IMG/VR virus record: IMGVR_UViG_3300037484_000104
Span: 1 to 64,000 of that record
Strand: one strand, 5' to 3'
Origin: a virus
Length of the DNA: 64,000 bases
This document shows, one piece after another, positions 1-64,000 of this stretch. Within the stretch, counting starts at the first letter, position 1. Each line of letters starts with the position of its first letter. Both the position numbers and the translations under genes were made by a program. A model generated the notes under the pieces. It saw only the letters and a list, made by a program, of their open reading frames with translations. It made no database searches and was not told the DNA's origin.

Positions 1-1710
1 TCATATGAAAATTATATTAGAGCCTATGGGGATAATTCAGTTCAAGGTGCGCACGGAACTTGTGGAATAATATCTATTCCTTCTGCCATAGTGACAACTA
101 CTACAGATACTTTAGGTGTCAGATATTTTATAGCAAATTATAAGAGATATATTAAACCATATGGAGGAGCTTCTTATGAAGCTAGAACTAGAAGAACTTA
201 CTTACCAGTAAGTGATGTATTTGATGTAGTTGCTGGAAGTTCTACAGTTTTAATAACTAAGGGTGATACATTTATTTCCTGGTTTGAATATCAAAGAGTG
301 ATGGTTAGTGGACTTGATGGACAAAATGCAAAGTCAGAGTCTATGTGTCAAGTTGTTAGATTTCCAGTAGAGAGTTCTATTAATACTAGATGGCAATCAA
401 ATACTTCTTTTACTCAAGCATATAGTAATGAATCAAACATTCCTATTAATTTAAATGCTGCAATTATCCAAGAGAATGCTGGAGCATATAGTAAAGTAAC
501 AAGTACTATTACTGCTAATTATACACAAGATAAAGATTTATATAGTTATAATAGTGTATATTCTAAACAAAATAATATAACTGGTTTCTATCCTAAACCT
601 ATAGATATTACATCTAATGTAGTCTATGATTCTAGAGTTATAGCATCTGAAGTTAAAATTAATGGAGAAGAAGAAGATAGTTGGACTAAGTTTAAATTAC
701 TTAATTTTATAGATGTAGATAGTAAATACGGACCAATTAGTTCTTTAAAAACAGATAATAATAACTTGCTATTCTGGCAATCAAAGGGATTTGGAGTACT
801 ATCAGTTAATGTAAGGTCTCTTATATCAGATAATAATACAACAGCTTTGATACTTGGTACAGGAGGCGTACTAGATCGTTATGATTATATATCTACTGAA
901 GCTGGTAACATAAGTCAATTTGGTATAATATCTGGTAAAGCTGGAATATATTGGTTTGATAGTTACAATAAAACATTCTATAAATATGGACAAGGTGTAG
1001 AACCTCTATCTAAAATTAAAGGTATTCAATCCTATGTAAATACATTTGCTAATAAAGAAACTATATGTACAGGATTACATGATACTAAATTTACAGAGAA
1101 CATATTTACATTGAATAACGGAACTACTAAAACTACTATTGCTTATAACGAAATAATAGATGCGTTTACTTCATTCTATAGCTATACTCCAAGTATATAT
1201 ATAGGATTATTTGATGGTAGGTATATAACTCAGAATAATGCTGAATCGTTATACTTACATAATAATGGGATAGTTAGTGAATTCTATGGGAATACAGATA
1301 GTTCGTATATAACATTTGTATCAAATGACAACTATCAACATACTAAAATATTCGATAGTCTTAATTATAAGACTAAGGTAACAAGTGGGGATATAGAGTT
1401 ATTTGTTCAAACATTTAATACATTCAAGGTATATAATAGTAAACAAAATACTGGAATTACTAGTCTAAATACTAGTAACACAATTAAACGAGAAGGGTCA
1501 TTTAATGTAGCTATTCCTAGAAATGCTGTTAATAGTAATATAGAAACAAATGTAGATATACTTAATCCAGCTAATTTAAATACATCTAGATTATTTAGAG
1601 AACGTATTAGAGATAAATATTCAATAATAACATTAACATATGATAACACAGATGGTTATAAACTAAGTGTTCCATATGTAATAACTAATTACCGTATATC
1701 ATATAGATAA
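1..1710 (+). CDS. Tail stabilization / muzzle protein (P22 gp10-like, crAss-like), 5'-truncated
   Basis: Frame is open from base 1. Motifs WTKF..NFIDVDSKYGPI, LGTGGVLDRYDYIS, AYNE..DAFTSFYSY and ERIRDKY are typical of crAss-like stabilization proteins; position just before the cargo/RNAP genes fits. Confidence 0.8.
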   Translation, partial: SYENYIRAYGDNSVQGAHGTCGIISIPSAIVTTTTDTLGVRYFIANYKRYIKPYGGASYEARTRRTYLPVSDVFDVVAGSSTVLITKGDTFISWFEYQRVMVSGLDGQNAKSESMCQVVRFPVESSINTRWQSNTSFTQAYSNESNIPINLNAAIIQENAGAYSKVTSTITANYTQDKDLYSYNSVYSKQNNITGFYPKPIDITSNVVYDSRVIASEVKINGEEEDSWTKFKLLNFIDVDSKYGPISSLKTDNNNLLFWQSKGFGVLSVNVRSLISDNNTTALILGTGGVLDRYDYISTEAGNISQFGIISGKAGIYWFDSYNKTFYKYGQGVEPLSKIKGIQSYVNTFANKETICTGLHDTKFTENIFTLNNGTTKTTIAYNEIIDAFTSFYSYTPSIYIGLFDGRYITQNNAESLYLHNNGIVSEFYGNTDSSYITFVSNDNYQHTKIFDSLNYKTKVTSGDIELFVQTFNTFKVYNSKQNTGITSLNTSNTIKREGSFNVAIPRNAVNSNIETNVDILNPANLNTSRLFRERIRDKYSIITLTYDNTDGYKLSVPYVITNYRISYR

Positions 1711-1731
1711 TGGTTCATAAATTCACATATA

Positions 1732-3810
1732 ATGAAAAGACCTACTAAGAAAATATTAAAAAAATATCCAGGAGGTGGAGAACTGGTAATGCCTTACGAG
1801 TTAACAGGAGCAGGATTAGATAAAGAATTAGCAAATCAATCTATTGAAATGCAAAAGTTAAGTGAGAGAGGTTTAGGAAATAATGGACTCAATCCTCTTT
1901 TAGGAGTTGCTACTCAAGCTGTAGGACAAATAGGTGGAGCAATTGGATCTGCTGTTGGAAGAGCAACTACTGATAAAGACGGTAAACAATCTGCTTTAGG
2001 AGCATTTGGTCAAGGTTTTGCTGAAAAAGGATTTGGTGTACAGGGACTAATGGGAGGAGTTGGTAATTTAATTGGACTAAGTGCTAAAAATAGAGAAGCT
2101 GAAGCTATTAAACAACAGAATGAATCTAGACAACGGATGTTAAATAATTCTTATGTTAATACTGGTATACAACAAGGTTTAGTTCCAAATCAAGCAGTAT
2201 TTAAATGTGGAGGTAAATCTAAACGTAAGATGAAATATCCAGGAGGTTCTGGGTCAACACCATCTCCTCAAATAACTTCTTTACCAAAACTAGGGGATAT
2301 AGCTGGATTAGATACTACTAAGATTAATGAGATATTAAATAATGATAGAATAGCAATGTATAACTACTCATCTGCTAATGATCCTGAGCTACTTAAAAAG
2401 TATTCAGACCCTCAACAAGTTGGTAGAGCTAGTACAATATTTGCAGAAAGTAATAATCCACAAGTAAGAAGGGACTTTTTATCTGGATGGAATACCACCT
2501 ATGGTAAAGATAATAGTTATTTATATGATCCTGAAGCTAGAGGATTAGCACCATTACAATCAAATGATCCAAGACCCTCTGTACAAAAAAGATATAGTGA
2601 GTTATATAATCAATATTTCCCTGCTCAACAAACTCAAACTAAACGTCTTATGGGAGGATCAGCAATAGGATCATATGCACAAGGAGGTTACTCTGTAGAT
2701 AATAGAGGATTTGCTAATAGTGAATTAGAAGATGATGAAGTATATCGTACTCCTAAAGGTACAATGTATCAAGTTAATGGACGTACACATGCAGAAGGAG
2801 GAGAACAATTTAACTTACCACAAGGTACTGAAATACTTGGTAAGAATATAGTTCCTGGTACTAACAAGTCATATAAAGACTTTGGTGATAAATTAATGAA
2901 AGATTATAATAAGTTTACAAAGATATTATCTGAGAAACATACTCCTTTAGCTAAGAAGACAGCTACTATGATGTTAGATAAAACTCAGAAGCAATTCTCA
3001 GAATTAATGCAACATCAAGAATCTGAGAAAAGTATGTCTAGTAATCAACAGTTTGCAAAAGGTGGAGTTAAACGATATGATATAGGTGATACAACTGAAG
3101 ATCCTCAAATTACTCCACAAGACTGGATGTATAATTCAAGTAGTTGGAGAAATAAATTAAATCCACTTAATCCTGAATTTAGTAATTTAGGTTCCGATAA
3201 AATGTCTACAGATCCATATAGTAAACAACCTTTTGAGTGGCAAGATGCACTAACTGAAGCAGGTACATTAGCTCCAATAGCTTATAATTTATATCAAGGA
3301 TTATTTGGTAAAGCACAGAAACTTAACCCTAATCAATTCTATAATCCTAATGAGAATCAGTCTATGAATCTTATGAGAAGTAGGCGTTATAATGCTAATC
3401 CAGAATTAGAAAATAATAGATTACAACAATCTACTTATTTACGTAATCTTAGACAAGGGGCTGCATCACAATCACAATACTTAGGAGGGTTACAAGCTGG
3501 ATCTACTATGAAACAACGTGCTGATGCTGAAACATATGCTAGAAAACAAAATACTGATAATCAATATATAGGTCAGGAAGCAGAAATGTTAGGTAACTTT
3601 GGAACACAAAGAGCTCAGACTAATCTAACTATACAAGATATTAATGATAGAAATGCATCTGCTAAGAAATCATATATACCTACAGCATTAAGTCAATTGC
3701 AACAATATTCACAAAATGCTCGTATGACTAAGAACTTAAAAGGAAGAGATGCTCAATTAATGGACATCTATAAGAAGATGTTTAGAGGATATTCATTTGC
3801 AAAAAATTAA
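1732..3810 (+). CDS. Virion cargo/ejection protein with repeated [YF]xxGG motifs
   Basis: 692 aa, Gly/Gln/Asn-rich. Repeats YPGGG, FKCGG, YPGG, YAQGG, FAKGG plus an ELEDDE...GRTHAEGG segment resemble crAss-like cargo proteins; synteny after the muzzle gene. Confidence 0.65.
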   Translation: MKRPTKKILKKYPGGGELVMPYELTGAGLDKELANQSIEMQKLSERGLGNNGLNPLLGVATQAVGQIGGAIGSAVGRATTDKDGKQSALGAFGQGFAEKGFGVQGLMGGVGNLIGLSAKNREAEAIKQQNESRQRMLNNSYVNTGIQQGLVPNQAVFKCGGKSKRKMKYPGGSGSTPSPQITSLPKLGDIAGLDTTKINEILNNDRIAMYNYSSANDPELLKKYSDPQQVGRASTIFAESNNPQVRRDFLSGWNTTYGKDNSYLYDPEARGLAPLQSNDPRPSVQKRYSELYNQYFPAQQTQTKRLMGGSAIGSYAQGGYSVDNRGFANSELEDDEVYRTPKGTMYQVNGRTHAEGGEQFNLPQGTEILGKNIVPGTNKSYKDFGDKLMKDYNKFTKILSEKHTPLAKKTATMMLDKTQKQFSELMQHQESEKSMSSNQQFAKGGVKRYDIGDTTEDPQITPQDWMYNSSSWRNKLNPLNPEFSNLGSDKMSTDPYSKQPFEWQDALTEAGTLAPIAYNLYQGLFGKAQKLNPNQFYNPNENQSMNLMRSRRYNANPELENNRLQQSTYLRNLRQGAASQSQYLGGLQAGSTMKQRADAETYARKQNTDNQYIGQEAEMLGNFGTQRAQTNLTIQDINDRNASAKKSYIPTALSQLQQYSQNARMTKNLKGRDAQLMDIYKKMFRGYSFAKN

Positions 3811-3812
3811 AT

Positions 3813-5672
3813 ATGGGAAATATAAGTCGCTACGATAAACCTGCTGATTCAAATGTACAACAAACTTATTCCCCAATTCCTTGGGACCAGATGATGCAAG
3901 CTGGACAAATTATGGCCAAACAACATGACCAAGCAGCAGATACTCTACAAAAAGTATATGATGATACGTATAACTTAAAATATATATCTGGATCAGCGGA
4001 TGAACAGTATATAAAACAAAATGTAATACCCACTACTAAAGAAGTATTTAATAAATATATATCTGAAGATTTAGGTAATCCTATTATACTTAGACAAGCA
4101 ATGTCTGAGATTAGAAATAAAGTAGACTGGAATAAAGTTGGACAAATACAACAATCCTATACAGGTTGGCAACAACATAATCAAGATAAACGTAAACTTG
4201 CTCTAGATAACCAACTAGATCCTGATGAACAAGATTATTCTAAAGGATATGATACTACTTTACACGGTGTGTATAATAAACAATCTAGTGCTTATACAGA
4301 TCCTATTATGGAATTTAGACAGACTTATACTATACCTTTAAAAGATAGTACTATATCTGAAAGTAGGGATTCTTTAGGTAATGTTAGAATTAAATATGGT
4401 GTAGATACAAATAAATTACAAGATGTTGTTGATTCTAATATTGGTAATGTAAAAGGATCTAAACTAGGTGATAGATTATATAGAAACTATACTAGACGTT
4501 ATGGTATAAATGATGGAGATCTTAGTGAAGGACAACGAGATGAAATACTTAAAAAAGCTATGTTTGAAGCAGGATTACCAGACACTAGGGATAATATTAA
4601 ATACGATAGATTAGCTGTACCAGATGTAAATTCTGGAAGAGGTAATTCTAGTGATCAAAGTGAATCTCCTTTATCGCAAGGTCCTATGATATCACTGGCA
4701 GGAAATAAATCTTCAGATACTCCAGATATTGATGAATTAACTGGAACTAAACAAAAAGGATGGTTTAGTGGTTTAGTTAGTAGAGCTAAAGAAATGTGGG
4801 ATATGCCTCGTAATTTAAATTCTAAGGAACAAAAAGAATTTCGTAATAAAGTAGAAAAAGAAGGAGGAATAGGAGGACTTGGTGATATAACTAAACTTGC
4901 TTATATAATTGCTGGAGGTAAAAATAATGGTGTACAAGAATCTGAAAAAACAGATATGTACAAAGAAATAGAAAGACAGGCAATAAATAAGTATGGTTAT
5001 AAAGGAAATGATCCAGTACGTAAAACTAAACTAGTGGAGAACTATGTGGAAGATTTCTATACAAGAGGTAGATCTATACCTACATATGAATTACCTTCTG
5101 CTAAATTAGCTAAAGAAAATGAGGACTTATTTATAAAAAGTAATATGGCTTCTAATAGAGAATGGTTTGATCCAGAAAAGCCACTTACTAAAGAGAATAA
5201 AATGCAGTATAGTGATGTACTAGAAGAATATCCACAAGGTAAGTATCAATACTCTATTATAGGTGCTATATCTAATAATAATCCAATGTTTCCATCTGGA
5301 AGACAGATTGGGATATATAAAGTAGATGAGAAAGGTAATCCAATTGCTCTAGAGAAAACCCTATATATGGGATCTGATTTAACTGAAACATCAGCTAATA
5401 AATTTGCTAATGATTTTCATTCTGTTAATTATGAAGTGACTGGTAAAAAGGATTATGAAACTTATATACCAGGATTAGGAGTAAATGGACGTGTTCAGAT
5501 AGCTAGAAAAGAAACACCCGATGGTATAAAGATTGAACCAGAAATTCAATTTGAATACAAAGGTCAATTAAGAGTATTTGATGGTATATCAAAAGATAAT
5601 CCAACTGGTACATTTGATAGTACAGAAGAAGCTTTAAAAGAATTTAGTAAGTTTGTTAAAACATTAAGGTAA
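3813..5672 (+). CDS. Putative virion cargo protein
   Basis: 619 aa. N-terminal SRYDKPA...QTYSPIPWDQM motif resembles crAss-like structural proteins that precede the RNAP gene. Confidence 0.55.
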   Translation: MGNISRYDKPADSNVQQTYSPIPWDQMMQAGQIMAKQHDQAADTLQKVYDDTYNLKYISGSADEQYIKQNVIPTTKEVFNKYISEDLGNPIILRQAMSEIRNKVDWNKVGQIQQSYTGWQQHNQDKRKLALDNQLDPDEQDYSKGYDTTLHGVYNKQSSAYTDPIMEFRQTYTIPLKDSTISESRDSLGNVRIKYGVDTNKLQDVVDSNIGNVKGSKLGDRLYRNYTRRYGINDGDLSEGQRDEILKKAMFEAGLPDTRDNIKYDRLAVPDVNSGRGNSSDQSESPLSQGPMISLAGNKSSDTPDIDELTGTKQKGWFSGLVSRAKEMWDMPRNLNSKEQKEFRNKVEKEGGIGGLGDITKLAYIIAGGKNNGVQESEKTDMYKEIERQAINKYGYKGNDPVRKTKLVENYVEDFYTRGRSIPTYELPSAKLAKENEDLFIKSNMASNREWFDPEKPLTKENKMQYSDVLEEYPQGKYQYSIIGAISNNNPMFPSGRQIGIYKVDEKGNPIALEKTLYMGSDLTETSANKFANDFHSVNYEVTGKKDYETYIPGLGVNGRVQIARKETPDGIKIEPEIQFEYKGQLRVFDGISKDNPTGTFDSTEEALKEFSKFVKTLR

Positions 5673-5678
5673 TATATT

Positions 5679-8600
5679 ATGCCAAATACTATAGATCCTA
5701 TTACAGGATTACAAGAACATATATTTACAGACGAGAATAACGAGAGGACCTATGACCCAATTCTAGGTCCTTCTTATTCGTACTATCCAACAGAAGAAAC
5801 TGGAAATCAACTTGGTTCCAAATATGATGAATCTATCCAACCATTTGTTGATTTAGAAAAAACTAGGGGAGATAGACAATCTACTTTTGCACAATTTAGT
5901 TCAGCAATACAACAGGCTGCTGTAGGAGAAGTACTTGGAGGTACAATAGAAGGTTTAGGATACTTACTAGATGTAGAACAATACTCTAATCTAGCTAAAG
6001 GTACTGAACAAGAATTTGGTAACTGGTTTAGTGATCTAGGTAAAGGATTACGTACATGGTCAGAAGAAGCTACTCCTATATATAAAACATATGAGGATGG
6101 GGAATTTGCACCAAATAAAGCTAGTTGGTGGATGAGTAACATACCTTCTGTAGCATCAACTCTATCTCTAATTATACCATCTGCTGGAGTAGTTAGGGGA
6201 TTGTCATTATTAGGTAAAGCTACTAAGATTGGTGAGGAAATGGGATTAGCAACTAGATGGGCAGCTAAAGGATTAACTCAAGCTGTAGTATCCAGACATA
6301 TGGAAAATATGATGGCAGCATCAGGTACATTTAATGAACTGTACGAAGATGGTATATCTAAGGGAATGAGTAAAGAGGACGCTACAAAACTTGCAGCTAA
6401 TGGAGCAGCTAATACATATCAAATGGATTGGGTTATGTTAGCTCAAGACTTACCACAGTATCTCTTACTTAATAGATCTTTTAGTAAAGCATCTTTAGAT
6501 AATACTATTGCTACTGCTCGTGCTATGGGTAAATCTGTAGCCCCAGTATTTGGTAAGAAAGGTGCTGCAATTACTTGGGATATGTTGACAGAAGGTGGTG
6601 AGGAGGCTTATCAATATATAGTTGGTGAGGAAGCTAAATATCAGGCTCAGAAGGCTTTTGATCCATCAATAGAATCATCTTTCTCAGACAGACTTAGTAA
6701 TTATACTAAGAATGGAGAGCTGTGGACTAGTGCTTTCTTTGGAGCACTTGGTGCAGGAGTTACTCAAACTGCTGGTAAAGCAATTAATAAACTTACTCAA
6801 GGTATTAAAGATCCTCGTGTAGAAGATATACAGTCTTGGGGAAGTCAATTTAGTTATTGGAATCAACGATTAAAAGAAGCTCAGGAATCTGAAGACGGAT
6901 TATCAGAACGTTATATCAAAGATAATTTATGGAGCACTATAGGAACTAAAGCAGCTTCTGTAGGTAATACTCGTAATGCTATGGACTTCTTAGAAGCTAT
7001 GCAGAAACCTACTCAAGAAGATTTAGAAACGTTTGGAGTTAACGAAGATGATCTAAAAGTATTTAAATCTGAGATACCTAAAGGAGTAGAACAATTAAAA
7101 CGTATAGGTGAGTTATATAACTTCAATTCTAGAAAGTATGAACCTAATCGTGCAGCATTAGTAACACAATTACAATCTCAATTGGAGAATGGAGTAAAAC
7201 ATAGGGAAGAATTAAGTAACCGAGTAAATCAAAAGAGACAACAGCTTAATTATCTAGATGACTTATACAAAACTCCTTTTATCTCAGAATATGTTACAAA
7301 CAAAACTGAGTTAATAAATCTAAAGAAATCAATTAAGTTATTTGAGAAACTATCTACTAAAGATAATATACCTGAAAGAGAGAAGATAGCTTATACAGAT
7401 GCTTTAAATAGATCTAAGAAAGAATTAGAAGTAGTTACTACTAAAGTAAAAGAACTAAGAAGTGCATTCGACTCTAAGATAGAGAAAGGTGATACTCAAG
7501 AAATTAAAGATACTAAGAAAGCTAAACAAGAGATACTTGAACAGATAGATAAAATTACTGCTCCAGCATTAGATGAATATATGTCTACTAAGCAACAATT
7601 AGATCTATTTGACAATCATATTAAATCGTTACAAAACTCTTTATTTGATATAGAGAATGGAAAATCCATATCTACTGAAAAAGAAAGAGCTAACTACGAA
7701 GAACAGAAAGCTACTGAAAAAGCTGAGGCTAAAGAATATCTACCTACTATAGATGATCTAGTTCAAGATGATCAAGGTACTTATAAAGTTACCTCTGAAA
7801 ATGATGAGGATGATACTATTGAATTACATCTATTAGATGAGAAAGGTGAGATGATTTCTGGAGCTGCTACAAAAGTTGTTCCTAGGTCCTCTGTTGACTT
7901 ATATGCCAAAAAAGGGGATAAAGAAGCTCCTGATTCAATTGAACCTATAAATGATATAGATATACCAACTAATATACGAAATATCGACTATGAGCCTAAA
8001 AGAGGCCTTAAATCGGTTGTTGAGGCTATTACATATCGTGGAGCTAATTACAATGAACAACTAGGAAAGTTTATAACAGATACCAGAAATCAAGAGTTAG
8101 ACAATTACGTATCTAATCCTAGTAATAAGTTAGAAGGAGATGAGGTTAGTATGTTTATTGATACTAAAACTACTTTCTCTAGATTCTGGAATATCAATAA
8201 AGTAATTAAATATAAGTTAGATAAGGGGGAATTCTTAACTCCTGATGAAGCTAATAAACTACTAAACTCCTTACATCTTGTAGCTGGTAAAGAAGTATTT
8301 GATCAGGTTGTTGATAAGATGCCTATAGGAATAGTTTATAAAACTAATGAAGGTAAAGAGTTTAAAGATGGGATATACTATCATGACACTGATTATGTTG
8401 ATAAACATCTTATAGTTCCTAGTAAAGAAAAGGATCCTATTGCTTATAAGAATAAGGAAAGGGAATTAGTTAGAGATACTCGTAAGAAGATCTTGTATTC
8501 ATTACTTACTGGAAATAACGTAGTAATGTCTAATATTAAGAGAACACAAGGAGTTCCTAACAATACTAAGAATATTAACAATATTGCCACAATACTTAAA

Positions 8601-11600
8601 CAAGATCCTAATAAAGTAGAAATTGGTATAGTAGACTCTACTAATAAAGCTTGGGTGAGTGACGGTAATTACTTATCATCAGGTAAGTTACCTTATATGG
8701 GATACAGTGGGAATATCATGTTTACTACTGATAAGACTTGTGACGGCACTAAAGGTGCTATCAAAGCTAATATAGCTAAACTTACTCCTGAACATGCTGC
8801 AATATTATGGGATGCAATCTATTTAAAGAATAAGAAAGGATCTGGTGGTAATCAGGCTCAATTTATAAGAGATGATATTAAGAATCTAACTGTAGGAGAA
8901 GCTATAAATTTACTAGCTTTATATGGACCTATTACTAATTTATCACATCCATCTAATGCTGAGAAGAATATGCAGCATTTAGAAAACAAACAACTTTATG
9001 TAGAGAAAGGGTTCTTACATTTTGGTACTAATGTTATCAATTTAAGTGGTTTATATAAAGGATTAGGTGATATAAATAAAGATAGGACTAGATTCATAGA
9101 ATGGGCTACTAATAATAAGAACTATAGTGTATCTAAGAAACCATTTGGTAAGATTGGACCTACTATAAATTCACCTATTAATAGAGAATACAAATTAGGT
9201 TCGTGGGAAGCAACTAAGAATGATACACAAGCTGGTATACTTATTAAACACATGGCTCTTACTACTGATGTAGAAGAGTTTGAAAATACTGGATCTCTAT
9301 ATCACGCTCCTGTAGTAATTATAGATCCCAAATCATTAAAGTCAATACCTGGATCAACTACTAAGAAGACTCAGGCTAAAGCTACAACACAAGTTAATAC
9401 TATTCAAGCTAAGGAATCTAGTAAACCTACTACTAAAGTTAAACCTAATCTCAATGGATTAACTATAATTAAAGATAAGAATACCGATTTAGATACAGAT
9501 ATTATAGCTAATTTATCTGATGAATCTGTTATTTACAATATAACTAATACTAGTTATGAAGTAAAATCTGGAGTATACGAAACTGAAACTAAACAAGATA
9601 AACTATTTGAAATACAGAATGGTAAGTTTGTCTTATATAGTAAATCTCTAAGAGATACTTTAGGATTAGATATAAAGGGTGAGAGTGAAGAAGTTGAAAT
9701 GTCTGATACTAATATCACTAGAATTAATAGATTTCTATCTAGACAGGTTAATGTACAAGTAGATACTAAGAATACTAAAGAAAATATAATTGAAGAAGTT
9801 AAGGAATTACCTAAAGTAGAATCTAATGAAGTGATCAAACCAGAAGACTATGATCCTACTCTAACATTTGAAAATAAAGGTGGATTTGGTAGTGCTCTAG
9901 CAGATATGTTAGTACCATCAACTACTCCAGTTAAATACACTAAGTGGAATCAAAAGAAGGAATTAGGTTGGTTATCAGATAAGTTAGGTGATGTTCCTGT
10001 AGAAGTAATAGATGGATTAATCTATATAGCAAAGGGTAATAAAAAGGCATTTGGTCAATTGCAAAGAGATAGTATATTACTATCTAATGTAGCTTTACAA
10101 GGAACTACTTATCATGAGGCATTCCATAGAGTGTCAATGCTATATCTAGAAGAGTCTGCTAGACAATCTATGTATAATGAAGCTAGAATTAAGTACAAAC
10201 TTAAAGATAGTACAGATAGAAAAGTAGAAGAGTTCTTAGCTGAAGAGTTTAGAAACTACGTAATTACTCAAGAACAGCTTGGTGTAGTTGGTAAAGTAGC
10301 TAAGTTCTTTAAAGAGTTATACCAGTTAGTTAAATTAATATTTACTGGAACTAATTCATTAGAACAATCTGATATAGATAAGTTATTTAATAATATACAG
10401 AAAGGTAAGTTTAAGTACAATAAAGTATTATCTGATAACTTAAAGAAATGGATTGATAATCCTAATCTTGAATATAGGGATATCCAATTAGATCAGATAG
10501 ATAGTTATAAGCATTTTAAACAGATTATAAAAGGTTTGTCTGCTGAATTACTATCAGGAGTTAGAAGTAAGTTATTCAAAGAAGCTACTAGTAAATATGA
10601 GGTAATAGGTGTAATAGATTCTGTAGAGCAAATAAACTTTGATAAGTTAAAAAGTGATATACAAACTGGTCAAATAGGTCATTACACTAAATTAGCTAAG
10701 AATAGATTGTATGAACTAGATATGATCACTAAAGGGCAAATAAGCCCTGAATTAGCCTCACTACTGAAAGATCGTTATAAGGTTAGTGATATGAACCAGA
10801 TAAAAGAGAACTTGTCACAGGAAGCCTCTAATGCCACTAAAATCAAGGATCTGTATAAAGAGGTAATAGATCACTATGATGATATATATAAACCAGCTAT
10901 AACAGATTATATCTATTCGGAGTTATCAATTAAGAAGTTAAATGATGAGTCACAAGATGAAGAGGTAGGTAACGAGATAGTTAAGTATGATAAATCTTCC
11001 TATGAGTTTAGTGCTAAGGATAATATGCAGAGTTCTATCAAGTTCTTGGTATCTAACCTTAAACTATCTGATACAAGAAATACTGTTACTGGACTAGTTG
11101 AAATAGCTCCAATGGGAGAGGTATGGAGTAAGTTGTTAACTAACTTATCTCATCTTGACACTGTTGAAGATATGATAAAAGTATTAGATATAATAGGTGA
11201 TACAAATGCATATCAACCATATAAAGACTTATCTAAGTATCTGAAGATGTCTAGTGAATTAACTAGAACTCAATTTCAGACTACTATGAAACAACATAGA
11301 CATAATTTTATTAATACTATAGTAGAAGTTACTGATAATGATGGTCAGTTAAATTATGAGTTTAGATTCATGGATGCAGACTTACATTCTGCTTCTAGAA
11401 TGTTATTAAAGGAATGGACTGAAAACTTTATCAAAAGTGATTTCTTTTCTCAAGATAAATTTAATGATAAGTTATTTAAGAAATTACAGAGTGATTACGA
11501 TAGTGCTGTAAAAGAATTAAGAGAAGATATCAAAGGATCTATTGAATTAGATCAAACTACTTATAACGATCATTTAAATAGATTCACAGAGTTATTTAAT

Positions 11601-14600
11601 AGATTAGGTATAAATATTAATAAGGAAACTTTAGCATTAGGATCTACTGACATAATTGAAATTGGTAGAGCATCTAATAAAGAAGAGGCTCTATACTTAC
11701 TTATGAGTGCAGACTTATCATACTTATTTAGTAAAGACAGTAGTTTACAAAAACTTGTTAAGGGTGATATTACAGATAATAAGAAAGTTTTATCTAATGA
11801 AAAGATAGTAGATAAACTAGCTGAATTATATGCTATAGTTAATCCCATGGACTTATCTGACACAGTATTAGGGCCAGAAGGTAATAAACACTATAAATAC
11901 TCACTCCCTACTTATGTAACTGATATTGTTAAGAAATTAAGGGAAGATGCTGACTTTAAAGAGAAGCTACTGAAAGATCCTTTTAATAGAGGTTCGTACA
12001 TACTTAATAGTGACACTAGTAATTTATCAATAGGTACATTTAATACTATACTTATTAATAATACTGGAGATGATGGTAGAGATTATTTAGCTATGTCTCC
12101 AACTGAAGACTTCCTATACAAACTTAGCGCCACTAGAGCTGGATACTTTATGTTACCTACTCTTGCAGATAGAAAGACATACCCACCTATTAAAGGAGTT
12201 GAACTTCCTGAGATTAAGTATGAGATAGGTCCAAATGGTCCAGTATTACCTGAATGGGTATTAGATATATACTTTAATTACACTAAAGCTGAGAGAGATA
12301 GGATAACTACTGCTCAACAGTTTATAGAAGATAGTAAAGTATCTGATGAGAAATATAAGTCTCTAAGTGATATACAAAAGAATAGACTATCTTTATATCA
12401 AGAAGGTGGTAAGGAGAAGTATATTGATATAGAAAAATTAGTAGAAAATTACCATTATAAAACTAGTGGTAAGTATGTAATTATTGATGCTAAAGAAAGT
12501 ATATCTAAACCTAATGCTTTACGTCATATCTTATTTCCTTCACTAGAAGGATTAACTGAGGATAAATGGAGATCTAAAATACGGGAGGACTTAGCTAATA
12601 GAATTGATAATACATTTGATGAGGCTAAAGATCTTAATATAATTACTAATAATCAGAATATCCTACTTAATAAAGTTACTGTAGATAAATTAACTAATGA
12701 TTTTAATGGAGATACTAAATTAGCTCTATCTTCAATGATTGCAGATTTTGAGATTAAGACTCAGATTGCTTCTATTGAAACTATGATGTTGTTTATGGGA
12801 GATGTAGCTTTCTACAAATCAGATAAAGAAAGTGGTAGTCCATTTGAAGAATATGTAAAACGTTTATCAGTTGTTACATCTAGCGGTGGATTACTTAGAG
12901 GTGAAGTTCCTGGAGAGTTTGAAAATACTCAATATAATGTAACTACTTTATATGACCAAGAATTAACCAGTGCTTGGTATGATATACTATATAAAAAGCA
13001 AGAAGAGATACTTAACAAGAAATATACTGATAAAGAATATGTTAAGAAGTTATTAACTAACTTACTTAGAGATTATAAAGGTAAGATTAATCCTACAGAT
13101 GCTCAAGTATTTATATCTCCAGAAATGCATAGAGAAATTGCTATACGTAAAGGAGAGTGGTCAGATAAGAAACAAATTGCTTATGAATTATTACAATCAG
13201 ATGAAAAACTTACTCCTGAACAGGAACAAGACTCTCTTAATGTAGTAATGCAACCATTAAAGTATGTTTACTTTGATAGACTATCAGAAGATACTAGTAG
13301 TACAGACTCTTTAATGATACCTACATATGATAAGATGTCTATGGCTACCTTATTCAGACGTTTTACTAAAGGAACTCAATTAGATGAGTTACTGGATAGA
13401 ATGGAAGGAGTAGGTAGATATCAGGGATCTGATAAGATTCACATGGTTAAGTTTGAATCTGCTGTTAAAGTAGGTAAGAGACGTAGAATTAACTTATTAG
13501 AAAATACTGAAGGGGGTAAATTAGATATTATTAAACCTACTAGAATTAGTGATTTATCAAATGCATCTACATATAAACAGAACTTTGAATATTTAAGACA
13601 TCAAGTTGTTACTGATCCTCACGATACAGAAGATACTTTATTTGGATCACAAGTAAAGAAAGTACCTCAAGGCAATGTATTACAGGATGCTGACTACACT
13701 ATAAATGGTGAGTTGGTTAAAGGTAAGGATGTTCTTAATGCTATTAACAAATCTCTAGGATTACTGTCTGATAAAGGTATAAATAAGTTATTAAATAAAT
13801 TAGGTGTAGATAAAGATGGGGTTATAGACGAAGAATTATTCTATAAGACACTGCAGGATGAAGCTACTAAAGCTGGGATGCCTGAAACAGTTCTGGAATA
13901 CCTAAGAAAAGTAGATAATAAAGGTAATCACATTCCTATTGATCTATTACCAGATAGAAAGTGGATATATCAGAGATTGATATCTCTAGTAAATAAACAT
14001 GGGATTGATTTAAAGCTTCCTGGTAATCAGTTAATACAACAATCTGGTTTTGCATCAGGTAATTTAGATTCTACATTTAAAGATAAGAGTAATAACCTTA
14101 GATTCTTATTTAATGATAATGGTGAAATTAAAGGTGTAGAAGCTGCTGTATCTGTGCAACTATTTAAAAGTGTTATTCCTAATTATAAGAATAAATCGTA
14201 TCAAGAAAAAGTAGATTGGTTAAATGCTAATGAAGGTGTACTAGAAGGATTAGGTTATCGTATTCCTACACAAGGTCAGAACTCTACAGTACCTATTACA
14301 GTTGCTCAGTTCTTACCAGAGAATATTGGAGATGTTATAGTCCTACCTAATGAGTTTACAGCACTTACAGGATCTGACTTTGATATAGATAAATTATTCT
14401 TTGTAAGATATAATTATACTACAGATGAAACCGGTAAGGCTAATAAAGTTAATATATCTACTGGCACTACTGAAGAAGCAGTACAAAGTAGGTACCTGAA
14501 TTATATACAAGAAGTAATTGATGATTCACCTAGATTTACTAAAGATGAGGAAATTGCTCTTAGACATCTATATGCTGAGAAATTCAGATTTAGAACTAGA

Positions 14601-17600
14601 AAAGCAGACTTATTTGGTGAAGAAGGTACTTTGTATAAAGTATATCTAGATAGATTTAATAACTTATATTCGGCTATAAACTCTGCATTAAAAGCTAATG
14701 ATCCTGATTCTGCAGCACAGTGGTTAACTGAATATATAGAAGTAAAATCTAAACTTACAGACTTTGATTTCTATAAAGACTCTCTCACTGAGATATATGA
14801 GGATATAAATTTAATAAAAAATAACATAGAGTTAATTAAAGAAACTCTAAAAGATAATGAAGTACTTCCAACAATTGATGACTTTAGGACATGGGGAATT
14901 GAGAAGCAACAGACAAGAAAAGCCTTACAGAATCATTTACTTGATAACTATAGGGGTATTCTTCTTAGTGAGCATAATTTTACTTACGCTAGCACTCCTC
15001 TTGGAATAACAACTAACAAATTAAAGACTTTATCTAGTATTATAACTCCTATTGAAGAAACCAAACCTCTCTGGCAATTGGGTGCTGTAGCACAAGCTAG
15101 GATTAAGTATAAATATTCTGGCGGTAAAGGAGGGACAGGTCCAGAATCTCTTAACAACGTACATCACATTATGTGTCAAGTTGCTGGAGTATCCTTTAAC
15201 TATAACATTGGATTAGGTAAAGTTGATGAAGATGGTAATACATCTCTACATGATATAGATAGTTTACCAGAAGAAGATGGTCAAATAATAGCTATATCAG
15301 ATTGGTTATCAGCTTTGATTGATGCTCACGTTGATATTGCAAAAGACCCTTATATTATTAACTTAAATGTTGTAAGTGATACATATGATGTAGCTAACTT
15401 ATTAGTTCGTATAGGTATGGGATCTAAAACATTTCAATTCTTACCACAACCTATTCTTAAAGAATTAGTTCACGAACTTGATAGTGAAAAAGGTGAGATA
15501 AAAGTATCTAGTGTAACTAAACCTATAGATAAAATTAGAGAGAAATACGAGAAATTAGCTGGGAAAACTAAAGTAGAAAGTGGTTATAATCCTTTCAACG
15601 ATGATTTAGTCGGACTAATTACTATGGATAAATCAGAGAGGAATGAGATGTGGTATGCTAAACAATTAGCGATACTTAATTTATTTGATACTCTAGATAA
15701 AGGTGCTGGTAAACAGTTAAATGGATTAGTAATGTCTTCTAGGGTTGATACTAAGAAGTACGCTACTGATTTAATATCTAATGAATTATATATCCAAGCA
15801 ATGAAGGATATGTATAAGGAAGATAACTTTACTAATTTAGATAAACTACTAGGATTTGATCCAGAAACTGAACTATCTACACAATCTGATTATAGTACAT
15901 TCTTGGGAACATATTATAATAATGGTCCTGCAATGCTAAGACGATTATTTGGTAATAAGAGTATTACTGGTACTAAATCATTTCAAACCGCTCTCTATAG
16001 AATAGGTAATTTAGCTGGTATAACTAAGTTTACTAAAGATAGGAAGGGTAAGTTAAATAGGATTGGTGATGAAATATACTCAGCGTTAATGGGTAAGTTC
16101 TTTACAGAAGAAATAGGATTAACTGAGGATGATGTAAAAACTATCATGACTAGTGTCCCAGCTTTTGTAAGAGATATAAAGACTAAACATCCCGAACTAT
16201 CTGATAATGTATTAATGGAATCACTTGTAAAAGGATTAGAAACAGTTGATGATCTAACTTTTACTGGTATACCTTCTATTAAATCTGATGACAATAGAGA
16301 GGATTATATGTATGCTTGGAAAGAATTACTACAATCTAATAATAAAGATGTAGTAAGTTTTGCTAAAAGATTATATGTATACTCATATTTCACATCTGGA
16401 TATAAACAAGGGTTATTTAGTTTATTCCAATATGTACCTGCTGAACTACATGTTAAGTTTAGAATGAATGAGCAGGAAGTTAGTTTTAAGGACTACACTA
16501 CTAAGTTATTAGATACAATGAATAATGAGGAACAAGGTGCTATAGAATTACTTGGGATGTCAGATACTATCTTTAAGAACAACTGGATGAATACTATGTT
16601 TACTCCAAAGGTATATGAGAGAGCAATAAGTTCTCCAATAACTGTAGGTAAAGACAAGGATAAACAAACTATTGTATCTACCATATTTACTAGAAAGAAG
16701 AATAGTAAGACCAGTAAATGGGATGTAAATGTTAAACAAGTTGGTGAAAACTCTATGGGAGATCCTATATATCAACCTTATATACTATATCAAATTGATA
16801 AGGATATGAGTATGTTGCTGGAATATATTGGTTATATCAATGATAAGTGGAGAACTCCTGTATATAAAACTGTACACAAGTTAGGTTATAATAATAAAGG
16901 TAGAAGAATTGTTGAATATGGGTTCACTAAATCTATAATTAAACGTAATAATAGTATTAAGACATTAGATGATGATAAGATTATGAAGTTAATGAAAGAT
17001 ATGAGTAGTTATAGTGATTTCGTATATATACCTATTGAGAATAGAGGAATTGTAGAAAAGCCTGTTATAGACTCACCACAAGTAAATACTACTGAAAAGA
17101 CTTATACTGTCACTGAAGAGTTAAAAACGTATAGTGGTCCTATAAATAGCCTTAAATCGAATCAGATATTCGTATTTGGTTCTAACACAGAAGGTAGACA
17201 TGGGAAAGGAGCCGCACTAACTGCTAAACAAAAGTTTGGAGCAATTTATGGACAATCAGAAGGATTACAGGGACAATCGTTTGCTATTATAACAAAGGAT
17301 TTAACTAAGACTGTTCATCCAAGTAGATCTGAGGATCAAATAAAAGAACAGATTTCTAAACTCTATGAATTTGCTAAACAAAATCCGACTAAGGAATTAA
17401 TGGTAGCTTACTCTGGAGAGGGAACTAACTTAAATGCATACACTCCACAAGAAATGGCTAACATATTTGGTTTGTTTAGTATCCCAAATAACGTTATATT
17501 TGAAGAGAAATTCGCTAAGTTAATACCTAATACCACTGAAGATAGATCGTTGAATGTAGGGGCTGAAAATAGCCTAGAATCAAGTCCTATTACTCAAGAA

Positions 17601-17702
17601 CAACTAGATCCTATTAATGACAAATTAGAAGTTCCTATTACAATGGATGAATGGAATAATATGACAAAAGATGAACAAGATAACCTATTAAACTGCTTAT
17701 AA
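5679..17702 (+). CDS. Giant virion-packaged DNA-dependent RNA polymerase (crAss-like) with zincin motif and C-terminal macrodomain-like region
   Basis: 4007 aa. GYRIPTQG and TGSDFDIDK catalytic motif (14376-14390); HEAFH zincin motif (10113-10127); FVFGSN.EGRHG.GAA domain at about 17160-17520. Confidence 0.9.
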   Translation: MPNTIDPITGLQEHIFTDENNERTYDPILGPSYSYYPTEETGNQLGSKYDESIQPFVDLEKTRGDRQSTFAQFSSAIQQAAVGEVLGGTIEGLGYLLDVEQYSNLAKGTEQEFGNWFSDLGKGLRTWSEEATPIYKTYEDGEFAPNKASWWMSNIPSVASTLSLIIPSAGVVRGLSLLGKATKIGEEMGLATRWAAKGLTQAVVSRHMENMMAASGTFNELYEDGISKGMSKEDATKLAANGAANTYQMDWVMLAQDLPQYLLLNRSFSKASLDNTIATARAMGKSVAPVFGKKGAAITWDMLTEGGEEAYQYIVGEEAKYQAQKAFDPSIESSFSDRLSNYTKNGELWTSAFFGALGAGVTQTAGKAINKLTQGIKDPRVEDIQSWGSQFSYWNQRLKEAQESEDGLSERYIKDNLWSTIGTKAASVGNTRNAMDFLEAMQKPTQEDLETFGVNEDDLKVFKSEIPKGVEQLKRIGELYNFNSRKYEPNRAALVTQLQSQLENGVKHREELSNRVNQKRQQLNYLDDLYKTPFISEYVTNKTELINLKKSIKLFEKLSTKDNIPEREKIAYTDALNRSKKELEVVTTKVKELRSAFDSKIEKGDTQEIKDTKKAKQEILEQIDKITAPALDEYMSTKQQLDLFDNHIKSLQNSLFDIENGKSISTEKERANYEEQKATEKAEAKEYLPTIDDLVQDDQGTYKVTSENDEDDTIELHLLDEKGEMISGAATKVVPRSSVDLYAKKGDKEAPDSIEPINDIDIPTNIRNIDYEPKRGLKSVVEAITYRGANYNEQLGKFITDTRNQELDNYVSNPSNKLEGDEVSMFIDTKTTFSRFWNINKVIKYKLDKGEFLTPDEANKLLNSLHLVAGKEVFDQVVDKMPIGIVYKTNEGKEFKDGIYYHDTDYVDKHLIVPSKEKDPIAYKNKERELVRDTRKKILYSLLTGNNVVMSNIKRTQGVPNNTKNINNIATILKQDPNKVEIGIVDSTNKAWVSDGNYLSSGKLPYMGYSGNIMFTTDKTCDGTKGAIKANIAKLTPEHAAILWDAIYLKNKKGSGGNQAQFIRDDIKNLTVGEAINLLALYGPITNLSHPSNAEKNMQHLENKQLYVEKGFLHFGTNVINLSGLYKGLGDINKDRTRFIEWATNNKNYSVSKKPFGKIGPTINSPINREYKLGSWEATKNDTQAGILIKHMALTTDVEEFENTGSLYHAPVVIIDPKSLKSIPGSTTKKTQAKATTQVNTIQAKESSKPTTKVKPNLNGLTIIKDKNTDLDTDIIANLSDESVIYNITNTSYEVKSGVYETETKQDKLFEIQNGKFVLYSKSLRDTLGLDIKGESEEVEMSDTNITRINRFLSRQVNVQVDTKNTKENIIEEVKELPKVESNEVIKPEDYDPTLTFENKGGFGSALADMLVPSTTPVKYTKWNQKKELGWLSDKLGDVPVEVIDGLIYIAKGNKKAFGQLQRDSILLSNVALQGTTYHEAFHRVSMLYLEESARQSMYNEARIKYKLKDSTDRKVEEFLAEEFRNYVITQEQLGVVGKVAKFFKELYQLVKLIFTGTNSLEQSDIDKLFNNIQKGKFKYNKVLSDNLKKWIDNPNLEYRDIQLDQIDSYKHFKQIIKGLSAELLSGVRSKLFKEATSKYEVIGVIDSVEQINFDKLKSDIQTGQIGHYTKLAKNRLYELDMITKGQISPELASLLKDRYKVSDMNQIKENLSQEASNATKIKDLYKEVIDHYDDIYKPAITDYIYSELSIKKLNDESQDEEVGNEIVKYDKSSYEFSAKDNMQSSIKFLVSNLKLSDTRNTVTGLVEIAPMGEVWSKLLTNLSHLDTVEDMIKVLDIIGDTNAYQPYKDLSKYLKMSSELTRTQFQTTMKQHRHNFINTIVEVTDNDGQLNYEFRFMDADLHSASRMLLKEWTENFIKSDFFSQDKFNDKLFKKLQSDYDSAVKELREDIKGSIELDQTTYNDHLNRFTELFNRLGININKETLALGSTDIIEIGRASNKEEALYLLMSADLSYLFSKDSSLQKLVKGDITDNKKVLSNEKIVDKLAELYAIVNPMDLSDTVLGPEGNKHYKYSLPTYVTDIVKKLREDADFKEKLLKDPFNRGSYILNSDTSNLSIGTFNTILINNTGDDGRDYLAMSPTEDFLYKLSATRAGYFMLPTLADRKTYPPIKGVELPEIKYEIGPNGPVLPEWVLDIYFNYTKAERDRITTAQQFIEDSKVSDEKYKSLSDIQKNRLSLYQEGGKEKYIDIEKLVENYHYKTSGKYVIIDAKESISKPNALRHILFPSLEGLTEDKWRSKIREDLANRIDNTFDEAKDLNIITNNQNILLNKVTVDKLTNDFNGDTKLALSSMIADFEIKTQIASIETMMLFMGDVAFYKSDKESGSPFEEYVKRLSVVTSSGGLLRGEVPGEFENTQYNVTTLYDQELTSAWYDILYKKQEEILNKKYTDKEYVKKLLTNLLRDYKGKINPTDAQVFISPEMHREIAIRKGEWSDKKQIAYELLQSDEKLTPEQEQDSLNVVMQPLKYVYFDRLSEDTSSTDSLMIPTYDKMSMATLFRRFTKGTQLDELLDRMEGVGRYQGSDKIHMVKFESAVKVGKRRRINLLENTEGGKLDIIKPTRISDLSNASTYKQNFEYLRHQVVTDPHDTEDTLFGSQVKKVPQGNVLQDADYTINGELVKGKDVLNAINKSLGLLSDKGINKLLNKLGVDKDGVIDEELFYKTLQDEATKAGMPETVLEYLRKVDNKGNHIPIDLLPDRKWIYQRLISLVNKHGIDLKLPGNQLIQQSGFASGNLDSTFKDKSNNLRFLFNDNGEIKGVEAAVSVQLFKSVIPNYKNKSYQEKVDWLNANEGVLEGLGYRIPTQGQNSTVPITVAQFLPENIGDVIVLPNEFTALTGSDFDIDKLFFVRYNYTTDETGKANKVNISTGTTEEAVQSRYLNYIQEVIDDSPRFTKDEEIALRHLYAEKFRFRTRKADLFGEEGTLYKVYLDRFNNLYSAINSALKANDPDSAAQWLTEYIEVKSKLTDFDFYKDSLTEIYEDINLIKNNIELIKETLKDNEVLPTIDDFRTWGIEKQQTRKALQNHLLDNYRGILLSEHNFTYASTPLGITTNKLKTLSSIITPIEETKPLWQLGAVAQARIKYKYSGGKGGTGPESLNNVHHIMCQVAGVSFNYNIGLGKVDEDGNTSLHDIDSLPEEDGQIIAISDWLSALIDAHVDIAKDPYIINLNVVSDTYDVANLLVRIGMGSKTFQFLPQPILKELVHELDSEKGEIKVSSVTKPIDKIREKYEKLAGKTKVESGYNPFNDDLVGLITMDKSERNEMWYAKQLAILNLFDTLDKGAGKQLNGLVMSSRVDTKKYATDLISNELYIQAMKDMYKEDNFTNLDKLLGFDPETELSTQSDYSTFLGTYYNNGPAMLRRLFGNKSITGTKSFQTALYRIGNLAGITKFTKDRKGKLNRIGDEIYSALMGKFFTEEIGLTEDDVKTIMTSVPAFVRDIKTKHPELSDNVLMESLVKGLETVDDLTFTGIPSIKSDDNREDYMYAWKELLQSNNKDVVSFAKRLYVYSYFTSGYKQGLFSLFQYVPAELHVKFRMNEQEVSFKDYTTKLLDTMNNEEQGAIELLGMSDTIFKNNWMNTMFTPKVYERAISSPITVGKDKDKQTIVSTIFTRKKNSKTSKWDVNVKQVGENSMGDPIYQPYILYQIDKDMSMLLEYIGYINDKWRTPVYKTVHKLGYNNKGRRIVEYGFTKSIIKRNNSIKTLDDDKIMKLMKDMSSYSDFVYIPIENRGIVEKPVIDSPQVNTTEKTYTVTEELKTYSGPINSLKSNQIFVFGSNTEGRHGKGAALTAKQKFGAIYGQSEGLQGQSFAIITKDLTKTVHPSRSEDQIKEQISKLYEFAKQNPTKELMVAYSGEGTNLNAYTPQEMANIFGLFSIPNNVIFEEKFAKLIPNTTEDRSLNVGAENSLESSPITQEQLDPINDKLEVPITMDEWNNMTKDEQDNLLNCL

Positions 17703-17703
17703 T

Positions 17704-20700
17704 ATGACTAAATGTATCAACAAATCAAATCCTGACTTTATTGAACTAGTTAGACAATCTGGTTTAAATCCAGCTATATTAGCAGCTAAGATGGGTGCAT
17801 ATATGACATCCAAAAATACTGATGAATGGCCTAGTTTGGAAGAATTAGGTATTGCTCCAGCTATTAACCCTATTAGTCTAGAAGAAGTATTAGAAAAATA
17901 TCCTGAATTAACAGAAACTACTACAGAGGAAGAGACTCTTATTTCAGATTTAGCTAATCCAGATAGACTCACAGCTCTTAAAGAACAAATGATTAAGTCA
18001 TTAGAAGCTAGATATGAAAGGAATAGACGATTTAAGAATGCTTCTAGAGATGATCTTATTAAACAAGAAGAACTTATTAAAAAGATTAGTGAGTTAGAGA
18101 CTAAACAATCTATTGCTTTATTTATAGAACAAGCTAGTCAGTCCACTAATAAAGTATTTAATACTTGGAAAGATCAATATAGAGATAAAGTAAATGCTAT
18201 AATTAGTGGGAAATCTGATAAATCCCTTAAAGATGTACTTAAGCCAGGGTTATTATACATATGGAAAGATTATATATCTACATATGATGATATGGATGAC
18301 TATGTTAATTATATGACAGAAAACGGGTTAATTGACATAGATTCCGAAGAACATAAGAAACTATTACTAGTAAGTAAGAAAAAAGATACTATTAAGTCAT
18401 TATACACTACATATGGGCAACAGATATTAGCTGAGGAATTAACTCCTTATTATAATGAGATTTATAAGAAGTTTGAGAATAACAAACGTAAAGTATATAG
18501 GTCATTACCAGAAGTTGAAAAAACTAAGTATACTGAAGAACAGTATATAGATATGCAGAAAGATCTAGAAGCTACTAACCTTAGACAACAGACTATTAAT
18601 CTATTACAAGGAGAACTTATTACAGCATCTAAAGATATAGGTTATATGACTAGATGGTTTGCTAGTGCATTAGAAACTAGTGACCCTATATTCGCAGCAT
18701 TAGTAGAGAAGTTTCAGTTTAAAGAAATAGAACGTAGAACTGAGAAGATATTACCTATGAGAGAAAAGTTAGTTCATTCTCTTCGTAGATTGGAAGAATA
18801 TGCTAAAAGTAAAACTAACTTTAAACAGTTATATAATTCTATCTTAGAAAAAGATGAGAAAGGTAATTTAACTGGTAAACACGTTGATCGTTTTGGTAGT
18901 GCCTTCTGGAGTGCATATGATAAATTTAAAGCAGATACTGCTGCTAATATTAAATTAGACGATGATGAGAAGGGTAAGGAGATTAAAGCTTGGTTAAATA
19001 AGAATGCTCCTATTAGACGTATAGACTTTAATAAAGATAAGTGGATTAATATAGATGCTCTTTATAAAAAAGGAGTAATATCTGATGAAGAATTAGCTGT
19101 ATTAGAAGAGAACGAAATGACATATGATTTCCAATCTTACTGGGATCTAAAGGAATCTGGACGATTAAGTGCTGAAACATCTAAAATTCTATCTGATTGG
19201 CAATTTGATAATATATGGAATTACAGAGATCCAGATGCTAAATGGTCTAATAAAAATAAGTCATGGTATGAGTTTAAACGATTACCAAAACATGATTCAG
19301 CAGTAGAATTATTTGATTTATTACTGGAGATTAAGAACGAAGCAAATGAGTTACTTCCTCCTTCAATGAGATTAAAACATGGGGATTTACCAAATATACT
19401 CGCTAGTAATGAGGAAAGATTAGTTGATGGGGATGTAATGGGAGCATTTAAGAATGCTATAGCTAGACAACTTGATGTTCTAGTTGACGATGATACTAGA
19501 GGTAATCAACCTTTAGAAGATGCTCAAGGTAATAAGATACACATGGTTCCTATCTATTATACTGGTAAAACTAATACTAAAGTAGGCGATGAATGGAAGT
19601 ATGACCCGACTAAACAATCTTATGATTTAGCTAGCATATTCTTTAGATATTACGACATGGCTACTCTACATAACATTAGAAATGAGATGAAGGTGGAGGC
19701 TGAAATGGCTAAGTATTTTGTTCAAAATAGAGATATAACTTTAATTGATGATAAAGGTAATCCTGTTAAGAAAACAAAAGGTCAGGTAACTAAGGGTACT
19801 AATCAAACTCAAGAAAAACTTAAGAATAGAGTAGCTGAACAACTAACTGATTGGATAGAAGAAAATATATATGGTATTAAAGAATTAGGTCTAGGTCAAG
19901 CTAATATCCTTGGATTAAAGGTTGATAATGCTAGGGTAGCTAAATTATTAAGTAAGTATACCTCACTTAGTGTAATGGCTTTAAACTTTAAAACTGCTGT
20001 ATCCAACGTAATGATGGGTGAGATGCAACAAATAGGTGAGTCATTTGCTGGTCAACATATGACAAAGAAATCACTTCATAAAGCTACTATAATGTATGAT
20101 AAGAATTTTGCTGGAATAGTTGCTGATACTACATCTAGACTTCCTAAAAATATAGTTTCTTTATTAGATGAAGAATTTCAAATTAGTATGGAATCATTAG
20201 ATCCTAAGTTTAAAGATAGTAATAGAATTAAACAAGTTGCTAAAACTAGTTCCTTATATGTAATGCTTAGAATGGGTGATCACTGGATGAAAAATAGATT
20301 CTTCTTAGGTATGTTAAATGAGAAGAAAGCTTATGATAAGAATGGGGTAGAATTAGGTAGTATGCTAGATATGTATACTGCTAAAGATGGTAAGTTAGTA
20401 TTAAATGATAAAGTTGATTTAGGCAAATCTAAATGGAATAAGGAAGATAAATATAGGTTTACTATGAAAGTACAGGGTATACTATCTGGTATACATCAGG
20501 AAATATCCCCATTAGGTAGAGCTGCTGCTGAACGTAATGCTCTGTTAGGATTAGCTTTACTATTCCGTAAATTTATTGCACCAGGTGTATCACGTAGATA
20601 TAAGAAGAAATCTTATGTAGAACGAGTAGGTGATTACACTGAAGGATATTATAGAACTACAGGTAGATTCTTTAATAACATAAGAAAAGAACTTAAAATT

Positions 20701-21153
20701 TACAAATTTGCTGTGTTATCAGAAAATTGGAGTAGGTTAACTAAAGAAGAGAAGTCTAATATAATTCGTACAGCTAATGATGTAGCTTTCTTAGCAATGG
20801 CTATAGCAATGACTGTATTACTATCTGGTGGAGACGATGATGACGATAATGCTTGGATTACAGATTTTACTATTTATCAGATGACAAGATTCCAAACAGA
20901 AATCTTATTCTTTACACCAAAAATTGATGAAACAATGACGTTACTTAGATCACCATTTGCATCACTGCAAGTAGTAGAAAATATAGGTAAGTTATTATAT
21001 CAATTATCTGATAATCCAACTGAAGTATATGTGAGAGGACCTTGGAAGGGACGACTTAAAATAGAGAAACCATTCTTTAGTTTAATACCAGTTATGAAAG
21101 GATTTTATTCAACTAGAGATATTAAAGAACAAACTAAGTTCTTAAACCAATAA
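17704..21153 (+). CDS. Large virion cargo/ejection protein with C-terminal hydrophobic segment
   Basis: 1149 aa, mostly helical. VAFLAMAIAMTVLL followed by GGDDDDD; last gene of the late module, as in crAss-like phages. Confidence 0.6.
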   Translation: MTKCINKSNPDFIELVRQSGLNPAILAAKMGAYMTSKNTDEWPSLEELGIAPAINPISLEEVLEKYPELTETTTEEETLISDLANPDRLTALKEQMIKSLEARYERNRRFKNASRDDLIKQEELIKKISELETKQSIALFIEQASQSTNKVFNTWKDQYRDKVNAIISGKSDKSLKDVLKPGLLYIWKDYISTYDDMDDYVNYMTENGLIDIDSEEHKKLLLVSKKKDTIKSLYTTYGQQILAEELTPYYNEIYKKFENNKRKVYRSLPEVEKTKYTEEQYIDMQKDLEATNLRQQTINLLQGELITASKDIGYMTRWFASALETSDPIFAALVEKFQFKEIERRTEKILPMREKLVHSLRRLEEYAKSKTNFKQLYNSILEKDEKGNLTGKHVDRFGSAFWSAYDKFKADTAANIKLDDDEKGKEIKAWLNKNAPIRRIDFNKDKWINIDALYKKGVISDEELAVLEENEMTYDFQSYWDLKESGRLSAETSKILSDWQFDNIWNYRDPDAKWSNKNKSWYEFKRLPKHDSAVELFDLLLEIKNEANELLPPSMRLKHGDLPNILASNEERLVDGDVMGAFKNAIARQLDVLVDDDTRGNQPLEDAQGNKIHMVPIYYTGKTNTKVGDEWKYDPTKQSYDLASIFFRYYDMATLHNIRNEMKVEAEMAKYFVQNRDITLIDDKGNPVKKTKGQVTKGTNQTQEKLKNRVAEQLTDWIEENIYGIKELGLGQANILGLKVDNARVAKLLSKYTSLSVMALNFKTAVSNVMMGEMQQIGESFAGQHMTKKSLHKATIMYDKNFAGIVADTTSRLPKNIVSLLDEEFQISMESLDPKFKDSNRIKQVAKTSSLYVMLRMGDHWMKNRFFLGMLNEKKAYDKNGVELGSMLDMYTAKDGKLVLNDKVDLGKSKWNKEDKYRFTMKVQGILSGIHQEISPLGRAAAERNALLGLALLFRKFIAPGVSRRYKKKSYVERVGDYTEGYYRTTGRFFNNIRKELKIYKFAVLSENWSRLTKEEKSNIIRTANDVAFLAMAIAMTVLLSGGDDDDDNAWITDFTIYQMTRFQTEILFFTPKIDETMTLLRSPFASLQVVENIGKLLYQLSDNPTEVYVRGPWKGRLKIEKPFFSLIPVMKGFYSTRDIKEQTKFLNQ

Positions 21154-21173
21154 GACAAACTTTATAAAATGAT

Positions 21174-21210
21174 AAAGGGATTACTGCCTCAACACAGTAG
21201 TCCCTTTTTT
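21174..21210. terminator. Intrinsic terminator between convergent late and replication modules (likely bidirectional)
   Basis: AAAGGGATTACTG-loop-CAGTAGTCCCTTT followed by a T-tract, at the strand convergence. Confidence 0.8.
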
Positions 21211-21231
21211 ATTTAACTTAATCTTCAATCT

Positions 21232-22182
21232 TTAATTCAATTGTATATCCTCTACTTCAAATGGATTATCTTCTATAGTTGGACATCTTTCAAGTAATTC
21301 AGATAATTGTAATACTTCGTCTGCTGGTTGAATAAATCCTACAGAACGTTTATTTTCTGATGCTGAAATGATTACTTCAATTACCTCACCTGTTTTTTCA
21401 AAAGTAATGTTAGATGCTATTACATCTCTTAGTATGTGTTTAATTCTATCAATAGACATGTTATCATAGTCTTTAACTTTATTTACTAATGACATAATAT
21501 CTAATTTAGATTTATAAGAATCTGGTATTAGACTATTAATTACTGATTCTAGTACAACATCATCCTTGAATTTAAATTCAAATATCTTCTCAAACCTACT
21601 TGGTCTATCTTGTATATATCCGGGTAGGTTATTTGTTTCATTGACAGTAGCTATAATAATAAGATTGTCCCTTTCTTTAGCACCACTTAAAAATGATAAC
21701 ATTGCTGTATCATATGATCTAAATGTTTTTTCAAACTCATCCATTATGAGTACTATTTTTCTATCTGGATCATCAGAACGTATCTGATCTATTATATCAC
21801 TATAATCAGTTGATACAGTAGCTAGTATTCCAATAGCATTATGTTTTTGACAGATTTCTTCTGCTAACATACCTGCGTAATAGGTTTTGCCAGTACCCCC
21901 TTCTCCATTGAACATAATACCTACTTTATTTTTCATATTCAATATTTTACGAGCTTCCATTATAGATTCTGTAAAGAAATTATTCATGAAATCTCTAGCT
22001 TCTTTGTATACTCCAGCATTAATCCATATCCCTTGTTTATAAGTATCATTTTTAGTCAACTTAGTTGTAGGATCCATCATTGTAGGGATAGTTATATTAT
22101 AAACACTTGGGTCTAATTTTTTGACAGTATTAGTACCAGATTGTCCTATTACTGTGTAAATGTCATTATTTAGTAAAAACAT
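21232..22182 (-). CDS. AAA+ ATPase
   Basis: Walker A GEGGTGKT, Walker B LIMDEFEK, sensor ATVN, and DRPSRF arginine finger. Confidence 0.85.
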   Translation of the reverse strand: MFLLNNDIYTVIGQSGTNTVKKLDPSVYNITIPTMMDPTTKLTKNDTYKQGIWINAGVYKEARDFMNNFFTESIMEARKILNMKNKVGIMFNGEGGTGKTYYAGMLAEEICQKHNAIGILATVSTDYSDIIDQIRSDDPDRKIVLIMDEFEKTFRSYDTAMLSFLSGAKERDNLIIIATVNETNNLPGYIQDRPSRFEKIFEFKFKDDVVLESVINSLIPDSYKSKLDIMSLVNKVKDYDNMSIDRIKHILRDVIASNITFEKTGEVIEVIISASENKRSVGFIQPADEVLQLSELLERCPTIEDNPFEVEDIQLN

Positions 22183-22216
22183 ATATGTTAATTTTGTTAA
22201 GTTTGTAAATTGTAAT

Positions 22217-22333
22217 TGGACTCTAGACAGGATTCGAACCTGTACGAGATAATTTGATACATGGGTTATATACTCATATTGTACAATATGTATCTCTCCC
22301 CATCTCAGTGTCTACCCTTTCACCACTAGAGTC
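22217..22333 (-). ncRNA. tRNA-like RNA (Leu-type D arm) with the anticodon loop replaced by a ~51-nt structured insert
   Basis: Minus strand: (G)ACTCTAG TG GTG-AAAGGGTAGA-CAC T GAGAT [insert] ATCTC GT ACAGG-TTCGAAT-CCTGT CTAGAGT CCA. Confidence 0.75.
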
Positions 22334-22384
22334 TTTATACTGTTTTAAAAAGATACTATCTCTTTAACATCACAGTCAGTGTTA

Positions 22385-22711
22385 TTATGCAGGTACTACT
22401 ACAGGAGTAAGATTAAATTCATATTTAGGTTCTTCACCAAATAAGTCTTTAAATGTTTCCAATGCTTCAGTAAATGACTTAGTTGCCATTTTAACTTTAA
22501 GAGCTAATCTAGCAATTGTACTAAAGTCAGGTTTGTTCTGAGAGTCAACTTTAGATTTACGAAGGTCTGTTTCAGAAGTCTTAATTTCTTTATACATGTT
22601 GAATAACTCTCCTTCTGCTTGAATTTGTAATTCTAATGCTGATTCTTCTAACTTAGTTACTTCAGCTTTATCGTTCTGTGCTTTCCAAAAATCTACTAAA
22701 AAATTTGTCAT
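22385..22711 (-). CDS. Hypothetical helical protein
   Basis: 108-aa ORF, co-oriented with neighbours. Confidence 0.6.
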   Translation of the reverse strand: MTNFLVDFWKAQNDKAEVTKLEESALELQIQAEGELFNMYKEIKTSETDLRKSKVDSQNKPDFSTIARLALKVKMATKSFTEALETFKDLFGEEPKYEFNLTPVVVPA

Positions 22712-22731
22712 ATTATTTAAGTTTTATATAT

Positions 22732-23037
22732 TTATATTAATAAAATTAATGTATCTGCTTCAGGTGCAGAAATAACCTTTAAATAAGATCTGGGAATTTC
22801 CACTTCATCTATATCTGAATGGTTTTCACTCCAATCTTCTTGATCTATACAATCACAGTAATGATCATCACAATCCTCACAATATGGGGTATATTTTCCT
22901 TTTATATAATTCATAGATATATAACTACTTCCTGGATAATAATCTAATACTATTCCAGTAACTCCTTCTTCTAATCCATCGTAGTCATCAGTTAATTGTA
23001 CTCTACAACCATCTTTGAATTCGTCATTATTCTTCAT
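22732..23037 (-). CDS. Small SH3/KOW-like protein with Cys-rich insert
   Basis: Start more likely at ATG 23037 (ATGA overlap with upstream gene). FKDGCRVQL..GVTGIV pattern and YCEDCDDHYCDC. Confidence 0.55.
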   Translation of the reverse strand: MKNNDEFKDGCRVQLTDDYDGLEEGVTGIVLDYYPGSSYISMNYIKGKYTPYCEDCDDHYCDCIDQEDWSENHSDIDEVEIPRSYLKVISAPEADTLILLI

Positions 23038-23267
23038 AGTAGTAGGATTAGTGTATCTGTAGAAAAAGTTATTGGTTTTAAGTTTAGGTAGTGATAGTAC
23101 CAACCATAACCATCTCTACATTTACCATTACATTGGTGTCCATTTATATGATCATCATGACATATTCCAACATCAGATCCTCGTATATCGACTATTGTAC
23201 CAATTAATCCAATTTTAAATTCGGTATAATCGTATATACAAACTCTATCTCCAATCTCAAATTCCAT
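23034..23267 (-). CDS. Small SH3/KOW-like phage protein
   Basis: FEIGDRVCI..GLIGTIV and GHQCNGKCRDGYGW. Confidence 0.6.
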   Translation of the reverse strand: MEFEIGDRVCIYDYTEFKIGLIGTIVDIRGSDVGICHDDHINGHQCNGKCRDGYGWYYHYLNLKPITFSTDTLILLL

Positions 23268-23369
23268 ATATTTAGCTATTTAGAAACCCTATATTAAACG
23301 ATATATACAAAGTGGTAGTTTACATCACTCTATATAGATCGTTTAACTATGAGGCTTAAAATGGGTTAA

Positions 23370-24173
23370 TTACCAACGTATATTAGGAACAGTAAACCAA
23401 TTGTAATCATTACTTCTTTTAGTCCGATTCAACCGTTCTTGTTCATCACGATTTTTACGTAATTCCTGTTCTTTTTCCTGTATCTTCTTTTCAGCAGCTA
23501 CACGAACAGCTTGATTAGTAAGAGCTAACCATATACGTTTAAAGATATTCATACCTATAAACTCATCACGCTGATCTTTAAGTTCTTTAATTTGAAGTTT
23601 CAAAGTAGCGATTTCCTCAGTGCGAAGTTTTTCCAGTTGTTCGTCAGTCTTATCTTCTTTTACTTTAGTAATCTCTTCTTGTAATTCCTTAATTTTAAGA
23701 TCTTTCTTAGTAGCTCGTTCTTTATAATCACGTTCTAGTTCTTCACCACGAAGTGTATATGATTGACGATTATTAGCTTCTTTACTTTCGTAGTCTTTAC
23801 GAAGTCTTTCAACTCGTGTATTATAATCTTCAATAGTAGATTTGGCTTCTTTAAGTTCTTTCTCTAATTTCTCGATATCAGATTTATACTTTTTATCAGT
23901 AGCCTTTTCTATGTCTATCTTAACAGAATCAAGATTACGATACTCTATCACATTAGTAGGTTTAAATCCATAACGATCTTCTTTCTGTTCAACTATACGA
24001 ACTTCAGGTTGTTTAGACTTAAGTTCTTCAATTCGTTCTTGAAGAGTTCCTATAGAATTTTCTAAAGTACCTATTTCACGATTAAGAGATTCTACATTAG
24101 TTTTAGAACTATTTAATTCTTCTGTTAATTCTAATACTTTATTTACTAGAGACATATCTTGTGTATTTTCCAT
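23370..24173 (-). CDS. Coiled-coil protein
   Basis: 267 aa, E/K-rich heptad character. Confidence 0.65.
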   Translation of the reverse strand: MENTQDMSLVNKVLELTEELNSSKTNVESLNREIGTLENSIGTLQERIEELKSKQPEVRIVEQKEDRYGFKPTNVIEYRNLDSVKIDIEKATDKKYKSDIEKLEKELKEAKSTIEDYNTRVERLRKDYESKEANNRQSYTLRGEELERDYKERATKKDLKIKELQEEITKVKEDKTDEQLEKLRTEEIATLKLQIKELKDQRDEFIGMNIFKRIWLALTNQAVRVAAEKKIQEKEQELRKNRDEQERLNRTKRSNDYNWFTVPNIRW

Positions 24174-24227
24174 AATTATATTTGTGTTATTTGTTATTAC
24201 TTATAAATTGTTAAAAATCTGAATTAA

Positions 24228-24779
24228 TTATTTAGTATATAGATATTTATCTATTTGGATAAAGGGAATCATTGCTGTAATAATAGAATCTAAATCTGTA
24301 ACTGCAATTAATTGTAAACGAGTTCTCAAATCTAATTTAATATCATCACGAATGCTCCAATCAGATATATTAATATCGAGGGCAATTAATGCTTTTTGTT
24401 GAGTACGCTGTTTCAATGAATCTAATTCTTCATTATAGACATCTAAAATTAATTCATCAGTAGCATTTACTAACCAATTTACTAATTCTCCTCCAGTTCC
24501 TCCCCAACTATCTTCTAATCTTGTATATTTAGTATCTATATCTTTTAACTTACGATATAAACTAGCTACTTCAAGATTAGTCTTATATTCTTTTTGAAGA
24601 TCAATAAGTTCTTCTTTGTATTCTTTAGAAGTTACTATTTCTTCATGAACTTTCATGTAATTATCAGAAACTAGAATTTCTTCTCTTTTTGCTTCTAATT
24701 GTGGATTGATATAATCTCTTTTAATTATATCTAATATATTTTCAATCTGACTGTTGTTCAACAATTGGATCTCTGTCAT
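24228..24779 (-). CDS. Hypothetical protein
   Basis: 183-aa ORF within the operon. Confidence 0.6.
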   Translation of the reverse strand: MTEIQLLNNSQIENILDIIKRDYINPQLEAKREEILVSDNYMKVHEEIVTSKEYKEELIDLQKEYKTNLEVASLYRKLKDIDTKYTRLEDSWGGTGGELVNWLVNATDELILDVYNEELDSLKQRTQQKALIALDINISDWSIRDDIKLDLRTRLQLIAVTDLDSIITAMIPFIQIDKYLYTK

Positions 24780-25254
24780 TTTCGAGTAATTTAAAATTAA
24801 ACATGTTGTATAACGACCCCATATTTTTAGTCTCTTGTTGGAGATTAAACTTAGGCCAGTACTCCTTCTCTAAGGAAGGATATAGCACTTTGTCAGCTTT
24901 TTTTGACCAGTAATCTAATATTTTTTGTGTCTTATATAAAACACTATGGAAGTATGATGTTTCATCTTCCTGCCAAAAGTAAAGTATCTGTTGTTTTGAT
25001 TTATATGATAAGTTGGAATATTTACTCTTGACTATTAAGTCTCTTTCTGGAACTACTTCTTTAGGTAGTCTAAATCTAGCTTGATTATCATCAAACTCTA
25101 TAATTATACTATTCTCTGGTTCTATCATTTTACTATCAGAAATATAGCAATCTATGAAATGATCGAAAAGTATGGCAGTATGTTGTATTCCTGGATATAG
25201 TAAAGGTAGGAGAAAAATTGTAGTTTTACTCTTCTTTATACTAATAATATCCAT
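24742..25254 (-). CDS. Hypothetical crAss-like protein
   Basis: KTTIFLLPLL and SKYS motifs; follows the PD-(D/E)xK gene as in crAss-like replication modules. Confidence 0.55.
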   Translation of the reverse strand: MDIISIKKSKTTIFLLPLLYPGIQHTAILFDHFIDCYISDSKMIEPENSIIIEFDDNQARFRLPKEVVPERDLIVKSKYSNLSYKSKQQILYFWQEDETSYFHSVLYKTQKILDYWSKKADKVLYPSLEKEYWPKFNLQQETKNMGSLYNMFNFKLLENDRDPIVEQQSD

Positions 25255-26225
25255 TATAATGTTTCTATTCCATTATTTTCATAATATTCTCTTCTATGTT
25301 CCCATAAGTTATTGTCATAATGCCATTTAATCTTAGGAAGCACTTCTTCTATCTCATTTAATCCTTTAGATAACCAATTTTCAGATATTTCTAATACTCT
25401 ACATTCAGGAAGATCTCCTTTTTGTAAACCTACTATATAAGTCTTCTTAGTATATTTATCTATATTGATATCTTTATCTTTACAGAATTGATGTAATGCT
25501 GCCCAATAGAATACCATTTGTCGATAGTAACTAAATTCTTCAAATGAATGAGAAAAATCACCTAAATTAGATGTAGTCTTTATATCTACTAACTTAATTA
25601 TCTTATTAGTATGATCTATCACTAGTCTATCTAACATAGATTTACATGGTATTCCAAACCATTCAAAGAATATGATATTTTCGTTATATTCCTCTATATT
25701 CATCATTCTATCCTCATCTGTAAGGTATAGAAGTTTACTAGCTGCAATATGTGTTTTAGTACATTCTGCTAAATCTTCTATTAACTTATTGTCAGTATAT
25801 GTAAGTACATCTTTAACTTCAGATCTTTTTTTAAGATAAGTAATATACCTACTTAATTGTTTCTTAAGCTCCGTCGCTTTCTCAAGTATTTTGTCCTCGG
25901 TAAGCTTTTCGGTTGTATAGTTATTTTTGTAGGCGTAGATAAGTTTATCGTCTGCTTTTCTAGAGGAGTAGGCAATGTAATCTTCGCAAAACTTTCGTTG
26001 GTTCTCGGATTTAGGTGTGTCATAATCCAAGTATATGTAATTTTTACTAAATTCATTTGGTTCTAGTATTTTCATGTGAATCTTCTTACCTATCTCAAAG
26101 TATCTTTTAGTCTCTTGTTCTATCTCTTTATCAAGCATTTTCTTGAAAAATAGAGGAGATGTTTCAAACCACTTTAGTGATGATGAAGATACTCGTTTCT
26201 CACTGTAATATTCTTTTTCAGTCAT
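25254..26225 (-). CDS. PD-(D/E)xK exonuclease (RecE/ExoVIII-like, DUF3799-type)
   Basis: VSSSSLK, GKKIH..ILEP, KSMLDRL, VDIKTT and YYRQMVFY motifs; ATG at 26225. Confidence 0.8.
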   Translation of the reverse strand: MTEKEYYSEKRVSSSSLKWFETSPLFFKKMLDKEIEQETKRYFEIGKKIHMKILEPNEFSKNYIYLDYDTPKSENQRKFCEDYIAYSSRKADDKLIYAYKNNYTTEKLTEDKILEKATELKKQLSRYITYLKKRSEVKDVLTYTDNKLIEDLAECTKTHIAASKLLYLTDEDRMMNIEEYNENIIFFEWFGIPCKSMLDRLVIDHTNKIIKLVDIKTTSNLGDFSHSFEEFSYYRQMVFYWAALHQFCKDKDINIDKYTKKTYIVGLQKGDLPECRVLEISENWLSKGLNEIEEVLPKIKWHYDNNLWEHRREYYENNGIETL

Positions 26226-26340
26226 AGTTTTCAAACCTTTCTTTAAGTTCTGAATCTATGAGATTTAAACACTCAATTAGTTGATCTTTATCTAAAATAA
26301 AGTCTTGTAATATAAGTTCAATTGATCTTCTTATGTTCAT
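26218..26340 (-). CDS. Small hypothetical protein (40 aa, not in the ORF track)
   Basis: MNIRRSIELILQDF...; fills the gap and overlaps both neighbours. Confidence 0.45.
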   Translation of the reverse strand: MNIRRSIELILQDFILDKDQLIECLNLIDSELKERFENYD

Positions 26341-26783
26341 TTATTTGACTGTATTAATTCTATACATTGATCTACCTGTTTTTGATTTTTTGGTAAATAT
26401 AAGTCAAATTTGATATTGTTGTCAGTTAGATATTTTTTGAAAATCTTCCACCTTAATTTGAAGGAATCTGTGGATACTCCTTTAGTTTCTATTAACCATC
26501 CAGTACCTATAAAGTCTGGAGTATACTTTAATGATTGATATTTAGGAGTACGCTTAGATAATAAAGCACCTCTTTTCTTATCACTTTCATATACAAGACA
26601 TTGGTATGTAAAAGGTATTTGTAAGACAAAGCTAGTAGGCTCATACTCAAAGATTAACCCTGCTTTCTTCAATGCTTTGTAACAATATACTTCTAGACTA
26701 CTATCAAAGGTTATTCCATTATAAATAGGTTTATCCTTTCGTTTACTAGGACTGTTAATGTGTTTTTTTCCTAGTTTCCTCAT
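26337..26783 (-). CDS. T7 endonuclease I-like / Holliday junction resolvase
   Basis: FDSSLE, FEYEP, YTPDF and IETKG motifs. Confidence 0.8.
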   Translation of the reverse strand: MRKLGKKHINSPSKRKDKPIYNGITFDSSLEVYCYKALKKAGLIFEYEPTSFVLQIPFTYQCLVYESDKKRGALLSKRTPKYQSLKYTPDFIGTGWLIETKGVSTDSFKLRWKIFKKYLTDNNIKFDLYLPKNQKQVDQCIELIQSNK

Positions 26784-26998
26784 TATGACTTGCTTTTAAA
26801 CTTATCACAACGACCTCTAGATAATACTGTAAATCTTACTAAATTAGAATAGGTGCATATATATTCCCAATCACCTGTTCCTATTGTATATTTACAATTA
26901 GAACATGTTCCAGCAGGAATTTCTGTATATCCTATTTTAAGTTTTGTTAATTCAACTAATTTATCTTCATCACTTAATTTGTTTATTTCATTTCCCAT
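26783..26998 (-). CDS. Small Cys-rich protein
   Basis: CSNCKY...C...C pattern. Confidence 0.55.
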   Translation of the reverse strand: MGNEINKLSDEDKLVELTKLKIGYTEIPAGTCSNCKYTIGTGDWEYICTYSNLVRFTVLSRGRCDKFKSKS

Positions 26999-27965
26999 TA
27001 TTTAATAAATTATTTAATAGTTCTTTACTACTATCTAATCCATACTCTTTTGTATAATCTGAGATGTCTTTAGGTCTGTTCTCTGGAATAAATATTGTTG
27101 TTAATTCAAATTTGTTAGCTATCTTATTAGCACCATTACGTCCAGCTTGATCGTTATCATAGAAGACGATTATCTTAGTAAATCTATCTTTCAATGTAGT
27201 TATAACTTTCTCTGGAATAGAGTGATTCTCTCCTTGCGGAGCAATAGCTTGATACCCTAATTTGTGAAGCACCATCACATCTTTTAATGCCTTAGTAATT
27301 ATTAAGAGATCTCCATTCATAGATAGTTGTTCATATCCCTGAATATCATATGATCCACAATTACTAATCCATTTGTATTTCTTCTCTGATAAAGGCTTAT
27401 ATATTTTGAACTTGTTGTATAGTTCATAAGCATACCCTGGATTATCCCATTTATAGGCCCAAGGTTGAATTATCCCATTTAACCAATATTCAGATATAGG
27501 ATAGACATTAAAGTGTCTTAAATCGTCTCTAAATAGGCTAAATTGACCCCAGTACTCATCATCAGCTTTACAGAAGGGTTTCTTCTTAACAGATATAATA
27601 GTACTTATAGTTTTATAATCTTGTTGAATATCTATACCTTCTACAGAGTATGTTAAATTATCATTCTCTATATCAGCAAGTATTCTTAATACCGCTTCTC
27701 GATAAGATATACTAAATAGTTTGGATACAAATGTTATACAATTACCGAACACTCCAGTTGCCTGATCTTTGAATAATAGTTGTCCATATTTCTCTGATTT
27801 GAATATACCAAATGAAGGGTGTTTATCTTTTCTTAAAGGTGATAGCATTATCCTACCTATATCAAAGTTATCTCCTATATAGTATGAGTATATGTCATAT
27901 TCTGTAGTAGATTCTAGTATAGTTTGTAATGCTAATTCCTCATCTATTAATCTAGTATCATACAT
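26988..27965 (-). CDS. DNA primase (DnaG/TOPRIM, crAss-type)
   Basis: SPLRKDKHPSF N-domain, IITKALKDVM, APQGE, and FYDNDQAG TOPRIM DxD. Confidence 0.85.
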   Translation of the reverse strand: MYDTRLIDEELALQTILESTTEYDIYSYYIGDNFDIGRIMLSPLRKDKHPSFGIFKSEKYGQLLFKDQATGVFGNCITFVSKLFSISYREAVLRILADIENDNLTYSVEGIDIQQDYKTISTIISVKKKPFCKADDEYWGQFSLFRDDLRHFNVYPISEYWLNGIIQPWAYKWDNPGYAYELYNKFKIYKPLSEKKYKWISNCGSYDIQGYEQLSMNGDLLIITKALKDVMVLHKLGYQAIAPQGENHSIPEKVITTLKDRFTKIIVFYDNDQAGRNGANKIANKFELTTIFIPENRPKDISDYTKEYGLDSSKELLNNLLNNGK

Positions 27966-28175
27966 TTAATCATCGTGTGAGCATAAGCAATTATGTGATG
28001 TCATCCAACAAACTGCACAATTGTGTCCCATATGAACAGAAATTAGAGTATAGTCTGGTTCATCCCATTCAAAACTATTATATGGATTAATTTTATGTTC
28101 TGGTTCTATTTCTTCTTTAATTTCTCTATCAATTTTTTGTTTATGAAAGTTTGATAAAGTTCTATAATCTACCAT
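27966..28175 (-). CDS. Small Zn-binding protein
   Basis: CAVC...HNCLC. Confidence 0.5.
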   Translation of the reverse strand: MVDYRTLSNFHKQKIDREIKEEIEPEHKINPYNSFEWDEPDYTLISVHMGHNCAVCWMTSHNCLCSHDD

Positions 28176-28180
28176 GTTTA

Positions 28181-28216
28181 AAAGAATAAAAGGACTAGTC
28201 TGTTACAACTAGTCCT
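28181..28216 (-). terminator. Intrinsic terminator
   Basis: AGGACTAGT/ACTAGTCCT stem followed by a U-rich tract on the minus strand. Confidence 0.7.
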
Positions 28217-28224
28217 GATGATAT

Positions 28225-28809
28225 TTAGTTAATAAACGAATTTTCTGAATTTGTTGAGAAAGGATTTGATGTAGGTGCAATAGGATCTGGAGTCCTAGTC
28301 ATCTTATCTATAGAGAGAACTTTAATAGATGTTTCTTTATTGCTATCTCCTAGATTACCATTGGTGTCCATTCTTTCAATGAATCTAAATTTCCAATAGT
28401 TTGGTAAACTGGTATATTGTGTACCAGAGTATACAAATTTAACTCGGAGTTTAACTCCTACAAATTTGTCACCAATTATTGATATTGTTTTCTTAGCGAA
28501 ATCCTCGAATGAAATTGCACTAAATACAAATTGTTCTTTTGTAACAAAACATAAGGCAATTTGTTTAATACGACTCATTTGATTCATTTCTTTTTCAGCT
28601 AACTTTTCTGGAGTTTCTGCTGATGCTTTCCATTCTGTATGAGATCCTTTCGAACCTTTACCATCTACAAAATAGAAGGCTAAGAATTCTTTACCATTCT
28701 TGCTAATTCCATACTCTACTTTTGTCATTTCGACATTTTCATGGATACCAGCATCAATAAAATTGGCTCCTTTTTCTTCAAATGGGGTATCTAACGTAAC
28801 GTTGTACAT
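28225..28809 (-). CDS. Putative single-stranded DNA-binding protein (crAss-type)
   Basis: Lies between the Sak4-like ATPase and the primase; predicted beta-rich with a flexible C-tail. Call is mainly synteny-based. Confidence 0.55.
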   Translation of the reverse strand: MYNVTLDTPFEEKGANFIDAGIHENVEMTKVEYGISKNGKEFLAFYFVDGKGSKGSHTEWKASAETPEKLAEKEMNQMSRIKQIALCFVTKEQFVFSAISFEDFAKKTISIIGDKFVGVKLRVKFVYSGTQYTSLPNYWKFRFIERMDTNGNLGDSNKETSIKVLSIDKMTRTPDPIAPTSNPFSTNSENSFIN

Positions 28810-28895
28810 ACTTAATTTATTTTATAAGTAATATTCACAACTTTAATAAGGCATTTCTGATAACTTAGTTATTTTTGCTTGAATACTTATTGTTA

Positions 28896-29549
28896 TTAAT
28901 TATTATTGTTTAAAACTGTTCTTATATGTTGTAGAAACGAATTACTATCATTAGGAATAGTATCCTGCTCGTTTACCAAGAACATTGGTGGACATTTAGC
29001 AGAATCTTTACCGTCAGTGTTTAACTTAAGATAGTATTCTTTCTTCTCATCTTTAATACGCATATCAGCAAAAGTCACTATGGTAAAGTCTTTTTCAACC
29101 ATACCTTCGTATTCTTTACCCTTCACTTTTACACGTTTTTCAATTGCACCACCTTCATTCTGTATCCACTCATAATGAGCTGTAACAAAAATATCTTTAG
29201 GATATTTCTTGAATAAGAAAGCTAATTTAGCAATTTCTTCGTTGTACATATTCCAAGTATCAAAACCTTTTTTGGTTTCTCTAGCTGTTTTAAGTACAGA
29301 GTCCATATAAGTACTATATGAATCGAAGACTACTTCTGTTATTTCTGGTATCTTTGCAAACTCTATCAATTTTGTATAAGCATCTTGCCAACTATTTGGA
29401 CTGTAATAATGCTTAAATTTGTTTATGAATGGTAATGGTTTACCTTCCATATTGATAAATCCACAGGTTTCAGGATTCATATTTCTAAAAGAATATGTTT
29501 TACCTCTACCTGGAGATCCAACTATCATTACTTGATAGGGAGTAGTCAT
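28896..29549 (-). CDS. Sak4-like / AAA_24 ATPase
   Basis: GSPGRGKT Walker A, VVFDS Walker B, FVTAH and SAKCP motifs. Confidence 0.85.
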   Translation of the reverse strand: MTTPYQVMIVGSPGRGKTYSFRNMNPETCGFINMEGKPLPFINKFKHYYSPNSWQDAYTKLIEFAKIPEITEVVFDSYSTYMDSVLKTARETKKGFDTWNMYNEEIAKLAFLFKKYPKDIFVTAHYEWIQNEGGAIEKRVKVKGKEYEGMVEKDFTIVTFADMRIKDEKKEYYLKLNTDGKDSAKCPPMFLVNEQDTIPNDSNSFLQHIRTVLNNNN

Positions 29550-29566
29550 GTTTGCATTGTTTAAAA

Positions 29567-29666
29567 ATAAGATTATTGGTCAATTAGACACATCTCTTAT
29601 TATCGGGCAAGTCTAAATTGTCCGGTTAGTTTGAACTAACTTATCATAACTAACCAATAATCTTAT
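29567..29666 (-). ncRNA. Intergenic multibranch RNA closed by a ~20-bp stem, followed by a U-tract
   Basis: ATAAGATTATTGGTTAGTTA/TAATTGACCAATAATCTTAT encloses two hairpins. Confidence 0.5.
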
Positions 29667-29673
29667 AGGTTAA

Positions 29674-30249
29674 TTATATTAGTTGTAAATAGTAACCTTT
29701 ATAGTCACTTAATACTTCAAATTTCTGACCACGAATCTTTACAGTTTCTTCACCATAAAAATTTGTATGAATATCATACTGGTCATAACCAACTTTAACA
29801 TAATTGTTAAAAATAGTTACTTTTTCTTCTTTACGACTAGAAACCCATTCACCATCACGAATGATAGTATCACGTCGACATTTTGTGCTAAACGGACAAT
29901 AGTCACAGATATCACAAGTTGTTGCTGGTTTGTAAACGTTTTCAAAGAAATTATTAATTAGTTTCTCAATTTTCTTGAAATCATCCGAAAGTTTATAGAT
30001 AGGAAGATCTAAATCTATAACATCATTGCTACTAGTTTCCCGATAAACTTCTTTTGTTTTAAATACTAGGTAATCACCATATTTAATTTTGGCAGCTACT
30101 TTATTGTATTTATTGATCAATTTAACTAAAGCTGGGATATATAAAGGTCCACGATCGTTTACCTTAACCACAAATTCTTTAGCTAACTGTTCTTTTTTCG
30201 GAGTTTCTGTCAAAAATGATAAAACTGATAATTCTATGATATTAATCAT
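29674..30249 (-). CDS. Hypothetical protein with CxxCxxC..C cluster
   Basis: 191 aa; CDICDYCPFSTKC. Confidence 0.6.
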   Translation of the reverse strand: MINIIELSVLSFLTETPKKEQLAKEFVVKVNDRGPLYIPALVKLINKYNKVAAKIKYGDYLVFKTKEVYRETSSNDVIDLDLPIYKLSDDFKKIEKLINNFFENVYKPATTCDICDYCPFSTKCRRDTIIRDGEWVSSRKEEKVTIFNNYVKVGYDQYDIHTNFYGEETVKIRGQKFEVLSDYKGYYLQLI

Positions 30250-30263
30250 ATTTGTTATTTTTA

Positions 30264-31211
30264 TTATTTGTTTGATATTGGTGTATACTCATCTATTGAG
30301 TTATACTTCAAATTATTAACAAAGGATAGGATTTTAGGTTCTCCATCTCTCACCTTTAGTAGATGCATATATATCATGTTTGTTACAGGCCAATGACTGC
30401 TACCATATGTCTTTAAGCCCAAAATCTCAGGTCTGTGCAACACTATGACATAATCGGAGCCTTGATATACACTATCAGATGAAGATAAATCTCTCCTTTG
30501 TGGAAAATGGAGTAGAGGATTATTAATTCGATCTGTTGACTCTATTTCCCGGTTTAACTGTGATAATTGAATTATCGTTGTTAAGCCAATTTTCTTTTGT
30601 TGAATAAATACCCTTTGGAGTTCTACTATTGTTTCACGTTCACCTTGTCCAGGATTAGGTTTTAGTAGTAACGTATGATCTAATATTATTATTAACCATT
30701 TATCCTTACTAACTAATTCTCTAAATACTTCAATAGTGTTACTTACTTCAACAACTGAACCCGGTGTATCTACATAGTAGACAGGGTAATTTCTTATTTC
30801 TTTTGACTCATGTACTACTTTATTAAAATCGTAATCTGAGAGTGGTTTCTCTGCTGTATATAATTCAGAAGTTGTCTTTTTGAGTTTATAGGATAGCTTT
30901 CTACCCACAACTTTACTAGAAAGCATTTCTAAACTGAATGATAATACTACAAAATCTATATCTGGATTCAAATCAAATAAATCTGTTTCTAAAGAATTGA
31001 CAAATGCCGATTTGCCTGCACCTGATATACCACATGCTGTTATAACTACATTTGGTTCTAATCCTCCATTGCAACTATCATTAAATTTCTTCCATTTAGT
31101 TTTCAAACTTCTGCTAATTCCTTTACGTCTATCATCAATGTATGAAACTATATCATCTGTTGCAACAGATATGTGTTTAAATGTTAAGCTTTTATTCGAG
31201 GGTGTTTCCAT
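30264..31211 (-). CDS. dnaB: Replicative DnaB-family helicase (ATPase domain only)
   Basis: GISGAGKS, FSLEM, IILDH, LSQLNR and DYVIVLHRP motifs. Confidence 0.9.
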   Translation of the reverse strand: METPSNKSLTFKHISVATDDIVSYIDDRRKGISRSLKTKWKKFNDSCNGGLEPNVVITACGISGAGKSAFVNSLETDLFDLNPDIDFVVLSFSLEMLSSKVVGRKLSYKLKKTTSELYTAEKPLSDYDFNKVVHESKEIRNYPVYYVDTPGSVVEVSNTIEVFRELVSKDKWLIIILDHTLLLKPNPGQGERETIVELQRVFIQQKKIGLTTIIQLSQLNREIESTDRINNPLLHFPQRRDLSSSDSVYQGSDYVIVLHRPEILGLKTYGSSHWPVTNMIYMHLLKVRDGEPKILSFVNNLKYNSIDEYTPISNK

Positions 31212-31779
31212 ATCCTAGATCCTCACTATTAGTAAGAGAGTCAATAGTTGATTCAGTTAGAGCTTGTTCGTATATTTTCCACTCTTCACTAATTAACCAT
31301 TTAGATAATCTCTTGAAATAAGACATCTTTCCCTCTTTCCGTTTGAGCGCTATCTCATATCTCAGACACTCTAGAATATGTTGATGTATAAAGTACTTAT
31401 TCTTTGTAATTTTTGAATAAGACATTTTACAACGCTTTAAATCGTTTCTTAAAAAATCTTTAGTTCCATCAGGTCTAATAACTGACACTGGAAACACTTG
31501 TACCAATTCGTCGAAAAAATCACCATTTGCAATTATTCGTAAAAAGTTAGGCCCTAAAGTTATTTTAGAAGGATCGTATTCATTTAAACTATTTTGATTT
31601 GTTACGAATTCTAATAAATTAAACCTATCAAACAATCTTTTTTTCTCTTCACTATTATACAAAAATAGGTATTTAGAGACTAGATCATATTGTTTATCAT
31701 AGATTAATTGTAATACAACAAATTCATCAACTTTAATAAGGTTGTTTATTAATGAATTTACATCTACTTGTATTAACAT
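31192..31779 (-). CDS. Putative replication initiator / helicase-associated protein
   Basis: Overlaps the dnaB start; FDELVQVFP and KWL..EEW motifs resemble phage replisome organiser C-domains. Confidence 0.5.
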   Translation of the reverse strand: MLIQVDVNSLINNLIKVDEFVVLQLIYDKQYDLVSKYLFLYNSEEKKRLFDRFNLLEFVTNQNSLNEYDPSKITLGPNFLRIIANGDFFDELVQVFPVSVIRPDGTKDFLRNDLKRCKMSYSKITKNKYFIHQHILECLRYEIALKRKEGKMSYFKRLSKWLISEEWKIYEQALTESTIDSLTNSEDLGYGNTLE

Positions 31780-31870
31780 TATAAGTTGTTATTACTTGCT
31801 CATTTCTAGGTAGATGTCTGTAAAATTTGTAAGGCATTATGAGCTGTTGATTATTAATATTGTTTTCATA

Positions 31871-32173
31871 CTAGAAACGTTGTCTGTAAGATTTGAGTTT
31901 ATTGTTATTTTTAATTAAAAGTCTTTTTTTATCTCTTAATTGGATAAGTCTATCTGGATCTATTTTAACTTTATAGTCAAATAATTCCATTATACTAACT
32001 GAATCAGCGTCACTATTAGATGCCCTGTTAGACTGACCTCTTTCAAAGAAAGCATATCCCTTGGGAGATTTAAGATCTCGTACTATATCTTGTAGAATAA
32101 GTAATTCTGTATTGGTAGGTTCGTAATTATCTGATATTATTGCGAATACTACATCTATAGTAATGTTTGTCAT
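31871..32173 (-). CDS. Hypothetical protein
   Basis: 100-aa ORF coupled to the polymerase stop codon. Confidence 0.55.
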   Translation of the reverse strand: MTNITIDVVFAIISDNYEPTNTELLILQDIVRDLKSPKGYAFFERGQSNRASNSDADSVSIMELFDYKVKIDPDRLIQLRDKKRLLIKNNNKLKSYRQRF

Positions 32174-33111
32174 TATTTCTCTATTTTGTTAATAATCTTA
32201 TTACACTCATTGATATAATAGTCATAATTAATATTATATTCTGACATAGGTAACTTCCTATATCTATTAAATACTGTGGACAAATATCCTTTTTCAACAC
32301 TAGTTTCTCTACCATCTTCATTACATTTAATAAATGTCTTTCCATTAGTAGATACATAATATCTAACATTTTTTGATAATTTGTTAGCTATCTGATAAGT
32401 TTTTTTAAATTCGTTAATAGATTGATTTAGTGCTGTAGATAATCGACAGGCTCCTTTTTCATAAGATTTGCCATTATCTATCCATTCTTTTTTTATCCAA
32501 GTATTTCCTTCATACTCAATCCAACCATATTCTTTTATAAACTCTATTTTCTCATCTTTATCATTAAAGATTGGGATAATAGGTTCTTGATCGTAATATC
32601 TTTCCTCTAACCACCATCCTTTAACAGTTTTAACTCGTTTACAGAAATGGTATATATTAGTATGATTTAGTATAGTTTCTTCAATAGGTGTGTTATTTAT
32701 GAAGTAATTTGTTAATGCTATACGAACTATACGCATAGAGTTATTCTTGTGGATCTCTGAATCTATTTCAAAGTCACCTTTACGCTTAATCTCATTGTTA
32801 CTATCTAAAGCAATGTAATCGTTTACAGATGTTTGAATTAAGAACTTATAGTCCTTGTACTCAAGTTGGCCTGATTCACTATTACCTACTTTTTTTTCCC
32901 ATTCATGACATATCTCATAATACTTATTATTAAGATCTTTATCAAATAGACACACTATACCATCTGTATTAGCAGATACTACATGTATATTATTTAATTC
33001 CATCTCTTCTATAAGCATTAGAATCTCAAATTGATTACCAATTGTACAAGAGAATTGTACTAATGGATCAAATTGCCACGAATTAATTTCATTGGTTTTA
33101 CCAAAACCTCC
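32173..33111 (-). CDS. polB: Family B DNA polymerase, exon 2
   Basis: Frame is open from 33111 (GGFGKTNEINSWQFDP...) into the listed ORF, which has motif C (SANTDG), VNDYIA and KRKG. Confidence 0.9.
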   Translation of the reverse strand, partial: GGFGKTNEINSWQFDPLVQFSCTIGNQFEILMLIEEMELNNIHVVSANTDGIVCLFDKDLNNKYYEICHEWEKKVGNSESGQLEYKDYKFLIQTSVNDYIALDSNNEIKRKGDFEIDSEIHKNNSMRIVRIALTNYFINNTPIEETILNHTNIYHFCKRVKTVKGWWLEERYYDQEPIIPIFNDKDEKIEFIKEYGWIEYEGNTWIKKEWIDNGKSYEKGACRLSTALNQSINEFKKTYQIANKLSKNVRYYVSTNGKTFIKCNEDGRETSVEKGYLSTVFNRYRKLPMSEYNINYDYYINECNKIINKIEK

Positions 33112-33453
33112 CTTACCACTATAATTTTCATTACCAATCTCATTGCGCCATATCCTATATCCTATACTGGGAGCTACATTATGTATTGTTTGTGGTCTGG
33201 ACTATATCTTTAACTACTCTGATCCTTAGTAGTCAGTGTTCCTGCATCTAGTCTCTACGGCTGAATCTAATAATATGTATTAATCTTAGTTTTCGGACAA
33301 GTATTAGTTGTCCGACTAGAATTACACTAGTCATATTATTAACCTATGCCTCGGTATTAGCATATTAAATTAACTACTAAGGATGATCAATCCGCAAGTA
33401 ACTTAAATTAGCTTTCACCGATATTCAGGAATTTAAAAACGGCAGCTATGTTT
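33112..33453 (-). mobile_element. Group I self-splicing intron (342 nt, no homing endonuclease ORF) in PolB motif B
   Basis: Exon ends in U (AACGGT) and pairs with IGS GCCGTT through a U.G wobble. P4 ATCGGT/ACCGA; R element GTAGAGACTAGA; S element AAGATATAGTCC (P7 GACTA/TAGTC); terminal G at 33112. Splicing restores the frame KLALNG|GGFGK. Confidence 0.92.
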
Positions 33454-34614
33454 ACCGTTTAAAGCTAATTTAAATACCTCTTGTATAGAGTTATATTTAG
33501 CTTTCTTTGTCTTCTTATAAGTAGATTTAGCATCTAATCTACGAGATATATTATCTTTATAACCTTGAATCCATGCTTTACCTAAGTGTCTAGGATAGAG
33601 ATTACGTTTAACAATAGCATTTGGATATTGACTGCCTACGTCAGCGTCACGTAATATTTGATCTTCTATAGGAATTAACTTCCTAGGTTTATCAACAGAA
33701 TGTAATCCTCCTCTAGCAATAGTATATGTAGTATCTCTAAACTCTAGGGTAAAGATCTGCTTCTCTCCATCAGTATCTTGTACTACAGGAGTATCTTTAA
33801 TTAGATTATAGAAGTCATTAAGTTCTTGTGTCTTAAAATGTACATAACTAGGGATACATTGTCCAAATACAAAAGTATCTATAAATTTAGGAAGTACTTT
33901 AATTTGTTTCCAATCTAATCCTGAGTTCTTAGAGTAATTAAGCTTATTTAACTCATCACCAATCTTAACATCATTGTAGTTAATACAATTGATACCAAAT
34001 TCAGCTTGTATATCCTTACGTAATTGTAGTTTATCCTTACCTTTATACAAAGGATTTTCTGTATCTCCTATTGTAATCTTATAGAATTCATATGTAGCCA
34101 GTACATCATTTAAGTTATAGGATAGGATATCAGATACCTCTTCATCTGTAACATAATGACTAGGTTCAAATGGCATATCCTCAACATTCTCAAAGTCCAT
34201 AGCTATCTCTACAGCTTTCAGACTAGTATGTTTAGCCTTGTTATCAAAATGCCAGATCTTGAATAGATCTAATTGAGGGATAAGAGTTTTCCACTCAGGT
34301 ATACTAGACCATTCTGAATTAATTACTTCATTAGATTTATTGTATAGTATTTCAGTAAATAATTCTGAATTCTCCCATATCTTCTGTCTAGTATCAAAAG
34401 TTAATAAATAATGTATTATAGAGTAATCATAATTTATGTTATTAAATCCTATTAATCCCGAAACTTCAGTTTGTAAAAATTTGATATATTCTGAAAAGTC
34501 ATTTTTGGATTTGTGTATTACAAATTGACGTACTTCTTGATTATCTATTGCTAAAAATGTAGCAGTATGACAATTAAAAAGTACTTCAATATCATAGACC
34601 CAAATTCTTTTCAT
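33454..34614 (-). CDS. polB: Family B DNA polymerase, exon 1 (3'-5' exonuclease + motif A)
   Basis: ExoI YDIE, ExoII GFNNINYD, ExoIII YNLNDV, motif A DADVGSQYP, motif B KLALNG. Spliced product is about 699 aa. Confidence 0.9.
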
Positions 34615-34615
34615 A

Positions 34616-34834
34616 TTATCCTTTCATTAAAATTGCAGTAATTATACCTATCATTATTAGTATACCAGAAATAATAATATCATATTTTGCTAATCTTGTT
34701 TTAGCAAAATCTTCCATTGCATTTATGATATATCCAATATATTTTTCAGATATTTTTATATTATGTTTATCATAACAATCTTTAAGATATATATCTAATA
34801 TATCTTTAGATAATTTTCTATTCTTTTCTGTCAT
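34616..34834 (-). CDS. Small protein with C-terminal TM helix
   Basis: IIISGILIMIGIITAILM. Confidence 0.55.
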   Translation of the reverse strand: MTEKNRKLSKDILDIYLKDCYDKHNIKISEKYIGYIINAMEDFAKTRLAKYDIIISGILIMIGIITAILMKG

Positions 34835-34835
34835 T

Positions 34836-35300
34836 CTATTCTATATTATAAGTTATTCCTGGAAGATATTTCTGTAAAATATTGTCAAATCCTTTTTTGT
34901 AGTTTTCAGATATATTTTTAGAATATAGTTTCAAAATACGCTTTATATGATTTATTTCTAAATCTTTAATTAGTCTAGTTATTGGTTTTTCTAGTAAATT
35001 CCCGTCTTTATCATAAACACTAGTCCATAGTAAATATTCTTCTGGAGCTAATTCTTGATCTACTAGAATATCTTCTTCTTCATCATTCCAAGCTTTAAAA
35101 TTATCAGGAATTAACCCTAGATTGATAAGGACTTGTCCTATACGCTGATCTGAATTTTCTTTCCAATAGTTAGTGAATTTGCTAGAATTATCCCATCCTA
35201 ATATATCTAAAAGAAAACCATGTTCTAATCCCCAACGATTTGCTAAAAATTCAATATCAACTTTACTTATAAAGTTATCAATTCTTTCAATTGGTCTCAT
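34836..35300 (-). CDS. Hypothetical phage protein
   Basis: MRPIERID...W..NSDQRIGQ motif, recurrent in phages. Confidence 0.6.
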   Translation of the reverse strand: MRPIERIDNFISKVDIEFLANRWGLEHGFLLDILGWDNSSKFTNYWKENSDQRIGQVLINLGLIPDNFKAWNDEEEDILVDQELAPEEYLLWTSVYDKDGNLLEKPITRLIKDLEINHIKRILKLYSKNISENYKKGFDNILQKYLPGITYNIE

Positions 35301-35793
35301 CTTTTAAGTATTTAATTTCTGTACAATTACCTGTTGATTTATATATAATGGGTTCCCAATTAGTATGTAATTTTCCACACTCCTTACACAATGTCTTAAT
35401 CCATCCAGTTGTAATACCTATATCCTTATTAGAACCACATTCTTCACATGTTGTATGAGAAGCATGTTCTAATATATCTATTACTTTAGGTGTAGATATA
35501 CAGTATAAACAAAGTGATCCATATTTTTCTTTTATCTGAGAAAATTTATAAGATGGTGGAATTAATATATCTAATCCTATCTTGTTAATTAGTGTTCCAA
35601 ATTTAGTTAACCAATATCCTCTACACATTGACCAATTCCACAAATGTTTTAACCAAAAGGGTATATTAGGCCAATTTGAATCTAGTATTATTGCTGCGGA
35701 TAAAGTTAGGTGATCCCAACCTCTTCCATGAGCAAAACATAGATTTACATGACTATATTTGTTTCTGTAATAGTCTCTTTCTTTATCTGTCAT
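35287..35793 (-). CDS. Phage protein with QxKEKxG motif and C-terminal Zn ribbon
   Basis: QIKEKYGSL, TCEECG and GWIKTLCKEC. Confidence 0.7.
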   Translation of the reverse strand: MTDKERDYYRNKYSHVNLCFAHGRGWDHLTLSAAIILDSNWPNIPFWLKHLWNWSMCRGYWLTKFGTLINKIGLDILIPPSYKFSQIKEKYGSLCLYCISTPKVIDILEHASHTTCEECGSNKDIGITTGWIKTLCKECGKLHTNWEPIIYKSTGNCTEIKYLKDETN

Positions 35794-35897
35794 TCTGTTT
35801 TATTATTACATTTTGGACAAGATATACAATAGATTCTTTTATCATATATTTCTCCACACTTTGCACAAGTATACCATAATTCGTGATTATATAACAT
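35790..35897 (-). CDS. 35-aa Zn-ribbon microprotein (not in the ORF track)
   Basis: MLYNHELWYTCAKCGEIYDKRIYCISCPKCNNKTE; ATGA overlap with the next gene. Confidence 0.55.
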   Translation of the reverse strand: MLYNHELWYTCAKCGEIYDKRIYCISCPKCNNKTE

Positions 35898-35908
35898 AAT
35901 TTATGTAT

Positions 35909-35967
35909 TAGTACCACTTGTTGAATCGAACATACATTCTTATTATTTCGGATTAACCGTTAGTGGT
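35909..35967 (-). ncRNA. Degenerate anticodon-less tRNA-like element
   Basis: ACCACT/AGTGGT acceptor-like stem, small CGG-TTAAT-CCG hairpin, imperfect T arm with TTCGATT loop, 3' ACTA. Confidence 0.45.
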
Positions 35968-35973
35968 ATGATA

Positions 35974-36113
35974 AAAGATTATCTATTCTCAAGGTTTCTG
36001 AATAAATCACTACTATAAACCTTTTTTCGCTTTTGAAGGGATGATTAGCCCCGGAATTATTTACAGTTCTCCTTAGTATTTCTACTTTAGTGTGTTTTGA
36101 ATAGATAATCTTT
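35974..36113 (-). ncRNA. Intergenic multibranch RNA closed by a perfect 15-bp stem, downstream of thyX
   Basis: AAAGATTATCTATTC/GAATAGATAATCTTT; internal AAGGTTT/AAACCTT and GGG/CCC helices. Confidence 0.5.
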
Positions 36114-36119
36114 AAATTT

Positions 36120-36803
36120 TTAGTAGGTAATATCGTCAAATATTACTGGAATTTTACTTTTTAGTTCTTCTAATAAGGGAATTGTAAGTTCTCTCATTTG
36201 AGGATGAGCTGAAACTGCGGTGCGAAGTTTAAAGAAATGTCTCCATTCTCTAAGATTCATTTTAATATTAATCTCAGTTTTAAGAGAATTTGGTAGTATA
36301 GACCTAGCTTGTTGAGGTTGCCATCCTTGTTCTATTAGATATAAATAACTTGCTTCAGATTGAAGTAAATTAAATCCGTATCTTCCAATAGGAGTATTAT
36401 CTTGATTTTTCATATTATTAAACTTCAAGAAATCATCTACATTAGTAAATTCACCCTCTTGTATATCTAACCAAGATGGTATTATAAATGTTAAATGTCC
36501 ACCAAATTGTCCTTTAGAATAATTTACATATCTAGTACTTTCTTGAGCAAATGATGCAATACGATGACGTACTAATTCATGTGATACTCCTCTATCACAG
36601 ATAAATTTTACTGTAATATCAAAGAATTCAATCATAGCTTCATGACCTTTTGATATTAGAGTTTTAACTATTTTTTCAGCAGAATCTTCTGTTATTTTGT
36701 CCTCTGATTTATAACAAGTTCTAGCTACTTTTTCAAGAGTTTGTAATATATCTAATCCATTAATTGGAGTTAGAATTTCTGTTGATGGCTTGATTAATTT
36801 CAT
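36120..36803 (-). CDS. thyX: Flavin-dependent thymidylate synthase
   Basis: ARTCYKSE, GHEAMIE, SHELVRHRIASFAQESTRY and QARSILP motifs. Confidence 0.97.
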   Translation of the reverse strand: MKLIKPSTEILTPINGLDILQTLEKVARTCYKSEDKITEDSAEKIVKTLISKGHEAMIEFFDITVKFICDRGVSHELVRHRIASFAQESTRYVNYSKGQFGGHLTFIIPSWLDIQEGEFTNVDDFLKFNNMKNQDNTPIGRYGFNLLQSEASYLYLIEQGWQPQQARSILPNSLKTEINIKMNLREWRHFFKLRTAVSAHPQMRELTIPLLEELKSKIPVIFDDITY

Positions 36804-36804
36804 A

Positions 36805-37236
36805 TTATTTGATTATTTCTTGAGCATGTTCCCCATCATCAATACTTTGAAAATGATAACCTTTATTTTCAGCTTCTAACCATTCAAGCCTAATTCCATT
36901 GAATAGATCAACTAAATATTCCATATTATTGGTTTCTTTATATAAAGTTAGTCTTCGTTGAAGAAACTCTTTATAATTATATTTACCAATATTTTCCCTA
37001 GTTTTACTACCATATCTAAAGGTTCCTTGCATCATTCGATGATCAGCTAGTTTATTTACAATTTCTGTAGTTTTTTGTAGAAAATCTGGAATAGATAAGT
37101 TAATTAAATCTTCTATTGATTTTATACTACCTGAATCTATTTTATCACGTTTATCATAATCAATCTCAGATAAACCACATTTCCACTTCCAAGCATTGTC
37201 CATGAAAAATTCGTTAATTCTTATTTTCTTATTCAT
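36805..37236 (-). CDS. Hypothetical phage protein
   Basis: RMMQGTFRYG and NMEYLVD motifs. Confidence 0.6.
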   Translation of the reverse strand: MNKKIRINEFFMDNAWKWKCGLSEIDYDKRDKIDSGSIKSIEDLINLSIPDFLQKTTEIVNKLADHRMMQGTFRYGSKTRENIGKYNYKEFLQRRLTLYKETNNMEYLVDLFNGIRLEWLEAENKGYHFQSIDDGEHAQEIIK

Positions 37237-39427
37237 GTAGAATTTTTATAGTATTTTTAACTTTTAAATACTTTTTTGTCTTAGTTTCCGGGATAGGAGT
37301 TACCCACTTCTTTGTTTTCTTAAATGGACTTCTTAAAGGATTATACCTTCTAATCCATTTAGTAAATTCCCAGATATTCTCACTAATTATAGTGGAGGTA
37401 GTTTCGTCAAATCTCTTCTTTATAAGAGGGGATAGTTGTTCTACACCTTTCTTAATAACTTTAGGTATTACCACTATTTTGGCCTCTAGGAAGCCTTTGG
37501 TTGGATTATCTTTCTTTTCTGGTATAAGTATACCATCTGGAACGATCTCTTCACTACGGTGCTTAAATAGGGCAAAATCAAGGACTTCTGTAACAGATGC
37601 TTGAAATTTATGATAAGATCTATTAATAGCTTTCTCTAATGTTGGAGAAATTACTGTAGATACAAATCCTGCTTTACCACTTCCATCTGGAACATGTTTT
37701 TCTATTGTTACTACAAATTCTTTAAAGTTTTCTTTTGATATCTTATTAGAGTTACCACTGTGCTTTTTACGTAATGACTTCTTCTGATTTTTAGTTTTTA
37801 TCTTTTTAGTAATTACTAAGTCAGAAGTGACTGGTACAAATACCATTTCATATGTAGGCGGTATTCCCTTTATCGGATCAGCTTTGACAATTACTATATT
37901 ATTAAATTGACCTAAACATTTTTCACCATAAATAGGATCAAAATCTTGTGTAACTTCATTCCATTCCCAATCAATAATTGGACTACCTTTGATTAAATCT
38001 GTTCTTTTTTCAAAAGGAATTACTTCTATAATAGTCTTTATGTTATTGTGATTAGAAGATACCTTCTTTGGAGATTTCTCTCTAGGGATGTATATTCCAT
38101 TATCACCATTTGCTGGAGTAAACGACTTACCATATTTTACTTTCTGTAGCTTCCTTGCTTCAGATTTAGTAAAGAATTTGTATTTATATGGAGATTTTTT
38201 AACTAACTTATCAGCTAATCTCCAATATACTCTTTTAATCTTATCTCCAATAATTGTTCCTACCCAAACTAATCTATTTTCAGATAAATCAGTTTTAGTT
38301 ACTTTACTTGGACTCCACTTATACGGAGCTTTAGGAGGAAAAGATGTAGCAGTAAGTGCTCTTTCTGATTTTGTTATTAGTTGAACTTTTAATATACCAA
38401 TTTTTTGCTTCTGTTTTTTTTGAGTAACAGGGTACATCTTGTCTTCTTTACCTTGAATATATAATTCATTACCCAGTAAATCCTTAACTGGGACTATTGA
38501 CTTTTTTTTAGTCATAATTTCTTTATGTTGCGATTTGTATAATTCCGAATCTACTAACTTATCTGGAATGTCTTTTTTAATTGTTCCAGAATTTACTAAT
38601 TCCATCCATACTTGTTTACGAAGTACTTCATCTGTCATTAGTACATCTTCTTTTTTATAGTCTGTGAAGATATAGACTTGATCTTTTGAATTTACGTGAT
38701 CAAATGGAGTAGCATACTTCGAGTTATTCTCTATTTCAAATTCACATCCACCACCAGTGATTCTATATAGTGCTCCATTTATCTCTAATATTTTTCCCAT
38801 TCGTCTGATATGACGATTAGATTCATCTGGATATATATCTTGATTTAAAGTCATATTAGTTAATAACTCTTCAGCTTGATCAGTACTATATATACCACTA
38901 GATCTATAGATATTGTCTTTATTATAACCAGGAACTATAATTTGTCTAATAGGATGAGATGAATGAACTCCCATTCCAATCCATTTATTTGAATCACTTT
39001 TTATTCCTTCTACATAGAAGTAATAGAGTTTCATCTTTGATATTTTTTGATTGATTGTTTCATAACTATAATCTTTATAACCTCTCCCATATCTATTTTT
39101 GGATAGTTTATATGACCAATAACTCCATTTTACAGTAATAGGAAATCGAAATGAACAATTATTACGTAATTCTGCCGTTTTTGTTGGAATATTTATATAT
39201 ACAATAGTGTCATCATGAACTACTCTAACATATCCAATCTTAAGCATTTGTTTAATTCGATCTATTGTTAAATCTTCAAATCCTTTTGTCTTAGTCCAAT
39301 ATATAGTTTTAACTATTCCTTCAGTTTTAACTAAGGATATATACTCGAACTCAAAATTATCTGTAAATTCATCAATAGTTGGAAGTCGATAATCATCGAA
39401 CTTATTCCAGTTTACTATTTTTTCCAT
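37229..39427 (-). CDS. Large Lys-rich hypothetical protein
   Basis: 732-aa ORF; no recognised motif. Confidence 0.65.
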   Translation of the reverse strand: MEKIVNWNKFDDYRLPTIDEFTDNFEFEYISLVKTEGIVKTIYWTKTKGFEDLTIDRIKQMLKIGYVRVVHDDTIVYINIPTKTAELRNNCSFRFPITVKWSYWSYKLSKNRYGRGYKDYSYETINQKISKMKLYYFYVEGIKSDSNKWIGMGVHSSHPIRQIIVPGYNKDNIYRSSGIYSTDQAEELLTNMTLNQDIYPDESNRHIRRMGKILEINGALYRITGGGCEFEIENNSKYATPFDHVNSKDQVYIFTDYKKEDVLMTDEVLRKQVWMELVNSGTIKKDIPDKLVDSELYKSQHKEIMTKKKSIVPVKDLLGNELYIQGKEDKMYPVTQKKQKQKIGILKVQLITKSERALTATSFPPKAPYKWSPSKVTKTDLSENRLVWVGTIIGDKIKRVYWRLADKLVKKSPYKYKFFTKSEARKLQKVKYGKSFTPANGDNGIYIPREKSPKKVSSNHNNIKTIIEVIPFEKRTDLIKGSPIIDWEWNEVTQDFDPIYGEKCLGQFNNIVIVKADPIKGIPPTYEMVFVPVTSDLVITKKIKTKNQKKSLRKKHSGNSNKISKENFKEFVVTIEKHVPDGSGKAGFVSTVISPTLEKAINRSYHKFQASVTEVLDFALFKHRSEEIVPDGILIPEKKDNPTKGFLEAKIVVIPKVIKKGVEQLSPLIKKRFDETTSTIISENIWEFTKWIRRYNPLRSPFKKTKKWVTPIPETKTKKYLKVKNTIKILHE

Positions 39428-39950
39428 TTTTGATATTCTTTAAATACCATTCGTACCCAAAGATTCTACCTTCTAGTTTAAGTTTGGCTTTTCTTCTTTG
39501 TTTACAATTTAATTTCTTTTCCATTGTTGATTTTCTATGTATAAAACAATTTGAATTTTCTGGTTGACAAATATTTGGACTTAATTTAACTAATTTATCA
39601 AATTTAATACAAGCCGATCCCTCTCTGTTTAAGTATTTACAGTCATTACAATTTGTATCTATTAATTGACACTCATGTGATTCAAATTGTTTAGATTTTT
39701 GTAATAGATCTTTATGGATAGGTTTCCATATAAATGGAGTCCAATAGCTTATTCTTATTGCTATTGTATCTATACTTAATAATACTCCAGATTCACAACA
39801 ATATTTAGATGGAATCCAATATTTATGAAAAAGATTATTAAAGAATTGTTGTCTATCTGGTTTTTCTTTTATCCACTTTTCATAGAATTCACTTAAATTA
39901 TCTGAAAAACATGCTTGGATAAAGTAATCTTTTTCGGATAACTGTTTCAT
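39402..39950 (-). CDS. Cys-rich hypothetical protein
   Basis: CQLIDTNCNDC...C...CQPEN..CFIHR. Confidence 0.6.
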   Translation of the reverse strand: MKQLSEKDYFIQACFSDNLSEFYEKWIKEKPDRQQFFNNLFHKYWIPSKYCCESGVLLSIDTIAIRISYWTPFIWKPIHKDLLQKSKQFESHECQLIDTNCNDCKYLNREGSACIKFDKLVKLSPNICQPENSNCFIHRKSTMEKKLNCKQRRKAKLKLEGRIFGYEWYLKNIKNGKNSKLE

Positions 39951-39951
39951 A

Positions 39952-40704
39952 TTACCAATTTATTATTGATTTGTTTTGACTCTCTAATATTTGATTAGTC
40001 TTAGAGAAATGTTTACATCCAAAGAATCCTGTATAAGCACTGAATGGACTTGGATGTGCTGCTTCCAATATGTAGTGTTTAGATTGATCTATTAATCTTT
40101 TACACTTTTGAGCATGTTTACCCCATAGTATAAATACTATTCCTGATTCACTAAATTGCGATATTCTTTGTATAGTAACATCAGTTAGTATATTCCATCC
40201 TATATCTAAATGAGAATTAGGTTGTCCTTCTCTTACTGTAAGACTAGTGTTAAGTAGTAATACTCCTTGTTCAGCCCATCTAGTTAAATCACCATGTTCT
40301 GGTATAGGTGTGGCTAAATCACTATCTAATTCCTTAAATATGTTCTGTAATGATGGAGGTATTTTACAACCTTCCTGTACACTAAATGCTAAACCATGTG
40401 CTTGATTAGGACCATGATATGGATCCTGACCTATTATAACAACTTTTATCTTTTCAAATGGAGTTGTATTATAAGCATTAAATATATCTGTAAAATAAGG
40501 ATATATCTGCTTACATGGAGTAGTTCTAGTATCATATTTAGGATTATGAGGTAGTAAGTTAGATAATTTGATATCTATAATTGGTTGCCAATTTAACTCT
40601 TCTTTTAATGCTTTCATTGTAGCACTAAAATAAGGAGACTCGAAGTAATCCTTTAATAAAGAGTACCACGAGTCTTCTATTTGTAATATATCAACTTTTT
40701 TCAT
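39952..40704 (-). CDS. ung: Uracil-DNA glycosylase (family 1)
   Basis: GQDPYH, AHGLAFS, GVLLLN and HPSPFS motifs. Confidence 0.97.
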   Translation of the reverse strand: MKKVDILQIEDSWYSLLKDYFESPYFSATMKALKEELNWQPIIDIKLSNLLPHNPKYDTRTTPCKQIYPYFTDIFNAYNTTPFEKIKVVIIGQDPYHGPNQAHGLAFSVQEGCKIPPSLQNIFKELDSDLATPIPEHGDLTRWAEQGVLLLNTSLTVREGQPNSHLDIGWNILTDVTIQRISQFSESGIVFILWGKHAQKCKRLIDQSKHYILEAAHPSPFSAYTGFFGCKHFSKTNQILESQNKSIINW

Positions 40705-40931
40705 GAGTTAGATATAATCAATTCAAGTTCCTTCTTTCTACTCCAGTAGTAATCAGAATTTATATAATCTTTTGATAATTCTAATTCTGATAATCGAATA
40801 GGAGCTTCACATGTTTGACAAATAGTTATATCAGTTGATTCTAACTTTGTCCAATCTTCACTTGTCATGTTCTTTGTAGATCTTATAAGCACATTACAAA
40901 GATCACATATTATTCCTGATAATTTTTTCAT
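40701..40931 (-). CDS. Small Zn-finger protein
   Basis: CDLC...CQTC. Confidence 0.55.
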   Translation of the reverse strand: MKKLSGIICDLCNVLIRSTKNMTSEDWTKLESTDITICQTCEAPIRLSELELSKDYINSDYYWSRKKELELIISNS

Positions 40932-41029
40932 TATCCAAAGTTTAAGTCATTATTGTCTCCAGTATTACCTGATAGTAGATAGTAAACTAGTGCTATCACT
41001 AATACTGACACTATAAATAATTCTGTCAT

Positions 41030-42034
41030 TTAAAAATCCTCCAATATAATTGGTGTATTAGTTGTATAACCTCTTTTTTTATCAAGAAGTTGAAATTGCA
41101 TCATAGGAACTTCTGGAGTAAATCCAAATGCCCTACTCATTTCGTTATATCCTATTACAGCTCCGTTGATACGAACTTTAGGACTAACAATGTATCTATG
41201 CCAATGACCTATCCAAGCCATATCGAAAGGCATTACAGCATTTTCACGATAAGACCATTTATTTAAACCTACTTCTATTCCACCTATTCCTCCTTGATAA
41301 TTAAAATGATTACCATGAGAGAATTTGTTTATCTTACCATAAATATTATAGTAGATATATGGAGATTCGGATATAATGAATTCTACGTTTGTAAACCCAG
41401 CATTCTTGAAATAGTCTGATAAATGTTGATATATAATTGCTTCAAATGAAGTATCGAATGTATTCTTAAAGTGATTCTTTTTAGTAGTTCTACTATGGTT
41501 ACCTATGGAACAAGGTATTACTATATTTACTAGATCACCCATTTCAGCGATAGTCTTAATACCTCTAGTCAGTAATTGCTCTACTAAAAGAGTGGCCCTT
41601 ACAGGAGTCATTGAATTTGTTTCAATTAATTCATCGTGAATCCATCCAGAGATGAAGTCACCTACTAAATGAAGAACTAGATTGTCGATCTTAATTCCTG
41701 CTCTACGTTGAAGTCTTATCATATAGATAAGTCTAGTGAAATATCTTTCTAACCGTAATTCAGCAATTTCTGGATTATAGGAATTAAGTTTATTAGTAAT
41801 ATTAGGATTAACTATCTCATCAATATGAACATCTCCTAATTGTGTAATTACTGTACACTCTTCTTTATAGGATCTATTAGCTTTGATTACATAGGAATCT
41901 AAATTAGTTAAATTCTCTATTTTAATAGATTCTATTACAGATCTAGCAGCTTTAAGTTCATCTACTTCCTTCTGTAATATTCCTATTTGTTTTGTCTGTT
42001 TTTTATCTACTAATAGTTTTTTTGATTTTGCCAT
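41030..42034 (-). CDS. Calcineurin-like metallophosphoesterase
   Basis: GDVH, VGD, GNH, SHG and GHWH metal-binding motifs. Confidence 0.85.
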   Translation of the reverse strand: MAKSKKLLVDKKQTKQIGILQKEVDELKAARSVIESIKIENLTNLDSYVIKANRSYKEECTVITQLGDVHIDEIVNPNITNKLNSYNPEIAELRLERYFTRLIYMIRLQRRAGIKIDNLVLHLVGDFISGWIHDELIETNSMTPVRATLLVEQLLTRGIKTIAEMGDLVNIVIPCSIGNHSRTTKKNHFKNTFDTSFEAIIYQHLSDYFKNAGFTNVEFIISESPYIYYNIYGKINKFSHGNHFNYQGGIGGIEVGLNKWSYRENAVMPFDMAWIGHWHRYIVSPKVRINGAVIGYNEMSRAFGFTPEVPMMQFQLLDKKRGYTTNTPIILEDF

Positions 42035-42050
42035 TTCCGATAGATTTTAA

Positions 42051-42260
42051 TTAAACACTCATTGTTGATTTAAGGATATTGTATATATTCTTAGATTGTT
42101 TTGTAATCGACTTTTTATCAACAACTTTTATTGTATAATGACCCCCTGCTCTTACTCCAGTATAAGGTATCTTTAAAGATTTTGTTGTAGCACTATCTGA
42201 AGCTAATTTAAGAGTCTGTTTGATTATAGATTGTAACTTTCTTTTTGATAAAGTTGTCAT
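42051..42260 (-). CDS. Small basic hypothetical protein
   Basis: 69 aa, translationally coupled to its neighbour. Confidence 0.5.
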   Translation of the reverse strand: MTTLSKRKLQSIIKQTLKLASDSATTKSLKIPYTGVRAGGHYTIKVVDKKSITKQSKNIYNILKSTMSV

Positions 42261-42475
42261 TTTCTTAAAGCTTTTTGTTTATCTTCCTCACTAGATGGGA
42301 AGAATTTCCAATCTCTTATGTTCCAACTATTAAATAATTTGTGAAGGAATCCTATTGATTTAAATCCTTGTTCGCTTGATTTAATGAACTTACGGATTTG
42401 TTTGTTAGCTGCTCGTTTATCTGAACGATGTGCTTTGTCTGTAAATACAGCAGTCTTTTTAGTGGAATTACTCAT
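42257..42475 (-). CDS. Small basic phage protein
   Basis: KRAANKQIR...SWNIRDWK, a recurrent phage family pattern. Confidence 0.6.
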   Translation of the reverse strand: MSNSTKKTAVFTDKAHRSDKRAANKQIRKFIKSSEQGFKSIGFLHKLFNSWNIRDWKFFPSSEEDKQKALRK

Positions 42476-42858
42476 TACGTTTCAATTAATTCTCGTTTAA
42501 CTCCTAGTTTTGCTAAAAATCTTACATGATTATTATAAGAACGTACGTATCTTAAATCTTTTGAAATAAATACCCATTCATGTATTCTTCTATGAGCTAC
42601 GGATATAATAGAACTATTTTCTTTGTAACCAAGTAGATTTTTTATTTCTTTTGCTGGAGTATCAAATATTTCAATTAACCAATATGTAATAAATTGTTTA
42701 CATATAACTGAATCATCTTTTTGAGAATCAATTATATCAGAAAGTTTTAATTTGTAATAATCTAATAAAAAAGCAATGATATCTTCTTTATTTAGATTGT
42801 CTATAGACAATAGTTTTACTTCCATTGTTTCTAGATCTATTCTTAAATCTAGTATCAT
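42475..42858 (-). CDS. DnaA domain IV-like helix-turn-helix protein
   Basis: CKQFITYWL.E.FD....EI..LLG..ENSSII....RRI aligns by eye with the DnaA C-terminal RQIAMYL..IG..F..DHTTV pattern. Confidence 0.5.
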   Translation of the reverse strand: MILDLRIDLETMEVKLLSIDNLNKEDIIAFLLDYYKLKLSDIIDSQKDDSVICKQFITYWLIEIFDTPAKEIKNLLGYKENSSIISVAHRRIHEWVFISKDLRYVRSYNNHVRFLAKLGVKRELIET

Positions 42859-42884
42859 GTTTTTGATATTTATGATAAATAAAA

Positions 42885-42970
42885 ATAGGATTACAATATA
42901 TTAAGACTTGACCACTCAAACAAAAAGTAATTACTTTAGTTAATTATGGCTTAATATACTATAATCCTAT
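42885..42970 (-). terminator. Long-stem (21 bp) hairpin with 44-nt interior and U-tract
   Basis: ATAGGATTATAGTATATTAAG/CTTAATATATTGTAATCCTAT followed by TTTT. Confidence 0.55.
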
Positions 42971-42977
42971 AAATGTT

Positions 42978-43436
42978 TTAATCGAGAGTTATTGTGATTT
43001 TTTGTAAGAGATCTTCAGATATTTCTATTTTGACCTTCTTTTCATTGTTAAATTTACTTAACTTATTAGACAAGTTATCTCTTTCTCTGTCTATATTCTT
43101 TATTTTTGTTGTATGATCAACATTGTATTTCTTGTCACTAATTTTTAAATCACCTAGAAAATTACGAAATATTGTAAGTTCAGATAATAACTTTATGTTA
43201 TCACTGTTACACCTATCTTCTCCCTTACCTTTCTTGAGATTAACTTCTTGAATAGAAGTATTTAGAGTTATAACTAATTCAGTTATCTCATCTCTGAGAA
43301 GCTCTAATTCTACAATCTTGGAATCTGTTGGATTTTTTTCATAAATTTCTTTTATTTCTGCATAAGTCTCGTTTCTAGTGTTTTCCAGCGCTTTCTTAAG
43401 CTGCACTGCTTTCACTAGACTAATTGTCTTTTTCAT
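42978..43436 (-). CDS. DIP1984/septicolysin-like helical protein
   Basis: SLVKAVQLKK, LNTSIQEVN and IDRERDNLSNKLSKFN..KVKI match the recalled family pattern. Confidence 0.5.
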   Translation of the reverse strand: MKKTISLVKAVQLKKALENTRNETYAEIKEIYEKNPTDSKIVELELLRDEITELVITLNTSIQEVNLKKGKGEDRCNSDNIKLLSELTIFRNFLGDLKISDKKYNVDHTTKIKNIDRERDNLSNKLSKFNNEKKVKIEISEDLLQKITITLD

Positions 43437-43482
43437 GGGATCGTTGAATAGCGGGCTTTATTAGGCCCTTATTTGAGATTTC

Positions 43483-44157
43483 TTATAGTAGTGATATAAA
43501 CGTATTAACTTCAGCTATAGTTATAATTGAGTCTTTGTTTAGATCAAATCTTCTGTTATGTTTGTATATTTCAGTACGATTTGAATGGCGAGTTTCAATA
43601 ATAGTTGAATCATGTTTTCCAATCATTGCAGGAACAAATGTAGCCATATATAGAGTAGACTCTTTTACATGTTTCTTTCCTTTCAATGCTTTCTTGTAGT
43701 ATAAATGTACAAAATCTAATTGTTCAGATGTTGACATATTATATAACTTTTCAGTAGTAGTTCCTAGACTAATTGCTGTACTAGGTATAAATTGTATTAG
43801 ACCTACTGCTCTTCCTTTACTGATTCTTAAGCTATCATCTTTAGGATCATTGGTCTGTCTATTAACAGCTTTAGTACTTCCTCCAGATTCTGCTCTTATT
43901 ATTTTATAAAGCCATTTGGTTTTTATTCCTAAATCATCTGCTATCTTTCTCACTTTTCTTCTATCAGACTTTGTAAACTTGTCTAACATTTTATAATGAG
44001 TAAGAATTGTAACATCAATAGAGTCTTTATTTATCTCTAATGGAGTTATTACAGATTCTTGGTTTAAGATCTGTTTCTGCACTTGAGGTATTGATAATTC
44101 AGGTGCAAATAGTGAATTAAACCAAAACATTAGGAATACGAATATGTATTGTTTCAT
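43483..44157 (-). CDS. Lytic transglycosylase (lysozyme-like fold) with N-terminal signal/anchor
   Basis: AESGG catalytic Glu, AVGLIQF, EQLDFV..YY, C-terminal DLNKDS EF-hand-like loop. Likely start MKQYIFVFLMFW at 44157; frame is open to 44283. Confidence 0.8.
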   Translation of the reverse strand: MKQYIFVFLMFWFNSLFAPELSIPQVQKQILNQESVITPLEINKDSIDVTILTHYKMLDKFTKSDRRKVRKIADDLGIKTKWLYKIIRAESGGSTKAVNRQTNDPKDDSLRISKGRAVGLIQFIPSTAISLGTTTEKLYNMSTSEQLDFVHLYYKKALKGKKHVKESTLYMATFVPAMIGKHDSTIIETRHSNRTEIYKHNRRFDLNKDSIITIAEVNTFISLL

Positions 44158-44415
44158 ATTAGTTGTTTTGGTTTGACATAGCTTTCTATTTCTAAAAAGC
44201 ATTAACGGTGTTATTATACGTAAGGCTTTAGATAAGGGTTTACGATAATCACTAGTTATATTTGCTTCTAAGCTTTGATGCATAGCTCACCTATATTTGA
44301 TATACAGGGTGATAGGACTACCTCGGAAAGGTCATAACTTTAGTCCCAACCCCAGATATTTGAGTATCTGAGGCCAATTTGTGATTAGTTTAAAGTCCAA
44401 GTTCCCCAACTTAGA

Positions 44416-44952
44416 CTAGGTATTTATTAGAGATATGAAGCGAAACCTGTCACTTCTATCCTGTTTACTTTCTAGGTTTAATCGCTTTATATAACTAAAA
44501 GCATCACCTAATCCATTTTTTAATGATACATTCGTAACTCGCAAATTACTTATGACTTCACCAATTGTTATTTTATTTGAATCACCCTTTGGTAATGCAA
44601 ACTGAGATCTTTCAACTAACAGCTCTACTTTTGAGCTAGTTCTGATTTTGGTAAATTCGAAGTATATATAATCAATGAGATTCTTACGAGACGATAATAT
44701 ATCTCGAAGGCAGTCATTATACACAACGAAATAATTTTGATTTCCATTTCTATAGTTGCTTAATCTCTTACTGAGTTCAGTAAAAGCTAGTTCAAAAATG
44801 TTTACTTTATTTCCATAGGAAATCCAGTACTTCTTGAACGTTATATTACCACTATTTGAGATAGTGATATATCTATATTCTGGAAATAATGTTTTTAGGA
44901 TAAGCAGTATTCGTTGCCTCCTAAGTTTAGTGATTTCTATTTTTGATTTCAT
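44416..44952 (-). CDS. Hypothetical protein
   Basis: 178 aa; LFPEY motif. Confidence 0.6.
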   Translation of the reverse strand: MKSKIEITKLRRQRILLILKTLFPEYRYITISNSGNITFKKYWISYGNKVNIFELAFTELSKRLSNYRNGNQNYFVVYNDCLRDILSSRKNLIDYIYFEFTKIRTSSKVELLVERSQFALPKGDSNKITIGEVISNLRVTNVSLKNGLGDAFSYIKRLNLESKQDRSDRFRFISLINT

Positions 44953-44992
44953 TTTAAGTATATGATTTATGAAATACTGTTGATCCAGTAAG

Positions 44993-45421
44993 TCAAGTTC
45001 GCCCCAACTTATTCACAGAGTGATATAAGTATAGGTTAAAATGAAGTCTATTTCTTATTCCCAACAATCCTAACGTCTTTGCTTTATCTGGATTAGAGAC
45101 AGATTCATATGTTGTTACAATAGAAGTATATACTTTACTTATTCCAAATATAGGAGTTAGTAAGTTACTACTATTTAAATTTGTTGAATGATTATTACTG
45201 CATATATCAGCAATACTATTCAAGTAATAATGGAGATTTGTTCCACTATTGATAAAAGAATAGTTTGTATCTAATACGTTTGTTGCTAGCACAACATTGT
45301 TACCAGTACAAGTAGCTAATACAGTAATATCATTCTTTTTTATTGTGTTTGTTGAGGTTGTTATATTTGATAGAAACATACCTAAGAACAAACTGATAAT
45401 AAGAACGATAAACTTTTTCAT
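44993..45421 (-). CDS. Secreted/membrane-anchored hypothetical protein
   Basis: MKKFIVLIISLFLGMFL signal-like N-terminus. Confidence 0.55.
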   Translation of the reverse strand: MKKFIVLIISLFLGMFLSNITTSTNTIKKNDITVLATCTGNNVVLATNVLDTNYSFINSGTNLHYYLNSIADICSNNHSTNLNSSNLLTPIFGISKVYTSIVTTYESVSNPDKAKTLGLLGIRNRLHFNLYLYHSVNKLGRT

Positions 45422-45425
45422 GATT

Positions 45426-45974
45426 TTAATTTATTAATTTTGTGAAGTTTAAGATGTTTTGATAATCTCGATTGAAACAGTATGATAATATGTCATACAA
45501 ATGATTTTGAAGTAATATGATAGTTAATATAAATACTATGGTAATTACTATTGTTCCTTGCCAATTCATAGAATTTCTAGAGTAGGAAAATAGATAGTAC
45601 ACGCCAGATATTAGCAATAATGCTATTAACAGACTTGTTATAAACCTAATTAACGTATCTGCTCTGGCTTTTTTAAATAATTCATCACCGGATATATTTA
45701 AGAATATACACACTTCTTCAATTCTTGTTGAGCTACTAGATAGAGCATCCTGCATAAGTAGGAGTCGTGAATCTCCTTGACTTACTAATTCTTGCATAAC
45801 TTCTGTAGCTTTTGTTATTAATGCATCATCCCCCTTTTGATATCTAGGCATATTTACATTAATTGATGTTTTTACTAATACAGAATCTCCTGTAGCAACT
45901 TTTTTATCAGTTGTATAAGAAGATAGAGTTATAGCAAATATTGCTGTTAATATAAGATAAAGTAATTTCTTCAT
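45426..45974 (-). CDS. Membrane protein
   Basis: Signal peptide plus two TM helices. Confidence 0.65.
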   Translation of the reverse strand: MKKLLYLILTAIFAITLSSYTTDKKVATGDSVLVKTSINVNMPRYQKGDDALITKATEVMQELVSQGDSRLLLMQDALSSSSTRIEEVCIFLNISGDELFKKARADTLIRFITSLLIALLLISGVYYLFSYSRNSMNWQGTIVITIVFILTIILLQNHLYDILSYCFNRDYQNILNFTKLIN

Positions 45975-46001
45975 AATAATTTATTTGATTAGATTGATAA
46001 T

Positions 46002-46045
46002 AAAGAAAAGAATTAGAGACTACTCAATTAAGAGTAATCCCTAAT
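46002..46045 (-). terminator. Intrinsic terminator
   Basis: ATTAGGGATTACTC/GAGTAGTCTCTAAT stem followed by TCTTTTCTTT. Confidence 0.6.
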
Positions 46046-46054
46046 AATTTGTGA

Positions 46055-46555
46055 TTAGAAGCGTTTATTTGCAATAAGTTCTTCCATATAGGTTTTTTGA
46101 GACCGGATATCCTGAAGAATTTCAGCTTGTTTCTCTTCTTCTTTCTTGATCTTCTTTAATTCGTTGATACACAAAGTTTCGTATTTTTCAATACAATCAT
46201 CCTTTGAAAAGAAGTACCAAGGTCCTTTGCTAAGGATACGAGATCTTTGTAATGGAAGATCAATTTCGTTGTTAATAGAAACGAATCCCCTTTTTTTAAA
46301 GGATTGACTATCAACTTCAATTGTACGAACCATAAATCCGTCAAATCGTGGAGCACCATTATTACGTTCATCGTCTTTGATTGAACGAACTGTTATTTCA
46401 AAAATTACTCCTTCGTTATTAGCAATATCATGAAGAAATTCACTACGAAGTCTTTTGAGTTCATTATCGGTTAATTCACGAGCATCGTTATCAAATAAAC
46501 TTTCTTTTGTTGATTCTTCTGAATCATTCTGATCGATCAATTGTACTTTGGCCAT
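46055..46555 (-). CDS. Hypothetical protein
   Basis: 166-aa ORF. Confidence 0.65.
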   Translation of the reverse strand: MAKVQLIDQNDSEESTKESLFDNDARELTDNELKRLRSEFLHDIANNEGVIFEITVRSIKDDERNNGAPRFDGFMVRTIEVDSQSFKKRGFVSINNEIDLPLQRSRILSKGPWYFFSKDDCIEKYETLCINELKKIKKEEEKQAEILQDIRSQKTYMEELIANKRF

Positions 46556-46562
46556 AATTTTG

Positions 46563-47000
46563 TTATTTAAAATTTAAAACGTTTTTGATTTTAGTGATAA
46601 TTGTTAATAAATTTGATTTTTTAGGTAGATTTGACTCTTCCCCAAGAGTAAATATTTTTTCGAACTTATTTAATTTTCCGATTAAAATTGGATCATCTAC
46701 TTCAATTAAACTTGAAGCAAACTCAATGTTTTCAATACTATTTTGATTTTTGTAATTGATATGTGTTTTGATCCATACATTCGCTAGAGGGGATGATGTA
46801 TTACCCCATTTACCTTTGTCACACATCGCTTTCGATGATGCGTAGTTTTTCTTATAAGGTTTAATAAAGATAACTTGTTGTTTTTTATCTCCATCTATTA
46901 CCTCATACACCAATTTGATACCTCCCATTTTGGTATCCTTTATTATTTTACTACCAGAAATTTCGGGAATATCTTGACTAATTATTCTATATTTTGACAT
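46563..47000 (-). CDS. Hypothetical protein
   Basis: 145-aa ORF. Confidence 0.6.
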   Translation of the reverse strand: MSKYRIISQDIPEISGSKIIKDTKMGGIKLVYEVIDGDKKQQVIFIKPYKKNYASSKAMCDKGKWGNTSSPLANVWIKTHINYKNQNSIENIEFASSLIEVDDPILIGKLNKFEKIFTLGEESNLPKKSNLLTIITKIKNVLNFK

Positions 47001-47019
47001 ATTAATTAGATTAAAGATA

Positions 47020-48220
47020 AAAAAGTAAGCAGTCCTTTAACAGCAGAAGCCAATTATTGGTCGTTTCTGAGAATTCTGTAACTATTGCTAATTTTGTAAT
47101 TCTACTGCTTATTTGTAATATACGAATGAGCTGTCTATTTTTATATAGACTTACTAGTTTATTGTTTACGATATTTAAATCGTTATAAATACACTATATC
47201 CTTATGGTTTTCTAAACCTATCACTTATGAGATGATTAAGTCAAGTGTTACGGTATTATTAGCCATATCCGTAGGCCACTTATCTTCTAACTATATGTCT
47301 CCATATTTCACTATGAAGCTGATTAATTCATGTACAACCTTACAGTTGTGTTGCAACTAATCAATAATTATTGATAAATACAAGAAAGTAAATTTGTTAT
47401 TTTTGGTAATATTGTTTGGGAAGGTATTTCTGTAACTCAGAATGAATTACATGGAGATAATGTCTCATATACATTGGATTGTATAGGACGTAAATATCGA
47501 CCTTAATTTACACATTTCATTGTATATTGAATTCTATACAACTTCCTTTCAACCTGTCGTAATTGGAATATTCGTACAGTATGTGACTCCAGTTCATTTT
47601 CTTAAGTACTGGTAACAATCAGGTGTTTATACCCATTTCCCAGGGACACCACAAACTGAATTATCTTTTAATACACCAGTGATTTGACACTGAATCTGAG
47701 ACCACCTATTTACGATAGGCTCCACGTTCTACGTAGATGTATACTAAAATTACTTCTATAAAATAACCGACTTCTTCTACCGCATTTGTTTGTCAAAGGG
47801 TTTTACTCTAAAGAACACCTACATTTTATGTTAATTTGTCTTCGTTAGCCTTTACACAACCATCTGTTGGGAATCTCACCCTATCGCTAATCATAATGTT
47901 ATACAAGAGGTATTATAAACAAATAGTATTAGTATTTGAATTATGTACTAGAAGGAGTTTATCATAGAAATATGAATAACTTCTATAATAAACTCGTTAA
48001 TGTAAGATAGTCAAACTGTGAACGAATCACTTTTCTCATTACTGATAGTTTGAACTGAAGTACACTATCTTCTAATAATAGGTCTTTATAATACGAAGGA
48101 TCTGCTACAATCCTGACGACTTTAGAGTAATAACTTAGCGCTATGAGTTACCTCGTAGTTATTATTGTTCTCTAGTGAGTTTAATTGTAAGTTGTGTTGT
48201 GTACATTTAAGGATGTACGT
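47020..48220 (-). ncRNA. Candidate large structured ncRNA (or ncRNA cluster), ~1.2 kb
   Basis: No ORF of 60 aa or more; dense hairpins with GNRA and T-loop-like loops on the minus strand. Confidence 0.55.
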
Positions 48221-48226
48221 TCTCCT

Positions 48227-48513
48227 TTAGTTTTTATAACCTGGAATTTTTGACATAAATTTATACTTATCCAATAGTTCTCTGGCTTCTTTTCTTGACA
48301 ATCGTTGTTTAGACTCTTTATTTCTAAATCTATTACAAACCTTGTCAATATTTTTTGATGTATAATTTCTATTTGTTATCATATTTCCTCCCAAGCTTCA
48401 AATTTCAATGTTCTTAGTTGACGTATAGTGAACATACTAATCAATATTGATGTAACCGTAGTTCCCTGTGCTTTGTAGATTTTTCCATTAAATTGGAAAA
48501 GAAAGATTCTCAT
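48227..48513 (-). CDS. Two coupled microproteins (MRIFLFQFNGK... and MITNRNYTSK...), not in the ORF track
   Basis: Consecutive short ORFs joined by an ATGA overlap, continuing the operon. Confidence 0.45.
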
Positions 48514-49915
48514 AATATTTTCGTATTATTCGTTTGTAACTATCTCTTTGAAAATCTCCTGATATAGGGATAATTTCATCAATATATTCAGAACTGCTAG
48601 TTTTTGAATTGATGATAATCCTATATTGTTCAAGTGTTAAAACAAATCTGTCATAAGATAGTCCTAGATAATCTAAGACATCTTGATTAAGATGTACCAG
48701 AAGAATTAATTTGTCGTTTGATGATACTAGTAAGCATGATTGTATAGTATTAATATGATTAAATGTGTTTTCAGCATCACTTGTCATAATATATCCAAAC
48801 TTACCATGTATAGTATCTTCTTTTCTACCATCAAAGAATATGTGTTGATTGAAGTCATTAGAAAGATCAATCTGTAAATTATCTTCTTGAAATAGACTAG
48901 ATGAAGGTAATTCATCACTTAATAGTCTGCCAACAGATCCTTTTACATACTTTTCAGGTCTCTCATAAGATGTTATACCACATTCTTCAACTCTGCCAAA
49001 AGTTGTAGTGTAAGGTATTTTTAACCTATTTAATGTCCTCTCTATCTTTTGAGGTAGTGTAGAGTTTAGAATTATTAACTGTTGTAATTTGGGAAATAAC
49101 TTCTTTATTTTTGATTTAAGATAGTATTTTCTAATAAACCACAGTTTTAAATCCTTTAGAATGTTGTTTTTGAAATCCTCAACATTCTCAATGTATGTCT
49201 TATAGAGAAGTACGAAATCAAAAGCTGTAATTACTACAACTTCTGGCTCATACTCCTCTAACTCATTTCTTAAGCCATAAGTATCTTCATTATTGGGTAT
49301 TACTATTGTTATACCACATGTAAGTGGTAGTAATAGTCCAATTAGATAATTATAGGCAAATCCCATTTGTGCTAAGTAAATAGTGCTAGTATCGAATATT
49401 TTGTTTCTTCCAAGTAATACCATAGTATCAAGAATTTTATCATGATCTATATATATTGGATTTAATGCTCTTGGTGAAATTACTAATATTGATGTATTTG
49501 TTTCAGATAAATCTCCATCTTCTAATGAAAATTGTATAAATGTGTCTATCCAAAGTATGTTACATAGAATGCTAGAATTATTATATACAGTAGCATTATC
49601 CGTAATTACTAATTGAATATGAGATCTGGGTATTATTACAAGTAGGTCTTCAATATCTGATTTTATATCAAATAGTGCTAACCTATGCCTACTAAATAGT
49701 ATTGCAAAGAATGTAATTATCCACTCAACACTGTTATTAGCAACTAATAAAATCCTAATAGGAGATTCATATGCTTTGTTTAGTATTTCAGCAAGTGCTT
49801 TAGACTTTCCAAATATCTCCCTATAAGTATAACTTTTATCTCTCTGTATCACAAAGATATTTTCTAAATAGAGTTCAAAGAACGCTATAATTTTTTTAAT
49901 CAAGTTGCTTTTCAT
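48488..49915 (-). CDS. AMP-binding (ANL / long-chain acyl-CoA ligase-like) protein with degenerate catalytic motifs
   Basis: YTYRE, NSVEWIITFFA, FGRVECG (YGxTE-like), GSVGR and GRKEDTI; the TSGTTG P-loop and TGD are absent. Confidence 0.75.
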   Translation of the reverse strand: MKSNLIKKIIAFFELYLENIFVIQRDKSYTYREIFGKSKALAEILNKAYESPIRILLVANNSVEWIITFFAILFSRHRLALFDIKSDIEDLLVIIPRSHIQLVITDNATVYNNSSILCNILWIDTFIQFSLEDGDLSETNTSILVISPRALNPIYIDHDKILDTMVLLGRNKIFDTSTIYLAQMGFAYNYLIGLLLPLTCGITIVIPNNEDTYGLRNELEEYEPEVVVITAFDFVLLYKTYIENVEDFKNNILKDLKLWFIRKYYLKSKIKKLFPKLQQLIILNSTLPQKIERTLNRLKIPYTTTFGRVEECGITSYERPEKYVKGSVGRLLSDELPSSSLFQEDNLQIDLSNDFNQHIFFDGRKEDTIHGKFGYIMTSDAENTFNHINTIQSCLLVSSNDKLILLVHLNQDVLDYLGLSYDRFVLTLEQYRIIINSKTSSSEYIDEIIPISGDFQRDSYKRIIRKYYENLSFPI

Positions 49916-50243
49916 ACTGTATAATTGTTATTTTTTGATTACTAACAATAGGAGAGATTACTTCCTCTACTTTGAATGTTTGACCACTATTATGGATTGT
50001 TATGAGATACTCGTCACTATGAGTTGGTTCGGTTATTTGATTTTCGACTACCAAGGTCATTGTGTTTTGTTCATTAGTTATAATAAATCTACTATTTCTA
50101 GTAGAATTTATCTTACCCATAATCTTGTTAAAACATTTGGTAATGTTTGTAATAGCCATAATAGATGGATCTTTACCTACACTATGACGGGCTATCTCTA
50201 TTTTTCTCATTGAGTTTAATAACTCATTACTATCTTTTGTCAT
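49896..50243 (-). CDS. Hypothetical protein
   Basis: 115 aa, overlaps both neighbours. Confidence 0.55.
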   Translation of the reverse strand: MTKDSNELLNSMRKIEIARHSVGKDPSIMAITNITKCFNKIMGKINSTRNSRFIITNEQNTMTLVVENQITEPTHSDEYLITIHNSGQTFKVEEVISPIVSNQKITIIQYEKQLD

Positions 50244-50742
50244 GAAATATAGATTTATGTTTTAGGCTATCACTTAATAAGGACTTTTGATTTCCTAAGA
50301 TGTTAGCACATTTCTTTTTTGGTAATATTGTACCAGCGGTAATGTTATTAGTCTTATCTGTATAATCAGATAAAAATAAAATTAGTTCCGATGACCCAGT
50401 TGATGTATCAGTAGGATCTTTTAGTTCTTCCAGGATTAAATAACCCTGTTTCATTTCCATTGACGATAATGCCCATATGTTCGATTCTTCATTATAACCC
50501 AATATATTTCTTCCTGTTAATAGTGGAAGAATAAGTCCTTTGAGTTGAAGATTAATCTCCTTAATACGAGAATCTACTTCGTCGAGCATTTCTTGGAAAT
50601 ACTTACTTGTATGTAATATAACTCCTGTTTCAGCACTGTTTGATCTGGCTTTAATTAAAAGTTCTTTATATAGTCTTAGTTTAAAGATATTTTTAGAATA
50701 TCGGACTATACGTTCAATTACTGTTTCTTCTTGTTTTTTCAT
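50230..50742 (-). CDS. Hypothetical protein
   Basis: 170-aa ORF. Confidence 0.6.
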   Translation of the reverse strand: MKKQEETVIERIVRYSKNIFKLRLYKELLIKARSNSAETGVILHTSKYFQEMLDEVDSRIKEINLQLKGLILPLLTGRNILGYNEESNIWALSSMEMKQGYLILEELKDPTDTSTGSSELILFLSDYTDKTNNITAGTILPKKKCANILGNQKSLLSDSLKHKSIFHDKR

Positions 50743-50963
50743 GTTAATTGGTTTAATTCAGTTATAATACAACCTGTGAGGTTTGCAGACTTTTCATTGA
50801 AAATTTGTCTATTATTAATATCTGTCCAATTAGAATAATTAGTGATATTAGAATATTTAGTTTCATCATCATTTACTATTATTTTTGGAAAAATATTATC
50901 TTTTAAATTTTCTAATGATTGCCTATCATTGCTAGAAACACGTATTATTAATTCATATCCCAT
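50739..50963 (-). CDS. Hypothetical protein
   Basis: 74 aa, ATGA-coupled. Confidence 0.5.
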   Translation of the reverse strand: MGYELIIRVSSNDRQSLENLKDNIFPKIIVNDDETKYSNITNYSNWTDINNRQIFNEKSANLTGCIITELNQLT

Positions 50964-50970
50964 AATTTAA

Positions 50971-51366
50971 TTATTTAAGATGAGTTTTTCTAATCATTTC
51001 ACGAGCTAAGTCCATATCACCTTTGGTTTTAGTTAAATAACTTATTGCTTGTTTGATAGAGCATTTAGTAAAATCTCTTAACCTTTTTATTTCATTAGCT
51101 TCTGGAATGTAGGAAATAATTTCACTAACACTTCCATCTTCTAATACAAAGTAATCTCTTTTTTCAATAACTTTCGTGTTAGATTTAGTGTTCTGATCTA
51201 TAAAGTCTTCTTTATTACCAAAATAGATCTCATTTTTTTGTAAATCCAAAGATACGAAATGTATCTTATCTACTTCATCTCCTTTATAAGTAATAATTTT
51301 CATACCTTCTTCTTTAGCATATGAAACTATTTCTTTTATTAATTTTTCTAGTTTTAAATCCGTCAT
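50971..51366 (-). CDS. Protein with C-terminal EF-Ts N-terminal (UBA-like) domain
   Basis: EIKRLRDFTKCSIKQAISYLTKTKGDMDLAREMIRK resembles EF-Ts VKELRERTGAGMMDCKKAL.EANGDIELAIE.MRK. Confidence 0.7.
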   Translation of the reverse strand: MTDLKLEKLIKEIVSYAKEEGMKIITYKGDEVDKIHFVSLDLQKNEIYFGNKEDFIDQNTKSNTKVIEKRDYFVLEDGSVSEIISYIPEANEIKRLRDFTKCSIKQAISYLTKTKGDMDLAREMIRKTHLK

Positions 51367-51391
51367 ATAATTGGTTTTAGTTAGACATAGT

Positions 51392-51430
51392 AAAAAGAAG
51401 AGAGGTATGACATCACTGCCACCCTCTCTT
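51392..51430 (-). terminator. Intrinsic terminator
   Basis: AAGAGAGG/CCTCTCTT stem followed by CTTTTT. Confidence 0.65.
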
Positions 51431-51482
51431 GTGTCTAAAGGAGACTGATCCTTTAAACTATGAAAGATAAAAAAGGAGTAAT

Positions 51483-53657
51483 TTACTTAGTTTTAATTTC
51501 GGCAATTACTTTTAATTTATTAATGATATTAACCATATCATCTGGACGAGTACCTTTATAAGGTTTACTCTGTTTGATGAGCTTAGCAAGTTCTTCCTCG
51601 GATATACCTGCTTTTAAAGCTTCTACAGCTAATTCCTTAACTCTATTACTTTTTGTTTCCTTAGCAATTGCAGAGAAATTAGTTACTTTATCATTAGTAC
51701 GACTCTCTTCTATAATCTCTTGTGGAGTAGTTTCGGAAACTTCTTCGATTTTAATTGGTTCAGTTGAAAGTACTTCAGTAGATACCTCAGTATTTTCTAC
51801 TACTGGTTTAACTTCTTTAATGTTCTGTAACCGGGCTTTCTTTTCTTTTTCATGGAACGCTTTAAACCAAATGGTTTTAGAGCTATCGTCCATTTCTTTG
51901 TATAAATCAAATGTATTGAGATGTTGTAATGTAGCATTGTATGCGACAGCCCAAGCATCTTTGATCAAATCTTTCTTTTCAAATAGTATGCTTGAAATAA
52001 GAGATTCGAACTCTACATTAGTTTTACACTGAATGATGCTTTCGTAAACATCTGCATACTCTTTAGAAGTAGCTAAATCTATGGATTTAGTTAAAGGACG
52101 AAATAATGCGTTATCTACTTCGATTTCTGGATTTTCAGTAATAACTTCTTCTTTAACTGATTTGAAGTATTCTCCAGCTTGTTTACCTCCTAGTAATTTA
52201 CGTACACTAAGGGGTTTTAAGAATTTTCTAACTTCATTCATTGCATTAGTGGACTTAGTCTTTAAACTTTCAAGAATAATAGACTTAACCTTTTCTTTAA
52301 CAATATCTTCAGTAAGAGTTTCTTTACCTTCAATTGCTGCTTCATGAGCTGCTTCAACTAAAGCATCTTTATCTATAACTATTTCATCTGTAGCAGGCTC
52401 ATTAACGATATTTACAGGCTCACCACTGACTTCTGTAGTAGCTTTGGATATATTACCCCAATGAGTCATTAGATCTTTCCAGAGAGGTTTAAATACATTC
52501 TTTTGATCATCTGTGATATCAGTAACATCTTTAATAGATTTAATGAAATGAGGATAAGCATCTTTCTGTTTACCATCTTTTAACATCTGAATACATTCTG
52601 CAAAAAGTGAATCCTTTGTTAAACCTTCTACTGATGTAGTAGGAACTATCTCTTCTTCTATTGTTTCTACAGGTTTATTTGTAGATACAGTTAATCCTGT
52701 ACCACTAGCTGTTAAACCAGGAGTTCCTTCGTTATTGAAAGCTGTTTTATCCTGTTGAGTAATTGAATCAGGACTAACGATAGAAGTTATACCTTTACTT
52801 TCTAAATAGTTGGGATCTAACTTAGCTTTAAGTTGATCTATCCACATAGATAAAGATATCTCTTCCATATCATCTTTAGGTTCACAAATAGTACCTATTC
52901 TATTAGGTAATACTTTAAATAAGAACCTTTGTTCAACGGCAGTTTGATCAAGAAGTTTAGATTTAACTGCTAAATCAATAGATAAGTTTAAAGCATTTTC
53001 TGCCATATTGTTATCAATTAATATTTTAGCAATTTCATCAATTTTATCTAAATCACTTGGATTAGCCTGAAGTAATATTTGTACTGCTTGTGGAAGATCA
53101 ATTAGACTACCAAATACTGTTTGACGCTCATATCCTTTGAACCACTGATCTTTAGGAGTAACAGTTATAATAGGAGATTGAGCTTTTGTATCTTTTTCTG
53201 CAGCTTTAACAAATTTCTTAGTGGCATCTACGGTTTTACCTTTAGGATTTACACTAGTTGCTTCAGCTTTAGTTAAAGTAACTTCTTGTTTTGTTTGACG
53301 TTCTTCAATTGGTTGATCTTGTAGATCAGGATCAATTACGTTATTCTTAATGCTATTGACTATTTTTACATCATCTGGTGTAGGTATAATTAGTCCTTGA
53401 CGGATATTTAATACTTCTGCAGTTAATGCTATACGTTTTTCTAATATTGAATGTAATGTAGCTTTGTTTTGATTTAATTGTGCTATATTAGCTCCAGCTA
53501 CGGTTTTTTGAGATTCAAAGTATTTCATTAATTCAATAGTTTCACCTGGGGTGGCTACTAATACTAAATCACGAAGTAAATTACGATCGGTCTTTTGAAT
53601 TTCACCGATAAGATTCTTTGTTTCCTGATATTTTAATGCTAAATTTGTATTATTCAT
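51483..53657 (-). CDS. Large hypothetical protein (helical domains with T/E/P-rich linkers)
   Basis: 724-aa ORF; no recognised motif. Confidence 0.7.
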   Translation of the reverse strand: MNNTNLALKYQETKNLIGEIQKTDRNLLRDLVLVATPGETIELMKYFESQKTVAGANIAQLNQNKATLHSILEKRIALTAEVLNIRQGLIIPTPDDVKIVNSIKNNVIDPDLQDQPIEERQTKQEVTLTKAEATSVNPKGKTVDATKKFVKAAEKDTKAQSPIITVTPKDQWFKGYERQTVFGSLIDLPQAVQILLQANPSDLDKIDEIAKILIDNNMAENALNLSIDLAVKSKLLDQTAVEQRFLFKVLPNRIGTICEPKDDMEEISLSMWIDQLKAKLDPNYLESKGITSIVSPDSITQQDKTAFNNEGTPGLTASGTGLTVSTNKPVETIEEEIVPTTSVEGLTKDSLFAECIQMLKDGKQKDAYPHFIKSIKDVTDITDDQKNVFKPLWKDLMTHWGNISKATTEVSGEPVNIVNEPATDEIVIDKDALVEAAHEAAIEGKETLTEDIVKEKVKSIILESLKTKSTNAMNEVRKFLKPLSVRKLLGGKQAGEYFKSVKEEVITENPEIEVDNALFRPLTKSIDLATSKEYADVYESIIQCKTNVEFESLISSILFEKKDLIKDAWAVAYNATLQHLNTFDLYKEMDDSSKTIWFKAFHEKEKKARLQNIKEVKPVVENTEVSTEVLSTEPIKIEEVSETTPQEIIEESRTNDKVTNFSAIAKETKSNRVKELAVEALKAGISEEELAKLIKQSKPYKGTRPDDMVNIINKLKVIAEIKTK

Positions 53658-53727
53658 TTGATTAATTGTTTTTGATTATATTAATACTATTTACAATTAA
53701 TCACAAATTGTGAAAGGGGGAATTAGT

Positions 53728-53754
53728 AAAAAGCGGGGACACGACTCCCCTGCT
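53728..53754 (-). terminator. Intrinsic terminator after rplL
   Basis: AGCAGGGGA/TCCCCGCT stem followed by TTTT. Confidence 0.7.
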
Positions 53755-53771
53755 CACTTAATGAGTACTTT

Positions 53772-54128
53772 TTATGATATTGTTACACTAGCACCAAGCT
53801 CTTCAAGTTCTGTTTTTAAAGCTTTAGCTTCAACTTCCGAGATGTTTTCCCTTAATGTTACTGGAACAGTATCAATTACTGCCTTTGCCTGCATTAAAGT
53901 TATATCAGAATTACTGTTTTTCCAATACTTTATAACATCCATTTTTTTAGGACCTGAGTCATTTAGAATAACGTTAAATGTGGATTTTACATCTTCTTTA
54001 ACTTCTTCTACTGCAGCTACTGCTACTGTTGGAGCAACGTATCCTAATAATTTTAGTTCTTCAACTAATTTACGAGCATCTTCTAAAGATAATCCATCTA
54101 TTGCTTTTGCTATTTCTTTTGGTGTCAT
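53772..54128 (-). CDS. rplL: Ribosomal protein bL12 (L7/L12), full length
   Basis: NTD LSLEDARKLVEELK, Ala/Val hinge, and CTD FNVIL..GPKK.DVIK...AK..ID..P...E.IS..EA..LK.ELEE.GA.V. Confidence 0.9.
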   Translation of the reverse strand: MTPKEIAKAIDGLSLEDARKLVEELKLLGYVAPTVAVAAVEEVKEDVKSTFNVILNDSGPKKMDVIKYWKNSNSDITLMQAKAVIDTVPVTLRENISEVEAKALKTELEELGASVTIS

Positions 54129-54138
54129 TTTAATAATT

Positions 54139-54393
54139 TTATTTGGTTAGACTTGATAAAATGTTCGGTAAACCGGCTGTTAATGATCCAAAAAGAAGTG
54201 ATAATACTCTTTTCTTTTCATTTGAAATAATTGGTTTAAAATAACCCCACTCACATGACAAAAATATGTCAGGAAATGTTTCTTTGTATTCTTTTACAAT
54301 TGGATCAATCTTTGATAAATTATCCTCAATTGCAAGTACTGTTGGTCTGGTATCATCCAACAATTGTCCCACTAATTTGATTTTTTCTTTCAT
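54139..54393 (-). CDS. Hypothetical protein
   Basis: 84-aa ORF. Confidence 0.55.
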   Translation of the reverse strand: MKEKIKLVGQLLDDTRPTVLAIEDNLSKIDPIVKEYKETFPDIFLSCEWGYFKPIISNEKKRVLSLLFGSLTAGLPNILSSLTK

Positions 54394-54421
54394 ATATTAT
54401 TTTTAAATAGTTATTAATAAC

Positions 54422-54471
54422 TAGTGAGCTTGGAGGCCTCGAACCTCCAGTTTAGCCTGGTTACTAAGCTC
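54422..54471 (-). ncRNA. 50-nt anticodon-less tRNA mimic (acceptor + D-like loop + T arm), copy 1
   Basis: GAGCT TAGTAAC CAGGCT AAAC TGGAGG-TTCGAGG-CCTCCA AGCTC ACTA. Confidence 0.7.
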
Positions 54472-54479
54472 TAATAGGA

Positions 54480-55277
54480 CTACTTTGTAGTCACTAAGTT
54501 TGAGATAGGAGTATTCCCATATAAAGGGGTATGTCCATCCCATTTGTCAATAAATTGTTGTGTAAGAACCTCTTTTGTTAAACCACCGGATAGAATAAGA
54601 TTTTCCTGTGCTTTAAGTGCAGCAAGTTCATTACGTTTTCTTTGTTCAAGAATCTGTTGATCAATTACGGAAATATTAGTATTAACCTCATTTCGATTGT
54701 CGATTTTAGCGATAAAGTTAAAGCTAAAATCTAATTGACAAGAGAATGTCATTAATTCTAACCCTTTAATTTCAAATTCTTTTTTAACAATGATTTGTAT
54801 AGCATTTTCAAATTTTAATGATCCCCCATTAGCCATTAACTCATCAGTAGAGTATTTACGGGATTCCTCTTTCATCAAATCGTATATTTTAGTCTCTAGA
54901 ATATTGTCTTCTAATGACTTCATAAACTCAGTACCTGAGCCTAAATGTTTATTGTCAAATACTAAATCGACAGAACGATTTTCAATAGCTTTATAAGAAT
55001 ATAATGGCTTACTTGTAAATTCAGTATTATCTGATGCTTTTAAATGTAGTACACGATCTCCAAAATCAGCTCGTTGTTCCCATAAAGGAACTTGAAATAA
55101 TTCTGTACTCGGAGCAGCTACATTTACTCTACCCTTTTGAATAGAGAAATCAGACTTACCTTCTTTACCGTAATTTTCCATTAATACTCCCACATAGTTT
55201 GGAGCAACTCGTTCACACGATGTGAAATTGATGAATCCTAAGGTTAGGATCAAAAACATTAAACTTTTCCATTTCAT
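54480..55277 (-). CDS. SPFH / band 7 domain lipoprotein
   Basis: Lipobox FTSC, VAPNYVGVLMENYG, and QQFIDKWDG..PLYG. Confidence 0.88.
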   Translation of the reverse strand: MKWKSLMFLILTLGFINFTSCERVAPNYVGVLMENYGKEGKSDFSIQKGRVNVAAPSTELFQVPLWEQRADFGDRVLHLKASDNTEFTSKPLYSYKAIENRSVDLVFDNKHLGSGTEFMKSLEDNILETKIYDLMKEESRKYSTDELMANGGSLKFENAIQIIVKKEFEIKGLELMTFSCQLDFSFNFIAKIDNRNEVNTNISVIDQQILEQRKRNELAALKAQENLILSGGLTKEVLTQQFIDKWDGHTPLYGNTPISNLVTTK

Positions 55278-55435
55278 TTGTTAAATTTTTTAAATTGTTT
55301 GATAATATAAGACACAGTTAATCCTAATAGAATTAAATAACTTGCAATACCTAACCATGAATTGATATGATTAAATACCCAATTTGATATAAATAATCCT
55401 AATAGAATTAAAACAATAATGATATAGTATTTCAT
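55274..55435 (-). CDS. 53-aa membrane protein coupled to SPFH (not in the ORF track)
   Basis: MKYYIIIVLILLGLF..WVFNHINSWLGI..; ATGA overlap with SPFH. Confidence 0.65.
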   Translation of the reverse strand: MKYYIIIVLILLGLFISNWVFNHINSWLGIASYLILLGLTVSYIIKQFKKFNK

Positions 55436-55452
55436 AATCATTGTATTAAAGT

Positions 55453-55502
55453 TAGTGGAGTTGAGAGACTCGAACTCTCAAGTTGGCCTGAACCAGTACT
55501 CC
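55453..55502 (-). ncRNA. 50-nt anticodon-less tRNA mimic, copy 2
   Basis: GGAGT ACTGGTT CAGGCC AACT TGAGAG-TTCGAGT-CTCTCA ACTCC ACTA; covaries with copy 1. Confidence 0.7.
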
Positions 55503-55527
55503 AAACAATCTCATTCTTATTATAAAG

Positions 55528-55674
55528 TTATGATGATTGTTGTTTCTTTACAAATACCGGATGTTTAGCAGTACTTGTTGTTTGTGCTTTCTCTGGGAAT
55601 AGATTTTTGATTGTATCTAATTCCTGTAGTGATTTGAACGTTTTACCAAGTGGTTTACTAACTTTTGGATACAT
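55528..55674 (-). CDS. 48-aa microprotein (not in the ORF track)
   Basis: MYPKVSKPLGKTFKSLQEL...; fills the gap and overlaps the upstream ORF. Confidence 0.4.
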   Translation of the reverse strand: MYPKVSKPLGKTFKSLQELDTIKNLFPEKAQTTSTAKHPVFVKKQQSS

Positions 55675-55846
55675 TTCTTAATATTTTAGAGATTAAACCT
55701 GATCCGTCTATAAATAATAACGGACTTTTACGAAGTTCATCCTCAGTTTTATGAGGAAATGCATCTTTTACCAATTCTCTGTTAGAATTCCATTCTTGTA
55801 CAGATTTACTGGATTTCATTAATTCAATGGCGCTTTGATGAGTCAT
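55658..55846 (-). CDS. Small phage protein
   Basis: LMKSSKS.QEWN..R..VK motif. Confidence 0.6.
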   Translation of the reverse strand: MTHQSAIELMKSSKSVQEWNSNRELVKDAFPHKTEDELRKSPLLFIDGSGLISKILRNVSKS

Positions 55847-56123
55847 ATAATTTAGTTATGATTTCAGGATTAAATAAATAGATACTGTTAATTACTGAAT
55901 GTCTTGATGTAGGAAATCTACTAGAGGCTACAACTGTAGCAGGAAGTCTTCTAACTTGAAGTTTATAAGTTTGTAATCTAGATACTCTTTTTATTACATA
56001 ATTATACAATTCTGTTTTAGAAAAGTCAGTTAAGGTAATACCATTGATTTTACTTTTAGACCTATTCAAATCTTTGATTTCATCTTGAATTAGATCTAAT
56101 AACTTTTGTTTATAAGTTTTCAT
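55824..56123 (-). CDS. Hypothetical protein
   Basis: Likely ATG at 56123 (TAATG overlap). Confidence 0.5.
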   Translation of the reverse strand: MKTYKQKLLDLIQDEIKDLNRSKSKINGITLTDFSKTELYNYVIKRVSRLQTYKLQVRRLPATVVASSRFPTSRHSVINSIYLFNPEIITKLYDSSKRH

Positions 56124-56356
56124 TATAAATCTGATATATGTTCCCAATAGTCATGACCTTCTGGGGCTAGTTGCCAAGAAAATGCGTATATAATAAACCA
56201 TTCCCAGTTATCCGCACTATTAGCTTTTTCTCTTTGATAAATAGGATTAGTAACTTTCCATTTATTAGCTTTCCAATTCTTTACAAACTTAGTTTTGATT
56301 TTAAGTTTCTTGAGTTTAGCTTCAAACTCTGGTTTAAATACTATTGTTCTAGACAT
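56123..56356 (-). CDS. Small phage protein
   Basis: AFSW..APEGHDYW motif. Confidence 0.6.
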   Translation of the reverse strand: MSRTIVFKPEFEAKLKKLKIKTKFVKNWKANKWKVTNPIYQREKANSADNWEWFIIYAFSWQLAPEGHDYWEHISDL

Positions 56357-56726
56357 GATTAAATATTTTATGAGTTAAATAATGTACAAAGAACCATATT
56401 ATTCCTATAAATAAGAATATTTGTACAGATATATCAAAGAAATAGATATATACGATTATTCCTATCCAAGTAGAATTACAATATGGACATAGACCTAATG
56501 GTTTAGCTAAATATGCTAATATATATAATATAGGTTTATTCTTATTATATTTCTTACATATACTACTATACCTAACTGTTTTATTTAACCATTTACCATA
56601 GTTATTGAAGATCATACCAGGAGTCATATAATGTTGAAAACATAACTCTAGTAATGATACTATAAATCCTATTAAGAGATATAATACCATTACTAATGAT
56701 AGATTAATTAATACTGGTGTACTCAT
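56349..56726 (-). CDS. Membrane protein with CPYC..W motif (DUF1360-like)
   Basis: TM segments and LGLCPYCNSTW; likely start MSTPV. Confidence 0.6.
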   Translation of the reverse strand: MSTPVLINLSLVMVLYLLIGFIVSLLELCFQHYMTPGMIFNNYGKWLNKTVRYSSICKKYNKNKPILYILAYLAKPLGLCPYCNSTWIGIIVYIYFFDISVQIFLFIGIIWFFVHYLTHKIFNHV

Positions 56727-56964
56727 AAGTTGTCGCTTTGTTGAATCGACGAACAGCTTTGTATTTCTCAAGTACTGTTACTTCACGTAATTGTTCCGAA
56801 TATACCGGAGATGTACAACCATTGTTACATAATTGTATCTCGTAATTGTTATTTCCGCTGTCTTCAGCAATTTTACAAATTGTACCTTTATCAGCATATG
56901 AACAACCACATGATAAAATACCTACTGTTAAGATAGCTAACTGGCCTACTTTAAATTTACTCAT
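56704..56964 (-). CDS. Small SH3/KOW-like protein
   Basis: MSKFKVGQ..KGTICKI. Confidence 0.55.
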   Translation of the reverse strand: MSKFKVGQLAILTVGILSCGCSYADKGTICKIAEDSGNNNYEIQLCNNGCTSPVYSEQLREVTVLEKYKAVRRFNKATTYEYTSIN

Positions 56965-57029
56965 TTTTCTTTGATTAAATGGTTATTATTAAGAAAATAT
57001 ATATTGTTTTGATTAATACATTATTTAGT

Positions 57030-57700
57030 AAAAATATCTCCGTATTTCACAACATTAGAGATAGATCTTTGAGTTTATTCAAATTAAATATTCGCTTATA
57101 TTACTACACGTATCAATAGTGTAGTCGCACAATTAGATAAATTAGAAGATAAAGGATCCAAACCTATTACAACTCTTTAATAGTATCTCTATTACATCTA
57201 TACGACAAATACTTTCATATTTGAAGGCTAATACTAACCGAGTCTACTCAATTTGTTAGTTTTATTTAGCTGCCAATACAAATATTACATATGTTGAAGA
57301 TATTGATAGATATCTCAATTCATATTTGTATTATATTATCACCGACTATTTACTAGGTAGGTGTAAGTATCAACAGGGTTTTTGTTTATTAGACACGGTC
57401 ATATCATATTATAGATATTTAATCACCCCGAACGTTTACCTTAGTTTTGTTACAATATGTTTAAATAAAGTTATTCTAATAAAGCGTATACAGCCCCTCT
57501 ATTAGAATGAGATTATAATCAACGTTTCTAAAATGTTGATACTCAGATATCATCTAGCGTTTTTGCCCACGATAGAGACGTTTTTATTATATAGTACCAT
57601 ATATTATCTATATGGGATACCCTATTCTGCGCTTATCTAAAATAGGAGTACCAATTGTTTCATTCATACTTTTATTGACAGTCTCTGTATCAACTATCTA
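57030..57700 (-). ncRNA. Candidate structured ncRNA, ~0.67 kb
   Basis: ORF-free with many hairpins; ends in a GUGA-capped hairpin plus U-tract. Confidence 0.45.
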
Positions 57701-57703
57701 TTA

Positions 57704-58396
57704 CTAATATGAAATCCCTAATTTCTTATGAAGTTGTTTAACGATCTGGTTACATTGAATGATCCATAAAATAACTGTTTCATATTCGAATGTCATGGGA
57801 GCAATACGAAATTCAATACTATCCATATTATATCTAATATTTATCCAACTACTTTTGTTTTCAAATCTAACTTCTTTGCGATTGTAACAACCTGTATATT
57901 TACCAAATATATCTTCTAGTGTATCTAATTTAGATGTTAGAAAATCTTCAATTTTTTGTTGATTGTTACCTGATCTTATAAAATTATGATTTGTTATTTT
58001 ATGAGCATCAATATGAAGGTGTATTCCAGATCCAGGATTTAATGTACAATATTTCTTCATATCTTGAAGTATTTTGTATAATCCTGCTGCTTGGGAATAA
58101 TTACGAATAGATATACGATGTTCACAGATATCTTTTGATTTTAATCTGAGTCTATCATCACTATATTCTAATATATCGTATTTCTTTGGCATTGTTGTAT
58201 ATCTTCTTGGTGTGTTAAGATTTAACACTCTTGTTAGAGAAGTGATACATTCGATTTCAACTGAAGATCTGAATGGTATCATATTGTAGAGAATACCTTT
58301 AGTTATTTTAGGATTAAATGATTTATCCTTTAGTAACTTTGAGATTAACAAGGGGTGTCTTAGTAGACACTCCCTAGTATACTGTGATTTATTCAT
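57704..58396 (-). CDS. Putative amidoligase (COOH-NH2 ligase type 2)
   Basis: SVEIE, GSGIHLHID and SIEFR motifs. Confidence 0.7.
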   Translation of the reverse strand: MNKSQYTRECLLRHPLLISKLLKDKSFNPKITKGILYNMIPFRSSVEIECITSLTRVLNLNTPRRYTTMPKKYDILEYSDDRLRLKSKDICEHRISIRNYSQAAGLYKILQDMKKYCTLNPGSGIHLHIDAHKITNHNFIRSGNNQQKIEDFLTSKLDTLEDIFGKYTGCYNRKEVRFENKSSWINIRYNMDSIEFRIAPMTFEYETVILWIIQCNQIVKQLHKKLGISY

Positions 58397-58407
58397 AACA
58401 ATAAATG

Positions 58408-58566
58408 TTAGTATTCTCCTTTTCGGTTTGTTTTTGCTGTTTTCGGAGGTTTTGTCGTAGTTTCAATTTTTGCGATCATTTGATCTTTTGTCATAGACAT
58501 TTTAAGATCAAGACGTGGATTGTCAGCAATAAGTTGAAGTTTTGTGAAATTAGCTAGATTTGACAT
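58408..58566 (-). CDS. 52-aa Rho-N/HeH-like microprotein (not in the ORF track)
   Basis: MSNLANFTKLQLIADNPRLDLKMSMTKDQMIAKI plus a basic tail. Confidence 0.55.
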   Translation of the reverse strand: MSNLANFTKLQLIADNPRLDLKMSMTKDQMIAKIETTTKPPKTAKTNRKGEY

Positions 58567-58760
58567 GTCATTATATTTTTGATTTGAACGGTATTCTAGC
58601 GGATTTCACGCTCATAGACCTTAGCATCAAAATGATAAGACTAGGAATTATCCCATCATAGTTGTTACCAGTTAGACTGATAGTATGATTGAATAACTCC
58701 TAGAATGTGAGGGTAGCATACCTCACTCCAGACTCACAGTCTGATGATATAAATTTAACG

Positions 58761-59321
58761 TTATTCCGTTTTGTCTTCGATTGGCAAGTCATTTGCGTTA
58801 CCTTTTGGTGTTTTAATAAATGCGGCATCAGGTATGCGATTTAATTCACGGTTTATATATACATCTGCATCACCATTTAGTGGTACAAATACGCGGATAA
58901 CTGTACGAACCATAAGTTCACCTTTTCTTTTTCCTTGGGTAATTTTTAATGGTTTATCGTTTTCATCAAAAATATGATGGGCAGGAACTTCACGTTCTGC
59001 AATATTTCCGATTAAACCAAATGCTCCTGGATCAATTTTTAAGCCGGTTTGTAATTTTTCGAACGATCCTTGTTCAATTGCATCAGTTAATGCGTCGAAC
59101 ATTATTTTGTCAATAGAACTGTTGATTATTTTTGAGTAAGCTCTATCTTGTAAGATTGTATTAACACGACCAAATACTGTTCCAAGTGCTAACCATTCTA
59201 CTACAAAGTAGTTGGCTTTACCGTCTTTTGTTGTATAAGGTTTTGTTAAATCGGGTTCTTTTGTTTCGTCGTTTTTAGATTTTACAATCTTTAAACCATA
59301 TTCTACATCGTTTTTTAACAT
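58761..59321 (-). CDS. Hypothetical early protein
   Basis: 186-aa ORF. Confidence 0.65.
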   Translation of the reverse strand: MLKNDVEYGLKIVKSKNDETKEPDLTKPYTTKDGKANYFVVEWLALGTVFGRVNTILQDRAYSKIINSSIDKIMFDALTDAIEQGSFEKLQTGLKIDPGAFGLIGNIAEREVPAHHIFDENDKPLKITQGKRKGELMVRTVIRVFVPLNGDADVYINRELNRIPDAAFIKTPKGNANDLPIEDKTE

Positions 59322-59337
59322 TGTTGTTCAGATTAAG

Positions 59338-59538
59338 TTAATGTTTATGTTTATTTGTTGGTTCTGCTGTTATTGCAGACCATGTCATCAGTCCGAGCAT
59401 TACAAGCACTACTAGTAGAAGACATAGTATGTGTTTGGATTGAGGATGTTCGCTAGTGATGATATTGTAGAACACCAGACATGAAAATGCTGATATTACA
59501 ACTAGAATGATGTAATTTTGTAGTTTGTGTAATTTCAT
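59338..59538 (-). CDS. Small two-TM membrane protein
   Basis: Two hydrophobic segments. Confidence 0.55.
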   Translation of the reverse strand: MKLHKLQNYIILVVISAFSCLVFYNIITSEHPQSKHILCLLLVVLVMLGLMTWSAITAEPTNKHKH

Positions 59539-59650
59539 ATATGTAATGTTTTGATTAGTTACTATGAAATAAAAGAGAGCTTAGATGTGCTAAATCGCCG
59601 GTAAGCGTAGCGTATATACACCAATCCTTCTAAGCTGTCTAACCTGTGTT

Positions 59651-59908
59651 TTAATTAGGTATTGTCACAATGTGTGATTCATACCAAATAAGTTCTTCAT
59701 CTAATGTAATACACCAATCTGATGCACTGCATTTATCTGCTTCAGCAATTGTTGCTTCCAGATAATTAAAGAGTTTGTCAAATAATTCATATCCATATAA
59801 TGTATGGAATGTTAGAACACTTGGTGTTGAGTTTTGACCAAATGCAATACATTGTAAATGAAAAGACTTTAATGGAATGTAATTGAGAATAGTAATTTGA
59901 TATTTCAT
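59651..59908 (-). CDS. Hypothetical protein
   Basis: 85-aa ORF. Confidence 0.55.
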   Translation of the reverse strand: MKYQITILNYIPLKSFHLQCIAFGQNSTPSVLTFHTLYGYELFDKLFNYLEATIAEADKCSASDWCITLDEELIWYESHIVTIPN

Positions 59909-59945
59909 GATTCTTTAGTTATGATTAATAAATCCTCCATTCATT

Positions 59946-60140
59946 CTAATCCAAAGGAAACGATATTTTATAAGGTCTTTGATAAGGTCTTACATATATA
60001 CCATTTATTACAGTTTGAGGAGCAATAACTACACATGTTATATAATGGTAATCATACATTGTATGTTCACTACTTTTAATTACATGCTCTTCTATTGTTT
60101 TTCTGATGATTCTGAAACCTCGAATGTTTTGATTATCCAT
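59946..60140 (-). CDS. Hypothetical protein
   Basis: 64-aa ORF. Confidence 0.5.
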   Translation of the reverse strand: MDNQNIRGFRIIRKTIEEHVIKSSEHTMYDYHYITCVVIAPQTVINGIYVRPYQRPYKISFPLD

Positions 60141-60816
60141 TGTTTATATTATTAGGTTAGACTTACCCATCTACAATTTACAGAGGCTTTGGACTCTCAA
60201 GTTATTACACTTCGCTGTATTAGTAATTGGATTTCGGTATTTGAGAATAACCTACTTTCCTAGTTGTGTCCGCACTTCCTCCTATTCGCAACATGCAAGG
60301 ACTTATCAGTTTATTGTGTTCTCTTATCACTCAACTGGCAGAAAGACATAAATTGGTTTCATATGATAGTCTTAATTTATTACACACAAATCACTAGTGT
60401 GGACACAAGAACCTTTCTAGTAAAGGAAATTGATGTATCAGCACCAATATTACCAAGGGTTATAACTAGAATGATAGAACACAGAGCTTCCTAATGTGAG
60501 GGAAGCTATATAAGTATGGTAATAATGAGAAAATAGAGGATATTATGACATAGATAATTGACCGACAGTCAGTATCACACAACTACACTCTCATGTAATC
60601 GCTACACATTCATAATAATCCTCTAAATCATCAATTACTAACCTATTTAACTACAATTCGAGGCAATGTCCCAGGGGGACGGCGCAGTGAGGGGGTTTAT
60701 CAACCCTATTAAATGTTAATACTAATCTCTTAATGAGATTAATGCACAATTGTTCCCTAATCGGTCACAATTCTATGTAGCAATGTCATGAAGACTAAAA
60801 CAAAAGGGATGCACTG

Positions 60817-61026
60817 TTATAGTGCAAACCCCAATCTGTAACGTTCGTGACCGTCATGAGTACCTGTATGCTCATAAGTTATCTCTTGCCCCTTCAATGA
60901 CAACATAGTAGCCAATGGCATATCAGCACTAGTGCCAATAATACCAGTAACACCATTAGATAACGATATGATACAGAAACCTTTAACATAACGGAAACCA
61001 TTAATAACAGCTTTGCCTGCGTTAGC
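60817..61026 (-). CDS. Small OB-fold-like early protein
   Basis: Likely start MAKTNSPANAGK; first gene of the leftward unit. Confidence 0.5.
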   Translation of the reverse strand, partial: ANAGKAVINGFRYVKGFCIISLSNGVTGIIGTSADMPLATMLSLKGQEITYEHTGTHDGHERYRLGFAL

Positions 61027-61268
61027 AGGAGAATTAGTTTTAGCCATTACGAAATATTTTAGGTTAGACAATGTGACAGGGGACTTCCCTCTCGCTTGCG
61101 TATGGGGGGTGATCGACTACGGTAAGTTAAACCCTCAAATATACCCAATAATTTGTAAATTTTATAAAAAATTTTATTAGAAAAATTAGTATAATTTTGT
61201 TAAAATTCTTAGTGATTTTTGTAACCCTATTAATTACCTTCCGTATAACGACTTATAAAACGTATCAT

Positions 61269-61490
61269 ATGGATAGAATTAAGTTTAACAAATTATGTGA
61301 TAGAGTTCAAGAATTAAACGATCTTAGAGATAGTGATACAATTAGACCTAATAGTAAGGTTTGTATCTGTATGATTATAGATAGATGTATGTGTGAGATT
61401 ACTGAGGAATTAGTTGCTTCAGGATATACATTAAATAAGAAGAAATTAGACACCCTAGAATTAGGACCATCCGATATCGCATGTCAATGA
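61269..61490 (+). CDS. Hypothetical protein
   Basis: Likely ATG MDRIKFNK; first rightward gene. Confidence 0.5.
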   Translation: MDRIKFNKLCDRVQELNDLRDSDTIRPNSKVCICMIIDRCMCEITEELVASGYTLNKKKLDTLELGPSDIACQ

Positions 61491-61499
61491 TAGAGCGGA

Positions 61500-61702
61500 T
61501 TAGAAGTTGGGTTATAGGAATGATAAAATAGTCATTCTATGTTGTCCCCAATAGTGTCGATAATAAAGTTAGTATAAAGATCTGGCCCTCCACCAGTAAG
61601 GTAAATGTAGCTAAGAGAGGGGTAGGACTAGTCGAAAGATGATTTACGACAGATACGAAATCTAACTTTAAACTTCTAAGTGCTTACTGACAGGTAGGGC
61701 AT
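61500..61702 (+). ncRNA. Candidate ~200-nt multibranch structured RNA
   Basis: Nested TTAGAAGTT/AACTTCTAA and TAAAGTTAG/CTAACTTTA stems, CCCTC/GAGGG helix, GAAA tetraloop, 3' hairpin. Confidence 0.55.
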
Positions 61703-61823
61703 TATAGGGGAAGATTACACAAACTAATTAAATAATTACAAACCTAATTACTGAATAATATTTTGTGACATGAAGTGGAACTTATCCGAAGGATAAACGT
61801 ATAAGATCTAAACATTAAGATAT

Positions 61824-62027
61824 ATGTTAAATAAATTACGATATTGGATTATATCCAAACTACTGACATACGATGAAAGGTATTTATTATACGATGCTCT
61901 AGAAACTAGAATTATATTTTTAGTGTCTGAGAGAGTTAAAAATAAATCATTGGATTATCAAAATACTGGTGACGATATAGGTAGTCTATACAAATTAAGA
62001 AGAAATTTAATGCTATGGGGAAATTAG
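61824..62027 (+). CDS. Hypothetical protein
   Basis: 67-aa ORF. Confidence 0.5.
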   Translation: MLNKLRYWIISKLLTYDERYLLYDALETRIIFLVSERVKNKSLDYQNTGDDIGSLYKLRRNLMLWGN

Positions 62028-62572
62028 TTAATATAGAGGGAATAGAGTTAGAACAATGTGTTCTAGATAATGATGAATTAGATGGTCCAATTGTTAGAGA
62101 GGTACTCGGTATGTACGAAGATAATTCAGAGTATATCCTATCAGATCCTTTAGAAGATGATATGGATTATATTACAACTACCCCAGAAGATGTACAGTTT
62201 ATCAATGAGTATATAGAATCTGAGTTAGATAAACAACCTGATAATGTAGAGGAAGATATACATATACAGGATTTATTAGAACAAGAATCTGAAGTATTTC
62301 CGAGTTGTGTGGGATTTATACAGTGGGTGCAACACAGTGAATTTGCAGATGCTATTCCTCAATATGAGGATTATGTAAGAGAATATAAGAAAGAACTTAG
62401 AGAATGGTACTTTAATAAACACCCCCAATATGCTAGAAATAGTAATGGTGATGTTGCTTTTTATAATGGTCAACCGGTAACTAACAATGACTTAGAATTG
62501 GGAGATAAGGTAATGGATATGTATAGTAATTCTATAGACAATGACAAAGATTACGAAAGTGATAATAACTAG
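62015..62572 (+). CDS. Acidic hypothetical protein
   Basis: 185 aa, very D/E-rich. Confidence 0.6.
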   Translation: MGKLVNIEGIELEQCVLDNDELDGPIVREVLGMYEDNSEYILSDPLEDDMDYITTTPEDVQFINEYIESELDKQPDNVEEDIHIQDLLEQESEVFPSCVGFIQWVQHSEFADAIPQYEDYVREYKKELREWYFNKHPQYARNSNGDVAFYNGQPVTNNDLELGDKVMDMYSNSIDNDKDYESDNN

Positions 62573-62664
62573 AAGTGTTGTTAAAAATCAACAACCTCAA
62601 CCAATAGTGTTTACAATTAATAATATAGATCCTTCTATATCAGAAGGTATAATAGTGATAAGAG

Positions 62665-63141
62665 ATGCTAGAAAGTAATTACTATACTCCATTAATCGAG
62701 GAGTTCTACGTTGGATTTGAGCATGAAGAATATGTGTCTCAAGTTATTTCACCACAGGATAGAGTTATAATAAATGGAGAGATTTATATAGGTCCTGAAA
62801 AACTACAATCAAAGTGGGTAAAATCAGTACTTTCAGATTATCATTTTGATATGGAGAATATATTAGATATATACAATTCTAAAAAAGAAAGCGATAAATT
62901 AAGAGTTAAATATTTAGATAAGTCTGATATAGAAAGTTTAGGGTTTACTCTAATAGAAGGTTCTCAATCTGAGTATATAAATAGTCATGGTGATAAGATA
63001 TGGTTTGGAAAGAAAGATGATTCTGGATTACTATGGATAACAAAGATTATAAATAAAGTAGAAGTGAAAGTTGCTCAATGGCATGTTATAAAGAATATCA
63101 ACGAATTACGTAAACTACTTAAACAATTAGGAATAGAATGA
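62665..63141 (+). CDS. Hypothetical Bacteroidota-phage protein
   Basis: YYTP.IEEFYVGFE, RVKYLDKSDIESLG and IKNINELRKLLKQLGI. Confidence 0.7.
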   Translation: MLESNYYTPLIEEFYVGFEHEEYVSQVISPQDRVIINGEIYIGPEKLQSKWVKSVLSDYHFDMENILDIYNSKKESDKLRVKYLDKSDIESLGFTLIEGSQSEYINSHGDKIWFGKKDDSGLLWITKIINKVEVKVAQWHVIKNINELRKLLKQLGIE

Positions 63142-63476
63142 TAGATAAGCATAAAATAACAGTAGTGTATCCAGACCTATACTTTGTAGTTATATACAAG
63201 TGGAATTACATGAAAGATTGTGGTGATCTGACTAATGTTGATTTTGAGGTATATGAAATATTAGAGATGACTGAATCTGAAGAAAGTGTAGTTTGTGAAA
63301 AAGAAGCAATGTGTGTGGGATTTATTAAATGGGACGGATGTTGTGATTTTCATATAGAAAGAACTCATTTTTGTGGATACTATAGATTCAATCAATTAAA
63401 TAAAGTATTCGCTGAGATATACTATAAAGTTGAAGAGATTTGTAAAGTAGATGATTTAATAACTAAAGGAGCATGA
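63138..63476 (+). CDS. Hypothetical phage protein
   Basis: GFIKWDGC...HFCG motif. Confidence 0.65.
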   Translation: MIDKHKITVVYPDLYFVVIYKWNYMKDCGDLTNVDFEVYEILEMTESEESVVCEKEAMCVGFIKWDGCCDFHIERTHFCGYYRFNQLNKVFAEIYYKVEEICKVDDLITKGA

Positions 63477-63781
63477 GTTTAATAACATTTCCAATTGAGT
63501 CATACCCAGTCTTATACAAGATGTACTGGAGTGATGACTTAGAAGAAGATAAGCGTATAGAGAATAACAAGGATAAGTTGTCAATATATGGACAGATATA
63601 CAATACTTACTATAATCAAACATTCGATGGTAACAGTTTATATACAGTTACGTATACTGGAAGAACTAGTGGTTGGCAGATTATCTTTAAGATATTATAC
63701 TTGACTAATGATGGTAGTGTAGACTACCTATGGGAGTACTTTGATAACTGGGTTAAGATATTGAATTTAAATAGATATTAA
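63473..63781 (+). CDS. Hypothetical protein
   Basis: 102 aa, ATGA-coupled. Confidence 0.55.
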   Translation: MSLITFPIESYPVLYKMYWSDDLEEDKRIENNKDKLSIYGQIYNTYYNQTFDGNSLYTVTYTGRTSGWQIIFKILYLTNDGSVDYLWEYFDNWVKILNLNRY

Positions 63782-63782
63782 G

Positions 63783-64000
63783 ATGAGTGATATAAGAACA
63801 TATAAAATGCCCGGTAGTTACAAGGGTATAAGTGATTTAAGTTCCATCTATGCTTTTCATGGTAACTCGCAAGGATATGATTCATGCTCTAATGATGTAA
63901 ATGATTTTATTGGATCACAAGGATGGATGTCAGTATCTCATGGATTTAAAGATATTGATTATCTAAATCAAGATGAGGTTAATAAGAGGTCATTAGAGAT
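63783..64000 (+). CDS. Hypothetical protein, 3'-truncated by the window edge
   Basis: MSDIRTYKMPGSYKG... open to the end of the window. Confidence 0.5.
   Translation, partial: MSDIRTYKMPGSYKGISDLSSIYAFHGNSQGYDSCSNDVNDFIGSQGWMSVSHGFKDIDYLNQDEVNKRSLE

Follow-up and report, generated by a model that had tools for sequence, protein, structure and literature searches.

A small clade of crAss-like phages probably encodes a large, intricately folded non-coding RNA at a constant genomic site

What is encoded, if anything, by a stretch of ~1.2 kb that harbours no open reading frame (ORF) among the minus-strand genes of a crAss-like phage? The window, that is, the whole stretch of 64,000 nucleotides analysed here, comprises the first 64 kb of a phage genome that spans 92,398 bp in a single contig (30% G+C), and every gene from 21 kb to 61 kb is located on the minus strand. 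CrAss-type PHROGs were matched by the terminase, portal and capsid genes of this genome, and its capsid protein is 60–64% identical to those of Suoliviridae (Crassvirales) phages such as cr118_1. An ORF of 4007 aa in the window matched a PHROG (of unknown function) only via its C-terminal domain. A large virion-packaged protein (RNA polymerase) is encoded by all crAss-like phages (bioRxiv 10.1101/2020.03.07.982082), and the 4007-aa ORF may correspond to it on the basis of size alone, its identity being untested. The phage is presumably a member of a small crAss-like clade related to Suoliviridae, with a host among the Bacteroidota. No tRNA genes were found by ARAGORN in the 64-kb window.

The stretch shows none of the marks of a coding region that were looked for. 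Across positions 47001–48180 there are no ORFs of at least 60 aa in any of the frames, and reading TAG as Q or TGA as W opens no frame; thus the ORF-free stretch that had been claimed in an initial reading of the bare sequence (the sequence-only reading hereafter) was borne out, alternative codes included. It is flanked by a 145-aa gene (46563–47000) and by a block of small ORFs (48181–48513). Substitutions between the window and a 62%-identical relative (L008, below) were distributed over the three codon positions as 146, 153 and 153 (P=0.89), without 3-base periodicity, and the same test on the neighbouring ANL gene returned 94, 50 and 132.

Homologues, which the sequence-only reading had suggested looking for, were found in IMG/VR in the same syntenic position. 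The closest is contig UViG_3300037483_000076 (L001), which is collinear with the window: over 47301–48200 the two are 96–100% identical (~99% in the core), versus 65–95% in the flanking coding DNA. Upstream of 48229 this similarity ends abruptly in unrelated small ORFs and indels, as the two are unalignable over 48230–48400 and then 96–100% identical starting at 48229. Five further IMG/VR contigs (L008–L012) were retrieved via an ANL-protein alignment of family representatives. In all six contigs the ANL gene is followed, on its own strand, by an ORF-free gap of 1.26–1.5 kb. The window and L008 RNAs share 62.6% identity over 1266 nt (E value 1e-78), while their ANL proteins share only 37%; the gaps of L009 and L011 are 69% identical over 837 nt, and a core around GGGUGAAAUUCCC is common to all lineages. 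The family thus counted consists of seven sequences in five lineages (window and L001; L008; L009; L010; L011 and L012), with members of 1.2–1.5 kb; the count leaves out ~20 other lineages of the ANL family (P0003–P0022). Recent recombination, which might lie behind the 99% identity to L001, is made irrelevant by the homology of the distant lineages.

The gene order, ANL gene, RNA and 145-aa gene, is constant in five of the five lineages. The upstream gene (48488–49915, minus strand; Pfam PF00501, 2e-15) encodes an ANL-type (AMP-binding) adenylate-forming enzyme with a degenerate P-loop, for which ~21 full-length representatives with 28–42% identity are available. The downstream gene (46563–47000, minus strand) encodes a protein of 145–170 aa across lineages, with 34–47% identity among the five; its fold is unknown; no Pfam or PHROG family was matched, and its AF2 model (pLDDT 72) found no PDB match.

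Searches outside this set returned no further members. GenBank phages gave no match in blastn with the window region or with L009, nor in tblastn with the ANL and the 145-aa proteins; a protein-pattern and a DNA-pattern scan of metagenome contigs were both empty; and a second IMG/VR pattern recovered only contigs that were already known, five of the six. Two gammaproteobacterial hits (L004 and L005) from a pattern scan of genome contigs were taken as chance in the absence of further similarity, and three IMG/VR hits to a looser core pattern (L013, L015 and L020) were unrelated small hairpins and not family members.

Based on these comparisons, the proposed gene is located at 47019–48229 on the minus strand and is ~1,211 nt in length. 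Both ends of the RNA are inferred from the sequence, the 5′ end from the conservation break and the 3′ end from a U-tract. A promoter was not identified: a k-mer enrichment search and a sigma-70 scan were both uninformative.

Single-sequence folding energy in the region is at background, and its thermodynamic stability is not exceptional. The 1-kb minimum free energy (MFE) z-score was −3.1 for the minus strand and −1.6 for the plus strand, and that of 200-nt segments averaged −1.61 in the region versus −1.50 in flanking coding DNA; the only outstanding 200-nt segment (z=−6.3) contains the 17-bp hairpin described below. Since the local z-scores equal those of the flanking coding DNA, the case beyond chance is a comparative and not an energetic one. 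The sequence-only reading had named a background folding z-score and a lack of covariation among the outcomes that would refute it; the first is what was observed locally, whereas covariation is clearly present.

Covariation was assessed in two groups of sequences (Group A: window, L001 and L008; Group B: L009, L011 and L012), with column shuffles as controls. For Group A, the RNAalifold energy was −180.5 versus −102.9±6.3 in the shuffles (z=−12), with 75 compensatory pairs versus 40±5 (z=+6.5); the plus strand was weaker in both respects (−155.7 and 59 pairs). For Group B, the z-scores were −8.1 for energy and +3.1 for compensatory pairs, again with a weaker plus strand. RNAalifold is biased toward covarying structures, only five lineages (aligned by MAFFT) were available and no R-scape-type statistic was computed. 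The alifold bias was removed by folding one sequence and letting its partner act as judge, which yielded compensatory z-scores of 4.2 and 3.0 for the minus strand versus 2.0 and 2.7 for the plus strand. Moreover, 39 columns in the RNA differ between the window and L001: 12 of them make up six pairs in which both partners have changed and still pair, another three are compatible with wobble pairing, and not one disrupts the consensus fold. Of these six pairs, five fall in a small three-way junction (47201–47240, minus strand), in which no pair is broken, and the sixth (columns 882/909) is outside of it. Even with the MFE fold of the window alone, five compensatory pairs were found versus 0.14 expected (P<1/5000). 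Compensatory changes have thus preserved the base pairing, and the evidence favours the minus strand.

The resulting architecture is described here from 5′ to 3′ along the minus strand, on which all of the following elements are located. At the 5′ end (48201–48229), a motif UAAAGGAGAAC followed by a hairpin, GUACA-UCCUUAAA-UGUAC, is common to the window, L001, L008 and L010; the hairpin stem is compensatory in L008 (ACUUA/UGAGU), and in both L008 and L010 the motif either runs into the ANL stop codon or lies immediately next to it. A 5′ domain of ~345 nt is then closed by P1, a long-range helix with strands ~340 nt apart: the 5′ strand ACACAACU (48190–48197) pairs with the 3′ strand GGUUGUGU (47854–47861). 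The same register is found in all five lineages despite differing sequences, P1 being ACACAACU/GGUUGUGU in the window, CAUAUAAGA/UCUUAUAUG in L008, GUAAAGCAU/AUGCUUUAC in L009, AAUAAGUAU/AUACUUAUU in L010 and GGUAAAGUAU/GUACUUUACU in L011. In four of the five lineages the 5′ strand is located 6–7 nt past a conserved AAAUG, and in all five the 3′ strand keeps a constant distance from the invariant core. Per-lineage shuffles of P1 are individually weak (P from 0.005 to 0.4) because its strands are A/U/G-rich; its support comes from the retention of one register in five lineages. As MAFFT misaligns the 5′ strand of P1 in L010–L012, P1, the helix Pa (below) and the palindrome were scored via hand-anchored tables.

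Within the 5′ domain, a stem UAAUAACU/AGUUAUUA (48128–48164) encloses a GAG-GUAA-CUC hairpin and a palindromic loop, as supported by local folds of the five lineages and by the Group A alifold structure; further along, folding predicts a 17-bp hairpin GAGUUUAUUAUAGAAGU/AUUUCUAUGAUAAACUC (47955–47995), which is the long stem noted in the sequence-only reading. The core of the family is a T-loop hairpin, GGG-UGAGAUU-CCC (47869–47881), which follows the pattern GGGUGA(A/G)AUUCCC in seven of the seven sequences; its stem is GGG/CCC in four lineages and the compensatory AGG/CCU in L009. This hairpin is flanked by Pa, the 5′ strand of which (UUAGC, 47886–47890) pairs with GCUAA (47845–47849); in the cross-lineage alignment, the 3′ strand is followed by a conserved CGAAGAC (47838–47849 for the two together). 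Pa crosses P1 to form a pseudoknot, and three of its pairs vary with compensatory changes across lineages: UUAGC/GCUAA in the window, CUAAC/GUUAG in L008, GCAAC/GUUGU in L009, GAUAAC/GUUAUC in L010 and GACAAC/GUUGUC in L011.

Downstream of this core, two central hairpins (CCUAU-CGUAA-AUAGG and CAGUG-UCAAAU-CACUG; 47677–47720) have conserved loops and stems that covary in L008 (CUUAC/GUAAG and UUGGUG/CAUCAA) and in L010. They are followed by an A/C-rich linker that is apparently unpaired in the fold (47388–47420), by the three-way junction and by a 3′ domain (47019–47111) in which a closing helix, UAAGCAGU(A)/ACUGCUUA(C) in the window, encloses a 69-nt insert and is followed by U6. A closing helix of 8–9 bp with an insert of 69–149 nt and a tract of U5–6 is present in all lineages; its consensus is (G/A)UAAGCAGU/ACUGCUUAC, with the compensatory GUAGU/ACUAC in L009 and L011. 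The helix plus U-tract is terminator-like, yet the large folded insert is atypical of a terminator and a simple terminator scan makes no call. All lineages retain P1, Pa, the T-loop stem and the 3′ helix, even where the sequences of these helices differ.

Most of the individual elements listed in the sequence-only reading can be recognized in this architecture. The T-loop-like hairpin, the UCAAAU-loop hairpin (47677–47692), the A/C-rich linker and the 3′ helix with its U-tract are all present in the minus-strand sequence, and two of the hairpins with putative GNRA loops were recovered with longer stems, as ACAACU-GUAA-GGUUGU (47334–47349) and CUUCAUA-GUGAAA-UAUGGAG (47299–47318). The other two fared less well: the hairpin at 47704–47720 is real, with a conserved CGUAA pentaloop in place of the claimed GNRA tetraloop, and the supposed CCCUG-GGAA-AUGGG hairpin is merely a 3-bp CCC/GGG stem.

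The loop enclosed by the stem at 48128–48164 harbours an 8-nt palindrome, UAGCGCUA (48136–48143, minus strand), which by virtue of its covarying homologous columns is a candidate site for a symmetric RNA–RNA kissing interaction. Each lineage has a different perfect palindrome in this stem-closed loop of the 5′ domain: UAGCGCUA in the window and L001, GAGAUCUC in L008, CGAAUUCG in L009, CAAAUUUG in L011 and L012, and in L010 GCAUGC, which is only 6 nt and displaced by 1–2 nt. The background was taken, for each RNA, as the frequency with which equally long or longer palindromes occur in segments of the same size; multiplied together, these frequencies gave 6e-6, or ~1e-4 without the discovery sequence. 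An 8-nt palindrome is unable to pair internally, and its core occurs only once in the RNAs of the window, L009 and L010, so that the partner should be a second copy of the RNA. Covarying self-complementary loops have served as the criterion for intermolecular kissing in OLE L9.3 and GOLLD L21a (bioRxiv 10.1101/2024.12.08.627333). Judged from the sequence and from these analogies, self-association via the palindrome may or may not take place, with the odds about even; oligomerization is only inferred, and the palindrome could instead be bound, as DNA, by a dimeric protein.

The features above make it very probable that the stretch is a structured RNA element, yet they leave several accounts of its role to be weighed. 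A serious rival, if one with the odds well against it, is a cis-acting function within the unit of ANL gene, RNA and 145-aa gene, in which a giant leader or intercistronic element would control read-through, processing or stability of the downstream message. The RNA and both neighbours are on one strand in an order constant in five lineages, and in four lineages the closing helix and U-tract stop 18–30 nt short of the start codon; the contact between the 5′ motif and the ANL stop codon in L008 and L010, together with the failure to find a promoter, points the same way. Adjacency alone is weak evidence because synteny holds across the whole early region. Furthermore, the length of 1.2–1.5 kb far exceeds that of known leaders, L011 has ~260 nt between its U-tract and the true start of the downstream gene, and the ANL gene and the RNA are separated by an unrelated, variable block of ORFs in both the window and L001. 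The covarying palindrome and the pseudoknotted T-loop core are also suggestive of a higher-order architecture and not of an expression platform.

Function at the level of DNA, as a replication origin, packaging site or protein-binding region, appears very unlikely. Such an element might be expected from a long, AT-rich non-coding stretch that is on the same strand as the replication genes and carries several perfect palindromes, but iterons, multi-copy direct or tandem repeats and any compositional anomaly are all absent. The sequence-only reading had listed a replication origin among the matches that would overturn it, and no origin-like repeat structure was found in the stretch. Moreover, pairs ~340 nt apart covary, which a DNA cruciform does not need; the minus strand surpasses the plus strand in consensus energy and in compensatory pairs; and the sequence of the palindrome varies by lineage, unlike a conserved binding site.

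The same low standing is given to a ribozyme, a degenerate self-splicing intron or another mobile RNA lodged between the genes. Large ribozymes typically show such a size, a pseudoknotted core and loops of the T-loop and GNRA type, and many introns are reported in crAss-like phages (PMC7886860). However, a search with Rfam 15 returned nothing at gathering scores in the window and nothing at E≤10 inside the region, nor did the gaps of L008–L011 match at E≤5; the models for group I and II introns, RNase P and small ribozymes are thus among those unmatched, and the RNA remains, as the sequence-only reading had it, without a known class in the window and its relatives alike. In addition, the flanks are not one split gene, with a variable block on the upstream side and a complete gene on the downstream side, and no intron-encoded ORF or reverse transcriptase is present nearby. 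Finally, a decayed or recoded protein gene with incidental structure, for which only the alternative genetic codes of some crAss-like phages (PMC7886860) could be adduced, is effectively refuted already by the failure of TAG=Q and TGA=W to open a frame, by the absent codon periodicity and by a stretch that is ORF-free in five of the five lineages yet better conserved than the adjacent genes.

Taken together, the stretch is best explained (with a probability of roughly 0.75) as encoding a large non-coding RNA with an intricate fold; this RNA forms a new family and occupies a fixed position in a small crAss-like clade. The giant structured RNA of unknown class that the sequence-only reading had put forward is supported by the Rfam negatives, the syntenic homologues and the covariation of the minus strand. 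From 48229 to 47019, the minus strand would specify an autonomously folding non-coding RNA of ~1.2 kb within a block of non-structural genes. In the absence of expression data, the RNA is inferred to be a discrete transcript that ends at the U-tract, and by analogy with the abundant RNAs of phage phi14:2 (below) it may accumulate during infection. Given that the 5′ motif meets the ANL stop codon in L008 and L010, the RNA may alternatively be processed from, or stay within, a polycistronic transcript. Lacking transcription data, we lean only somewhat towards a discrete RNA that acts in trans. The palindromic loop might join two or more copies into a homodimer or a larger assembly, as in OLE, GOLLD and ROOL, and the assembled RNA could then serve in trans as a scaffold or a sequestering particle, possibly with the two flanking proteins. 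A more specific proposal, that a new RNA particle is built around this RNA as a palindrome-joined dimer or cage exceeding those of GOLLD and ROOL in size, which the flanking proteins might decorate or modify and which would serve early in infection to capture or shield components of host or phage, is speculative and, on what is available, unlikely to hold in full.

To our knowledge, few RNAs apart from rRNA are both large and structured. The phage-linked GOLLD and ROOL have only recently been shown to form RNA-only cages, and their function is unknown. Crassvirales is the order that contains the most abundant gut phages, and no description of a structured giant RNA in crAss-like phages was found in the literature. 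If the interpretation as a non-coding RNA gene is correct, a further, unrelated and larger family would make giant ornate RNAs a recurrent invention of phages, and the strongly covarying 8-nt palindrome would provide a new test case for the prediction of quaternary structure. It would also offer a structural account of the unexplained abundant long non-coding RNAs in the sole crAss-like phage that has been studied by RNA-seq. Annotation would be corrected as well, since such stretches are usually given spurious small ORFs.

Among known systems, one likeness is to the FMN riboswitch (RF00050). The 13-mer GGGUGAAAUUCCC is identical to what we take to be the P2/L2 T-loop hairpin of that riboswitch in the ribD leader of B. 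subtilis. The likeness goes no further than this hairpin, as the covariance model of the six-helix aptamer is unmatched by the window RNA; moreover, the riboswitch is a 5′ leader of riboflavin genes, whereas the hairpin of the window is embedded in a 1.2-kb RNA. A likeness of position is offered by cr118_1 (NC_055872; Suoliviridae), which has a 1.9-kb stretch without CDS (53706–55625) at a comparable place, in a block of small minus-strand genes after a gene of ~480 aa and before genes for 170–185 aa. Homology between this gap and the window RNA is undetectable, likewise between the flanking proteins, and the GGUGAAAUUCC core is absent from the gap.

The only expression precedent, and one that applies by analogy, is phi14:2, a crAss-like phage of Cellulophaga. 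Two long early intergenic regions of this phage (g004–g006) are transcribed above most genes, and their RNAs, of undetermined function, are seen from the first time point and persist (bioRxiv 10.1101/2020.03.07.982082). In both phages a stretch free of CDS (~1.7 kb in phi14:2) is located among small early genes and on the strand of its neighbours. However, the flanking genes of phi14:2 are unlike those of the window, its regions have no reported structure or covariation, and comparison of its region with the window family by blastn and nhmmer yielded noise only, with the core motif absent.

The closest kind consists of GOLLD (RF01998), ROOL (RF03087) and OLE (RF01071), even though none of their covariance models is matched by the window RNA or by L008–L011; that they share a mode of action is an inference by analogy only. 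GOLLD is found beside tRNA genes in phages and prophages, whereas the window RNA, phage-encoded too, is not adjacent to tRNA genes. The latter is also larger (1.2–1.5 kb versus ~600–800 nt for GOLLD, ROOL and OLE) and belongs to a crAss-like phage, presumably of Bacteroidota, and not to a prophage of Lactobacillales or of the rumen. In common with GOLLD and ROOL, it is encoded by a phage and its function is unknown. Like all three, it is very large and multi-domain, with covariation-supported structure, pseudoknots and T-loop plus GNRA-type motifs, and it thus meets the criterion for the class of large ornate RNAs (>500 nt, multi-domain, covarying structure with pseudoknots). The further criterion of a covarying self-complementary loop is met as well: as in OLE L9.3 and GOLLD L21a, the palindrome in the loop of the window RNA covaries across lineages with its self-complementarity kept.

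The giant RNA, the proposed structured non-coding RNA of about 1.2 kb, lies immediately downstream of the ANL-type (AMP-binding) gene (48488-49915, minus strand) in six of the six contigs retrieved, with a segment of small ORFs in between in the window and in its closest collinear relative (L001). This segment (window 48227-48513 versus L001 7414-7830) is a swap region: it encodes small ORFs of 44-55 aa in the window, while that of L001 is ~180 nt longer and its small ORFs are unrelated to the window's. In the five further crAss-like contigs (L008-L012), no small ORFs are found between the ANL gene and the giant RNA, and the RNA therefore directly follows the ANL stop codon. On its other side, in the L011/L012 lineage, ~260 nt of A/T-rich sequence (L011 9021-9282) separate the U-tract of the RNA from the downstream gene, counted from its conserved MTKY... 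start; the N-terminal extension of that gene opened by an ATG at L011 9021 is probably spurious.

The ANL-type family comprises about 21 representatives at 50% clustering. Its alignment keeps motifs resembling the ANL core motifs YGxVE and GRxxD..G; no recognisable form of the TSGTTGxPKG P-loop was found in the family, the consensus at that place being YSPRxL. In relatives, a tRNA gene precedes the ANL gene by a few kb (L008 2725-2797; L011 1108-1180), and ARAGORN detected none in the 64-kb window.

Among the other genes of the window, a 118-aa protein (53772-54128, minus strand), whose gene precedes the giant RNA by about 5.5 kb, is a phage-encoded bL12 homologue, with a clear ribosomal L7/L12 C-terminal domain (PF00542, 3.8e-19). 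The 'EF-Ts-like' ORF (50971-51366) had no Pfam match. A 266-aa protein with an SLT lytic transglycosylase domain is encoded at 43483-44283 (minus strand), and the 4007-aa ORF at 5679-17702 (plus strand), whose C-terminal domain matches phrog_2072 (unknown function), is taken to be the virion RNA polymerase, an untested assignment.

The GGUGAAAUUCC loop-stem of the giant RNA also occurs in short hairpins of three unrelated IMG/VR contigs (L013 476-520, L015 4530-4574 and L020 1744-1784), directly 5′ of a gene start (GUGAGGGUGAAAUUCCCUCAC), where the hairpin may represent a separate small cis element.

Other crAss-like phages also harbour long CDS-free stretches. The Suoliviridae phage cr118_1 has 1,920 nt without annotated CDS (L026 10707-12626; NC_055872 53706-55625) within a minus-strand block of small genes, a place comparable to that of the giant RNA, with no detectable similarity to the giant-RNA family. 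In Cellulophaga phage phi14:2, a ~1.7-kb stretch (L021 2905-4601; NC_021806), from which RefSeq deleted about nine small hypothetical ORFs in 2020, corresponds to the intergenic regions from which abundant early long non-coding RNAs were reported (bioRxiv 10.1101/2020.03.07.982082).
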